From positions 1 through 38,846 of the forward strand of contig CANRPF010000013.1 in the NCBI GenBank assembly GCA_947632375.1: a stretch of DNA of 38,846 bases. The letters run 5' to 3'. Under the pieces are notes generated by a model, which saw nothing but the letters and a program-made list of their open reading frames with translations, searched no databases and had not been told where the DNA came from. Each line of letters begins with the position of its first letter. Within the stretch, counting starts at the first letter, position 1. Source of the stretch: an uncultured Bacilli bacterium (GTDB lineage Bacteria > Bacillota_I > Bacilli_A > RF39 > UBA660). Made by a program: the position numbers and the translations under genes. Of this stretch, positions 1 through 38,846 are shown piece by piece.

Positions 1-947
1 CATCTTTCTCCTGTTTTAATCATATGGGTATCCATTGCAAGACAATTAAAAACATCATTACCATCTGTCAGAAAATCTGCCATTGTTATGTCAATTTTCC
101 CTCCACCATAATAGCGCGGAATATAATGAACTGTGTCAAATTTATTATGTAAATAACCTATAGTACCATTAATTAAATTATAGTCTTGTTCAGAAAATTT
201 TTCCCAATAATTGCGGCAACAGATTACCTTATCTCCTTCCATTGGTTCATCGCTTGTTTTATTTAATAATTTTCGCATTTCTTTATTAATATCAATACGA
301 GTTTTATTTGTTCCAACAAGAATTTGATCTGCCCAAAGTAGCATTCCTGTATTAAGTTTTTCTTTTTTTAATACTTTAATTTCTTTTCCATCATATTCAT
401 GAATTGGTTCATGATTTCTTATTTTCATTGTTAATTGAATAATTTCTGATTCTGCCTCTTGTCGCATAATCTCATCAAGAAAAATATGCGGTTTGTCTAA
501 AAGATGATTGTCCTCATCCTTATTGATAGGCGCGAGCTGGAAGGGGTCTCCTAAACAAATTACATGAACATTATGAGAAAAAAGTAATTGCATCAAACTT
601 TTGGGAGCCATTGAAACTTCATCAATTATTACCAATTTGTAAGGAAAAAGATTAAATTTAGGTTTACGATAAAAGGTTCCATCTGGGCGTGGAAAAGATT
701 CATATAATAATTTATGTAAAGTAGTTACATTCTTATTGCCTTTTTTAGCCAACACTTGTGCGGCCTTACCTGTATATGTAGCATACACAACATCATCCTC
801 ATCTATAGGTAAAGCCTCAATTATGAAACGAACAAGCGTAGACTTACCGCTCCCAGCATACCCAGATATTACAGTATATTTTTCATGATTGTTATACCGA
901 TCTATTGCAATTTTAAGCCCTTTTAATTGTTTTTCATTTAATATCAT
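1..947 (-). CDS. dda: Dda-like SF1 DNA helicase; 3' end runs off the window start (partial)
   Basis: Minus-strand translation from the ATG at 945-947 reads MILNEKQLKGLKIAIDRYNNHEKYTVISGYAGSGKSTLVRFIIEAL...LVIIDEVSM...GDPFQL. Walker A is GSGKST and Walker B is IIDEVSM, and the KFIIEAL block matches T4 Dda. RBS AGAGG sits upstream. There is no stop before position 1. It is absent from the supplied ORF track because it is partial. Confidence 0.8.
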   Translation of the reverse strand, partial: MILNEKQLKGLKIAIDRYNNHEKYTVISGYAGSGKSTLVRFIIEALPIDEDDVVYATYTGKAAQVLAKKGNKNVTTLHKLLYESFPRPDGTFYRKPKFNLFPYKLVIIDEVSMAPKSLMQLLFSHNVHVICLGDPFQLAPINKDEDNHLLDKPHIFLDEIMRQEAESEIIQLTMKIRNHEPIHEYDGKEIKVLKKEKLNTGMLLWADQILVGTNKTRIDINKEMRKLLNKTSDEPMEGDKVICCRNYWEKFSEQDYNLINGTIGYLHNKFDTVHYIPRYYGGGKIDITMADFLTDGNDVFNCLAMDTHMIKTGER

Positions 948-973
948 ATTTATTTCTACCTCTATTTTTATAT

Positions 974-1002
974 ATTATATCATATTTTTATTAAAAAATC
1001 AA
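974..1002 (-). promoter_or_regulatory. sigma70-like promoter with extended -10 (TTGATT-17-TGATATAAT) upstream of dda
   Basis: Minus-strand sequence is TTGATTttttaataaaaatatgaTATAAT, followed by RBS AGAGG and the ATG. Confidence 0.55.
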
Positions 1003-1050
1003 CATAATAAAATTGTAATAAAAAAGTTCAAATGCACTTTTAAAAACTAA

Positions 1051-1071
1051 ACTCGGGCGCTTGTGGCCCGA
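1051..1071 (-). terminator. rho-independent terminator downstream of the PAPS-reductase-like gene
   Basis: Hairpin CTCGGGC-gcttgtg-GCCCGAG. On the minus strand it is followed by a U-rich tract (uuuaguuuuuaaaag). Confidence 0.5.
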
Positions 1072-1088
1072 GCAGCTTTTAGTAGAAT

Positions 1089-2047
1089 TTATTCAGTTTT
1101 AACTCCAACTCTTTCAAGCACTTCTTTCATTCCTAATCCACCTTCTTCAATAGGTTTCATACAATAGTTATATAAAGCTGGATGTGTTACCTTTAATTGT
1201 TGGAATCTATTTGGTTCTTTTTCAAGGTGAACGCCAAAAGCACAAAATACACAACCTGTTCTTGAACATCCTGTAGTATAATATTTACCCTTTTTATCTT
1301 TTTTAATTTCCCCATATATCTCATCACAATATGGAATATTAAATCTTTCTAAATATTCAAAAATATCTTGTTCTGTCCAAAAAGATAATGGTTTAGATTG
1401 AGGCCTTTCTTGATCAAAAGCATTGCATCCATATCGATACCATCCATTTTTTCTTATAGCACTTTCACTAGCCATTGTTCCTATAATGGGTTTTAATCCA
1501 GTTTCTTTTTCAAATTTTTTAAAAGGTTTTTTCTTCATGACATCACAGCACTGTGATCCAATAGGGATATTACTATCTTTAAGCCATTTCCATTTTGTAA
1601 CAGAAAAATTGCCATTATATTTTAAATCTTTTTCATTGTTTGGTTCAAAATATTGTGCAACTTTTCCGTCAGGTTTATTTCTTGCGGAAGTAATTTTATG
1701 AGCAATTTCTTTACTTATAAGTGGATAACCATACTTAAAAATAACTTCTTTGAAATTCATATCTGGTTTTAACCATACTATATTTTCTTTTGATTTTACA
1801 AATTTTCTTATTTCTGGGTATTCCAAGCCTGTGTCTGCGAAAGCTCCTATGGCATCAGGATAAACTTTTCGAACTAAATCTAGGAGTACTGTACTGTCCT
1901 TTCCCCTGAAAATGACACATAGATATTATGATTCCACCTCTCGCCCCATTCAAGAATCCTTGTTTGAGATATTTGAATTTTTCTTTCTAGCGGAAGATTT
2001 TGCATATTTTTTAAATCTTCTGCTGTGTACATATTCTTTTTTTGCAT
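1089..2047 (-). CDS. PAPS reductase-family PP-loop protein; reading frame broken by a 1-nt frameshift inside the SGGKDS motif (around 1903-1906)
   Basis: Frame X starts at the ATG 2045-2047 (RBS AAAGGAGG) and reads MQKKNMYTAEDLKNMQNLPLERKIQISQTRILEWGERWNHNIYVSFSGERTVQYS*. Frame Y continues into the supplied 245-aa ORF as ...RGKDSTVLLDLVRKVYPDAIGAFADTGLEYPEIRKF...CCDVMKKKP...GCSRTGCVFCAFG. Inserting one G into the GGGG run (CCCC at 1903-1906 on the plus strand) gives NIYVSFSGGKDSTVLLDL, the canonical PP-loop. Confidence 0.6.
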
Positions 2048-2178
2048 TTTGTGTTTATATTTCCTCCTTTTATTTAATTATATAATTTAAATAATCTTTT
2101 TATTTTACTTATATAATTAATTTTTCAAAATGTTTTTTAGTTTTATTTCCCAAATTATATTTTTCATTATAGAAACCC

Positions 2179-3355
2179 TTAAAAATAATATTTGCACGAG
2201 TCTACTATCTCATAATCTGTGATAAATAATTGTGCTGTGATGTTGCCATTCCATTCATTTTTATTCGCTTCGCCAACACAATCAATTACAACATAACCTT
2301 GATTATTTTCTTGAAGTTTTTTACAATCTAAATCCGTTGCATTAAATAACATTAAACTTACTTTATTAGGTAATGTAATTTTAATTGTATTAGATGTTTT
2401 TCTATAAATAGTTACCATATCTGCGGTAACTTTTAAATTTTTAATAGCTAAAATAGGAGTCTCCATATCTTTTCCCCAAAAACTATCCATCTCTGCTATA
2501 TCAAGAATATTTTGTGGATTAACATTATTACCATCATATATATAATCTACATAGTATATTGCTTCATCAGACATATTTTTTAATGCTTCATTTGTAGATT
2601 GAATAAATGCGGGAATGTCTTGTTCGCGGAGAGCGAGCCCAAAGGCGCCTGGGTGCCCGGCCACATACATCGTTAACCCAGTCCCCGCGCATATATCTTT
2701 AAATTCAGTAACACCAACCTTATCACAGCCCCGCGCAGAGCCTTGATAGGATACTATTGTAGGTGTGTCTATTAAAACAACTTCATCGTCTTTATTTAAA
2801 AATTTAAGTGGCTTAGTTTCTTCTACTTTTGTTAAAATGCAACATGGCCGCTGATATTTAGCCATGAAACGATTTGCAATTAACCCTGCGACATTTTTAT
2901 TAACCTGCCCTGGTTCTACTAAGATAAGAAGAACTTTATTATTAAGTAAATGTTCTTCTTTTATTTTATTTTCAAGAAAAACCATACTTTCATCTTGAAT
3001 TTTATTTTGTTTATTCTTGACATTAATACATATTCTTATAGCTTGTTCAACTAATTGTTCCATTTCTCCTTGTTTATGTCCTCTTTTGGTTGATGGAATT
3101 TGTTGAAAAGCTTTAAAAAAAAGCATTGATTCAAATACTTTTTCTTTTTCCTCTTGATTTCCACTTCTAACTATTGCATTAACAAAAGGAGCAATGTAAA
3201 AAGCTGCTCCCCAGGACGTTATATGATCACCTAATTTAAATTGATTCTTTTGCCACATATTATAAATAAAAGGATTATGAATATTATCTGGTTCAAAACC
3301 TTTATTTATTAAATGCTTTGTTTCAAAAGATAGCAATGACTGCATATCCGCCGTT
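2179..3355 (-). CDS. recJ: RecJ-like DHH-family nuclease, exon 2 (DHHA1 domain)
   Basis: The supplied 438-aa ORF reads, from residue 48 onward, TADMQSLLSFETKHLINKGF... This aligns with the RecJ block TIADVVPLTGENRILVKYGL. The DHHA1 GGGH-like motif YVAGHPGAFG is present. The first 47 codons of the supplied ORF are the intron 3' region, not exon. Confidence 0.75.
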
Positions 3356-4457
3356 CGTAAATTCTTATGTTTCCATAAGCACTGACTATATTTTAATAAT
3401 ACTTTTGTATTACTATATCTCTTTCGGTTTTCATGTGCTTCGTTTCCTAAAACACAGTTACGTACTAATAGTAACCCTACTCCCCAGCATTTCAACCTTA
3501 GGGATAGTCGATACAGGCTTCAAATTACATGTTTCCAAGATTCTCTTTTACAAACAGTTCTAATTGTTCTCGCTTGTACTATTGAAAAATTTTTATGAAT
3601 AGAACTTATTGATTCACCATTATCATATCTTCTACGAATTTCTCTTACATCTGCTTCAGTTAATTTGGATTGTCCATTTCTTTCACCTTTATTAGCTTTA
3701 GATGAATATTCTTGTCTACTGATACTACCTGTTGGAATAATAAATTCTTTTCCTACATTTGGGTATCCATTACCAAGCCATACTTTTTCAAATGTTCCAA
3801 AACTATATTCTTGATAATCTTTATATACGTCCTTTTTTCGCTCACCTTGGTAACGACGTTTTCTTATATTATAGACTTGTTCATCTGTAAAAACTGCGTT
3901 AGCTGAATATTCACCTGTTAAAGAAGAAGTGTCTCCTCCTCCTATTGTTAAATTATATCCAATATCATTATTATTAGAATTATAATATTTTATCCAATAT
4001 TTTTCTCTTTCCTTTAATAAATTAAAATCATCAATATATTCTAAAATTTCTATTTCTGTAAAAGGACCATATTTTTTTATAGCTAAATCACAAGGTGAAT
4101 TAAAATGATGTAATAATCTATTAGGATTATTATGTTCATACATTCGTCTTTTTATATCATTACTTAAACCTATATAAATTTTTCCATTTGGATAATTTAA
4201 TTTATATATTCCAGATACATTATTAGGTAAATCTTTTAATTGTATTATTTCACTCATATTTTTCTCCTTTATTATATAAATATATATGAGTGTTATCTTG
4301 TAATTTGATTCCCACGGGATTTTCATAGTATTTTATAACACTCATGTCATCATGTCATAAATACTTTAGAATTAACCGTTAGCATTTAATAGTCTTTGTC
4401 CAAGATTATTAAATACCCTGCTAGTAAGCAGAAAAGATATATTAGCCCAACAAGCTC
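3356..4457 (-). mobile_element. group I intron carrying a GIY-YIG homing endonuclease gene, inserted in recJ
   Basis: Exon 1 ends ...LDLVALG + cu. P1 forms between the exon end GGCCU and the intron GGGC 10 nt downstream, with a G.U wobble at the splice site. The intron 3' region contains an R-like element (guaucGACUAuccc), an S-like element (aaaAUAUAGUCagug) and a P9 hairpin (CUUAUG-GAAA-CAUAAG). The 3' splice site follows G at 3356. The joined exons read LVALG-L-TADMQSLL, which restores the RecJ motif in frame. The 5' region is homologous to the gyrB intron 5' region. Confidence 0.75.
3520..4326 (-). CDS. GIY-YIG homing endonuclease (intron-encoded)
   Basis: N-terminus reads GIYKLNYPNGKIYIGLSNDIKRRMYEHNN (GIY...YIG...R...E...N). 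It sits inside the recJ intron. RBS AAAGGAG is present. Confidence 0.85.
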   Translation of the reverse strand: MKIPWESNYKITLIYIYIIKEKNMSEIIQLKDLPNNVSGIYKLNYPNGKIYIGLSNDIKRRMYEHNNPNRLLHHFNSPCDLAIKKYGPFTEIEILEYIDDFNLLKEREKYWIKYYNSNNNDIGYNLTIGGGDTSSLTGEYSANAVFTDEQVYNIRKRRYQGERKKDVYKDYQEYSFGTFEKVWLGNGYPNVGKEFIIPTGSISRQEYSSKANKGERNGQSKLTEADVREIRRRYDNGESISSIHKNFSIVQARTIRTVCKRESWKHVI

Positions 4458-5125
4458 AGGCCTAAAGCAACTAAATCAAGATATTTATCTGCATAATGTT
4501 GATTTATTAAACTATCTATATATCTACAAAATTGCCACGTAACTCCAACACCTGATAATTGTTTATTAGGATAATCACTTAATTGATTGTTTATAACAAT
4601 AGCATAAGGAGAGATTTCTTCTGCTTCATGATGATCGAGTATAATAATTTTTGTGCCTATTTTATTTAATCGTTCATGGTAAATTATATCATTTGAACTT
4701 GCGTCTGGTATTACAACTAAATAATATTGTTTTTTCTCTAATAAATCACAATAATCACTTAATCCATGTTGTTTACCATCATGTAAGTACCAATTTAATT
4801 TATTTTCAACCCATGCGGGATATAAATCATATAAATAATTAATTAAAAGCGCGGAGGATGTGTATCCATCCGCATCGGCGTCTACAATAATCGCACATTC
4901 TTTATTAGCTTTTATGCATCCTATAAGCGCGGCCGCCGCGTTTCTTAGCACATCTTCTCCAAATAGCAATGGAGAATTTATATCTTCATCTGTTGTATTA
5001 ATATAATGAGGAATATCCTCTAGCTTAATTCCACGATTCATTAATATAATTTCTAATGCGCTGTATTTTTTTAATTGCTCATCTGCATATTCTTTAATTA
5101 GTTTATATTTCATATTTTTCTCCAA
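4458..5125 (-). CDS. recJ: RecJ-like DHH-family nuclease, exon 1 (DHH domain)
   Basis: IVDADADGYTS carries the DHH motifs I-II and IILDHHE is motif III. It ends ...KYLDLVALG, matching RecJ LDLVALG. The supplied ORF reads on to an in-intron stop (LSLLG*). Confidence 0.8.
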
Positions 5126-5834
5126 TAATCATATCTAGTGTAATTTTATCTCGCTCCCAATATGGAATACGAACGAGAGGAATATTATGTTTTTTTGCTA
5201 TTTCATTTTTAATATTATCTCTTAATTTTCTGTTCTCATAACTGTCGGATTTAAACCATAAATCTCCATCTATTCCAAAATGTTGTTTTCCATCAAATTC
5301 AACCAATTTTATAATTTGATTATTTTTGTCTAAAATTGCAAAATCATATTTTTTTCTTTTATCTTCTTCAAAAGAAAATTGAGAAATATAATTAATATTA
5401 TTCTCGTCTAAAATTTTTTTAATATTTTGTTCTCCAACTGACTCTCGTAAACATCCACATGATTGAACAAGAAAACTATTTAGATTATTAAGAGAAACTT
5501 CTTTAGTATTGCCGCAATCGCATTTACACATCCATACTACAGATCCAAATTCTCTTTTGTCTGTTGGATATAAGGCAACCAATTTTCCAAATCTTTGATT
5601 TGTAATATCTTTATGACTTTTTACTTTTATTCTACAATTTGGGCACATTACTTCTTCTTTTCGTATATGCTGTCCTTCTGCTGAAAAAATAGTATTACAT
5701 TTTAAACATTTACATTTATAATAAATTCTTCCATATCTTCTTTCAGGCTCCTCTTCTAATACGAGCAAATTGTTATAAATTTTATTTATCATTTCAATTT
5801 TTTTCATTTTTCTTCCTCCTATTTTATAGATCAA
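5103..5834 (-). CDS. Zn-ribbon plus DUF559/Vsr-like (PD-(D/E)XK) putative freestanding homing endonuclease, paralog 1
   Basis: Motifs CxxC...CPNC, WMCKCDCGN...SCGC, and a C-terminal block YDFAIL...VEFDGKQH...NIPLVRIPYW. It is paralogous to 32646-33374 and 34842-35672. It overlaps the recJ start by about 23 nt. Confidence 0.6.
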   Translation of the reverse strand: MIYKIGGRKMKKIEMINKIYNNLLVLEEEPERRYGRIYYKCKCLKCNTIFSAEGQHIRKEEVMCPNCRIKVKSHKDITNQRFGKLVALYPTDKREFGSVVWMCKCDCGNTKEVSLNNLNSFLVQSCGCLRESVGEQNIKKILDENNINYISQFSFEEDKRKKYDFAILDKNNQIIKLVEFDGKQHFGIDGDLWFKSDSYENRKLRDNIKNEIAKKHNIPLVRIPYWERDKITLDMIIGEKYEI

Positions 5835-5924
5835 ATTTTGATAAAATTATTTATCAAGATTTGTCCAATAGATAGGAGGATTAACAGGTTTTATTAATTT
5901 ATATTTCATTATAAACTTCCTTTA

Positions 5925-7031
5925 TCATAAATATATCCTCTTATTAAACAATTCTAAAAAAACTTCTTTATCTTTATCAATAGGTGAATCTTTATATTCC
6001 AATTTATTTTTTTTATCAAATATAAAACTAATAGTAGCATAAGATGAATATTTTTTATGAATATCCATTAATTTTTTTGTCCATCTTTTAAATTCATCAT
6101 CACCAATTTCTTTAAACTGTTTATCAAAAGCAATAATAATTTCTTCAACGCCTAAAGATAACAATAACTGGACTTGATAAGAAATAAGAGAACTTCCGCA
6201 ACAAGCTACAGTTATATCATTTTCTTCTCCAAAATAGCTCGCGTAAGTAAGACAAAATTTTTCTCCCTCCGCGACTATTGCTTTTTTTATAATCCTTATA
6301 TTATCTTTACTATTATTTAAATTATATAAATTAAAACTAAGTGGATGATTATACATTTTATAATTAATAATAGCAGGACGATATTTTCCTTGATCTTCTT
6401 TTTCTTTAATTAAAGTTCTTTCTCTTATTCCTATTAAATTATTATTTATATCATAATGAGGAATAATAATACCTTGATTAACTGGATCATAAGCTATTCC
6501 CCTATGTAACATAACATTTCTTATAATACCTTCTTTTTCCCAAGGTAAAATATGTGGTAGTGGAAAGAATTTTAATATATCTTTATCATATATTTTTAAA
6601 TCTACTATTTTCTTTTGTTCTTCTTGATTTTTTATATATTCATATTTATCAAGTATTTCCCAATCTTTAAGAACTTTTTTATTTTGATTAAAATCAAAAG
6701 ATTGAGTAGTATAACCAAAATAATTTGTAACAAAAAGAATAGCTTGCGGAAGTGTCCATTCTTCTTTTGTACTAATTGTTTTTTGTTTACGAACTAATTC
6801 AAATATATCAAAACTACTTTCCGCGCATCCAGTATAACAATGAAATATTCCTTCTCCTTCATTGTCATAATAATATAATTTATATGATCCCTGTCCCGCA
6901 GGATTGTGACATATTGTACGAGATATAAAAGAATTACCTTTAATAGGCTGCGGTTCTCCGCCTAAATCTATTACTAATTCATATATTTGTTCTATTGTTA
7001 AAGATTTTTTTAATTCATCTTTATTAATCAA
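5925..7031 (-). CDS. dnaG: DnaG-type DNA primase (Zn-binding domain plus TOPRIM)
   Basis: Zn motif CHNPAGQGSYKLYYYDNEGEGIFHCYTGC. TOPRIM motif AIVAEGEKFCL...IIAFDKQFKEIGDDE. Confidence 0.75.
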   Translation of the reverse strand: MINKDELKKSLTIEQIYELVIDLGGEPQPIKGNSFISRTICHNPAGQGSYKLYYYDNEGEGIFHCYTGCAESSFDIFELVRKQKTISTKEEWTLPQAILFVTNYFGYTTQSFDFNQNKKVLKDWEILDKYEYIKNQEEQKKIVDLKIYDKDILKFFPLPHILPWEKEGIIRNVMLHRGIAYDPVNQGIIIPHYDINNNLIGIRERTLIKEKEDQGKYRPAIINYKMYNHPLSFNLYNLNNSKDNIRIIKKAIVAEGEKFCLTYASYFGEENDITVACCGSSLISYQVQLLLSLGVEEIIIAFDKQFKEIGDDEFKRWTKKLMDIHKKYSSYATISFIFDKKNKLEYKDSPIDKDKEVFLELFNKRIYL

Positions 7032-7297
7032 AATGCAGATTCTTCCTTTACATCAATTCTTAAGTCTTCAATAGGAATAAGTTCATATTGATAATTAGTT
7101 ACAAACATTGGTTCAATTCTACAGGTACCTCTATCACTTTTGCACCATAATAAAATATCTTTATATCTACCTCTACGATTTTTATAAATAGATATTTTTA
7201 TACTAGGTTTTTCAAATCCGCCTTTATTTAGAACTTCTTCTAAAGCGATTATGTCATCTTCACTAGTCTCAAGCATAATCATACCTATATCTATTTT
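7028..7297 (-). CDS. dnaB: DnaB-like replicative helicase, C-terminal exon (exon 2); 5' boundary approximate
   Basis: The tail of the supplied 118-aa ORF (...KIDIGMIMLETSEDDIIALEEV...KISIYKNRRGRYKDILLW...) matches the DnaB C-terminal motif (IIAKnRnGptG). The first ~29 codons of the supplied ORF contain the intron S element and P9, so they are intron. Confidence 0.6.
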   Translation of the reverse strand, partial: KIDIGMIMLETSEDDIIALEEVLNKGGFEKPSIKISIYKNRRGRYKDILLWCKSDRGTCRIEPMFVTNYQYELIPIEDLRIDVKEESAF

Positions 7298-7626
7298 CCT
7301 TAATACTCTTACTTTCATAAGAGAGTAGACTATATCTTTACCATAGAATACATTATATTCCTTAGGTACCCAGTACTTCCACATAATGTGTACTCCCCGC
7401 TACAGGATAGTCGTTGAACCTTCTTCTATTCGAAGCTCGGCTGCATGGTTGCCCATATTATCTATATAATTTTTAAAACATTCACACTTAGGTTTGTTTC
7501 ATCCTTATGTTGTAGTTTATATAGCTTTAGGGTTTTCCAGCAATTCTCTGGGTAATAATCACTTAGTATTTCTACTAAGGACGACTGTTTCTAAAGTTTT
7601 AATAAATTTTAAAACCTTGTCCAATC
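7298..7626 (-). ncRNA. ORF-less group I intron in dnaB; boundaries plus or minus a few nt
   Basis: The minus-strand RNA contains a P2 hairpin CUUAGUA-GAAA-UACUAAG and a Q-like element AGAGAAUUGCUGGAAAACCC (compare Tetrahymena AAUUGCGGGAAAGG). It also has an R-like element caacGACUAuccu, an S element AAAGAUAUAGUC identical to the Tetrahymena S core, and a P9 CUCUUAU-GAAA-GUAAGAG. It is highly similar to the phoH intron (about 90 nt near-identical). Confidence 0.75.
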
Positions 7627-9957
7627 AGCAATAGCTTTTGCACCTCTCAATAGATTCTGATCATATCTTTGCGCAGTTCTAAATTCTGCATTTAATTGAG
7701 TTGCTGTTAAAATAAATATCCCATATTGATTACATAAATCTTTTAATCTAGTTGAAATCATAAATAATATATTATCTTCCCGCAATCCTTTTACTTTTGC
7801 TTTTGAAGATATTTCACTAAGAATTTTCATACTACTATGAATATAATCAAATCCTACATACTTAATATTAAAATCTCTAACGCCTCTTTTAATAGTATTT
7901 TCTATATCCTGCAATGAAAAATCTGGTAATTCTTCTATATAAATAGGACATTTTTTTAATAAATTAGCCGCGTATATTACTCTATTCAATTCATCTCCAT
8001 AGTAAGTATTATAAATAATATGCTCTTCATTAACATTTGCAAGAAAAGCCATCATCATTGTTTGTACTTCATCTAATTCTTGTTCTGTTGTAATAAATAA
8101 AGATGGCTCTTTAGTGCCATTTTTTATCCATTTGCCTTGAGTTAAATCGTATATCTCATCACATGCAATATTACATACATCCGCGATCATAGAACGAGTA
8201 TTATGTGTTACTATATAATCATTCATTAAAAATAAATGCTCTTCATTATCAACATAAAAACAGGTCATTTCTTCTGAATAATTTAATTTTTCTATTTTTA
8301 CAATAGGATTAAATAAATTTAATTCTTTTTTCTTTCCATTATTAAACCAAGATAATATTAAATCATGTTTTCTCTTCAATCTAAATAATTTTATTTTATT
8401 TTGAGGACTACCAATTATTTCTATCTTATAAAGAGGAAGAGAATCTTTATGATTATCTTCTAACCATGAAGCTTTAAAACCTAAACTTAAACATAATTCT
8501 ATTATATTATCTCTTAATTGTGGGCTTACAGTATAATAACTTATTCTACCTTTTTTTGAATCTATTGATCCATCAGTATCTAATAATCCATTTAATAAAT
8601 CTAATCTTTGTTCAACGCTACCTTCAAGATATTGTTTTGGAATAAATTTATCTTCAGATTTACACTGCATTAATTCAGGATATTCTTTAAGAGCTTCTTC
8701 TACCCAAACATTTATATGAGTATTACAATTAGGATCTTCAAAATTCCAATTATAATTAAATTTACTCGTTTTTTTACAAATCCAATTCATTTCATTAGCA
8801 AGAGCAGTTGGTAGTTCTTCATTTTTACTACTGAAAGATAGTGCTTTATTGCTCTTAGAATATCTAAAACTTCCATCTCCCAATAATAATCCCATGGTAT
8901 AGGGAGTTAAATAAAAATTCTTTTTAGAATACTGTACAGGTTGCTGCATAGGAATTAAAATTTGATAACCATGTCCATTTTTATATAATGGCATATTATT
9001 AATTTCTTTTAAAGTTTTTGTATTAAATTTTCTGGATAATTTAGATTCTTTTTTTTGTCCTTCAGTACAAAAACTCCATAAATGTTCATCACAACATTTT
9101 GCTTTTCTACCATCTTTAAAAGATATTTCCCATACTTCTTTTTCTCCTTGAGGATAAACAGCTTTAACTTTAGTTGGTTTCCCAAAAGCATCAAAAAGAT
9201 AATCTCCCACCTTAATATCTTCAACTTTCCGTTGCCCTTGAGGAGTTGGAAGAATAGTTGAATTAGGCAATGCTTTTCCTACTCCTGTTGAAGCTGATCT
9301 AAGATAAAATTTCTTTAAGCGGGCGCCGCGTGTAATTGTATTAATAATAGGTCCATAAAGCGGATAGCCTATTTCAGGAGTTGTTTGAAGGCGTTTTATT
9401 AGCTCTAAGGCACCGTCACCTGCGTTTACTAATATATTTTCTTTATTATCAACACAATTTAATCTTATATCTAAAATTTTTTGATCAATTATATCGGCAA
9501 TATCTTCAATAGAATGATTGTCGAGCCAATCTTCTTGAGCCTGTTTCTTTTTTATATCTAATATATTATCTATATCATATAACCAAGAAAGATCCATTCC
9601 TAAATCTTGATAAGCTCTTAATAATGTCATTTTTTTCATTCTATTGTAATAATAATCAAAAGCAGCTAATTGAGTAGTCTCACTTATTTTTTGAAGATAT
9701 TCCGCGCCTTTATATGTTTTATATACAGCTAATTTTTTTGGTCGTTGTGCTAAATAATCTTCTATTGCGGTGATATTTATTTTAATAGCTCCAAGAGCAT
9801 GAAGATTATAAATTGAACCAAATAAGATTCTATGAAATTCTTCAGGAAAATCTTCTTCTCTAAAATTGTATTTATCTTCTATATCTAATAAAGATGGATT
9901 GTTATAAATACCACCTATTACCTGAATAATTGCTGCCGTATCTACATATTTACCCAT
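7627..9957 (-). CDS. dnaB: DnaB-like replicative helicase, exon 1, including an in-frame intein (8200-9273)
   Basis: The N-terminus has DnaB features. The Walker A sequence is interrupted: ...LRSASTGVGK | intein | TRSMIADVCNIA. Removing the intein restores GVGKT. The H4-like region is ...LRGAKAIA. Confidence 0.8.
8200..9273 (-). mobile_element. intein (358 aa) with a LAGLIDADG homing-endonuclease domain, inserted in the DnaB P-loop
   Basis: It begins at Ala229 (ALPNSTIL...) and ends ...YIVTHN, with +1 Thr. Two LAGLIDADG motifs are present, LLGDGSF and LLDTDGSI. Excision gives a 424-aa DnaB with an intact GxxGxGKT. Confidence 0.8.
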
Positions 9958-9965
9958 CTTTTATT

Positions 9966-10475
9966 TTACTCCTTATCTAAATCAAATAATTTATTTTTTT
10001 TTCTTTCTGAATTAGGAGAAACAATTTGAATCATTTTTATTTTAGGTTTATAATCTTCAATATTCTTTCCCTCATTCGCGGTTTTTGCTAAATATAAACT
10101 ATAATAATAGTCATGTGCTTTATCATATATATAAGGAATAATACCTATTCCATAATTAGCTTCTTCATTCTTAAATTTATGGCCTTTTATTTCATACCAA
10201 TAAAATAAAGTTTTTAACATGCCAGAATAACTATATTTATATTCTTGTCGATAATCTCTTATTTGTTTTCTTACTTTTGCATTAATATAATTTTGACCAA
10301 ATAAATTTTTAATATATTTTTCTAATTCTTCAAGATCTTCTTCATCTTTAGTTTTTTTAGTTAAATATTTTTCTGCGCATTCTTTATGGGCATATTGTCT
10401 TTCTTTTATTTTTACAAACTCTATTTTGTCTCTATCAAATTTTTCTTTACAATAAATACAAGTAACATAATGCAT
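9966..10475 (-). CDS. hypothetical protein with an N-terminal Zn-ribbon-like CxxC...HxxC
   Basis: Complete ORF with RBS AAGGAG. No recognisable family. Confidence 0.4.
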   Translation of the reverse strand: MHYVTCIYCKEKFDRDKIEFVKIKERQYAHKECAEKYLTKKTKDEEDLEELEKYIKNLFGQNYINAKVRKQIRDYRQEYKYSYSGMLKTLFYWYEIKGHKFKNEEANYGIGIIPYIYDKAHDYYYSLYLAKTANEGKNIEDYKPKIKMIQIVSPNSERKKNKLFDLDKE

Positions 10476-10508
10476 TAATTTGCACTCCTTTGTATTTCTT
10501 CTCTTATA

Positions 10509-10537
10509 ATTATAACATATTTTTTCATATAAATCAA
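10509..10537 (-). promoter_or_regulatory. sigma70-like promoter TTGATT-17-TATAAT with a TGt extended -10
   Basis: Minus-strand sequence is TTGATTtatatgaaaaaatatgtTATAAT, followed by RBS AAGGAG and the ATG of 9966-10475. Confidence 0.5.
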
Positions 10538-10542
10538 ATTAA

Positions 10543-10562
10543 GGCGCGGTATATACCGCGCC
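10543..10562 (-). terminator. rho-independent terminator after the AAA_24 ATPase gene
   Basis: Perfect palindromic hairpin GGCGCGGTATATACCGCGCC, followed by a U-rich stretch on the minus strand. Confidence 0.5.
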
Positions 10563-10566
10563 TATT

Positions 10567-11208
10567 TTATTTAAGCCATTCTTTTAATTCAGTATTAATC
10601 ATTTGAATCATTTCTACTTGATCTCTTGTGCATTGATTAATTTTTTTACCTTTACCTAAGTATTTTTCTATAATATGAGTAATCTTAGGACTATAATCTT
10701 GTTCAAATTCTTCTTTATCAATAGTTTCAATAAGGTTGTTAATCATTGAATTAAATTCATTTATTAATTTATCAAAATCTAATTCTTCTGCTTTTGTTAT
10801 AACATTTTTTTCTGTTGTGATATAATCTTCGCCATGTACTTCTGCTTCTTTATCAATAGCGATATTTAAAGCTTCTACAAGAGCATCATAAGATGAATGA
10901 ATTTCAGATGGAATATATTTTAGGCGGCCGCCGCATCTTACTGAACCATCTAAACTTCTTAAAGTAATAACAACCTCATTTTTACCATCTTTAAAAACTG
11001 GATGCAAGTATCCATAAATATCAACCATATTTTCTACAATACTATTATAACTAGTCGATACACTTGGATAAATTTGTGTAAATTCTGTACCATCTTGTCT
11101 TTTAAAAGTTCCCTCTTTGGAATGAGAAATAAATACAATAGCATAACCTAACTGTGCTATTGCTTGAAAGACATCTTCAAATTCTTTCTTTAAAGCTGAC
11201 CATCCTCC
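10567..11208 (-). CDS. Sak4/AAA_24-like phage ATPase, exon 3
   Basis: GGWSALKKEFEDVFQAIAQLGYAIVFISHSKE... shows an ISH sensor typical of RecA-like AAA_24 proteins. The supplied ORF's TTG 'M' is the last intron codon. The 3' splice site follows G at 11209. Confidence 0.65.
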   Translation of the reverse strand, partial: GGWSALKKEFEDVFQAIAQLGYAIVFISHSKEGTFKRQDGTEFTQIYPSVSTSYNSIVENMVDIYGYLHPVFKDGKNEVVITLRSLDGSVRCGGRLKYIPSEIHSSYDALVEALNIAIDKEAEVHGEDYITTEKNVITKAEELDFDKLINEFNSMINNLIETIDKEEFEQDYSPKITHIIEKYLGKGKKINQCTRDQVEMIQMINTELKEWLK

Positions 11209-12326
11209 CAATTATGTTATCGTAAAGGTTTTTTATCCTTTACTTCTTACATTTACTTATTCATGTAAGTTCAGCATATCTTTTAATCTTATTGCTCTGA
11301 AATAAGATCCGAAGCCTCGTGGGAACTATATTTCAATAATAATTCAGTATAATGCAAATATTTTCTTTGCATTCTAAGAGCTTTTGTAGAAGGTAATTTA
11401 TAAAATAATTTATATAATTTTAATCCATTTTCATAATTATAAAAATAAAGTCTATATATTTGTAAATTTACTATTGAAGATTTTTTAGTTATTTTAGAAT
11501 GAATATCATATTCTTTTAACACTTTTTGAATATGTTCTAAAGTTGCTAAAGAAGTTGAATCTATTTGCCAAGAAATCGTTCCATTGCTCCATTTAATAGA
11601 TCCGTCGCCATCAAAAAAACCTCTTATAAAATCAATATAATATTTTGGTTCGATATTTCGTAAAAAATCTAAATTATAATTTGTTTTGTTTGGTATTATA
11701 TTATATAAACTAAGGTCTTTTTTTATTTGCATTGAAAAGAAATATAGTTTACTATTTTTAGTACCTTTACTATGATTTTCATAATCTTTTACAGGTCTTT
11801 CATTTTGAATTTCACTGTTTATTTTCTCTAAGATTTCCTTATCTTGTCTTTGTAATTCTATATATATTTGATTTTGACTTTTTGCTACGCACCCATCAGA
11901 TGCCAACATCCCTAAAATATATGCAGAATTATGAGACTGATTATGAATATCAAAATAGTTATCATTTATTTTATAAGTTCTATTGCTTAATTTGGAATTA
12001 TTAAAGTTACTTGTACGTCTAATTTCAATATTATTTTCTTGTAAAACTCTAACTATGACTTTATCCGTATGATTATATCTTTTAGCTATTTTTTTTCTAG
12101 GCTCTCCATTTTTATAACTTTCACAAATATCCTTTATTTCTTCTTTTGAAAAATTTACTCGTTTAGCCATACCGGTCAAACTCCTTCTATATTATTGTTT
12201 AATGTTCCTATGCGTTGCGCGTGTTATAACTTTTAAATTATAACTTCCGCTCTGATTAGCATTTCAGCCTTCCAGTTTTTGCTTCGTTTTCACTAATATA
12301 TCACTATACTAGGCGGCAGAGATCCT
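11209..12326 (-). mobile_element. group I-type intron 2 of the ATPase gene, carrying a LAGLIDADG HEG
   Basis: Exon 2 ends ...EVPYG with ggU. The intron 5' core (12200-12300) is homologous to the intron 1 5' core (13610-13700). The exon 2 + exon 3 frame is restored. R/S core elements were not confidently identified. Confidence 0.6.
11289..12179 (-). CDS. LAGLIDADG homing endonuclease with an N-terminal HTH (intron-encoded)
   Basis: Motifs AYILGMLASDGCV and IRGFFDGDGSI. The likely true start is MAKRVNF, with RBS GGAG upstream. Confidence 0.8.
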   Translation of the reverse strand: MTGMAKRVNFSKEEIKDICESYKNGEPRKKIAKRYNHTDKVIVRVLQENNIEIRRTSNFNNSKLSNRTYKINDNYFDIHNQSHNSAYILGMLASDGCVAKSQNQIYIELQRQDKEILEKINSEIQNERPVKDYENHSKGTKNSKLYFFSMQIKKDLSLYNIIPNKTNYNLDFLRNIEPKYYIDFIRGFFDGDGSIKWSNGTISWQIDSTSLATLEHIQKVLKEYDIHSKITKKSSIVNLQIYRLYFYNYENGLKLYKLFYKLPSTKALRMQRKYLHYTELLLKYSSHEASDLISEQ

Positions 12327-12592
12327 ACCGTATGGAACTTCACCAAGAGCATTTACTCCTTTTTGTGAACAAATATATTTTTCACACATTGTAGCAGCTC
12401 TATCAACTGTATCAATTACTATTGTAGAAAATTTTTCTTTTACTCCCTCTTTAGCTAATTCTCTAACTACTTGTTTAATATCTGACCATTTTGTAATATC
12501 TTGGGCAAATACACCAGGTAGTGCATTGTACCCTCTTTCAGTTGCTAATAAAAGAGGGTTTGGAAACTGCGATGCTAAAGTCGACTTCCCTG
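12327..12592 (-). CDS. Sak4/AAA_24-like phage ATPase, exon 2
   Basis: (S)GKSTLASQFPNPLLLATERGYNAL...STIVIDTVD carries the Walker A GKST and Walker B IVID. The upstream part of the supplied 135-aa ORF is intron. Confidence 0.7.
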
Positions 12593-13730
12593 CTTTTGGC
12601 ATTATCTTATTAATTAGGTTTTTTATCCTAATTCTGGAGGTTTCCCTCATCATTATATTCGGAAAGTTTAGGAATATAACTACAATCAGTCTTTTCTGAT
12701 TCAGATGAGCATACATTTTCTACCTTCTTTTTAAAGGTAGCCTTGGCTCGTGGGTCTAATTTTTCTATTCTATAAGAACAAAAATCTAAAAATTTATCTT
12801 TCTTTCTCTGTAAACATGGACTATCACTCATGAAAGAATAGAACCGATTTAATATCACATAGCTTCCAATAGTAGAGATTTCTAATGAATATAAATTATT
12901 CCCAGATGGTTTTAAATTACAATAAATACCAACATGACAATTATATTCGGATTCAATTAATTTTTTAAATTCTTCTAAAATTCCTTTTTTATAAGAACAA
13001 ATTTTAAATGTTCCTTGTAAAGTATTTTTATTCCAAGAAAAAGAACCATCGCCATCAAAATACCCTTTTAAAAAGTACCATTTAAGATTATTATCTGGAA
13101 TATTTTTCATTGTTATTCCAATATAAGTTTTATCTGGAATAATAGAATACTTTTTTAAATCTTCTTTTATTTGTTTAGAATTAAATCTATAACTAGAAAT
13201 AGCATACCCCTTATTATTTATTGTAGATGAAATCTTATGAGCAGATTTCAACTTTTTTTTAAATTCTTCTAGCCATTTAATATCAATAGAAGCTAAAGCA
13301 ATTTTAATTTCATTATCTTTTTTTCTAACAGTTCCATCTGCTGCTAAAAAACCTAAATAATAAGTATTCTCATTATTTAATTGACTGAAATATCCATGAT
13401 CAATAGCAAAGCCTCTGCTTTGATTTGTAATAATTAATTGCTCACGTCTATTGCGGATATGGATATGTTCATTATTTAAAATTTTTTTTATATCATCTAT
13501 GTGAATATTATAATCTTTTGAGCATTGAGTTAAAGATTTACCATTTTTATAATCTTCAATCAATAGGTTGTTCATAAATAAAACAAGCACTCCTTTTTAA
13601 ATTTTCTTATAGTTTCAGACCGATGCGTTGCGCGTGGCGCGACTTTTAAATCGCGCCTTCCGCTCGTATTAGCATTTTAAAGCCTTTACGGTTTTCCAAG
13701 GTAGTTCACAGTTACATTACTGCAACTGGG
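12593..13730 (-). mobile_element. group I-type intron 1 of the ATPase gene, carrying a LAGLIDADG HEG
   Basis: The 5' splice site follows U of ...caagugggU. The 3' splice site follows G of ccaaaaG. The junction gives GPQVGS|GKST, a perfect Walker A. Confidence 0.65.
12628..13590 (-). CDS. LAGLIDADG homing endonuclease with an N-terminal HTH (intron-encoded)
   Basis: Motifs LGFLAADGTV and LKGYFDGDGSF. The probable ATG is at MNNLL (around 13575), with RBS AAAGGAG. Confidence 0.8.
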   Translation of the reverse strand: MLVLFMNNLLIEDYKNGKSLTQCSKDYNIHIDDIKKILNNEHIHIRNRREQLIITNQSRGFAIDHGYFSQLNNENTYYLGFLAADGTVRKKDNEIKIALASIDIKWLEEFKKKLKSAHKISSTINNKGYAISSYRFNSKQIKEDLKKYSIIPDKTYIGITMKNIPDNNLKWYFLKGYFDGDGSFSWNKNTLQGTFKICSYKKGILEEFKKLIESEYNCHVGIYCNLKPSGNNLYSLEISTIGSYVILNRFYSFMSDSPCLQRKKDKFLDFCSYRIEKLDPRAKATFKKKVENVCSSESEKTDCSYIPKLSEYNDEGNLQN

Positions 13731-13818
13731 ACCCCACTTGAGGTCCGTATATATACGTAAAATATCCAGTCAAATCTCTTGATACCTTGTGGGGTTGAAG
13801 ATTTAATAAATCAATCAT
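13731..13818 (-). CDS. Sak4/AAA_24-like phage ATPase, exon 1 (29 codons + 1 nt)
   Basis: A strong RBS AGAGGAGG sits 7 nt before the ATG. The exon reads MIDLLNLQPHKVSRDLTGYFTYIYGPQVG(S), which is the AAA_24 N-terminal kilIyGppGsG pattern. It lies immediately after the upstream gene's stop. Confidence 0.65.
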
Positions 13819-13841
13819 TTATATCCTCCTCTATATCTCGA

Positions 13842-14801
13842 TTAAAAATTAAAAGTCCCATTAGTTACTGAATTTGTTACAAAAGAAGAAACATCACTCT
13901 TCGCTATTGAAGCTTGTGGTGCCGCAGCTTTATTTGCACGATATTCATCGCTTCTTTTCTTAACATCTGCAAGATATACTTCACGATTCTGCATTGCAGT
14001 TGTTAAATCTTTTCTTTCTTCTTCTCCAAACTCATAAGGAGTTCTTGCTGCTTGTGTAATCACCCATTCTTTTGTTGTCCTGGTTGAATTTGTAACTATA
14101 GCTTCTCCAAACGCGGTTTCCTCTGTGCGCGGAATTACAATAGTAGAACAAACAACATTACCCCAAATCTTAGTATATACTGGATTATTAGGACTTACAC
14201 CAAGACTTTCAAAATAACTAATGCCTGCGGGATTCTTAACTACAAAATCAAAAGGAAGAACATCATTTCTAAAATTAAAAATAGCTCCTTTCACAGAAAG
14301 ATAACCATCTTTGATACCTCTCTCTTCATCTGCCTCAATATTTATTACATTAGTAATAACAATATCAGCAATAAAAGTATTTCTATCAGATTCATTATCT
14401 TTTAAATCTGAAACCAGAGAAACAAATCCGCCCTCATTTGTTTTTGCAGATACAAGTGTATTATCCTGAGTATAAAAATCATTTAATGCCATTGCTACTC
14501 CATCAACACTTACTTTTGTAGCTTCATCTTTTCCAGATGTTACCCAGGACTTTCCTTCATCAATAATTTTCTTTAACGCGGTAAAAGTATTATTTCTTCC
14601 GCCTTTCTTTGTAGTTTCTGTTACATATGTGAAATGAACTGGCAATACATTAAGACCATTTTCATCTGTTGCGATTTCAAGATTTCCTGAAATAAATTCT
14701 TTTCCAAAATTTTCTGATTTTTGATTTTGTACTGTTTTAATTGCTAAATTATGTTGATAAATTCTACCTTCTATATGTTGAGTATTAATTGCTTTGCGCA
14801 T
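13842..14801 (-). CDS. hypothetical protein, possibly an ssDNA-binding or recombination-associated protein given its position beside the AAA_24 ATPase
   Basis: Complete 319-aa ORF with RBS AAAGGAG. It ends ...NGTFNF. No motif recognised, so the function call is contextual only. Confidence 0.25.
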   Translation of the reverse strand: MRKAINTQHIEGRIYQHNLAIKTVQNQKSENFGKEFISGNLEIATDENGLNVLPVHFTYVTETTKKGGRNNTFTALKKIIDEGKSWVTSGKDEATKVSVDGVAMALNDFYTQDNTLVSAKTNEGGFVSLVSDLKDNESDRNTFIADIVITNVINIEADEERGIKDGYLSVKGAIFNFRNDVLPFDFVVKNPAGISYFESLGVSPNNPVYTKIWGNVVCSTIVIPRTEETAFGEAIVTNSTRTTKEWVITQAARTPYEFGEEERKDLTTAMQNREVYLADVKKRSDEYRANKAAAPQASIAKSDVSSFVTNSVTNGTFNF

Positions 14802-14997
14802 ATTTATTCTCCTTTATCTATTTCTATTATAAAATCTTTTTAATTTCTTTTATTATTTTATTCCATTTATAGCCACCTGCTGTTTGTCTTTTTCCTAAAC
14901 AACATTCGCTTATATTACTAATATTAATTTTATTTTCTTTTCCTGCTAAAGAAATAGAAGGATATTCTTTAATAATTAAATTAGTTTTTTTATCAAT

Positions 14998-15522
14998 TTA
15001 TTGAATTATTTTTTTCTTTTTTACTTTTTTATTTATTTTTTTAAAATTTTTAATTTTTTTATTGCTATCTTTATATTTCCATTGAAAATCACCAGAGTAT
15101 TTGCGTTCTCCTCTGCAACAAGCACAAATGCCACTATGAGAAATTCCAGTAACTTGACTAGCTTGATTTGCACTTGGATAAGATGTTATATAAATTTCAT
15201 TTAATTCATACTGTTCAACTTCTTTTCCTTTTGCTAATCCAGTTCCATTGCTACCTCCTGGTACCATATTATATCCGTTTGGAATTAAAGTATTTTTTTC
15301 TTTTATCCAAAAATTTTCTCTTTCATCTAATTTTTCTACTTTACATTCTTCGATAATTTCAAAAGAAAAATTTTTTATGCCATATTTTCTTATAGCTCTA
15401 TGTATATAAAAATCATCTTTTGCACTTTTATGTTTAGAAAAACGATGTTCAATTTCAATACTTTGACCAATATAACATTTTCCATTTAGTAGATTCTCAA
15501 TTTTATAAATTCCACAAGACAT
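14998..15522 (-). CDS. freestanding GIY-YIG homing endonuclease
   Basis: Reads MSCGIYKIENLLNGKCYIGQSIEIEHRFSKHK...ENFWIKEKN...GYNMVPGG, followed by a C-terminal basic DNA-binding tail. Confidence 0.8.
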   Translation of the reverse strand: MSCGIYKIENLLNGKCYIGQSIEIEHRFSKHKSAKDDFYIHRAIRKYGIKNFSFEIIEECKVEKLDERENFWIKEKNTLIPNGYNMVPGGSNGTGLAKGKEVEQYELNEIYITSYPSANQASQVTGISHSGICACCRGERKYSGDFQWKYKDSNKKIKNFKKINKKVKKKKIIQ

Positions 15523-15617
15523 ATGCTTCTTCTCCTTTCACATAAATTGAAAATTCTTACTAAATGTTTTTTCAAATGTTCTTAATAATAAAAAATTCTT
15601 ATTTATTTTATACGAAT

Positions 15618-15646
15618 ATTATATCAAAAATTCTATATCTTGTCAA
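15618..15646 (-). promoter_or_regulatory. consensus sigma70 promoter TTGACA-17-TGATATAAT
   Basis: Minus-strand sequence is TTGACAagatatagaatttttgaTATAAT. Confidence 0.6.
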
Positions 15647-15647
15647 A

Positions 15648-16025
15648 TTAAAGATTATCGGACATATAATTAATACCTTTTTCTGTAAGACTATATGTAG
15701 TTGGACCTTTTCCAACTTTTGAAACAAGACCTTCTGTAATTAATTTTCTTACACATCCAGATACCGCATGACCAGAAATAGATAATCCTTCTCCAATATC
15801 GTTTGTTACAAAAGTATTATTATATTTATCTTTATTTTCATATAAAAAAGTTAAAACCTTTAATCCACTTTCTGTAACTGGTATCATAAATCTAACATTA
15901 TCTTTTTTTAAATCATTAAAAAAAGATAATGCTGAGTCATACTCTTCTTCATAGGCTTCTTTGATATAATCTTTTTCAAAAATTTCTTTTTGTACAATTT
16001 TAACAAAAGCTTCTTTTTTAGTCAT
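15648..16025 (-). CDS. winged-helix DNA-binding protein
   Basis: C-terminal wHTH, ...LSISGHAVSGCVRKLITEGLVSKVGKGPTTYSLTEKG. Confidence 0.5.
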   Translation of the reverse strand: MTKKEAFVKIVQKEIFEKDYIKEAYEEEYDSALSFFNDLKKDNVRFMIPVTESGLKVLTFLYENKDKYNNTFVTNDIGEGLSISGHAVSGCVRKLITEGLVSKVGKGPTTYSLTEKGINYMSDNL

Positions 16026-16059
16026 TATTTAATTAACCTTTCTATATATTTTATACATA

Positions 16060-16088
16060 TATTATATCATATTTAATTAAATAAATCA
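16060..16088 (-). promoter_or_regulatory. sigma70-like promoter TTGATT-17-TGATATAAT
   Basis: Minus-strand sequence is TTGATTtatttaattaaatatgaTATAAT. Confidence 0.55.
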
Positions 16089-16100
16089 ATTTATTATTTT

Positions 16101-16946
16101 TTATTGAAATAAAATTAGTTCATTCGCGTACGGTAACGATTCTACCCATTCACAAAATCCACCTTTTCCTGACCATTCTGAAAGCTTATGATTTTTACGT
16201 TGAAAATACATATTACGAAGATTCTCATAATTCATTGTTATAGTGCGGGTTTGCAACCATCCTTGCGGAAGCCACCGCACAAGTTCTTTCCAATATTTCT
16301 TATCTTTTGTTTCAATATATTTTTGTCTAAGTTCTTCTAAAAATGGAATTAAATCATGCTCAATAGTAAGAAGACCTTCATCATTAAGTGACTCTATGCA
16401 TTTTTTATCATAATCATCAATTTCAAAACAATCAATAGTAATAGGAGTTGATACTAAAGTATGCATTGAAGATGTACTATTTGTTGTAGTACCTATTTTA
16501 TATGTATCAGCCTCTTTCCACCAATAGACTGGAGCAGTAATATCTACACTTACAAAAATTTGACGTAAAAACTTTCTATGTTCAGGACCAGCTTTTATAA
16601 GTTTTTGAGCAAGAGCTAAATCATTCGGACCAATAAAAGCAACATCAATTATATCATTATCATCACTATCATTATAATATAAAATTCCGTTTTTTAATAG
16701 CCATTCATTATATTCATCTTCTAATTTGATTCTTTCATCTTCTTTATTATAATCTTCTGAATTTAAATCATAATAGGATGGATAATCTTTTTTTACATAT
16801 TTTTCAGCAACTTCATAACCATAAGCATCATAAATTTTATCTATGCATCCAAAGAAACTATCACTTTTATTCCAACTATTTAAAGGATTGCGAAGTCCTC
16901 TGAATGCACCTTCAAAATTAAATACTCGTGTATGTTCAAATTTCAT
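16101..16946 (-). CDS. ThyX-like (flavin-dependent thymidylate synthase fold) protein, divergent
   Basis: Blocks resemble ThyX. [23 protein letters not shown] aligns with ThyX [40 protein letters not shown] aligns with [20 protein letters not shown]. The RHR...S..RY substrate motif is not conserved; it reads ...[14 protein letters not shown]. Confidence 0.35.
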   Translation of the reverse strand: [281 protein letters not shown]

Positions 16947-16958
16947 CCTTTTATCTCC

Positions 16959-17909
16959 TTAATTATTCCCTTTAGTTGCATTATAACCTATGATATTAGA
17001 TTGATAGATTTCAATCCATCTTTTTTCTTCTGCATCTAATCTTTCTCTAGGACATTCTTCTAACAATTCAAAACTAAAGTTCCATACACCATCTTTTTGC
17101 ATTGTATTATATAATCTATTAGTCGCGGGAGCGTCAATCCCCAGCCCGCATTTAATATGTTGTTTCATACGATCTTGGACATTAACACTTTGTCCTACAT
17201 AGCATTGCTTTGTTTTTAAATTTGTTATTTTATAAATTCCACAAATTTGTTTATTTCCAAATATACGATTACACATTTCTGTAGTTTGTTTTTGAAAATA
17301 AGTAGACCAAATTAATTTACTTAATATTATTGGATTATGTAACATTAATTTAATTGAATTAAGTTTTTCTATATCTTCTAAATCAATAGCAGAAACAGAT
17401 AATTTATAAAAATCCAACCTTTCTTCTTTTTCTCGTTCGCGGAGCTGCGCCTTAGTGGCGGCATTAATTTGATCTATTATAGTTTTATATTGAGTCTCCG
17501 CGCTCTTTATATCTTCTACAACTTTCTTTTGTTTTATGTGTAACTCATTTATTCTTTCTTTATAGTCAATTTCAGCTTCATCATACGCATCCTCAATTTG
17601 TTCAAAATATTTAGCACTAGCATAGTCTGCATTCTGTTGAAATATTTTTAATTGTTCAGATATTTTATTTTTTTCTTTTTCACATATGTTATCAATTTTT
17701 TGTTTTTCATTTTCTAAAATTTTATCTAATTCAATTTTATCTTTATGAAGTTGATTAATTTCATTTTGTAATTTATTTTTTAAATTGGTTTGTATTTGAT
17801 TTTTTTCAACTGTAATATGATTAGCTTTATTTATAAGATAAAGACCTAAACTAATTAAAAAGCATCCAATAATAATACTTATTGTAATTAAAACTTGTAC
17901 AATTCCCAT
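16959..17909 (-). CDS. membrane-anchored coiled-coil protein with a C-terminal GIY-YIG nuclease domain
   Basis: N-terminal TM helix VLITISIIIGCFLISLGLYLI. This is followed by about 170 aa of heptad-rich coiled coil. The C-terminal domain carries ICGIYKITNLKTKQCYVGQSVNVQDRMKQHI...RWIEIY. Confidence 0.65.
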   Translation of the reverse strand: MGIVQVLITISIIIGCFLISLGLYLINKANHITVEKNQIQTNLKNKLQNEINQLHKDKIELDKILENEKQKIDNICEKEKNKISEQLKIFQQNADYASAKYFEQIEDAYDEAEIDYKERINELHIKQKKVVEDIKSAETQYKTIIDQINAATKAQLREREKEERLDFYKLSVSAIDLEDIEKLNSIKLMLHNPIILSKLIWSTYFQKQTTEMCNRIFGNKQICGIYKITNLKTKQCYVGQSVNVQDRMKQHIKCGLGIDAPATNRLYNTMQKDGVWNFSFELLEECPRERLDAEEKRWIEIYQSNIIGYNATKGNN

Positions 17910-17970
17910 AACGTTTCTATATATAAAAATTAGGTTAAGTAATTTTACTTAACCTAATATCTATTTTATA

Positions 17971-18246
17971 TTACTCCTTATCCTCGTCTTTAGCGTCTGG
18001 ATCAAATTCCTTACCTTCAGCAGTAAGAGAGATAAACTTTACAGGCTGATGACTTCCATCTTCAAGCTCGATCTCTGCGGGCTTTCTTACCATAAGACCT
18101 TTTCTCTGAAAAGCAGAAGTAACAATACCATTTACACTACGAACAGGAATGCCAGTTCCCTCTGCAATATCTGCTGCTGTCATCTTCTCACCATCATGCT
18201 CCAATACATAATCATATACTTTTCTAGCGTTCTCTTTTAATGCCAT
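17971..18246 (-). CDS. small acidic HTH protein; compositionally atypical (GC-richer, different codon usage)
   Basis: Reads MALKENARKVYDYVLEHDGEKMTAADIAEGTGIPVRSVNGIV... with an acidic C-terminus. The coding DNA is visibly GC-richer than its surroundings. Confidence 0.5.
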   Translation of the reverse strand: MALKENARKVYDYVLEHDGEKMTAADIAEGTGIPVRSVNGIVTSAFQRKGLMVRKPAEIELEDGSHQPVKFISLTAEGKEFDPDAKDEDKE

Positions 18247-18380
18247 AATAATTCTTAATCTCCTTTAATTTTATTTTTTATTGTATTTTTTATTTATATG
18301 ATTAGATGATTAATTCATATTTATAAAGAAGTATCTTGACTTCTTTCTTCCTATATTATTTCCATCCATCTTATGTTTAT

Positions 18381-18409
18381 ATTATATCAAAAATATTTTT
18401 ATTTGTCAA
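18381..18409 (-). promoter_or_regulatory. consensus sigma70 promoter TTGACA-17-TGATATAAT
   Basis: Minus-strand sequence is TTGACAaataaaaatatttttgaTATAAT, upstream of 17971-18246. Confidence 0.6.
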
Positions 18410-18590
18410 AAAGTTTTTTTCTAAAGATATAATCATCTATATATACTACATCTTCTATTGATAGTGTTGATATTATATTTTCAATTTTTTGTTGATATTC
18501 TTGAACATTTTTGCCCAAACGTATCTCTGATTCTAATTCAACTATCTTCTTAGCTAATGTTCTTAGCCTTTCATTTTGTTTATCTTTCAT
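18399..18590 (-). CDS. small hypothetical protein (63 aa)
   Basis: ORF only. Confidence 0.3.
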   Translation of the reverse strand: MKDKQNERLRTLAKKIVELESEIRLGKNVQEYQQKIENIISTLSIEDVVYIDDYIFRKKLFDK

Positions 18591-18621
18591 ATATTTATTA
18601 TATAAAAAATTTTTAAAAAAG

Positions 18622-19734
18622 TCAAAATATGGATTTTATTGTACAATCTTTAGGATCTTTATCATCTCGCATAAATTTCATAAAACCATGACGAATAGTT
18701 TTAGAATTTTTATCTTTTTCCATGCATTGAATAGCACATACTTTATTTAAATACTTTTCAGGATATTTACTCATATCTTGTTTCATTTCATCAGATATAC
18801 CAGAATGAATTGTACCTATATTCACAATATTCCCATTTTTATCATATGCACCAATTTTAATACGAGAATTATACCACCCCATATAATAAGGTTTAGTTAC
18901 TGCTACATTATGATAATCTTTTCCATAATGTTGACCAATAGGTAAGTTATACCTTTCTCCAAATTCTGGATCTACAAACATCCAATATTGCCAATTTTCT
19001 AATTCTTTACCATAATATTCTTTTGTTGGTTCTTCAAATCCAATAATTATAACATCTGCAAAATCTACTTTTTTAGCTTTTAAATTAAACATTGGACGTT
19101 CGCCTTCTAAATAATGACCATTTTTACTTTTAATAACCATCCCCTCTTCACCCATGGCGAGGGCATCTCCTATTCGCGCATAGAGATTATCATACCAAAC
19201 CTCCGCGAGTTCAATAAAAGAATAATCTAAAATATATTTATTATATACTGACATTAATACGTAATAACGATTCATTGCTCCTACTTTAGTAAGATCAATT
19301 CCATTAAAATATAATATATCATAGATATAATAATGTATCCATCCTCTATTTTTTTGTCTCTCTATGGCTTTGTCTGGCAAACAACCCATTATCTCAATTA
19401 CGTTGCGGGAGCTACCTCCAGGATAATAAATTTCACCCAAAACTACGGTGCCATTGGGCAATGATTCAAAAGCTTTTTTAATATGAGGAATATTAGCTAT
19501 CTTTTCTGTCAATAAACCAGTTTTTTTACTTACTGTTCTACCAAATAAATAACACTCACCATTAATACCCTTGACGAATTGATATAACGCGCCATCCTTT
19601 TTTAATTGACCAAAGTAATCTCCACTTTCACACGCTTTTTTTAATTGACTATCTGTAGAGCTATGAATTAACATAGGTTGAATCATTATTGCGCCAGGAT
19701 ATAATTCTTGAACTTTATTATTGTCAAATTTCAT
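18622..19734 (-). CDS. ATP-dependent DNA ligase
   Basis: Motif I KKDGALYQ (KxDG). Motif IV EEGMVIKSKNG. Motif V MFNLKAKKVDFADVII. Confidence 0.8.
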   Translation of the reverse strand: MKFDNNKVQELYPGAIMIQPMLIHSSTDSQLKKACESGDYFGQLKKDGALYQFVKGINGECYLFGRTVSKKTGLLTEKIANIPHIKKAFESLPNGTVVLGEIYYPGGSSRNVIEIMGCLPDKAIERQKNRGWIHYYIYDILYFNGIDLTKVGAMNRYYVLMSVYNKYILDYSFIELAEVWYDNLYARIGDALAMGEEGMVIKSKNGHYLEGERPMFNLKAKKVDFADVIIIGFEEPTKEYYGKELENWQYWMFVDPEFGERYNLPIGQHYGKDYHNVAVTKPYYMGWYNSRIKIGAYDKNGNIVNIGTIHSGISDEMKQDMSKYPEKYLNKVCAIQCMEKDKNSKTIRHGFMKFMRDDKDPKDCTIKSIF

Positions 19735-19744
19735 TATTCATTCC

Positions 19745-19990
19745 TCATTTCAATTTTAATGATCTATCTTCTTTGGGAAATAAGATATGGAATTTTGTTT
19801 TAACTATATGATCATCTGGTATATTATATATAACTAAATGACAATCATCTAAAGATACATCTCTTTCTTTAAAATAAGAATATAATGATTGTAATGAAGA
19901 ACAACCACTTAAATAATTATCATTAATTGTTGAATCTTTATTAAATATAGGACCACTACCATCTTCTTTTTCAAAACGAAATACTAACAT
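19745..19990 (-). CDS. hypothetical protein (81 aa)
   Basis: ORF with RBS AAAGGAG. Confidence 0.35.
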   Translation of the reverse strand: MLVFRFEKEDGSGPIFNKDSTINDNYLSGCSSLQSLYSYFKERDVSLDDCHLVIYNIPDDHIVKTKFHILFPKEDRSLKLK

Positions 19991-20017
19991 ATATACTCCT
20001 TTTCAGTAGTTAAGTTA

Positions 20018-22417
20018 TTATAACTTAACTACTGACATTACTTTACTATTTTTAATTGCCATATTTCCTATACTAATTCTACTTAATAAAGGAATTTCCT
20101 TAGCTTCAATACAAATTGAATTAGGCTGACCAACTATTAGGAAATTATCTGTATCATCAACCATTGCCGCGCCAATTATATCTCCAATTATAGAAGTTTG
20201 TTTATACGCGGTGATGCCCTTACCCGCGCGCAACTGGAACGGAAATTCGTCAAGTCTACATTTCTTTATATAACCATTTTTAGTAACAAAAGCAACATAA
20301 TCAGTTACTTTATGAATTGGTAAACCAATTAAAACTTCATCATCATCAGTTAGTTTAATTGATTTAACACCTGCGGTTACCCGCCCTATGGGAGCTATGT
20401 CCTCGGTCGGGAAGTGAATGACCAAGCCCCGCCGCGTTATTACAAGCACTTCCTCTTCATTCATAAAAGTTACATTTGCTATTGTGTCATTTTCTTTTAG
20501 TTTTATTGCGGCGATGCCTGTAGTCTTTTTAATTTTACTATACTCTTCAAGTTTAGTCTTTTTAATTAATCCTTTTTTAGTAAAGAATACTACATATTTA
20601 GCTACACTATCTCTATATAATGAAGTTATTGCAATAACTTTTTCATCTGGTTCAATGTTAATAAGAGTGTTTACATTTACTCCTTTTGATATATTAGTTC
20701 CAATAGGAATACTATCTACCAATAATTTAAACATTCTACCTTTTGAAGTAAATAGCATTAAATTATCGACTGTATTAGTAGATATTGTTTCTAATACCGC
20801 ATCATCTATACTTTTAATTCCTTTTCCATTCCTTCGTTGTATTTTAAAACTCTTTTTGGGAATTCTTTTAATATCACCATTTTGTGTTAGAATAACAATA
20901 ACATCTTCTGGAACTACTTCTTCTATCTCTTTTTCTTCTTTTGGAACTTCGATATTAAGAAGCTTAGTTCTTCTTGCGTCTCCATATCTATCTCTTAACT
21001 TAGTGATTTTTTCAATGAGAATCATATCTCTATATGATTCCTTAGTTAAAATTTCATTGCACTTAATAATAATCTTTTCTTTTGCTTCTAGTTCTTTAAG
21101 AAGATCATCTTTGTTAAGTTTCGTTAATCGAGCGAGTTTCATGTCAAGAATTGCGTCAGCTTGAGTGTCTGTAATACCAAAGCGCGCAACTAACTTTTCT
21201 TTAGCTTCTTCTCTTGTATATGACTCTTTAATTAATATAATAGCAGTATCAATATCTTTAATAGCAACTAAAAGACCTTCAAGCACATGTTTACGTCTCT
21301 CCGCTTTATTTTTATCAAAAGTAGCTGTATTGATAAGTACATTAGTTTGATGAATATAATATGCTTTAATTAAATCCAACAGAGAACAAAGCTTAGGAGT
21401 ACCGTTGACAATAAAATTCATATTGTATGATACTGTTGTTTGTAAATCAGTTAAAGCAAATAACTTATTAACTGCTTTCTCTGGGTTTACATCTTTCTTA
21501 ATATAAAAAACTAACTTATTTTTACCTACACCAGATTCATCATCAAAATCTTCAATATATTCATTTAATTTATCTGCATTAATGCCAATTTGCTTTTTTA
21601 TTTTATTTCTATACGTTCTATATGGGATAGAAGTAAAAGTAACTTTTTGTCCATCTACCTTATAATCTCCACGTACCTTTAATGAAATATTTGTTTTACC
21701 AGTGCGAAAAGCTTCTTTTATATCTTTTGCATTAATAATTACATTGCCAAGCGGAAAGTCTGGCCCCTTAATATACTCCATTATCTCATCGAGCGAGATG
21801 TTATGATTTTTAATAAAAGCTATAATTCCATTGCATACCTCAGTTAGATTATGACTTGGGCTAGAATGGGACATTGAAACACCAATAGCTTGACGACCAT
21901 TACATAATGCATTAGGGAATAGTCCAGGAAGAAATACAGGCTCTTGAAACTCGCCATTATAAGTTTCTTTAGCTGGAACAACATTCTTATCATAGTCTAT
22001 CATCATTAAGTCAGTATAGATTGATGGCTTTGTTTCAGTATACCTGCTACTAGCCCATACATTATTCGCTTCTTGTGTTCCTAATGAACCTTGTCCATCA
22101 ACAAGTGGATACCGCATTAAAAACGCCTGAGACATCTTACATAGTACGCCATAACAGGCTTGATCGCCGTGAAAGTAGCTGGTCATTAGGGTACTTCCTA
22201 TTACGGCATTACTTTTTTTAGTCTTGCTCTTTGAGTTCATCTTAAGATAATCTTCCATTGTCCATAAAATTTTTCTTTGAGAACTCAATAATCCATCTTC
22301 CGCGGAGGGTATAGCTCTATCAGTCAAGACCTCTTCCGCGAAAGTTAAGAAACATTCTTTACTTTCATCAAGAATATCTATATTTGTTATATTGCTCATA
22401 ATACCCTCCTTAGTCAA
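20018..22417 (-). CDS. type II DNA topoisomerase subunit A (GyrA/ParC/T4 gp52-like)
   Basis: RAIPSAEDGLLSSQRKILW aligns with RALPDVRDGLKPVHRRVLY. The active-site region is WASSRYTE (compare AMRYTE). The C-terminal repeat domain is present. Confidence 0.8.
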   Translation of the reverse strand: MTKEGIMSNITNIDILDESKECFLTFAEEVLTDRAIPSAEDGLLSSQRKILWTMEDYLKMNSKSKTKKSNAVIGSTLMTSYFHGDQACYGVLCKMSQAFLMRYPLVDGQGSLGTQEANNVWASSRYTETKPSIYTDLMMIDYDKNVVPAKETYNGEFQEPVFLPGLFPNALCNGRQAIGVSMSHSSPSHNLTEVCNGIIAFIKNHNISLDEIMEYIKGPDFPLGNVIINAKDIKEAFRTGKTNISLKVRGDYKVDGQKVTFTSIPYRTYRNKIKKQIGINADKLNEYIEDFDDESGVGKNKLVFYIKKDVNPEKAVNKLFALTDLQTTVSYNMNFIVNGTPKLCSLLDLIKAYYIHQTNVLINTATFDKNKAERRKHVLEGLLVAIKDIDTAIILIKESYTREEAKEKLVARFGITDTQADAILDMKLARLTKLNKDDLLKELEAKEKIIIKCNEILTKESYRDMILIEKITKLRDRYGDARRTKLLNIEVPKEEKEIEEVVPEDVIVILTQNGDIKRIPKKSFKIQRRNGKGIKSIDDAVLETISTNTVDNLMLFTSKGRMFKLLVDSIPIGTNISKGVNVNTLINIEPDEKVIAITSLYRDSVAKYVVFFTKKGLIKKTKLEEYSKIKKTTGIAAIKLKENDTIANVTFMNEEEVLVITRRGLVIHFPTEDIAPIGRVTAGVKSIKLTDDDEVLIGLPIHKVTDYVAFVTKNGYIKKCRLDEFPFQLRAGKGITAYKQTSIIGDIIGAAMVDDTDNFLIVGQPNSICIEAKEIPLLSRISIGNMAIKNSKVMSVVKL

Positions 22418-23954
22418 AATTAAAACCTAATCTTGTTGCATTTTTATAAATAAAATCCTTACGTGGCTCTATCGCGGACCCCTGGAGAATTTCAAGGAGT
22501 TCTGTTGTAGCTTTAGCATCACTAACATTAATTCTTTTATAAGTTTGACGTTCGAAGCAAACTTTATGCAAGTCCTCAGGATTCAACTCTCCTAACCCTT
22601 TTGCGCGTAATACATCGCATGATACATTTTTATTCGCGGTCTTCCACTCTTCAAGCTCCGCATCACTATAAAAATATAACTCTTCTTTTTTTGTTCTAAC
22701 AATATAAAGCGGAGTGACTGCTCTATAGAGCTTCCCTTGTTCTACTAATGGGCGCATATAAGTATAAAAGAAAGTAATTAATAACAGCTCAATCGCCATG
22801 CCGTCAGAGTCTTGGTCTGATGTAATAATAATCTTGTCAAAATTCATTTTGTCTACATCAAACTTATCATTACCAAAACCCGCGCCAATCACCTTAATTA
22901 TATCAGACATCTCTTGGTTCGCTAATATCTTGTCTACTGACGTTTTAAGCGGGCTAATAATTTTTCCGCGCAGCATGTAGATACAATCAGTCTTTGCATT
23001 TCTTGCTTCAATGGCACTAGAACCAGCACTTAATCCTTCAACCAAAAGAAGATTACGTTCTTTAGGATTCTTACTAATGCAGTCAATAAATTTATCACTC
23101 AACTGCATTTTTGCCTTTAGACCTTTTTCTTTTGGTTTTCTAACTGCCTCTCTCGCCTTTTTAGCGGCGTCCCGCGCTTTCCGCGCATTAATAGCTTTAT
23201 CTGCAATTAATTTAATTTCTTTTTCATTATTATTTAACCAAATCTGAAGGTTCTCTGTTAAAGCTTGAATAAAAGGTTTTGTATCAATTTTAGTGATTCT
23301 ACTTTTAACCTGCGCATCATATGATACATTAGGTGCAGTTATATTAAATACGATATACATTCCTTCTTGTATATCATCACCCGTTAAATTTTCATCTTTA
23401 TCTTTTAACCATTTTTTTTCTCTAAAGAATTTATTGAATTCTCTAGTTAAAGTTGTCTTAATCTGTGTAATATGCGGACCTGATTCAGTTAATCCAGTAT
23501 TGACATATGGAACAATAGTAGAAGAATAATTGGATGTATATGTCATAACTAAATCCATTTTATTCTTACCTTCCGCGAATTTCATATTAAATCTATTATT
23601 AATAATTTCTTTCGCGGCGACCGCATCATCTACCAAATCATTTAATCCTTTTGAGGAATAATATTTAATTTTTTCTCCATTATTATTAAGATTAATTGTT
23701 AATCCCGGACATAAACATACAATAGTTCTAAATAAATCTTTAATTTTATTTATTTCTACTTCTGTATGTGTAAAAAATTCTTCAGATGGTTGCCAAGAAA
23801 CTATAGTACCAGTATCTGTTGGTTTATAAGGCTCTACAATTTCTCCACCAAAACGAGTATCAGTTATACCTTCTTCAAAATGAACAGTTTCAAATTGTCC
23901 ATCTCTAAAAGTTATAACATCTAAATAATGTGATAAAAAGCAAACTAGCTTACT
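22410..23954 (-). CDS. type II DNA topoisomerase subunit B (GyrB/T4 gp39-like), exon 2
   Basis: (S)KLVCFLSHYLDVITFRDGQFE aligns with GyrB VSVVNALSEWLEVEVWRDGK. The TOPRIM motif is LLLVEGLSAGSSA and the C-terminal part is present. The supplied ORF's GTG 'M' is the intron's terminal G codon. It overlaps the subunit A start by 8 nt. Confidence 0.75.
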   Translation of the reverse strand, partial: SKLVCFLSHYLDVITFRDGQFETVHFEEGITDTRFGGEIVEPYKPTDTGTIVSWQPSEEFFTHTEVEINKIKDLFRTIVCLCPGLTINLNNNGEKIKYYSSKGLNDLVDDAVAAKEIINNRFNMKFAEGKNKMDLVMTYTSNYSSTIVPYVNTGLTESGPHITQIKTTLTREFNKFFREKKWLKDKDENLTGDDIQEGMYIVFNITAPNVSYDAQVKSRITKIDTKPFIQALTENLQIWLNNNEKEIKLIADKAINARKARDAAKKAREAVRKPKEKGLKAKMQLSDKFIDCISKNPKERNLLLVEGLSAGSSAIEARNAKTDCIYMLRGKIISPLKTSVDKILANQEMSDIIKVIGAGFGNDKFDVDKMNFDKIIITSDQDSDGMAIELLLITFFYTYMRPLVEQGKLYRAVTPLYIVRTKKEELYFYSDAELEEWKTANKNVSCDVLRAKGLGELNPEDLHKVCFERQTYKRINVSDAKATTELLEILQGSAIEPRKDFIYKNATRLGFNFD

Positions 23955-25187
23955 CACATAATTCCATTATTTCTAATGGTGCTGACTATCTTTTAACTAA
24001 TATAATATTAGCAACACCCATTTCGAACTACGTATCAATAGCAGCTCTACTCCTCCGATCCGAGGATAGTCGATACAGCTTTTCAGGTTATCTTATAGGA
24101 TATTGTTCTTCTTTTTGTTTATAAATAGTGCCACAATTTATTGCACTAACTGTTTTTGATGAAATATTAAATCTTCTTGAAATGCTTGCTAAACTTTCTT
24201 TTGGATTTTTCTTTATTTCTTCAATAATTTGTTTCACTTGCTCATCTGTTAATTTTTTTGAACCAACTTTATGTTTTTTTCTTATTGGATAAGATAATTC
24301 TTTTTTTACATATGATTTTCCATTATTTATATTTTGTATAACAGATGGCCAAACATTAAATTTTTTAGCTATTTCAGCCATTGATATTCCATTTTCATCT
24401 TGTAAGAACTCTATTATTTTTTGAAGATCATTTTCATTTAATTTTGAATTACAGTTTTTAGTTCCAGAAACAATTACTTTACTTTGTTTACTATCTCTAA
24501 TAGGATATTTTACAGAAGAATGAAAATAAGTATGTCCTTGATTAATAGCAGAAAGAGTTGAGATATGAATATTATATTTTTTTGCAATATCTTCCATACT
24601 TATTTCTAAATTTTCTCTTAATTCTTTATAAACTTCTTGAATTTGCTCCTCTGTAAATTTAGCTTGATTATTTTCGCTACCTAATCCGGCGCCATCTCCG
24701 CCCAAACTAATATTATATCCTTTTTTCTTATTACTACTATCATAAAAATTAATCCAATATCTTTCTCTTTCACGAGATAATTCAATATTTTCTGGGTTAA
24801 TTTCTTCTAAAATATCAAATTCAGTAATTTTTCCATACTTCATAATAGCATATTCTATTGGAAGATGATTTCTAAAATCGTTATTATGTTCTAACATTCT
24901 TCGATAAATATTATTACTTCTTCCAATATAATTTTTGCCATTTGGAAATGTAATTTTATAAATTCCACTGTAAACTAAATTAACTGAACAATCTTGCATT
25001 TTTATATGTTTCATATAAAATACCTACCTTTCTATCTGATATTCTATATGAAAAACAATTCTATAAGATTAACCTTCTTTGCCACGGGATTATCATGCTT
25101 TATTATAAAGTTTAGACTTCCCCGTTAGCACATCTTATTGATGTACCCTGCTGATTAGCAGAAAAGGTGTAACAGGCAGTATTATCT
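23955..25187 (-). mobile_element. group I intron with a GIY-YIG HEG in the topoisomerase B gene; 5' junction tentative
   Basis: The intron 3' region has an R-like element aucGACUAucc, an S-like element aaaagAUAGUCagc and a P9 hairpin CCAUU-agaaau-AAUGG. The 3' splice site follows G of guG at 23955. The 5' region is homologous to the recJ intron. The junction GIG|SKLVCFLS aligns with GyrB GVGVSVVNALS. A convincing P1 pairing was not found, so the 5' site may be off by a few nt. Confidence 0.7.
24088..25014 (-). CDS. GIY-YIG homing endonuclease (intron-encoded) with tandem C-terminal HTH-like DNA-binding repeats
   Basis: N-terminus reads SGIYKITFPNGKNYIGRSNNIYRRMLEHNN...RERERYWINFY. The C-terminus carries three repeated ...MEDIAKKYNIHISTLSAINQG-like modules. 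Confidence 0.85.
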   Translation of the reverse strand: MKHIKMQDCSVNLVYSGIYKITFPNGKNYIGRSNNIYRRMLEHNNDFRNHLPIEYAIMKYGKITEFDILEEINPENIELSRERERYWINFYDSSNKKKGYNISLGGDGAGLGSENNQAKFTEEQIQEVYKELRENLEISMEDIAKKYNIHISTLSAINQGHTYFHSSVKYPIRDSKQSKVIVSGTKNCNSKLNENDLQKIIEFLQDENGISMAEIAKKFNVWPSVIQNINNGKSYVKKELSYPIRKKHKVGSKKLTDEQVKQIIEEIKKNPKESLASISRRFNISSKTVSAINCGTIYKQKEEQYPIR

Positions 25188-25538
25188 ACCAATGCCAAAA
25201 GAACCTAGACTTGTTCCTTCATAAGTCCCATCTTCTCTATATTTACCAGATGTATTTAATACACTAAAAGCAGCTTCAAGAATTGTTTTTCCATCTTCTC
25301 TAAATGAATTAGGAATAAAACCTTGACCATAATCTCTAACAGATACATTATCTTTATCTATTAAAACATTAATCTGTTTTCCATGACCTAATTGAAATTC
25401 ATCAATAGCATTAGATATAATTTCAATTAAAAGCTGTGTTGAATATGTAGTATCACCGCAATACACCCCAGGTTTAAGACGAGTGAAAGAACGAGGGTCA
25501 AGACTCTCTATAGATTTTTCATCATATAATTTTCCCAT
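25188..25538 (-). CDS. type II DNA topoisomerase subunit B, exon 1 (GHKL ATPase N-terminus)
   Basis: Matches the GyrB N-terminus: IESLDPRSFTRLKPGVYCGDT...EIISNAIDE...VRDYGQGFIP...GKYREDG...GSFGIG. The supplied ORF's terminal R* lies in the intron. Confidence 0.75.
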
Positions 25539-25561
25539 CTATACACTCCTTTCTTTAATAA

Positions 25562-25750
25562 TTAATCAATATATTTCCACTTATAACCACAACAATGGTT
25601 ACGTAAACCTTCACATACCTTTGAAATTTCATCAGAGCTGCAATTACAATTAAGTTCTTTGACTGCTAAATCTACAGAATCATATATCTTTAAAATTTCT
25701 CCAGTTAATAAATTAATCTTAGCTACTTTTTTATTGATAAATTTTTTCAT
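25562..25750 (-). CDS. small Cys-rich hypothetical protein (62 aa)
   Basis: ORF with cysteines CNCSS...C...CCG. Confidence 0.3.
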   Translation of the reverse strand: MKKFINKKVAKINLLTGEILKIYDSVDLAVKELNCNCSSDEISKVCEGLRNHCCGYKWKYID

Positions 25751-25779
25751 TTTATTTTTTCCTTTATTATTATAACATA

Positions 25780-26253
25780 TTATATTAGTTTTTTCAAATT
25801 TTTAATTTTTTTAATATCTCCTCGCGCGAGAGCATCTGCAAGTTCATTTCCAAGAATATTTGAATGACCTGAACATTTCTTAACTTGACAAATTAAAAAA
25901 TTTGTATTAAAATAATCATATAAGATCTGAACTAAATCAAGGTTATCAATAATAATATTTCTACTATTCTTCCAATCATTTAAAGCCCAAGTAAAAATCC
26001 AATCATTACAAATATTAACTACATAAGCAGAATCAGAATATATAATACATTCTTTATCTTTATACTTAGTATTTGCTAATTCAAGAGCTTTAATAACAGC
26101 TTTTAATTCTTCACGGTTATTAGTTGTATTAATACAATCTTCATGAAATGATTCTAATATAGAATTATTTTCCATTACTACCACACCCCAACCACCAGTA
26201 TTATTTTCATTACCGTTGGCTTTCGCGCTTCCATCCGCGTATATTTCTATCAT
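25780..26253 (-). CDS. rnh: ribonuclease H (RNase HI-type)
   Basis: Reads EIYADGSAKANG...GGWGVVV...ELKAVIKALE...IYSDSAYVVN...HSNILGNELADALAR, which carries the D-E-D-D catalytic pattern. Confidence 0.8.
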   Translation of the reverse strand: MIEIYADGSAKANGNENNTGGWGVVVMENNSILESFHEDCINTTNNREELKAVIKALELANTKYKDKECIIYSDSAYVVNICNDWIFTWALNDWKNSRNIIIDNLDLVQILYDYFNTNFLICQVKKCSGHSNILGNELADALARGDIKKIKNLKKLI

Positions 26254-26346
26254 ACTTCACCTCTTTTCAATAAAATAAAGTTTATATTTCCTTTTCATAA
26301 TTGCTTCTTATTATAATTGAATAATATTATTTGCTATTCTAATTAT

Positions 26347-26375
26347 ATTATAATATATTTTTTGAAGAGAGTCAA
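26347..26375 (-). promoter_or_regulatory. sigma70 promoter TTGACT-17-TATAAT upstream of the RNase H gene
   Basis: Minus-strand sequence is TTGACTctcttcaaaaaatatatTATAAT. Confidence 0.55.
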
Positions 26376-26412
26376 GAATGTTATCTTTTCTTTTATTAGA
26401 ATGGATAAAAAA

Positions 26413-26445
26413 ATAAGTGAGTAGCAAAATAGCTACTCACTTATT
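26413..26445 (-). terminator. rho-independent terminator after the endolysin gene
   Basis: Hairpin GUGAGUAGC-uauuuu-GCUACUCAC. On the minus strand it is followed by uuauuuuuuuau. Confidence 0.6.
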
Positions 26446-26448
26446 ATA

Positions 26449-38846: not shown

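Follow-up and report, generated by a model that had tools for sequence, protein, structure and literature searches.

The question raised by this locus is why a GC-rich 11-mer, GCGGCCGCCGC, recurs in DNA with a G+C content of 29.4%. The stretch analysed (38,846 nucleotides, hereafter the window) contains four exact copies, as a first, sequence-only reading had reported: three are located in genes and the fourth in a 106-nt gap between ORFs (Table 1). All the long ORFs of the window are on the minus strand, and the three genic copies therefore read GCGGCGGCCGC on the coding strand. They encode NAAAAL in the N-terminal part of a RecJ-like protein (frame 0), RCGGRL in the C-terminal part of a Sak4-like protein (frame 1) and QRRPR in an RNA ligase (frame 2), which verifies the earlier observation that AAAA, CGGR and QRRP are read in three different frames. 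The 11-mer is absent from all of 100 dinucleotide-preserving shuffles of the window, and the NotI octamer GCGGCCGC, for which a chance expectation far below one had been estimated, is seen four times against a computed expectation of 0.05. A codon-preserving null was also established, with 1000 shuffles in which the proteins and the codon usage of each gene remain unchanged. It predicts 0.02 copies of the 11-mer and 0.13 of the NotI octamer, as compared to three observed for each, and none of the 1000 shuffles reaches three in either case. The recurrence is therefore not a matter of codon usage, the alternative that the sequence-only reading had set against itself.

The 11-mer did not stand as the unit of recurrence. 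It is the spelling, with a CCG/CGG spacer (CSG), of a dyad with eight specified bases, GCGG-N3-CCGC. The window contains 15 instances of this dyad, spacing variants included, and it is found again in a family of phages. Given the dyad, runs of Ala, Gly or Arg force most of the exact spelling of the 11-mer, which has a period of 3 (GCG GCG GCC GC). The 15 instances (eight N3, five N4 and two N6) extend from 4.9 to 37.4 kb of the 38.8 kb; 12 are inside genes, at fractional positions of 0.07 to 0.87. Their arms are often extended, either outward to CGCGG/CCGCG or inward to GCGGC-N-GCCGC, the latter being the 11-mer; five of the 15 sites have 5-bp arms and the others 4-bp stems. The N6 class displays no significant enrichment, either against the codon-preserving shuffles of the window or in the spacing spectrum of 407 kb of related phage DNA. 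No tight association of the dyads with homing-endonuclease genes or intein junctions was found.

Table 1. Instances of the dyad in the window, grouped by spacer length; the strand is given where it was recorded.
Site	Positions	Strand	Location	Remarks
Site 1, 11-mer copy, GCGG-CCG-CCGC	4929-4939	+	RecJ-like N-part, encodes AAAA	Arms extend to CGCGG/CCGCG
Site 2, 11-mer copy, GCGG-CCG-CCGC	10924-10934	+	Sak4-like C-part, encodes CGGR	
Site 3, 11-mer copy, opposite orientation	28747-28757	-	Intergenic, ~21 nt past the stop codon ending the PhoH C-terminal ORF	Overlaps palindrome CCGCGCGG
Site 4, 11-mer copy, GCGG-CCG-CCGC	34216-34226	+	RNA ligase, encodes QRRPR	
N3 dyad GCGG-GCG-CCGC	9319-9329		DnaB N-extein (TRGAR)	14 residues upstream of the intein
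N3 dyad GCGG-CGA-CCGC	23614-23624		GyrB (AVAA)	
N3 dyad GCGG-GAG-CCGC	26642-26652		Endolysin (AAPA)	5-bp arms CGCGG/CCGCG
N3 dyad GCGG-AAA-CCGC	37370-37380		MVP-shoulder/SPFH-like protein (AVSA)	5-bp arms
N4 variant GCGG-TTCT-CCGC	6950-6961		Primase-like gene	
N4 variant GCGG-TTAC-CCGC	20373-20384		GyrA	
N4 variant GCGG-CGTC-CCGC	23164-23175		GyrB	
N4 variant GCGG-ATTT-CCGC	31911-31922		ORF 31722-32066	5-bp arms
N4 variant GCGG-TCTG-CCGC	36861-36872		Intergenic, between ORF 37051-38814 and ORF 35699-36559	
N6 variant in GGCGCGG-TATATA-CCGCGCC + T-rich run	10546-10559	-	21 nt past the Sak4 stop	Sole terminator-like site
N6 variant GCGG-AAGCCA-CCGC	16265-16278		ORF 16101-16946	Membership uncertain

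Among the 256 possible 4-bp stems tested in the window, with inflated 4-mer counts allowed for, only GCGG...CCGC is enriched, which rules out a general correction of quasi-palindromes: it occurs eight times with N3, against 0.18 expected (p = 2e-11), and five times with N4 (0.18 expected). Under the codon-preserving null, the dyads in coding DNA number 7 against 0.21 for N3 and 4 against 0.06 for N4, values that 0 of the 1000 shuffles reach. The enrichment of the dyad is ~20- to 40-fold. The excess is seen in all reading frames and in the DNA between ORFs, and it survives the codon-preserving shuffles; the earlier proposal is upheld insofar as the constraint bears on the nucleic acid rather than on the protein. 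Seven of the 12 compatible coding positions of the window carry the full dyad (58%), whereas independent half-sites, with saturations of 15% and 12%, would give ~0.2 of 12 (~2%); the two half-sites are strongly cooperative. Conversely, the mirror word CCGC-N3-GCGG is found at none of 116 compatible positions (0 of 6 in the window and 0 of 110 in relatives), and its N4 form at none of the eight compatible positions of the window. The spacers vary freely across dyads and are mostly non-repeat (e.g., TTT, CTC, TCG). The generic G/C words GGGGG, GGGCC, CCGGG and CCCGG are not enriched in the window.

In related phages, where the sequence-only reading had proposed looking, the parent dyad is enriched as well. 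The spacing spectrum over 407 kb of related phage DNA shows 40 dyads at N3, 15 at N0 and 9 at N4, the other spacings having 0 to 5, for an expectation of 1.9, while the mirror spectrum is flat. This was replicated in an independent 396 kb (16 at N3 and 8 at N0, 1.4 expected, none for the mirror). In the relatives alone, 32 N3 dyads are found versus 4, 2 and 3 for N4, N5 and N6. Codon phase alone is ruled out as the cause: N6 and N9 have the same phase as N3 without being enriched, and phase is maintained in the shuffles. Perfect sites number 40 against 88 one-off sites, whereas composition predicts a ratio of ~1:44. The dyad occupies 26 of the 115 compatible positions of the relatives, about half of these in two of them (L028 and L029), and 11 of their 15 AAAA runs are spelled GCG GCN GCC GCN. 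Its density differs strongly among relatives, some of which have none (L005, L006 and L023, for example), and related phages are either enriched in CGCG or devoid of it. Over the 23-38 kb part, the window and its two closest relatives have no dyad position in common, and many individual sites therefore turn over. A search for near relatives among GenBank phages found none; the relatives are binned only with Bacilli or Clostridia MAGs. Exact-protein look-ups retrieved no record for the RNA ligase of the window or for P0004, its relative with 78% identity. The dyad carriers are a clade of large (130-195 kb), AT-rich, uncultivated phages of presumably Firmicute-type hosts from gut and rumen, to which the 139.6-kb contig CANQQR010000001.1 and the 99.5-kb Logan contig behind L029 belong.

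The comparison with homologs shows that the word is made through rare G/C-ending codons (GCG, NCC, CGG, CCG, GGC, CGC) wherever the protein sequence nearly allows it. In alignments, QRRP, [CA]G[GCS]R and AA[AT]A are matched by residues of homologs, for which AT-rich codons are used there. For three of the four 11-mer copies, distant relatives keep the stems at the homologous position with an altered spacer: GCG GCA ACC GCA for site 1 (L027), TGC GGT TGC CGC, i.e., GCGG-TTG-CCGC, for site 2 (L038, L039, L044 and L075) and GCGG-CGT-CCGC for site 4 (L019 and L020). In the RNA ligase, a dyad at the RKAxxA position is common to four relatives (L001, L009, L021 and L022), with CAT, CTC and TGC as spacers. 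At the fifth residue of site 4, carriers of the motif have a C-starting codon (R or H). Most homologs without the motif have D, N or K there, and two have a C-starting L or H; this suggests that at this site, where the residue is variable, the word goes along with an amino-acid change. Insertion of a mobile GC cluster is ruled out, as no gaps occur at sites 1, 2 and 4 and the residues are aligned and conserved. The same three sites are without length change and most dyad spacers are non-repeat, which excludes triplet (GCS)n slippage.

The dyad is embedded in a wider excess of related words. CGCGG/CCGCG is present in 74 copies in the window, i.e., ~1 per 525 bp, of which ~60 are solitary; CGCGG is found 43 times in sense and 31 times in antisense orientation, corresponding to 5-fold and 8-fold enrichments. 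Compared with expectation, CGCG is counted 83 times against 24, CCGC 61 against 16 and CGCGG/CCGCG 66 against 11. No change is seen in total CpG, and CpG with A or T on its flanks is depleted. Saturation falls to 4-5% in the genes for selfish endonucleases and inteins, apparently recent arrivals, versus 16-17%. Control G/C words differ as well (4.5% in core against 1.7% in selfish genes), and part of this contrast is therefore just GC3.

Being an inverted repeat, the word might act by folding into a small hairpin, in RNA or in single-stranded DNA (a lagging-strand priming or loading signal, an N4-type hairpin promoter, or an RNA processing or stability element) rather than as a duplex dyad. 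The tolerance of N3, N4 and N6 spacers in the window and the imperfect partners at N3 and N4 are consistent with this, as are the intervals between the 15 sites, mildly more regular than random (~2.3 kb, near Okazaki-fragment length; CV 0.59, P ~0.03), the presence of primase, DnaB, RecJ and Sak4 genes in the window itself, and the intergenic site at 10546, the only one to qualify as an intrinsic terminator, whose 9-bp stem and U-rich tail make a convincing hairpin (RNA fold of -18.9 kcal/mol, z = -3.3). A hairpin is nonetheless unlikely: when three pairs are intact, the fourth is never another Watson-Crick pair above background, at any of the four positions, no second stem of the 256 is enriched, and the equally stable mirror word is never used. 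Besides, most stems are only 4 bp long and the outer pair is not complementary, the spacer is sharply 3 in relatives, and with the inward extension of the 11-mer the loop would be of 1 nt, too short to fold. The four 11-mer sites do not fold better than shuffles as RNA (site 4 is worse) and lack a U-run; these folds, together with the lack of compensatory changes, argue against a terminator or functional RNA hairpin there. The window has no tRNAs, and Rfam yielded no match at the gathering thresholds, nor when E was relaxed to 0.5. The hairpin promoters of the phage N4 virion RNA polymerase have a short G/C-rich stem and a 3-nt loop recognized sequence-specifically by a phage protein. The 3-nt spacer fits, but N4 has three such promoters, located upstream of early genes, and their stems are of 5-7 bp, whereas stems here are mostly of 4 bp and the 15 sites per 39 kb are mostly intragenic.

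A neutral by-product of mutation or repair bias, either VSP-type repair coupled to a cytosine methylase or methylation shielding the CCGC/CGCG cytosines from deamination during A+T drift, has in its favor the wider word excess at unchanged total CpG, its weakness in selfish genes, the differing positions between close relatives, and the split of relatives into CGCG-enriched and CGCG-devoid, as expected with differing host enzymes. Vsr repair in E. coli provides a precedent, in which CCWGG-related, methylase-type words rise in all frames without any site-level function. That effect, however, is small and bears on one position of a 5-mer, while eight positions are held here with a ~30-fold excess; a single methylated cytosine per strand cannot hold eight positions, nor make the half-sites cooperate or exclude the mirror arrangement. 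Moreover, transition variants, which a VSP drive should deplete, are the most frequent of the one-off forms, the fifth residue of site 4 tends to a C-start where the dyad is present, and the control words also differ between core and selfish genes; we hold such a bias to be distinctly unlikely. It is highly improbable that the excess words, at least the solitary CGCGG/CCGCG, are Chi-like attenuators of the host AddAB/RecBCD nuclease, the dyad giving the signal both ways. Known Firmicute Chi words do end in GCGG (AGCGG, GAAGCGG), the short G/C-rich word is over-represented in every frame, and the 11-nt dyad is identical when read from either end; yet there is no strand polarity, both orientations of CGCGG being enriched, and Chi recognition explains neither the fixed 3-bp spacing nor the absent mirror. 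Hardly credible, finally, is a trivial cause such as chance, slippage, a mobile GC cluster, or avoidance of the restriction site GCWGC forcing GCS codons in Ala runs. The period of the 11-mer, the depletion of GCTGC in the window (5 versus 14) and the strong avoidance of several palindromes there could suggest it, but relatives retain GCTGC within dyads (GCG GCT GCC GCN), and avoidance of GCWGC is thus not the cause; with no shuffle reaching the observed counts, no length difference from homologs at sites 1, 2 and 4, and flat N6 and N9 spacings, this explanation is already largely refuted.

The explanation that we tentatively prefer, and which falls a little short of being probable, is that GCGG-N3-CCGC is a recognition word kept by positive selection at high density in the resident genes of this clade of large AT-rich phages. 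Its putative reader would be a sequence-specific, probably dimeric protein that binds or processes DNA, as suggested by the eight specified bases, the strict symmetry, the sharp 3-bp spacing, the free spacer and the lack of compensatory stems; its target could be duplex DNA or else a small hairpin, extruded or single-stranded. The word would more likely mark the whole genome than regulate particular genes, because many sites are favored, most individual positions matter little and most sites are intragenic. Loading, nicking or priming, modification and protection are candidate roles. Among the functions that the sequence-only reading had listed, a protein recognition site is the one retained; nothing specific to packaging or recombination was found, and a Pfam scan of the 40 long ORFs of the window revealed no methyltransferase domain.

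Several observations count against the preferred recognition word. No reader was identified among the proteins of the window: wHTH proteins, among them small ones at 15648-16025 and 17971-18246, and many nucleases are present, none of which is linked to the word. A candidate ParB-like partner beside a PAPS-reductase-like gene was rejected, as this left-end ORF has Walker A/B-type motifs and resembles an SF1 helicase by eye. The five N4 variants and the imperfect N3 and N4 partners would be tolerated by a hairpin but not easily by a rigid dimer, and a dimer site alone leaves the solitary CGCGG/CCGCG and the CGCG excess unexplained. Site turnover relative to the two closest relatives and uneven density among relatives also weigh against it. 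A bolder version, possible but rather doubtful, is that the clade rewrote synonymous sites and some amino acids to fill its resident genes with the 11-bp dyad, which a putative phage or host protein would read as a genome-wide mark, a palindromic and orientation-free counterpart of Chi or uptake sequences serving to protect, nick/prime or modify the chromosome. If a reader exists, a new phage DNA transaction would be defined and the dyad could serve as a clade marker. Few features give away proteins that act on a whole chromosome, and over-represented words are one of them: RecBCD was reached from Chi, FtsK from KOPS and the competence receptors from uptake sequences. Here, an 8-base dyad fills about half of the usable coding positions of the window at the cost of rare codons. 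It also illustrates how a striking exact repeat may be just the visible part of a degenerate dyad that alignment-based repeat finders miss.

Literature searches on CGCGG, on Chi in Firmicute phages and on over-represented palindromes retrieved nothing specific, and for the degenerate word they returned only one system, which would appear to be its closest analogue. Corndog and the other cluster O mycobacteriophages carry a 17-bp repeat, 5'-TGTTCGG-N3-CCGAACA, dispersed in tens of copies in the phage genome, some of them intragenic, and absent from the host genome; its authors considered a role in transcriptional regulation unlikely and suggested that a dimeric protein binds it (PMC4351075). 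Both words have fixed inverted arms, a variable 3-bp spacer and the inner core CGG-N3-CCG, and both are dispersed in many copies along the genome (here 15 in 38.8 kb). They differ in their arms (7 bp there, 4-5 bp here, GCGG or CGCGG) and in the phage genome, GC-rich in cluster O so that the word is inconspicuous by composition. Furthermore, the cluster O sites mostly lie between genes or at gene starts, and every member has them at the same places, whereas 12 of 15 are intragenic here, with rare codons, about half of the compatible positions filled and many positions differing between relatives.

Other dispersed words share some of these traits. Chi and DUS/USS are short words enriched in all frames via synonymous and conservative changes, their number outweighing their exact positions; unlike the dyad, which is strict, of fixed spacing and without polarity, they are asymmetric and act with one-strand polarity (Chi) or in competence uptake. 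The stoperators of cluster A mycobacteriophages, many dispersed copies of a repressor-binding word, are instead asymmetric 13-mers, oriented with transcription, mostly intergenic and found in temperate phages. Type II restriction-modification sites share with the dyad a palindrome and a fixed unspecified spacer. The dyad is, however, enriched and not depleted in the window, unlike the truly avoided palindromes CAATTG (0 versus 18 expected), TCTAGA (0 versus 8) and GATATC (1 versus 12).

The 11-mer GCGGCCGCCGC is found as three exact copies on the + strand and one on the − strand of the window, at the very places listed by the sequence-only reading, and is absent from every dinucleotide-preserving shuffle of the window; the NotI octamer is observed 4 times against 0.05 expected. 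As that reading had also stated, the three genic copies lie in unrelated genes and together span all three reading frames. The codon-preserving control it had proposed, performed by shuffling synonymous codons within each gene (n = 1000), gives 0.02 expected copies against 3 observed, and none of the 1000 shuffles attains the observed count. Its interpretation of the 11-mer as a site conserved at the DNA level is only partly supported, since the true unit is not the 11-mer but the dyad GCGG-N3-CCGC. The 11-mer reads GCGG-CCG-CCGC, a perfect 5+1+5 palindrome GCGGC-N-GCCGC, in which the NotI core corresponds to the N0 overlap.

Coordinates of the dyad-related sites, interrupted genes and other features of the window
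Feature	Position	Strand	Remarks
11-mer, copy 1	4929-4939	+	RecJ-like N-terminal part; encodes NAAAAL
11-mer, copy 2	10924-10934	+	Sak4-like C-terminal part; encodes RCGGRL
11-mer, copy 3	28747-28757	−	~21 nt beyond the stop of the PhoH C-terminal ORF
11-mer, copy 4	34216-34226	+	RNA ligase; encodes QRRPR
Terminator candidate	10520-10580	−	GGCGCGG-TATATA-CCGCGCC, then TTAATTTGATTT; 21 nt after the Sak4 stop
Three G/C islands in 95 bp	2644-2738		GGCGCCTGGGTGCCCGGCCAC, GTCCCCGCGC, CAGCCCCGCGCAG; non-dyad type
RecJ	2179-5125		split by a GIY-YIG gene (3520-4326)
Sak4	10567-13590		split by a LAGLIDADG ORF (11289-12179); second LAGLIDADG ORF (12628-13590)
DnaB	7609-9957		LAGLIDADG intein beginning after the P-loop (GVGK/ALPNSTIL)
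GyrB	22410-25538		split by a GIY-YIG+HTH gene (24088-25014); uninterrupted in L029
PhoH	28779-30331		split by a 267-nt gap without ORF; uninterrupted in L028
DUF2726 paralogs	5103-5834; 32646-33374; 34842-35672
RNA-repair-like module	30678-36559		RNA ligase, AAA_33/KTI12-type kinase, two metallophosphatases
Vault-shoulder/SPFH-like protein	37051-38814		587 aa
PAPS-reductase-like gene	1089-2047

Across the window, GCGG-N3-CCGC occurs 8 times, its N4 variant 5 times and its N6 variant twice; the mirror arrangement CCGC-N-GCGG is found solely where it overlaps copy 3 of the 11-mer. When the 256 possible 4-bp stems are compared at spacers of 3 or 4 nt, GCGG...CCGC alone is enriched: against a baseline of the inflated 4-mer counts, 8 vs 0.18 are observed at N3 (p = 2e-11) and 5 vs 0.18 at N4 (p = 1e-6), and codon shuffling yields 7 vs 0.21 and 4 vs 0.06, respectively. 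The N3 dyad is used at 7 of the 12 amino-acid-compatible positions in the window proteins, as compared to ~0.2 dyads expected from independent half-sites (15% and 12% saturation), and the mirror word at 0 of 14. In the related metagenomic phages, the dyad is carried by 26 of 115 compatible positions, about half of these in loci L028 and L029, and the mirror word by 0 of 110; GCG GCN GCC GCN is the spelling of 11 of their 15 AAAA runs. Solitary half-sites bear a weak imprint of the partner, with 26 three-of-four matches at N3 and 23 at N4 vs 7 at N5. The 15 dyad sites of the window are spaced slightly more evenly than random (CV 0.59, P ~0.03). Five of them extend outward to CGCGG...CCGCG, which fits the subclade-specific CGCGG excess. 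Inward extension to the 11-mer occurs in 3 of 5 free-spacer cases vs 0.5 expected, a suggestive preference but one based on small numbers; other 11-mer spellings are dictated by runs of Ala, Gly or Arg.

A sharp spacing preference is also seen across the phage family. Within a de-replicated set of loci totalling 407 kb, the spectrum displays an N3 peak (40 vs 1.9 expected), a secondary N0 peak (15, about half within N3 sites) and a minor N4 peak (9, mainly contributed by the window), while the remaining spacings stay near the 1.9 expectation and the mirror spectrum is flat. In 396 kb of loci fetched independently around Sak4, N3 reaches 16 and N0 reaches 8 vs 1.4 expected, with 0 for the mirror. 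Codon periodicity is not the cause, because N6 and N9, which are in the same codon phase as N3, are not enriched.

Alignments with homologs exhibit no insertions at dyad sites. At site 4 (copy 4 of the 11-mer), QRRP is conserved: relatives use CGT AGA CCA or CGT CGT CCT, the window CGG CGG CCG, and L019 and L020 CGG CGT CCG. The following residue has a C-starting codon (R or H) in dyad carriers; most non-carriers have D, N or K there, and two have a C-starting L or H. Likewise, the window has GCG GCG GCC GCG at site 1 vs GCG GCA ACC GCA in L027, and TGC GGC GGC CGC at site 2 vs TGC GGT TGC CGC in four relatives. A dyad position in the RNA-ligase RKAxxA segment is common to L001, L009, L021 and L022, and positions in AAAAF and ADSA to L028 and L029, in each case with differing spacers; the stems are thus held while the spacer drifts. 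Conversely, in the 23-38 kb part no dyad is common to the window and L028 or L029, and therefore many sites turn over. It is mainly their number that persists.

The 11-mer belongs to a broader G/C-word signal, of which it is just the tip. Short G/C islands are ~5x too frequent in the window, where CGCGG/CCGCG reaches 74 copies (14x the composition and 6x the codon-shuffle expectation), CCGC 61 vs 16 expected and CGCG 83 vs 24 expected, in all three frames and also in the 5.9 kb that long ORFs do not cover. A general G-C attraction is not responsible, because none of GGGGG, GGGCC, CCGGG and CCCGG exceeds expectation.

To note, the cluster of three islands sits at the C-terminal end of the RecJ OB part. 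CGCG is either purged or enriched within one phage family: six 21-kb loci of relatives (L005, L006, L013-L015, L023) practically lack CGCG or CGCGG (0-1 vs 11-17 expected), and L015 also lacks GCGC, yet has CCGC 113x. Compared with codon shuffles, the window strongly avoids several palindromes (CAATTG 0 vs 18, TCTAGA 0 vs 8, AACGTT 0 vs 4, GATATC 1 vs 12, TTCGAA 1 vs 7, CCGG 6 vs 15, TCGA 23 vs 44), the CAATTG and GATATC absence being common to the window and L029; this probably reflects host restriction systems.

The dyad is kept as sequence, not as structure. In the 407 kb, the fourth stem pair is canonical in 40 cases when the other three are intact, and another Watson-Crick pair at this position never exceeds background; perfect sites stand ~20-fold above expectation relative to one-off sites, and the outer flanking pair is mostly non-complementary. 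RNA folds of the 11-mer sites are not better than shuffles, and Rfam and ARAGORN returned no matches. It is difficult to square a purely hairpin-based function with this lack of compensatory stems, with the missing mirror word, with stems of just 4 bp and with the 1-nt "loop" of the 11-mer. The sole terminator-like site, intergenic at 10546, has a 9-bp stem and a U-rich tail (-18.9 kcal/mol, z = -3.3); built on the half-sites of the dyad, it is a good candidate for an intrinsic terminator. Mutation or repair biased around a single methylated cytosine cannot keep eight positions fixed, explains neither the cooperativity of the half-sites nor the exclusion of the mirror arrangement, and is at odds with transition variants of the dyad not being depleted. 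A side effect of restriction-site avoidance fails as well, because the relatives retain GCTGC within their dyads.

The remaining reading is that of a selected, specific word read by a putative protein. A dimer on duplex DNA would be the simplest model, given the fixed spacing and the symmetry. The reader may instead be a protein that recognises a specific mini-hairpin, in the manner of the N4 virion RNA polymerase; this would accommodate the N4 variants of the window. For the dyad itself, marking of the chromosome is a likelier role than gene regulation, since most sites are intragenic and number outweighs position; its candidate roles are loading, nicking or priming, modification and protection. 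Chi and uptake sequences are written into coding sequence in a similar way but, unlike the dyad, are asymmetric words. The closest described case is found in cluster O mycobacteriophages: the 17-bp repeat TGTTCGG-N3-CCGAACA, whose 3-bp spacer is free and which is dispersed in 34 copies; its function is unknown, and those who described it proposed that a dimeric protein binds it (PMC4351075). The dyad shares its architecture and a CGG-N3-CCG core, whereas the cluster O repeat differs in arm length, is mostly intergenic and is fixed in position. By this analogy, the dyad may be placed among the dispersed dyad words known from phage genomes, its reader being putative; an unusual feature of it is that coding positions are nearly saturated with it in an AT-rich genome.

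In all, 22% of the window is taken up by ten homing-endonuclease or intein elements, which contain 4 of its 74 CGCGG/CCGCG words and not one of its 15 dyads. CCGC/GCGG saturation is 17% in core vs 4% in these selfish genes (p = 2e-8). This contrast is real, but is partly accounted for by the lower GC3 of selfish genes, since control G/C words also differ (4.5% vs 1.7%) and dyad-compatible positions within selfish elements number 0/12. Five replication/repair genes are interrupted, and group I intron models do not match them even at E = 0.5. The three DUF2726 paralogs have their matches among phage homing-endonuclease families; where the third one lies, L029 has a Pyr_excise gene and L028 has nothing, and the paralogs thus behave as free-standing mobile nuclease genes.

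The window is a complete NCBI contig (38,846 bp) of 29% G+C, with uniformly negative GC and AT skew and all long ORFs on the − strand. It contains the replication/repair module of a large phage: SF1 helicase, RecJ, primase, DnaB, Sak4, DNA ligase, GyrA, GyrB, RNase H, endolysin and PhoH, together with an RNA-repair set and a vault-shoulder/SPFH-like protein. No close relatives were found among GenBank phages; metagenomic relatives (45-78% protein identity, contigs of 130-195 kb) come from gut and rumen samples, some being binned with Bacilli or Clostridia MAGs. The RNA-repair-like module, near which L029 has an additional Thg1-like gene, may counter host anticodon nucleases. The vault-shoulder/SPFH-like protein, unusual for a phage, combines major-vault-protein shoulder and repeat domains with an SPFH/Band-7 signal and has an 838-aa homolog in L029. 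Finally, the PAPS-reductase-like gene is seemingly frameshifted within its PP-loop, one frame ending ...VSFSGERTVQYS* and another running on ...GKDSTVLLDLVRKVYPD...; a pseudogene, programmed frameshifting or a sequencing error in a homopolymer could each explain this.

Follow-up and report, generated by a model that had tools for sequence, protein, structure and literature searches.

A predicted phage DnaB-type helicase gene interrupted by a class 3 intein and an ORF-less group I intron

The interrupted helicase gene

The window, i.e. the whole stretch of 38,846 nucleotides analysed, carries on its minus strand an entire yorI/dnaB-type replicative helicase gene that is interrupted twice (7028..9957). 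It starts with the ATG at 9957 and ends with the stop codon at 7030..7028, and its extent is defined by ORFs, Pfam matches, and collinear homologues. The sequence-only reading had placed both an intein and a group I intron in dnaB, and both are indeed present. Reading from the start codon, the N-extein (residues 1-228, 9274..9957) was delimited by homologue comparison and ends in the Walker A sequence STGVGK. It is followed by the intein (8200..9273) and by the first part of the C-extein (residues 229-420, 7624..8199), which runs from Thr+1 in TRSMIAD to LLRGAKAIAD and also forms the end of exon 1. The intron occupies 7298..7623, and exon 2 (residues 421-509, KIDIGMIML...EESAF, 7031..7297), assigned from ORFs, Pfam, and homologues, leads directly into the stop codon.

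Once both elements are removed, the predicted mature helicase comprises 509 amino acids. It contains the DnaB N-terminal domain (PF00772) and a RecA-like DnaB_C domain (PF03796) with Walker A, Walker B, and the H4 arginine motif. The doubly spliced protein is 100% collinear with uninterrupted homologues of 511-513 amino acids, of which there are hundreds, at 70-86% identity. The closest match, P0001, shares 86% identity over 100% of the length. In tblastn, yorI of SPbeta, which is itself uninterrupted and recovered as a single piece, shows 39% identity over 97% of the query. The alignment to Thermus aquaticus DnaB (2Q6T) runs through LRESGSIEQDAD. The gene order YorF / AAA_24 / YorH / helicase / primase recurs in relatives, and the start of the primase-like gene (5925..7031) overlaps the helicase stop. 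Sequence comparison thus confirms the predicted product as a YorI/DnaB-type replicative helicase within an SPbeta-like replication module.

The intervening RNA in motif H4

The RNA element had been estimated at approximately 330 nt and is exactly 326 nt long (7623..7298). It begins with UGGACAAGG and ends with UAUUAAGG, the final G being at 7298. The reading frame meets a stop (WTRF*) four codons inside the element, and stops occur in all frames, in agreement with the earlier description as ORF-less, yet a remnant of 16-20 endonuclease codons is kept. The Rfam search suggested at that stage returned RF00028 (Intron_gpI) with 65.8 bits (E 2.9e-16), above the gathering score of 50, the alignment covering positions 1-253 of the 253-position model at 7306..7604(-). 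Only scans of 1 kb or less gave this match. Scans of the whole window did not recover the intron, which is attributed to filter loss and shows that the primary sequence of the intron is atypical in composition.

The insertion site lies between AIAD and KID. Joining AIAD to KID restores the reading frame of the host gene, and the resulting AIADKID is invariant in 10/10 aligned sequences and conserved in hundreds of the uninterrupted homologues, so that the intron boundaries are fixed uniquely. Empty-site alleles read ...gctattgcagat|aaaatagat..., with the 326-nt insert precisely missing. In the alignment with 2Q6T, AIAD|KID corresponds to SIEQ|DAD; the intron had been placed near the H4 motif, and this placement can be refined to a position inside it. 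The splice sites carry the expected signature: the 5' site has a U·G wobble, and the intron closes with a G at its 3' end, which reads ...AAGG in 8/8 family sequences. Together with the covariation described below, these sequence features support the assignment of the putative intervening RNA as a group I intron, tentatively of an IA-like kind.

The structural elements are all encoded on the minus strand. The internal guide CAGUC (P1 3' strand, 7583..7587) pairs with exon GAU (7626..7624) and intron UG (7623..7622), with 5/5 pairs formed in 8/8 sequences and all of them invariant. Its G39 (7585) and U7624, the final base of exon 1, make up the U·G wobble in all eight. The P1 extension hairpin AAGGUUUUAA...UUAAAACUUU (7593..7618) shows a GC/CG/UA exchange at one pair and closes the loop that houses a LAGLIDADG endonuclease gene in related introns. 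The GNRA-capped P2 and P9 hairpins noted earlier were located at 7579..7562 and 7323..7306, each with 7 bp and a GAAA loop. The region 7418..7553 holds the 5' strand of P3 (7553..7548), P4 with AAUUGCUGGAAA at 7545..7534, P5 with a long P5a/P5b extension (7532..7452), the 3' strand of P4 (7448..7441) with an extra U at 7445, and P6/P6a (7441..7418). The region 7328..7417 contains the 5' strand of P7 in UCAACGACUAU (7417..7407), P7.1 (7406..7396), P7.2 (7390..7380), the 3' strand of P3 (7373..7368), P8 (7367..7340), and the 3' strand of P7 in AAGAUAUAGUC (7338..7328). The three RNA elements quoted in the sequence-only reading were therefore all found. Extra helices P7.1 and P7.2 between P7 and the 3' strand of P3 are a mark of subgroup IA. 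Here, P7.1 (CCUG/CGGG) and P7.2 (CACA/UGUG) can form in a 34-nt insert at the right place; P7.1 is paired in only 59% of family cells, because the alignment shifts in this length-variable region.

Covariation was evaluated for 74 pairs in 8 distinct intron sequences, with slid and shuffled controls. The search pattern for relatives included P2 and the guide sequence, and the sample is biased accordingly. Cells were paired in 97.6% of cases compared to 31-44% in the slid controls, 22 pairs were changed on both sides compared to 2-5 in the controls, and 0/500 shuffles reached the observed covariation value. All scored pairs of the present intron form (100%). Compensatory changes support the P1 extension, P3, P5a, P5b, P6a, P8, and P9, the last with changes on both sides at 5/7 pairs. 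P4, P6, and P7 are fully paired but invariant across the 8 sequences, and P2 is invariant in the family, which is uninformative as P2 was part of the search pattern; for P1, P2, P4, P6, and P7, unvarying in this sample, covariation neither supports nor contradicts the pairing. The core helices P3-P8, including the P3/P7 pseudoknot, can thus be drawn, with compensatory changes among them. Taken alone, the intron has a modest thermodynamic z-score (-2.4), and the P10 pairing with the 3' exon appears weak by eye.

The same codon boundary hosts a homologous intron in 13 further loci, on independent contigs from different samples, and the P4-P7 core has blastn matches in 223 phage genomes. Identity to locus L004 amounts to 95.8% in the ribozyme core but to 75.7% in the flanking exon, a difference indicative of lateral transfer. 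In the relatives, the LAGLIDADG endonuclease gene is located in the P1 loop, and its last 13 codons overlap the guide sequence and P2. Intact endonuclease genes are found in L004, L012, and L029, a C-terminal remnant of 81 codons in L032-34, and remnants of 16-20 codons in L030 and in the present intron. In the latter, the remnant FIKTLETVVLSRNTK* (7559..7606) overlaps the P1 3' strand and P2 and was identified by tblastn with the L004 endonuclease, matching residues 255-274 with 70% identity. Empty sites exist alongside the intact and decayed versions. The window contains another ORF-less intron, whose P4-P6 domain is near-identical.

The loss of the endonuclease gene raises the question of whether the intron is a decaying relic that self-splices poorly, leaving the helicase as a pseudogene or reliant on another helicase or a splicing cofactor. 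The extra U at 7445 fits such a reading, as it creates a one-base bulge in the 3' strand of the core helix P4, is absent in the 7 other family members, and could weaken catalysis; moreover, the sequence is known from an assembly alone. However, the other core elements are intact with every scored pair formed, and exon 2 is conserved, in frame, and undegenerated, as reflected in the full-length match of the spliced protein to P0001. The independent ORF-less version in L030 and the second ORF-less intron of the window suggest that bare ribozymes are maintained, and loss of the endonuclease with retention of splicing is a normal middle stage of the homing cycle. A relic is hence considered improbable, and a functional intron is preferred.

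The intein in the Walker A loop

The protein-level element is a 358-aa intein with a double-LAGLIDADG homing endonuclease domain, identified from its ORF, Pfam, PDB alignment, AlphaFold2, and Foldseek. Its reading frame is unbroken through all 358 codons. The features read from the sequence alone (Ala1, the C-terminal His-Asn, Thr at +1, two LAGLIDADG motifs, and the split of GVGK|T) were all recovered at 9273..8200. The intein begins with ALPNS, ends with VTHN, is flanked by GVGK and TRSMIAD, and separates Lys228 from Thr229 within Walker A. Intein-less homologues have T/S-R directly after GVGK, and alleles without the intein read ...ggaaag|actcgt.... Across homologues the residues before the intein are GxGK, and the same intein family occupies the P-loops of DnaB, PhoH, UvrD, AAA_24, and other ATPases. 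Inteins at the same site are found in L016 (79% identity) and L021 (68%), their exteins being 52-73% identical.

Pfam assigns LAGLIDADG_3 (E 2.7e-11) and Hom_end to the intein. The two motifs, LLLGDGSF (residues 129-136, 8889..8866) and LLDTDGSI (residues 230-237, 8586..8563), each possess an acidic end residue, and the endonuclease fold is inserted in the HINT domain. The AlphaFold2 model (pLDDT 95.7, pTM 0.93) matches PI-SceI in Foldseek (TMq 0.70-0.74, E about 1e-16), with the HINT part matching class 3 mini-inteins and the endonuclease part matching I-DmoI. Sequence and model support a P-loop intein with a predicted LAGLIDADG endonuclease domain. This domain is apparently intact, and the element is probably still mobile.

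From Ala1, the sequence-only reading had proposed a class 2 or class 3 splicing mechanism. Class 3 inteins and their mechanism have been defined previously (PMC2807308, PMC7664689), the WCT triplet comprising Trp at block B position 12, Cys at block F position 4, and Thr at block G position 5 (PMC2807308). The present intein has no Cys, Ser, or Thr at position 1, where Ala is found in 93/102 aligned homologues. The triplet is formed by Trp66 (with His64 in CDEHLW, 9093..9076), Cys338 (in MTCFYV, 8268..8251), and Thr356, part of the terminal Thr356-His357-Asn358 (8211..8200). These align with Trp67, Cys124, and Thr143 of the class 3 intein MchDnaB1 (6RIX). The C-terminus reads VTHN|T, with Thr+1 in 102/106 homologues. 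Sequence matches in the PDB comprise gp41-1, MchDnaB1 (6RIX/6RIY), and Msm DnaBi1 (6BS8), with W, C, T, H, and N aligned. Among aligned family members, W is conserved in 105/109, C in 109/109, and T in 105/106, and the full A/W/C/T/HN/T pattern is present in 73/89 homologous inteins. By its sequence, the predicted intein is a member of class 3; this half of the earlier proposal stands, the other does not.

A class 2 (KlbA-like) route would have the +1 nucleophile attack the N-terminal junction directly, and Ala1 by itself fits it. Class 2 is however defined by the absence of the WCT triplet (PMC2807308), and is ruled out here by its presence, at positions aligned with solved class 3 residues, and by Thr at +1, as in class 3, versus Cys in KlbA. 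It could also be argued that the intein is splicing-dead: when the triplet was grafted onto the class 1 intein gp41-1 no splicing was obtained, and WCT alone is thus insufficient (PMC7664689). In the present case, the pattern is one kept by natural homologues with an invariant Cys, and the intact 358-codon ORF is situated in an essential P-loop. Either reading is highly improbable, and class 3 splicing is preferred.

Proposed maturation and relation to known systems

That the ORF is broken by an error of assembly or sequencing or by a frameshift, or that two pieces of the helicase are translated separately, as two called ORFs of 782 and 118 aa and the empty whole-window Rfam scans might suggest, has a practically negligible chance of being correct, as it is refuted by the full-length group I match of the 326-nt insert, the family-wide covariation, the precise absence of the insert from empty alleles, and the same codon boundary in 13 independent contigs.

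The locus is very probably a phage helicase gene with two homing-type elements, whose active enzyme would arise through RNA and then protein self-splicing. We infer that both elements splice; the reaction chemistry given here follows the mechanisms published for class 3 inteins and group I introns. The source would be a large phage or prophage, SPbeta-like and hosted by a low-G+C bacterium from gut or rumen; two homing-type selfish elements would have invaded its helicase gene independently, so that active helicase would need two self-splicing steps in succession. In the first RNA step, exogenous guanosine bound in P7 would attack at U7624, paired with G39 of CAGUC. In the second, the terminal G7298 would direct ligation to ...GCU GAU + AAA AUA GAU... 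(AIAD-KID). Translation of unspliced mRNA would end four codons into the intron, giving a helicase without its last 89 residues. The precursor translated after RNA splicing would comprise 867 aa including the intein. As the intein sits within the Walker A loop, ATP binding would be impossible until it is gone. Because intein residue 1 is Ala, Cys338 (block F) is the predicted attacker of the Lys228-Ala1 bond, aided by His64 and Trp66, which would yield a thioester branch. The N-extein would then be transferred to Thr+1, followed by cyclisation of Asn358 and an O-N shift to give GVGK-T. Without its own LAGLIDADG gene, the intron would be a bare ribozyme that spreads only by recombination or by an endonuclease acting in trans.

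The occurrence of an intron and an intein in one phage gene is known since nrdE of SPbeta; the present locus is a new example and changes no concept. SPbeta (SPBc2) nrdE (bnrdE) carries a group I intron as well as the coding sequence of an intein in one gene (Lazarevic 1998/2001; cited in PMC3653736, PMC2504315). The two cases share the kind of phage, with a YorF-YorG-YorH-YorI-YorJ-like replication module here, an essential DNA-metabolism gene with RNA- and protein-level self-splicing elements, and neighbouring genes that are invaded as well. They differ in the host gene, a ribonucleotide reductase there and a DnaB-type helicase (yorI homologue) with a class 3 intein here.

The intein resembles the class 3 DnaB inteins of mycobacteriophage Bethlehem, M. 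smegmatis (DnaBi1, 6BS8), and M. chimaera (DnaB1, 6RIX) in the helicase P-loop site, Ala1, WCT, the His-Asn C-terminus, and Thr/Ser at +1. A phage origin has been proposed for these inteins. In contrast, the class 3 inteins with solved structures measure about 130-145 aa (mini-inteins), whereas this intein has 358 aa with a full LAGLIDADG domain and PI-SceI-like architecture. The HINT part is only about 24-38% identical, and the hosts are actinobacterial rather than a low-G+C gut or rumen phage.

With the IA introns of phages (T4 td/nrdB/nrdD, SPbeta nrd, Twort, SPO1/Bastille DNA polymerase), the present intron shares its small size, its AT-rich ribozyme, its location in a strongly conserved motif of a gene for DNA metabolism, an in-frame stop just inside the intron, and the occurrence of ORF-containing and ORF-less versions; their P7.1/P7.2 helices between P7 and P3' can form here as well. 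Well-studied phage introns mostly have genes of the GIY-YIG or HNH type, placed in P6, P8, or P9 loops, whereas the endonuclease of this family is of the LAGLIDADG type, in the P1 loop, and overlaps the guide and P2. No report of an intron in helicase motif H4 or in this host gene was found in the literature searched. One reading, more modest than the switch discussed below, would be that these are the first described group I intron family in DnaB-type helicase genes, defined by the H4 site and the P1-loop LAGLIDADG gene overlapping the guide.

The mycobacterial DnaBi1 intein is reportedly sensitive to oxidation or zinc. A comparable sensitivity of Cys338 could turn the two elements into a two-layer conditional switch that gates replication by host physiology, a doubtful proposal under which the helicase would become active only after RNA splicing and class 3 protein splicing. 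The intein may be useful for studying how class 3 splicing and an endonuclease coexist, since the solved class 3 inteins are mini-inteins. As standard pipelines annotate the gene as two ORFs, and an Rfam scan of the whole contig overlooks the intron in this AT-rich DNA, systematic mis-annotation of such genes is to be expected.

The locus offers a clean natural case of an essential replication gene that would need both RNA and protein self-splicing. Among the available relatives, some have an empty site, some the intron alone, and some the intein alone, and their endonuclease genes represent several stages of decay. The homing cycle, which Goddard and Burt are said to have modelled as invasion, endonuclease decay, and loss, is mirrored in the intact, 81-codon, and 16-20-codon endonuclease stages and the empty sites, here as a cross-section of metagenomic contigs. 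With exact boundaries and these relatives, the homing cycle becomes traceable in uncultured gut and rumen phages.

The interrupted helicase gene and its neighbourhood

The YorI/DnaB-type replicative helicase gene occupies positions 9957..7028 of the minus strand and is listed as two open reading frames, one of 782 aa (9957..7609) and one of 118 aa (7384..7028). The longer ORF carries DnaB N-terminal, LAGLIDADG_3/Hom_end and DnaB_C domains (Pfam). It contains ...STGVGK/ALPNSTILPT...YIVTHN/TRSMIAD... (slashes mark junctions here and below) and terminates with ...LLRGAKAIADWTRF and a stop, while the 118-aa ORF includes ...VLRKIDIGMIML...EESAF and a stop. The doubly spliced 509-aa protein has more than 6,000 relatives in a protein database search, the best of which are 511-513 aa long with 100% query coverage and 70-86% identity. 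Across ten aligned sequences, LLRGAK-IADKID is invariant.

Megablast found no match to the gene among 50,697 phage genomes. Relatives in phage genomes are detectable at the protein level only, with at most 40% identity, and are of the SPbeta yorI type; SPbeta yorI itself is the nearest isolate homologue (39% identity) and is uninterrupted. A primase-like Toprim gene (7031..5925, minus strand) lies downstream of the 118-aa ORF, and the neighbours comprise an AAA_24 (YorG-like) gene, a YorH-like ORF, the primase, gyrase-like topoisomerase subunits, a ligase and a RecJ-like gene. The order YorF / AAA_24 / YorH / helicase / primase recurs in relatives on contigs of ~140-150 kb. These surroundings are an SPbeta-like phage replication module. 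A 587-aa ORF (37051..38814, minus strand) combines a Major Vault Protein shoulder domain (PF11978, E 2e-25) with a vault repeat and SPFH/Band 7, a domain set that is unusual beside a phage replication region.

The YorG-like AAA_24 gene (10567..13590, minus strand) is itself divided into a piece with the P-loop PKAGKST (12309..12716, profile positions 11-90) and a second piece (10567..11211, profile positions 102-180). A LAGLIDADG ORF (11289..12179) separates the two pieces, and a second one (12628..13590) sits immediately upstream of the P-loop piece. Both ORFs share 30-34% identity with the helicase-intron endonuclease of relatives (E 3e-25 and 4e-18), and Rfam scans of 10400-13900 and 11950-12450 found no ribozyme. 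The RecJ-like gene (2179..5125, minus strand) is apparently split into a DHH-domain ORF (4442..5125) and a RecJ_OB ORF (2179..3495), separated by a GIY-YIG ORF (3520..4326); an Rfam scan of 2000-5300 gave no match. More GIY-YIG ORFs are located at 16959..17909 and 24088..25014.

The P-loop intein

The sequence-only reading had described an intein that splits GVGK/T in the P-loop, starts with Ala1 and carries a double LAGLIDADG motif. All of this was found, in an intein of 358 aa (9273..8200, minus strand). Its AlphaFold2 model (57 sequences) reached a pLDDT of 95.7 and a pTM of 0.93. The top Foldseek matches of this model are the endonuclease-bearing inteins PI-SceI (Foldseek score TMq 0.70-0.74), TliVMA and PI-PfuI; the endonuclease lobe matches I-DmoI, and the HINT lobe gp41-1, Msm DnaBi1 and MchDnaB1. 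An acidic residue is kept in both LAGLIDADG motifs (LLLGDGSF and LLDTDGSI).

Sequence matches in the PDB are gp41-1, engineered and native, and the class 3 inteins MchDnaB1 (6RIX/6RIY) and Msm DnaBi1 (6BS8). In the alignment with 6RIX, His64/Trp66 correspond to His65/Trp67, Cys338 to Cys124, and Thr356-His357-Asn358 to Thr143-His144-Asn145. Class 3 inteins, as defined by Tori et al. (PMC2807308), lack an N-terminal nucleophile and possess a Trp-Cys-Thr (WCT) triplet; Thr/Ser+1 and a location in a helicase P-loop are usual. By the same definition, class 2 lacks the triplet. The Cys-His-Thr triad and the Trp were described structurally by Beyer et al. (PMC7664689). The earlier proposal of a non-canonical class 2 or 3 mechanism can accordingly be narrowed: with Trp66-Cys338-Thr356 aligned to 6RIX, the intein shows all the sequence features of class 3, and the presence of the triplet excludes class 2.

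A database search with the intein returned 221 relatives, inserted in the P-loops of DnaB_C, PhoH, UvrD, AAA_24, AAA_33/KTI12 and guanylate-kinase-like proteins. The pattern A/W/C/T/HN/T is present in 73 of the 89 relatives with all sites aligned, Cys is invariant, and GxGK precedes the intein. Members of this class 3 LAGLIDADG family follow GxGK in numerous P-loop ATPases that are unrelated to one another (proteins P0139-P0240), including UvrD/AAA_19, on metagenomic phage-like contigs, a distribution that points to repeated jumps between P-loops. Two collected loci carry an intein at the same helicase site: that of L016 is 79% identical with exteins at 52-67%, and that of L021/P0099 is 68% identical with an extein at 73%. 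These identities are discordant, as are those of intron and exon. Intein-less alleles read ...ggaaag/actcgt..., and that of L022 reads ...ACAGGCGTAGGAAAG/ACTCGTTCAATG.... None of the 34 collected loci contains intein and intron together.

The group I intron in the helicase gene

In a 1-kb Rfam scan, the full Intron_gpI model (RF00028) matched 7306..7604 on the minus strand with 65.8 bits (gathering score 50, E 2.9e-16). Exon 1 ends at U7624 (GCU GAU), the intron spans 7623..7298 (UGGACAAGG...UAUUAAGG), and exon 2 starts at 7297 (AAA AUA GAU). The predicted spliced-RNA junction is GCUGAU/AAAAUAGAU, encoding the predicted peptide AIADKIDIGMIMLETSEDDIIALEEVLNK (tryptic form AIADK). Alternative splice junctions were dropped and these boundaries adopted because no other boundary pair gives AIADKID. 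The expected ORF-less intron of about 330 nt is thus exactly 326 nt long and holds no ORF. It had been placed near motif H4; in the alignment with Thermus aquaticus DnaB (2Q6T), AIAD/KID falls on SIEQ/DAD of LRESGSIEQDAD, which locates the site inside the motif.

In the minimum-energy fold including the exon, GAU/UG pairs with the internal guide CAGUC, the 3' strand of P1, and the last exon U lies opposite G39. The remaining elements on the minus strand are P2 with a GAAA loop (7579..7562), P3 (7553..7548 with 7373..7368), AAUUGCUGGAAA/P4 (7545..7534), a long P5 extension (7532..7452), P6/P6a (7441..7418), P7 (7417..7407 with 7338..7328), P7.1 (7406..7396), P7.2 (7390..7380), P8 (7367..7340) and P9 with a GAAA loop (7323..7306). 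The intron alone has a folding z-score of -2.4. By eye, the 3' exon AAAAUAG forms at most ~3 A-U pairs with the bases 5' of the guide, and no P10 is claimed.

A second ORF-less group I intron at 29207..29533 (minus strand; RF00028 53.5 bits, gathering score 50, E 1.2e-12) splits a PIN+PhoH gene, with ORF 29486..30331 covering PhoH profile positions 1-66 and ORF 28779..29219 positions 92-198. In the P4-P6 domain it is ~90% identical to the helicase intron; differences lie in P1/P2, P7.1/7.2, P8 and P9. Either the two introns are related or an exchange of the P4-P6 domain has taken place between them. Scans limited to 1 kb or less place both above the gathering score, yet Rfam cmscan over all 38.8 kb of the window returned no match in either gathering or E-value mode. 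Since the 1-kb scan recovers the helicase intron at 65.8 bits, the whole-window miss is attributed to speed-filter loss in AT-rich DNA (29% G+C). A missing Rfam match on this contig is therefore no evidence of absence, and further ribozymes in the window may have escaped detection.

Intron relatives and the endonuclease gene

A scan of species-representative genomes yielded 20 loci with helicase relatives. By tblastn, L004 and L012 have inserts of 1160 and 1168 nt, respectively, exactly at the boundary of residues 420 and 421; both start with TGGACAA and finish with TATTAAGG, as in the window's intron, and each contains a double-LAGLIDADG ORF of 274-277 aa. Searching viral and metagenome collections with 30 nt of the P1/P2 region as a pattern revealed ten further loci, with introns of 1146-1217, 557 and 320 nt, all inserted in helicase homologues at the identical codon boundary. 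Empty sites, ...gctattgcagat/aaaatagat..., are present in L001, L002, L005, L016, L021 and L022. Another insertion of ~1 kb (L015, 2275..3287) interrupts a homologous helicase between residues 343 and 346 (FDY/IHSS, Walker B region) and holds a 237-aa GIY-YIG ORF (2478..3191); it brings the invasion sites in the helicase family to three, with those of the intein (P-loop) and the intron (H4).

Covariation was assessed in an alignment of eight distinct sequences from which the P1-loop insert had been taken out, using a hand-built structure of 74 pairs. Standard pairs occupy 97.6% of cells, compared with 31-44% in controls whose partners are shifted by 1-3 columns, and 22 pairs change on both sides, compared with 2-5 in the shifted controls. 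None of 500 shuffles reached the observed covariation. P3 by itself contributes four pairs, with as many as four pair types. P1, P2, P4, P6 and P7 are all paired yet invariant, an invariance that is partly imposed for P2 and the guide, as both were included in the search pattern. The ribozyme core is 95.8% identical to that of L004, while the adjoining 300 nt of exon are 75.7% identical, a signature of lateral transfer. The P4-P7 core has blastn matches in 223 phage genomes, mostly unannotated. The literature searched contained no group I intron in a DnaB-type helicase gene, which is weak negative evidence; the H4 intron family is apparently undescribed.

In relatives, the LAGLIDADG gene sits in the P1 loop, closed by a P1-extension helix that covaries (GC/CG/UA), and its final 13 codons (KTLETVVLSRNTK and a stop) overlap the guide and P2. 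Searching by tblastn with the L004 protein gave a graded series. The endonuclease is full-length in L004, L012, L029, L025-28 and L031, residues 194-274 alone are present in L032-34, residues 255-274 in the window (70% identity) and residues 259-274 in L030. The preferred reading of the window's intron is a form from which the endonuclease gene has been lost. In the family as a whole, the opposite direction, in which an ancestral bare ribozyme was invaded later, is also conceivable, but the 81-codon remnant of L032-34 speaks for loss. The endonuclease ORFs of L025-28 and L031 contain in-frame stops. All seven are TAG (L025 5/5, L028 2/2), several at Gln positions of relatives, and a pseudogene was rejected as the simplest reading. 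TAG recoding fits these ORFs better than decay and suggests that TAG is a sense codon on these phage contigs.

A splicing-defective relic in the helicase gene is very unlikely. It would be favoured by U7445 (minus strand, intron position 179), an extra base in the 3' strand of P4 (CCAUGCAG versus CCAGCAG/UCAGCAG in all seven other family members). This U is unique to the window's intron and disrupts a core helix by a single bulged base. Candidate explanations are a sequencing error, a tolerated variant or a defect, and the base is the main caveat on the proposed splicing of the intron.

Beside the observed identities, boundaries, catalytic residues, covariation, empty sites and mobility signatures, the splicing steps given here are those that established group I and class 3 mechanisms predict. 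Guanosine would attack at U7624·G39, and G7298 would then direct exon ligation, allowing translation of an 867-aa precursor. In this precursor, Cys338 would attack the Lys228-Ala1 bond, followed by transfer to Thr+1, cyclisation of Asn358 and an O-N shift. Before RNA splicing, a stop four codons into the intron would yield a protein without the C-terminal 89 residues; before protein splicing, there would be no functional Walker A loop.

The observation is confirmed, and its interpretation is supported and sharpened to a class 3 intein and a 326-nt IA-like intron inside H4 with the remnant of a lost endonuclease gene. Elements of these kinds are already known, also together in a single phage gene. 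Some interest is added by a full-length class 3 intein with its endonuclease, by a helicase H4 intron family with a graded series of endonuclease loss, and by the lesson for annotation.

Follow-up and report, generated by a model that had tools for sequence, protein, structure and literature searches.

The introns of phage T4 in td, nrdB and nrdD (sunY) are subgroup IA2 introns whose homing endonuclease ORFs are looped out from peripheral helices; the endonucleases are of the GIY-YIG or HNH type and lie in other loops than those described below, in the P6 or P9 regions. In the standard group I chemistry, attack by an exogenous guanosine is followed by exon ligation, and the guanosine is bound at the G-C pair that begins P7. 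The classification of Michel and Westhof takes helices P7.1 and P7.2, located between P7 and the 3' strand of P3 (P3'), as the mark of subgroup IA. The introns of Twort orf142 reportedly self-splice, as Landthaler and Shub in 1999 and Golden et al. in 2005 are said to have shown experimentally. Introns of Bastillevirinae and other Bacillota phages are described, in passages of PMC11878797, as mobile group I introns, mostly IA-like, in which a homing-endonuclease loop interrupts the ribozyme; the same paper states that the ribozyme signature of some introns escapes covariance models, and calls IA2 heterogeneous.

The window, the whole 38,846-nucleotide stretch of uncultured Bacilli DNA analysed here, carries on its minus strand, from 13818 to 10567, three exon pieces coding for an AAA_24 protein, between which lie two segments of about 1.1 kb. 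From the sequence we infer that these form one phage Sak4-like AAA_24 ATPase gene of three exons, from which two group I introns would be spliced, and we put the probability of this reading at roughly 0.92. The ribosome-binding site read from the sequence, AGGAGG (13825-13830), lies 6 nt before the ATG at 13818, and the upstream ORF (13842-14801) stops immediately before it, just as the first-pass annotation of this DNA had noted. Exon 1 (13741-13818, 26 codons, MIDLLNLQPHKVSRDLTGYFTYIYGP) is delimited by a gap-free join relative to intron-less homologues and by P1 in the fold. Then follow putative intron 1 (12600-13740, 1141 nt, with an expanded P9 domain and G12600 as last base), exon 2 (12327-12599, 91 codons, PKAGKST...GEVPYG), putative intron 2 (11209-12326, 1118 nt, with a simple P9 and G11209 as last base) and exon 3 (10567-11208, 213 codons plus a stop codon, GGWSALKKEF...KEWLK), exons 2 and 3 being placed by homologue alignment and Pfam. 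Exon 2 bears the GK[ST] part of Walker A together with Walker B (TIVIDTVD). A terminator-like hairpin (10542-10563, a consensus match only), with seven G-C pairs among its nine and a T-rich tail behind it, begins 3 nt past the stop codon. Public gene calls on the same contig comprise a 214-aa exon-3 ORF, a 97-aa exon-2 ORF and two endonucleases, and exon 1 is absent among them. It had been predicted that annotation pipelines would report three unrelated small ORFs here; the calls are indeed fragments.

The revised 330-residue product matches AAA_24 (PF13479, cut-off 27 bits) at 135.2 bits in one stretch that spans both junctions, residues 22-196 on profile positions 6-179, as an HMM check proposed at first pass was to establish. 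Scores for the two called fragments are 71.9 and 42.6 bits. On the profile, the 97-aa ORF corresponds to positions 11-90 and the 214-aa ORF to 102-180. The product also matches the Sak4-like family phrog_124 (E 3.7e-51), and it aligns without gaps to uninterrupted homologues of 330-331 aa, P0001 (82% identity) and P0002 (79-80%); in these the corresponding segments are YIYGPPKAGKS/TT and VPYGGGW. The three exons are continuous with these homologues and contain no frameshift or internal stop codon. The canonical Walker A motif GPPKAGKST arises only with the revised splice. Where the public record has two AAA_24 fragments, the corrected gene model yields a complete Sak4-like ATPase whose P-loop is intact. 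The product may share the role of Sak4 in single-strand annealing.

Each intron RNA is predicted to adopt a subgroup-IA-like ribozyme fold, extending from P1 to P9.1, with a P3/P7 pseudoknot. Its parts are P1, a P2 hairpin with a GNRA loop at its tip, the pseudoknot, P4-P5-P6-P6a, an arm formed by P7.1 and P7.2, P8, P9 and P9.1, and a 3'-terminal G closes each intron. The arm is placed between P7 and P3' in both introns, the subgroup IA (IA2-like) arrangement. The 5' core of intron 1 (13614-13702; model R2, 70.6 bits, E 1.4e-16, a sequence outside the seed) contains the P3 5' strand (13701-13696), J3/4, P4, P5, P6, P6a, J6/7, the P7 5' strand GCAU (13626-13623) and the P7.1 5' strand. Its 3' domain (12600-12764; model R1, 45.3 bits, E 2.5e-7, also outside the seed) contains P7.1', CACGAG, P3' (12746-12741), P8, J8/7, P7' AUGC (12712-12709), a multi-helix P9, P9.1 with loop GAUAAAAAAC, and the terminal G12600. 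In intron 2, whose two domains are themselves seed members, the 5' core (12201-12288; R2, 97.5 bits) holds the P3 5' strand (12286-12281), J3/4, P4, P5, P6, P6a, J6/7 and the P7 5' strand GCAUA (12213-12209), and the 3' domain (11209-11333; R1, 112.8 bits) holds P7.1', CACGAG, P3' (11315-11310), P8, J8/7, P7' UAUGC (11278-11274), UGAAC, P9, P9.1 and the tail GAUAACAUAAUUG. That the two introns share a core had been claimed from inspection, and both searches bear it out: in the window, R2 matches only at 12201-12288 and 13614-13702, and the pattern GCGGAAG-N(10-30)-ACGCGCAACGCAT is confined to 12210-12250 and 13623-13663, with a chance expectation of 0.00.

Covariation backs this structure. Given 28 ORF-deleted family cores, RNAalifold recovered P2, P3, P5, P6, P6a, P7.1 and P8 unaided, with compensatory changes in 27 of 32 pairs. 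Once P4 and P7 were added, 91.1% of cells were paired, falling to 33-45% when the 3' partners were slid, and 29 of 41 pairs changed on both sides; none of 500 shuffles reached the observed values. The 3' halves in this alignment were picked by perfect P3 complementarity, which biases the covariation counts for P3 and leaves those for the other helices unbiased. Between the two introns of the window, P3 (CCUUGG/CCAAGG versus CGAAGC/GCUUCG), P6a (GGCGCGA versus GUUAUAA), P7.1, P8 and P9.1 are fully compensated. P7.1 (GGUCU/AGACC and GGAAC/GUUCC) covaries in four of four pairs and P7.2 appears in both folds. P7 is nearly invariant across the family; L124 has a single compensated change in it. When each ORF-deleted intron is folded as a single sequence for minimum free energy, the result contains the elements from P1, with a U.G pair at the proposed site, to P9.1 (z-scores -4.97 and -8.26). 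The joining signatures (A-rich J3/4 and J4/5, J6/7, J8/7, and the G-C pair starting P7) were compared by eye, unscored, with Twort and the RF00028 consensus, and read AAAA(A), AA, GCAAC-G and AAGAUAU.

A search with group I covariance models had been suggested as a check. It came out negative: Rfam RF00028 gave no match in the window, either at the gathering score or at E<=10, and 11 family loci and the ORF-less member L083 likewise yielded no match. As a positive control, it scores three Twort introns at 63.6-100.9 bits. The family 3'-domain model R1 does reach Twort orf142, scoring 25.2 bits (E 0.003) on intron 2 and 23.5 bits (E 0.0067) on intron 3; these E-values are near those at which the shortened calibration could err about five-fold. 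Both matches align P8, J8/7, P7', P9 and P9.1 in register and end exactly on the 3' splice-site G. On Twort the 5'-domain model R2 gives only 11.8 bits (E about 1), and a sequence-only profile only E about 0.2.

Both introns contain ORFs that are predicted to encode double-motif LAGLIDADG homing endonucleases, as claimed at first pass, each matching PF14528 in two stretches. The ORF of intron 1 (12628-13575, ATG at 13575, 315 aa) matches PF14528 with E 1.6e-12 and phrog_4645 with E 5e-36, and an identical ORF is called in the public collection; that of intron 2 (11289-12170, ATG at 12170, 293 aa), also called there, gives E 2.3e-18 and E 2.7e-41. The two are paralogues (35% identity, E 1e-25), one carrying the motif pair YYLGFLAADG and LKGYFDGDGS, the other YILGMLASDG and IRGFFDGDGS. 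Each has its own Shine-Dalgarno site and is placed in the terminal loop of P7.2. In intron 1 the last 45 or so codons overlap P7.1', P3', P8, P7' and the P9 domain; in intron 2, where P7.2 reads CAAUAA/UUAUUG, the stop codon lies inside P8. The distance from ORF end to 3' splice site, first estimated at about 35-80 nt, is 28 nt in intron 1 and 80 nt in intron 2.

Related loci define the intron boundaries to the nucleotide, through a polymorphism of presence and absence. In L127 the gene is uninterrupted in the same YorF-Sak4-YorH-DnaB neighbourhood, with neither intron. In L125 and L128/L129 an orthologue of intron 1, with its endonuclease, lies at exactly GGACCT|...G|CCAAAA, and intron 2 is missing; L125, L127 and L128 have no insert at the codon interrupted by intron 2. 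Among the 28 resolved members of the intron family, the host gene is Sak4-like in 22, at seven codon positions. P6 GCGGAAG...CACGCGC and the P9.1 loop GAUAAAAARC are invariant in the family, and its P7 is GCAUA/UAUGC. Inteins, too, are present in this genome, to judge by an in-frame insert in the DnaB gene (7609-9957).

Junction 1 falls after U13741 and after G12600, giving YGP|PKAGKST with no gap relative to the uninterrupted homologues; this leaves exon 1 with 26 codons and makes the product 330 aa long. This placement draws on P1, where GGACCU (13746-13741) pairs with GGGUCC (13734-13729) and U13741 stands opposite G13734, on the terminal G12600, and on the uninterrupted homologues 80-82% identical (YIYGPPKAGKST). 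The free-energy fold recovers the helix as 13746-13740/13735-13729. The ligated mRNA would read ...TATATACGGACCT|CCAAAAGCAGGGAAG... (GGACCT|CCAAAAGC). Junction 2, PYG|GGW (12327/11208), is as the first-pass annotation had it, EVPYG|GGWSAL with an intron from 12326 to 11209, and the mRNA there would read ...CCATACGGT|GGAGGATGGTCAG...; its P1 is CGGU/GCCG, with U12327 opposite G12317 and only four exon-side pairs. Both P1 helices are seen in unconstrained minimum-free-energy folds, and a search for P10 in both introns found no convincing one. At the 3' ends, G12600|CCAAAAGC and G11209|GGAGGATGG, a terminal G precedes the exon, as it does in L125, L128, L124 and 24 further family members. The first-pass annotation, right about the three exons, the Sak4/AAA_24 identity and the two homologous group I introns with LAGLIDADG ORFs, had set junction 1 differently, after U13731 and G12593, for GPQVGS|GKST, a 29-codon exon 1 and a 331-aa product (GGGGT|CAGGGAAG). 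Its sites likewise obey the rule of a U before the intron and a G at its end, and its product scores 128.3 bits against AAA_24. In a tblastn comparison with uninterrupted Sak4-like genes, a single piece covers that product end to end, residues 2-328 of 331; the outcome named at first pass as refuting the reading, a spliced product that does not align in full with AAA_24 family proteins, did not arise. The Pfam score is nevertheless 6.9 bits below the revised join, and the P-loop has one residue more than in all five reference Sak4 proteins, whereas the close homologues read GPPKAGKS/TT. The orthologous introns of L125, L128 and L124, all ending ...G|CCAAAA, also stand against it. As for the 5' site, U13731 belongs to the internal (3') guide strand of P1, where it pairs with A13744, rather than being the last base of the exon strand, where cleavage would occur; for GGGGU, moreover, no GCCCC-like guide sequence is available. 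We regard these sites as extremely unlikely.

It is also very unlikely that nothing is spliced here, the endonuclease cassettes having broken the gene, so that it is now a pseudogene or yields separately expressed pieces that come together. Such behaviour does occur in some phage genes into which free-standing endonucleases have inserted, the public calls treat the pieces as separate ORFs, exon 2 offers an in-frame ATG (MPKAGKST) and exon 3 a TTG as possible starts, and no standard group I model fires. But exon 1 would then be a 33-aa peptide with half a P-loop, the exons are in fact still 79-82% identical to intact homologues, with their frames undamaged, and the conserved, extensively covarying ribozyme-like fold flanking both ORFs would be without purpose. 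The boundaries, moreover, are nucleotide-exact relative to intron-less alleles and obey the U.G and terminal-G rules, and a probable match of the 3' domains to the proven Twort ribozymes, seen through R1 at roughly calibrated E-values, points the same way. Splicing at the protein level, with the LAGLIDADG domains belonging to inteins, might be suggested by the neighbouring DnaB gene with its in-frame LAGLIDADG intein-like insert. Stop codons beyond the exon ends are enough to refute this reading, since the exon-1 frame stops seven codons into intron 1 (after GPQVGSQLQ) and the exon-2 frame five codons into intron 2 (after GRISAA); in addition, no Hint or intein splicing-domain match was found, and the endonuclease ORFs have ribosome-binding sites of their own, each preceded by non-coding structured RNA. 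Its probability is practically nil.

Under the preferred reading, two group I introns in one Sak4-like gene, guanosine bound at P7 would attack immediately 3' of U13741 (intron 1) or U12327 (intron 2), and the freed exon 3'-OH would attack after the terminal G (12600 or 11209), ligating the exons into a 330-codon mRNA. Only this spliced mRNA would restore Walker A and the PYGGGW segment. Catalysis by either intron is predicted, as is homing by either endonuclease, which would cut intron-less alleles in a co-infecting phage, repair from the intron-bearing copy then spreading the intron. An intron with a homing endonuclease in a phage gene is a familiar kind of selfish element, and no change to its known workings is called for. 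A bolder view, which we consider rather doubtful, takes the two introns as a distinct group I lineage outside Rfam recognition that is specialised on Sak4-like genes, travels with one LAGLIDADG endonuclease family, and has an association with its hosts that is more than selfish. If this were true, the endonucleases might cut the recombinase gene of rival co-infecting phages, a form of interference competition, or else recombinase production might be gated by GTP-dependent splicing. The Rfam group I model is blind to these introns, even to ORF-less copies, and surveys of phage introns relying on RF00028 would undercount such elements; the alignments of this family, and the small covariance models R1 and R2, would detect further copies. 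One intron-endonuclease lineage frequently lands in Sak4, a core recombination gene of large low-GC phages, at seven sites or more. This natural series lends itself to the study of how such an intron, with its endonuclease, moves from site to site inside a single gene.

Uninterrupted relatives of the host gene are described. The spliced product aligns over 99% of its length with SPbeta yorG and with the 'Sak4-like ssDNA annealing protein' of Enterococcus phage VRE9_4, at 30-37% identity, and the order YorF-Sak4-YorH-DnaB is common to the window and to uninterrupted Sak4-like/YorG genes. Those two genes are continuous, whereas the gene in the window needs two splicing events to bring together Walker A and PYGGGW. 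Among introns, the T4 ones are likewise inserted in conserved catalytic regions of DNA-metabolism genes, but the introns of the window have no detectable sequence similarity to those of td, nrdB and nrdD. The subgroup IA2 introns of Twort orf142 (AF132670.1) resemble them in occurring several to one phage gene, in the P2 hairpin with a GNRA loop and in the extra helices between P7 and P3'; by reading, the two also have in common GCAAC-G at J6/7-P7, AAGAUAU at J8/7, UGAAC after P7', P9, P9.1 and the tail AACAUAAUUG|. They differ in P7, GCAUA/UAUGC here against the usual GACUA/UAGUC of Twort, in the P4-P6 sequences, and in the host gene, tail-related orf142 against Sak4. The LAGLIDADG ORFs in P7.2 are a further difference, since the three Twort introns, at about 225-290 nt (RF00028 spans), have no room for such an ORF. 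The Bacillota phage introns, like those of the window, lie in DNA-metabolism genes of large Bacillota phages, with DNA polymerase, ribonucleotide reductase and terminase named in the passages covered, in place of Sak4, and their endonucleases are mostly HNH in contrast to LAGLIDADG here (PMC11878797, a paper from which the word 'recombinase' is absent). Sak4 thus joins DNA polymerase, ribonucleotide reductase, terminase and thymidylate synthase among the intron-rich genes of phages.

Every ORF concerned lies on the minus strand. The ATG of exon 1 (13818, -) sits directly past the stop codon of an upstream 319-aa ORF, has AGGAGG 6 nt upstream, and opens a short frame that reads MIDLLNLQPHKVSRDLTGYFTYIYGPQVGSQLQ followed by a stop. 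Downstream come the longest frame of a first intron-encoded ORF (13590-12628, -; 320 aa), a frame read from the sequence to 12309 (-) with ...PKAGKSTLASQ...GEVPYGRISAA before its stop, the longest frame of a second intron-encoded ORF (12179-11289, -; 296 aa), and a frame likewise read from the sequence, beginning GGWSALKKEF... and stopping at 10567 (-). A strong terminator-like hairpin (10563-10542, -) follows this last stop. The first-pass annotation had treated the three coding pieces as one AAA_24 gene, and its joined product does match Pfam AAA_24, in one stretch over both junctions, at 128.3 bits. That product also aligns end to end (residues 2-328 of 331), as a single tblastn piece, with uninterrupted "Sak4-like ssDNA annealing protein" genes of Enterococcus, Staphylococcus, and Lactobacillus phages, and in one piece with yorG of Bacillus SPbeta-type phages. 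The lack of end-to-end alignment that the first-pass annotation had named as grounds for refutation is therefore not seen. Nearer uninterrupted homologues of 330-331 aa were found in metagenomes, namely the proteins P0001 (82% identity) and P0002 (79-80%). No match to GenBank phages came from megablast with the whole region, and a PDB sequence search with the spliced ATPase was equally negative. In the Staphylococcus phages S-CoN_Ph8, Ph7, and Ph2 (OR354831.1, OR354830.1, and OR354825.1), the Sak4-like gene appears as two adjacent tblastn pieces and two annotated CDS; with a total span of ~1013 nt, too short for an intron, the arrangement resembles a frameshift more than insertion of an element.

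The first junction had to be moved. It had been placed at GPQVGS|GKST (vertical bars mark junctions; ligated exon sequence GGGGT|CAGGGAAG), which, aligned with five reference proteins, opens a gap of one residue within the P-loop, and whose 5' site, U13731, falls within the guide strand of the P1 helix. Around the end of exon 1 the minus strand reads ...TAC GGA CCU|CAAGUGGGGUCCC..., where GGACCU pairs with GGGUCC and U13741 stands opposite a G, the group I P1 arrangement. The tail of intron 1 (13740-12600), ...AAUAAGAUAAUG, terminates on G12600 and is followed by CCA AAA GCA GGG AAG UCG. Joining 13741 to 12599 yields YGP|PKAGKST, a canonical GxxxxGK[ST], within a 330-aa protein that aligns gap-free with P0001 and P0002, both of which read YIYGPPKAGKS/TT, and the Pfam AAA_24 score becomes 135.2 bits, against 128.3 with the earlier join. 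We listed U/G-compliant alternatives for intron 1, combining an exon-1 U after GGACCT, CAAGT, GGGGT, CAGT, or CAGTT with intron-end G positions. Among the joins listed, only the earlier one and GGACCT|CCAAAAG keep both the frame and the GK[ST] motif; all others than GGACCT|CCAAAAG were rejected, as it is the only join that fits both P1 and the homologues. Because intron 1 and exon 2 both begin with C, shifting both intron-1 sites by one base leaves the mRNA identical, and between these equivalent joins the U/G rule picks 13741/12600. Junction 2 stands as originally proposed: UAC GGU|...AAUUG|GGA GGA UGG encodes PYG|GGW, gap-free against homologues, and delimits intron 2 as 12326-11209. The revised model, with exons 13818-13741, 12599-12327, and 11208-10567, predicts the ligated exon sequences TATATACGGACCT|CCAAAAGCAGGGAAG at junction 1 and CCATACGGT|GGAGGATGGTCAG at junction 2. 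A P10 pairing was sought for both introns, and none was convincing.

Relatives with and without the insertions fix the same boundaries. In locus L127 (GCA_947625635.1) the gene is uninterrupted and flanked by YorF-like and YorH-like genes and DnaB; at the intron-1 site it reads TATGGTCCG CCAAAAGCTGGG, the allele being GGTCCG|CCAAAAGC, and at the intron-2 site it is continuous as TACGGC|GGAGGCTGG. In loci L125 and L128/L129, an orthologous intron that holds a LAGLIDADG ORF sits exactly at GGACCT|...G|CCAAAA, and the intron-2 site is uninterrupted. This presence/absence pattern is that produced by mobile introns, and these relatives are independent proof of the intron boundaries. Readings of the insertions as inteins or as signs of a broken gene were considered and rejected. 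In-frame stops 7 codons into intron 1 and 5 codons into intron 2 speak against inteins, and the covarying RNA fold and the exact boundaries speak against a broken gene.

The core shared by the two introns, already noticed in the first-pass annotation, has a pattern that occurs nowhere else in the window, with 0.00 occurrences expected by chance. Family relatives bearing this pattern were collected from IMG/VR, and include complete, ORF-less copies of ~250 nt (in L053, L083, L117, and L042). An ORF-less copy of the family also lies at 21547-21783 of MT835481.1, an unannotated human-gut "Bacteriophage sp." sequence in GenBank; the match extends over 91% of intron 2 with its ORF deleted and has 72.7% identity. 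The layout read from the window introns and their relatives starts with P1, then P2 (8 bp, with a GUAA or GUGA loop), the 5' strand of P3, J3/4 (AAAA), P4 (CGUA/UACG in intron 1, CUGG/UCAG in intron 2), J4/5 (AA), P5, a P6 (GCG...CGC) that encloses P6a, J6/7 (AAC), and the P7 5' strand GCAU[A]. Next comes P7.1 (GGUCU/AGACC in intron 1, GGAAC/GUUCC in intron 2). Inside it lies a small P7.2, and the endonuclease ORF of each intron occupies the loop of this P7.2. On the 3' side of P7.1 follow CACGAG, P3', P8, J8/7 (AAAAGAU), P7' (UAUGC), UGAAC, and finally P9, P9.1 (loop GAUAAAAAAC), a tail, and the terminal G. P3 spans ~0.95 kb, pairing CCUUGG 13701-13696 with CCAAGG 12746-12741 in intron 1 and CGAAGC 12286-12281 with GCUUCG 11315-11310 in intron 2. 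The P9 domain is larger in intron 1 and its orthologues, where a stem closes three hairpins, GAGG-GAAA-CCUC among them; P9 of intron 2 is a single hairpin. In P9.1 (window 11226-11239 and 12616-12629, -; columns ~101-112 of an alignment of 28 family introns), the loop GAUAAAAARC is nearly invariant while the stem beneath it covaries freely in almost all 28 members, which suggests a tertiary contact of the loop.

Unguided RNAalifold on the 28 ORF-deleted cores recovered P2, P3, P5, P6, P6a, P7.1, and P8, with compensatory changes in 27 of 32 pairs. When P4 and P7 were added, 91.1% of cells were paired, against 33-45% with partners slid by 1-3 columns. Both-side changes occur in 29 of 41 pairs, and none of 500 shuffles reached the observed values; the P3 share of these figures is inflated by construction, since 3' halves were located by demanding 6/6 P3 complementarity, a selection in which the other helices played no part, and P6 and P7, being almost invariant, say little for or against the structure. 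Each window intron was also folded singly, with GAAA in place of the ORF loop and 12-14 nt of the 5' exon added; these folds recovered all helices, including P1 with U.G at the proposed splice site, at z-scores of -4.97 and -8.26.

Each intron was said to carry a double-motif LAGLIDADG ORF, and each ORF indeed matches Pfam LAGLIDADG_3 in two stretches; both also match phrog_4645 "endonuclease", and they share 35% identity (E 1e-25). Judged by Shine-Dalgarno sites, the starts are ATG 13575 (315 aa) and ATG 12170 (293 aa), and a public protein collection contains the same 315-aa and 293-aa versions. A PDB sequence search with the intron-2 endonuclease found no match. Both ORFs run past P7.2 into the ribozyme 3' domain (12628-12770 and 11289-11335, -), taking in P7.1', P3', and P8, so that ~140 nt double as coding sequence and catalytic core. 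The intron-1 overlap also takes in P7' and P9, with the stop in the 5' strand of P9.1; the intron-2 stop is located in P8. The tail varies among orthologues, giving lengths of 288 aa (L125), 315 aa (window), and 320 aa (L128).

We infer from these features how splicing and homing would proceed. Minus-strand transcription would yield a pre-mRNA on which translation of exon 1 would halt 7 codons into intron 1. Guanosine attack at the 5' site, then exon ligation, is standard group I chemistry; by analogy, each ribozyme would fold, guanosine would attack just past U13741 (intron 1) or U12327 (intron 2), and exon ligation would take place just past G12600 or G11209, respectively. The P-loop and the PYGGGW segment would be encoded by the spliced mRNA only. 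Translation from start sites of their own within P7.2 would supply the LAGLIDADG enzymes, which presumably cut alleles that lack the intron, for example the L127 allele, in mixed infection and so drive homing.

Other probable selfish elements lie nearby. A DnaB-like helicase ORF (7609-9957, -) has 782 aa, versus 506-511 aa in L125 and L127, and in its middle (residues ~355-517), flanked by the N- and C-terminal DnaB domains, it matches LAGLIDADG_3, LAGLIDADG_2, and Hom_end; the likeliest reading of this insert is an intein that contains a homing endonuclease domain. A 174-aa GIY-YIG + NUMOD1 homing-endonuclease ORF (14998-15522, -), between a YorF-like gene and a winged-helix ORF, appears to be free-standing, and a 316-aa ORF (16959-17909, -) has a C-terminal GIY-YIG domain. 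The region is rich in selfish nucleases.

Among the family matches listed, 28 introns had ends that could be resolved, and the 3' exon of 22 of these 28 matches a Sak4 profile, a share that is indicative only. These 22 matches place insertions at seven profile sites: 28 (GP|PK, the site of intron 1), 29-30 (K|xGK), 31, 67, 93-98 (DTV|D), 119 (YG|xGW, the site of intron 2), and 174. IMG/VR loci with the lineage in Sak4-like AAA_24 genes are L027, L028, L029, L041, L049, L051, L053, L064, L067, L080, L082, L090, L098, L102, L123, and L124; L053 and L049 each have two lineage introns in one such gene, and the two sites in L053 differ from both window sites. Group I introns with homing endonucleases have long been known in phage DNA-metabolism genes, as have several introns per gene. 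In open-access full text, no account of introns interrupting Sak4 or Sak4-like genes came up. The element is thus a new example of an already known type; the practical value of the finding lies in annotation and intron detection.

A group I covariance search, proposed as a check in the first-pass annotation, gave no RF00028 match in the window. Rfam found no group I match in the whole window at gathering score, in 11100-13850 at E<=10, in 11 family loci, or in the ORF-less L083 (1800-2300) at E<=10. Staphylococcus phage Twort has three experimentally known orf142 introns, and as a positive control RF00028 scored all three at 64-101 bits; since the tool works, the null marks a sensitivity limit and is not counter-evidence to introns. 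Surveys based on RF00028 will miss this lineage, even in complete ORF-less copies of ~250 nt. A recent survey of Bastillevirinae introns likewise describes some introns whose ribozyme signature escapes models, and calls IA2 heterogeneous (PMC11878797).

A sequence-only nhmmer family profile reached Twort at E about 0.2 at best, its two best alignments being the 5' ends of introns 2 and 3. We built two domain covariance models, R1 (3' domain) and R2 (5' domain), rather than one full-length model of ~270 positions. R1 scores the 3' domain of intron 1, which is outside its seed, at 45.3 bits. It also picks up the 3' domains of two Twort introns, intron 2 (E 0.003) and intron 3 (E 0.0067), with both alignments in register and reaching exactly to the splice-site G. 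R2 matches both window introns, and on Twort only reaches E about 1. R1 also has a weak match at 2183-2284 (+) (16.9 bits, E 0.14) that includes a CACGAG-like string; this match lies antisense to the genes and is probably due to chance.

We conclude that the window introns belong to a divergent, IA-like lineage of group I introns. This placement draws on architecture, covariation, the rules for splice sites, and a scored link to Twort that is modest, rather than on the curated model. Element order is the same as in the Twort introns, and common strings include GCAAC-G (J6/7-P7), AAGAUAU (J8/7), UGAAC, and AACAUAAUUG at the 3' end. P7, in contrast, is GCAUA/UAUGC here and GACUA/UAGUC in Twort, and P4-P6 also differs.
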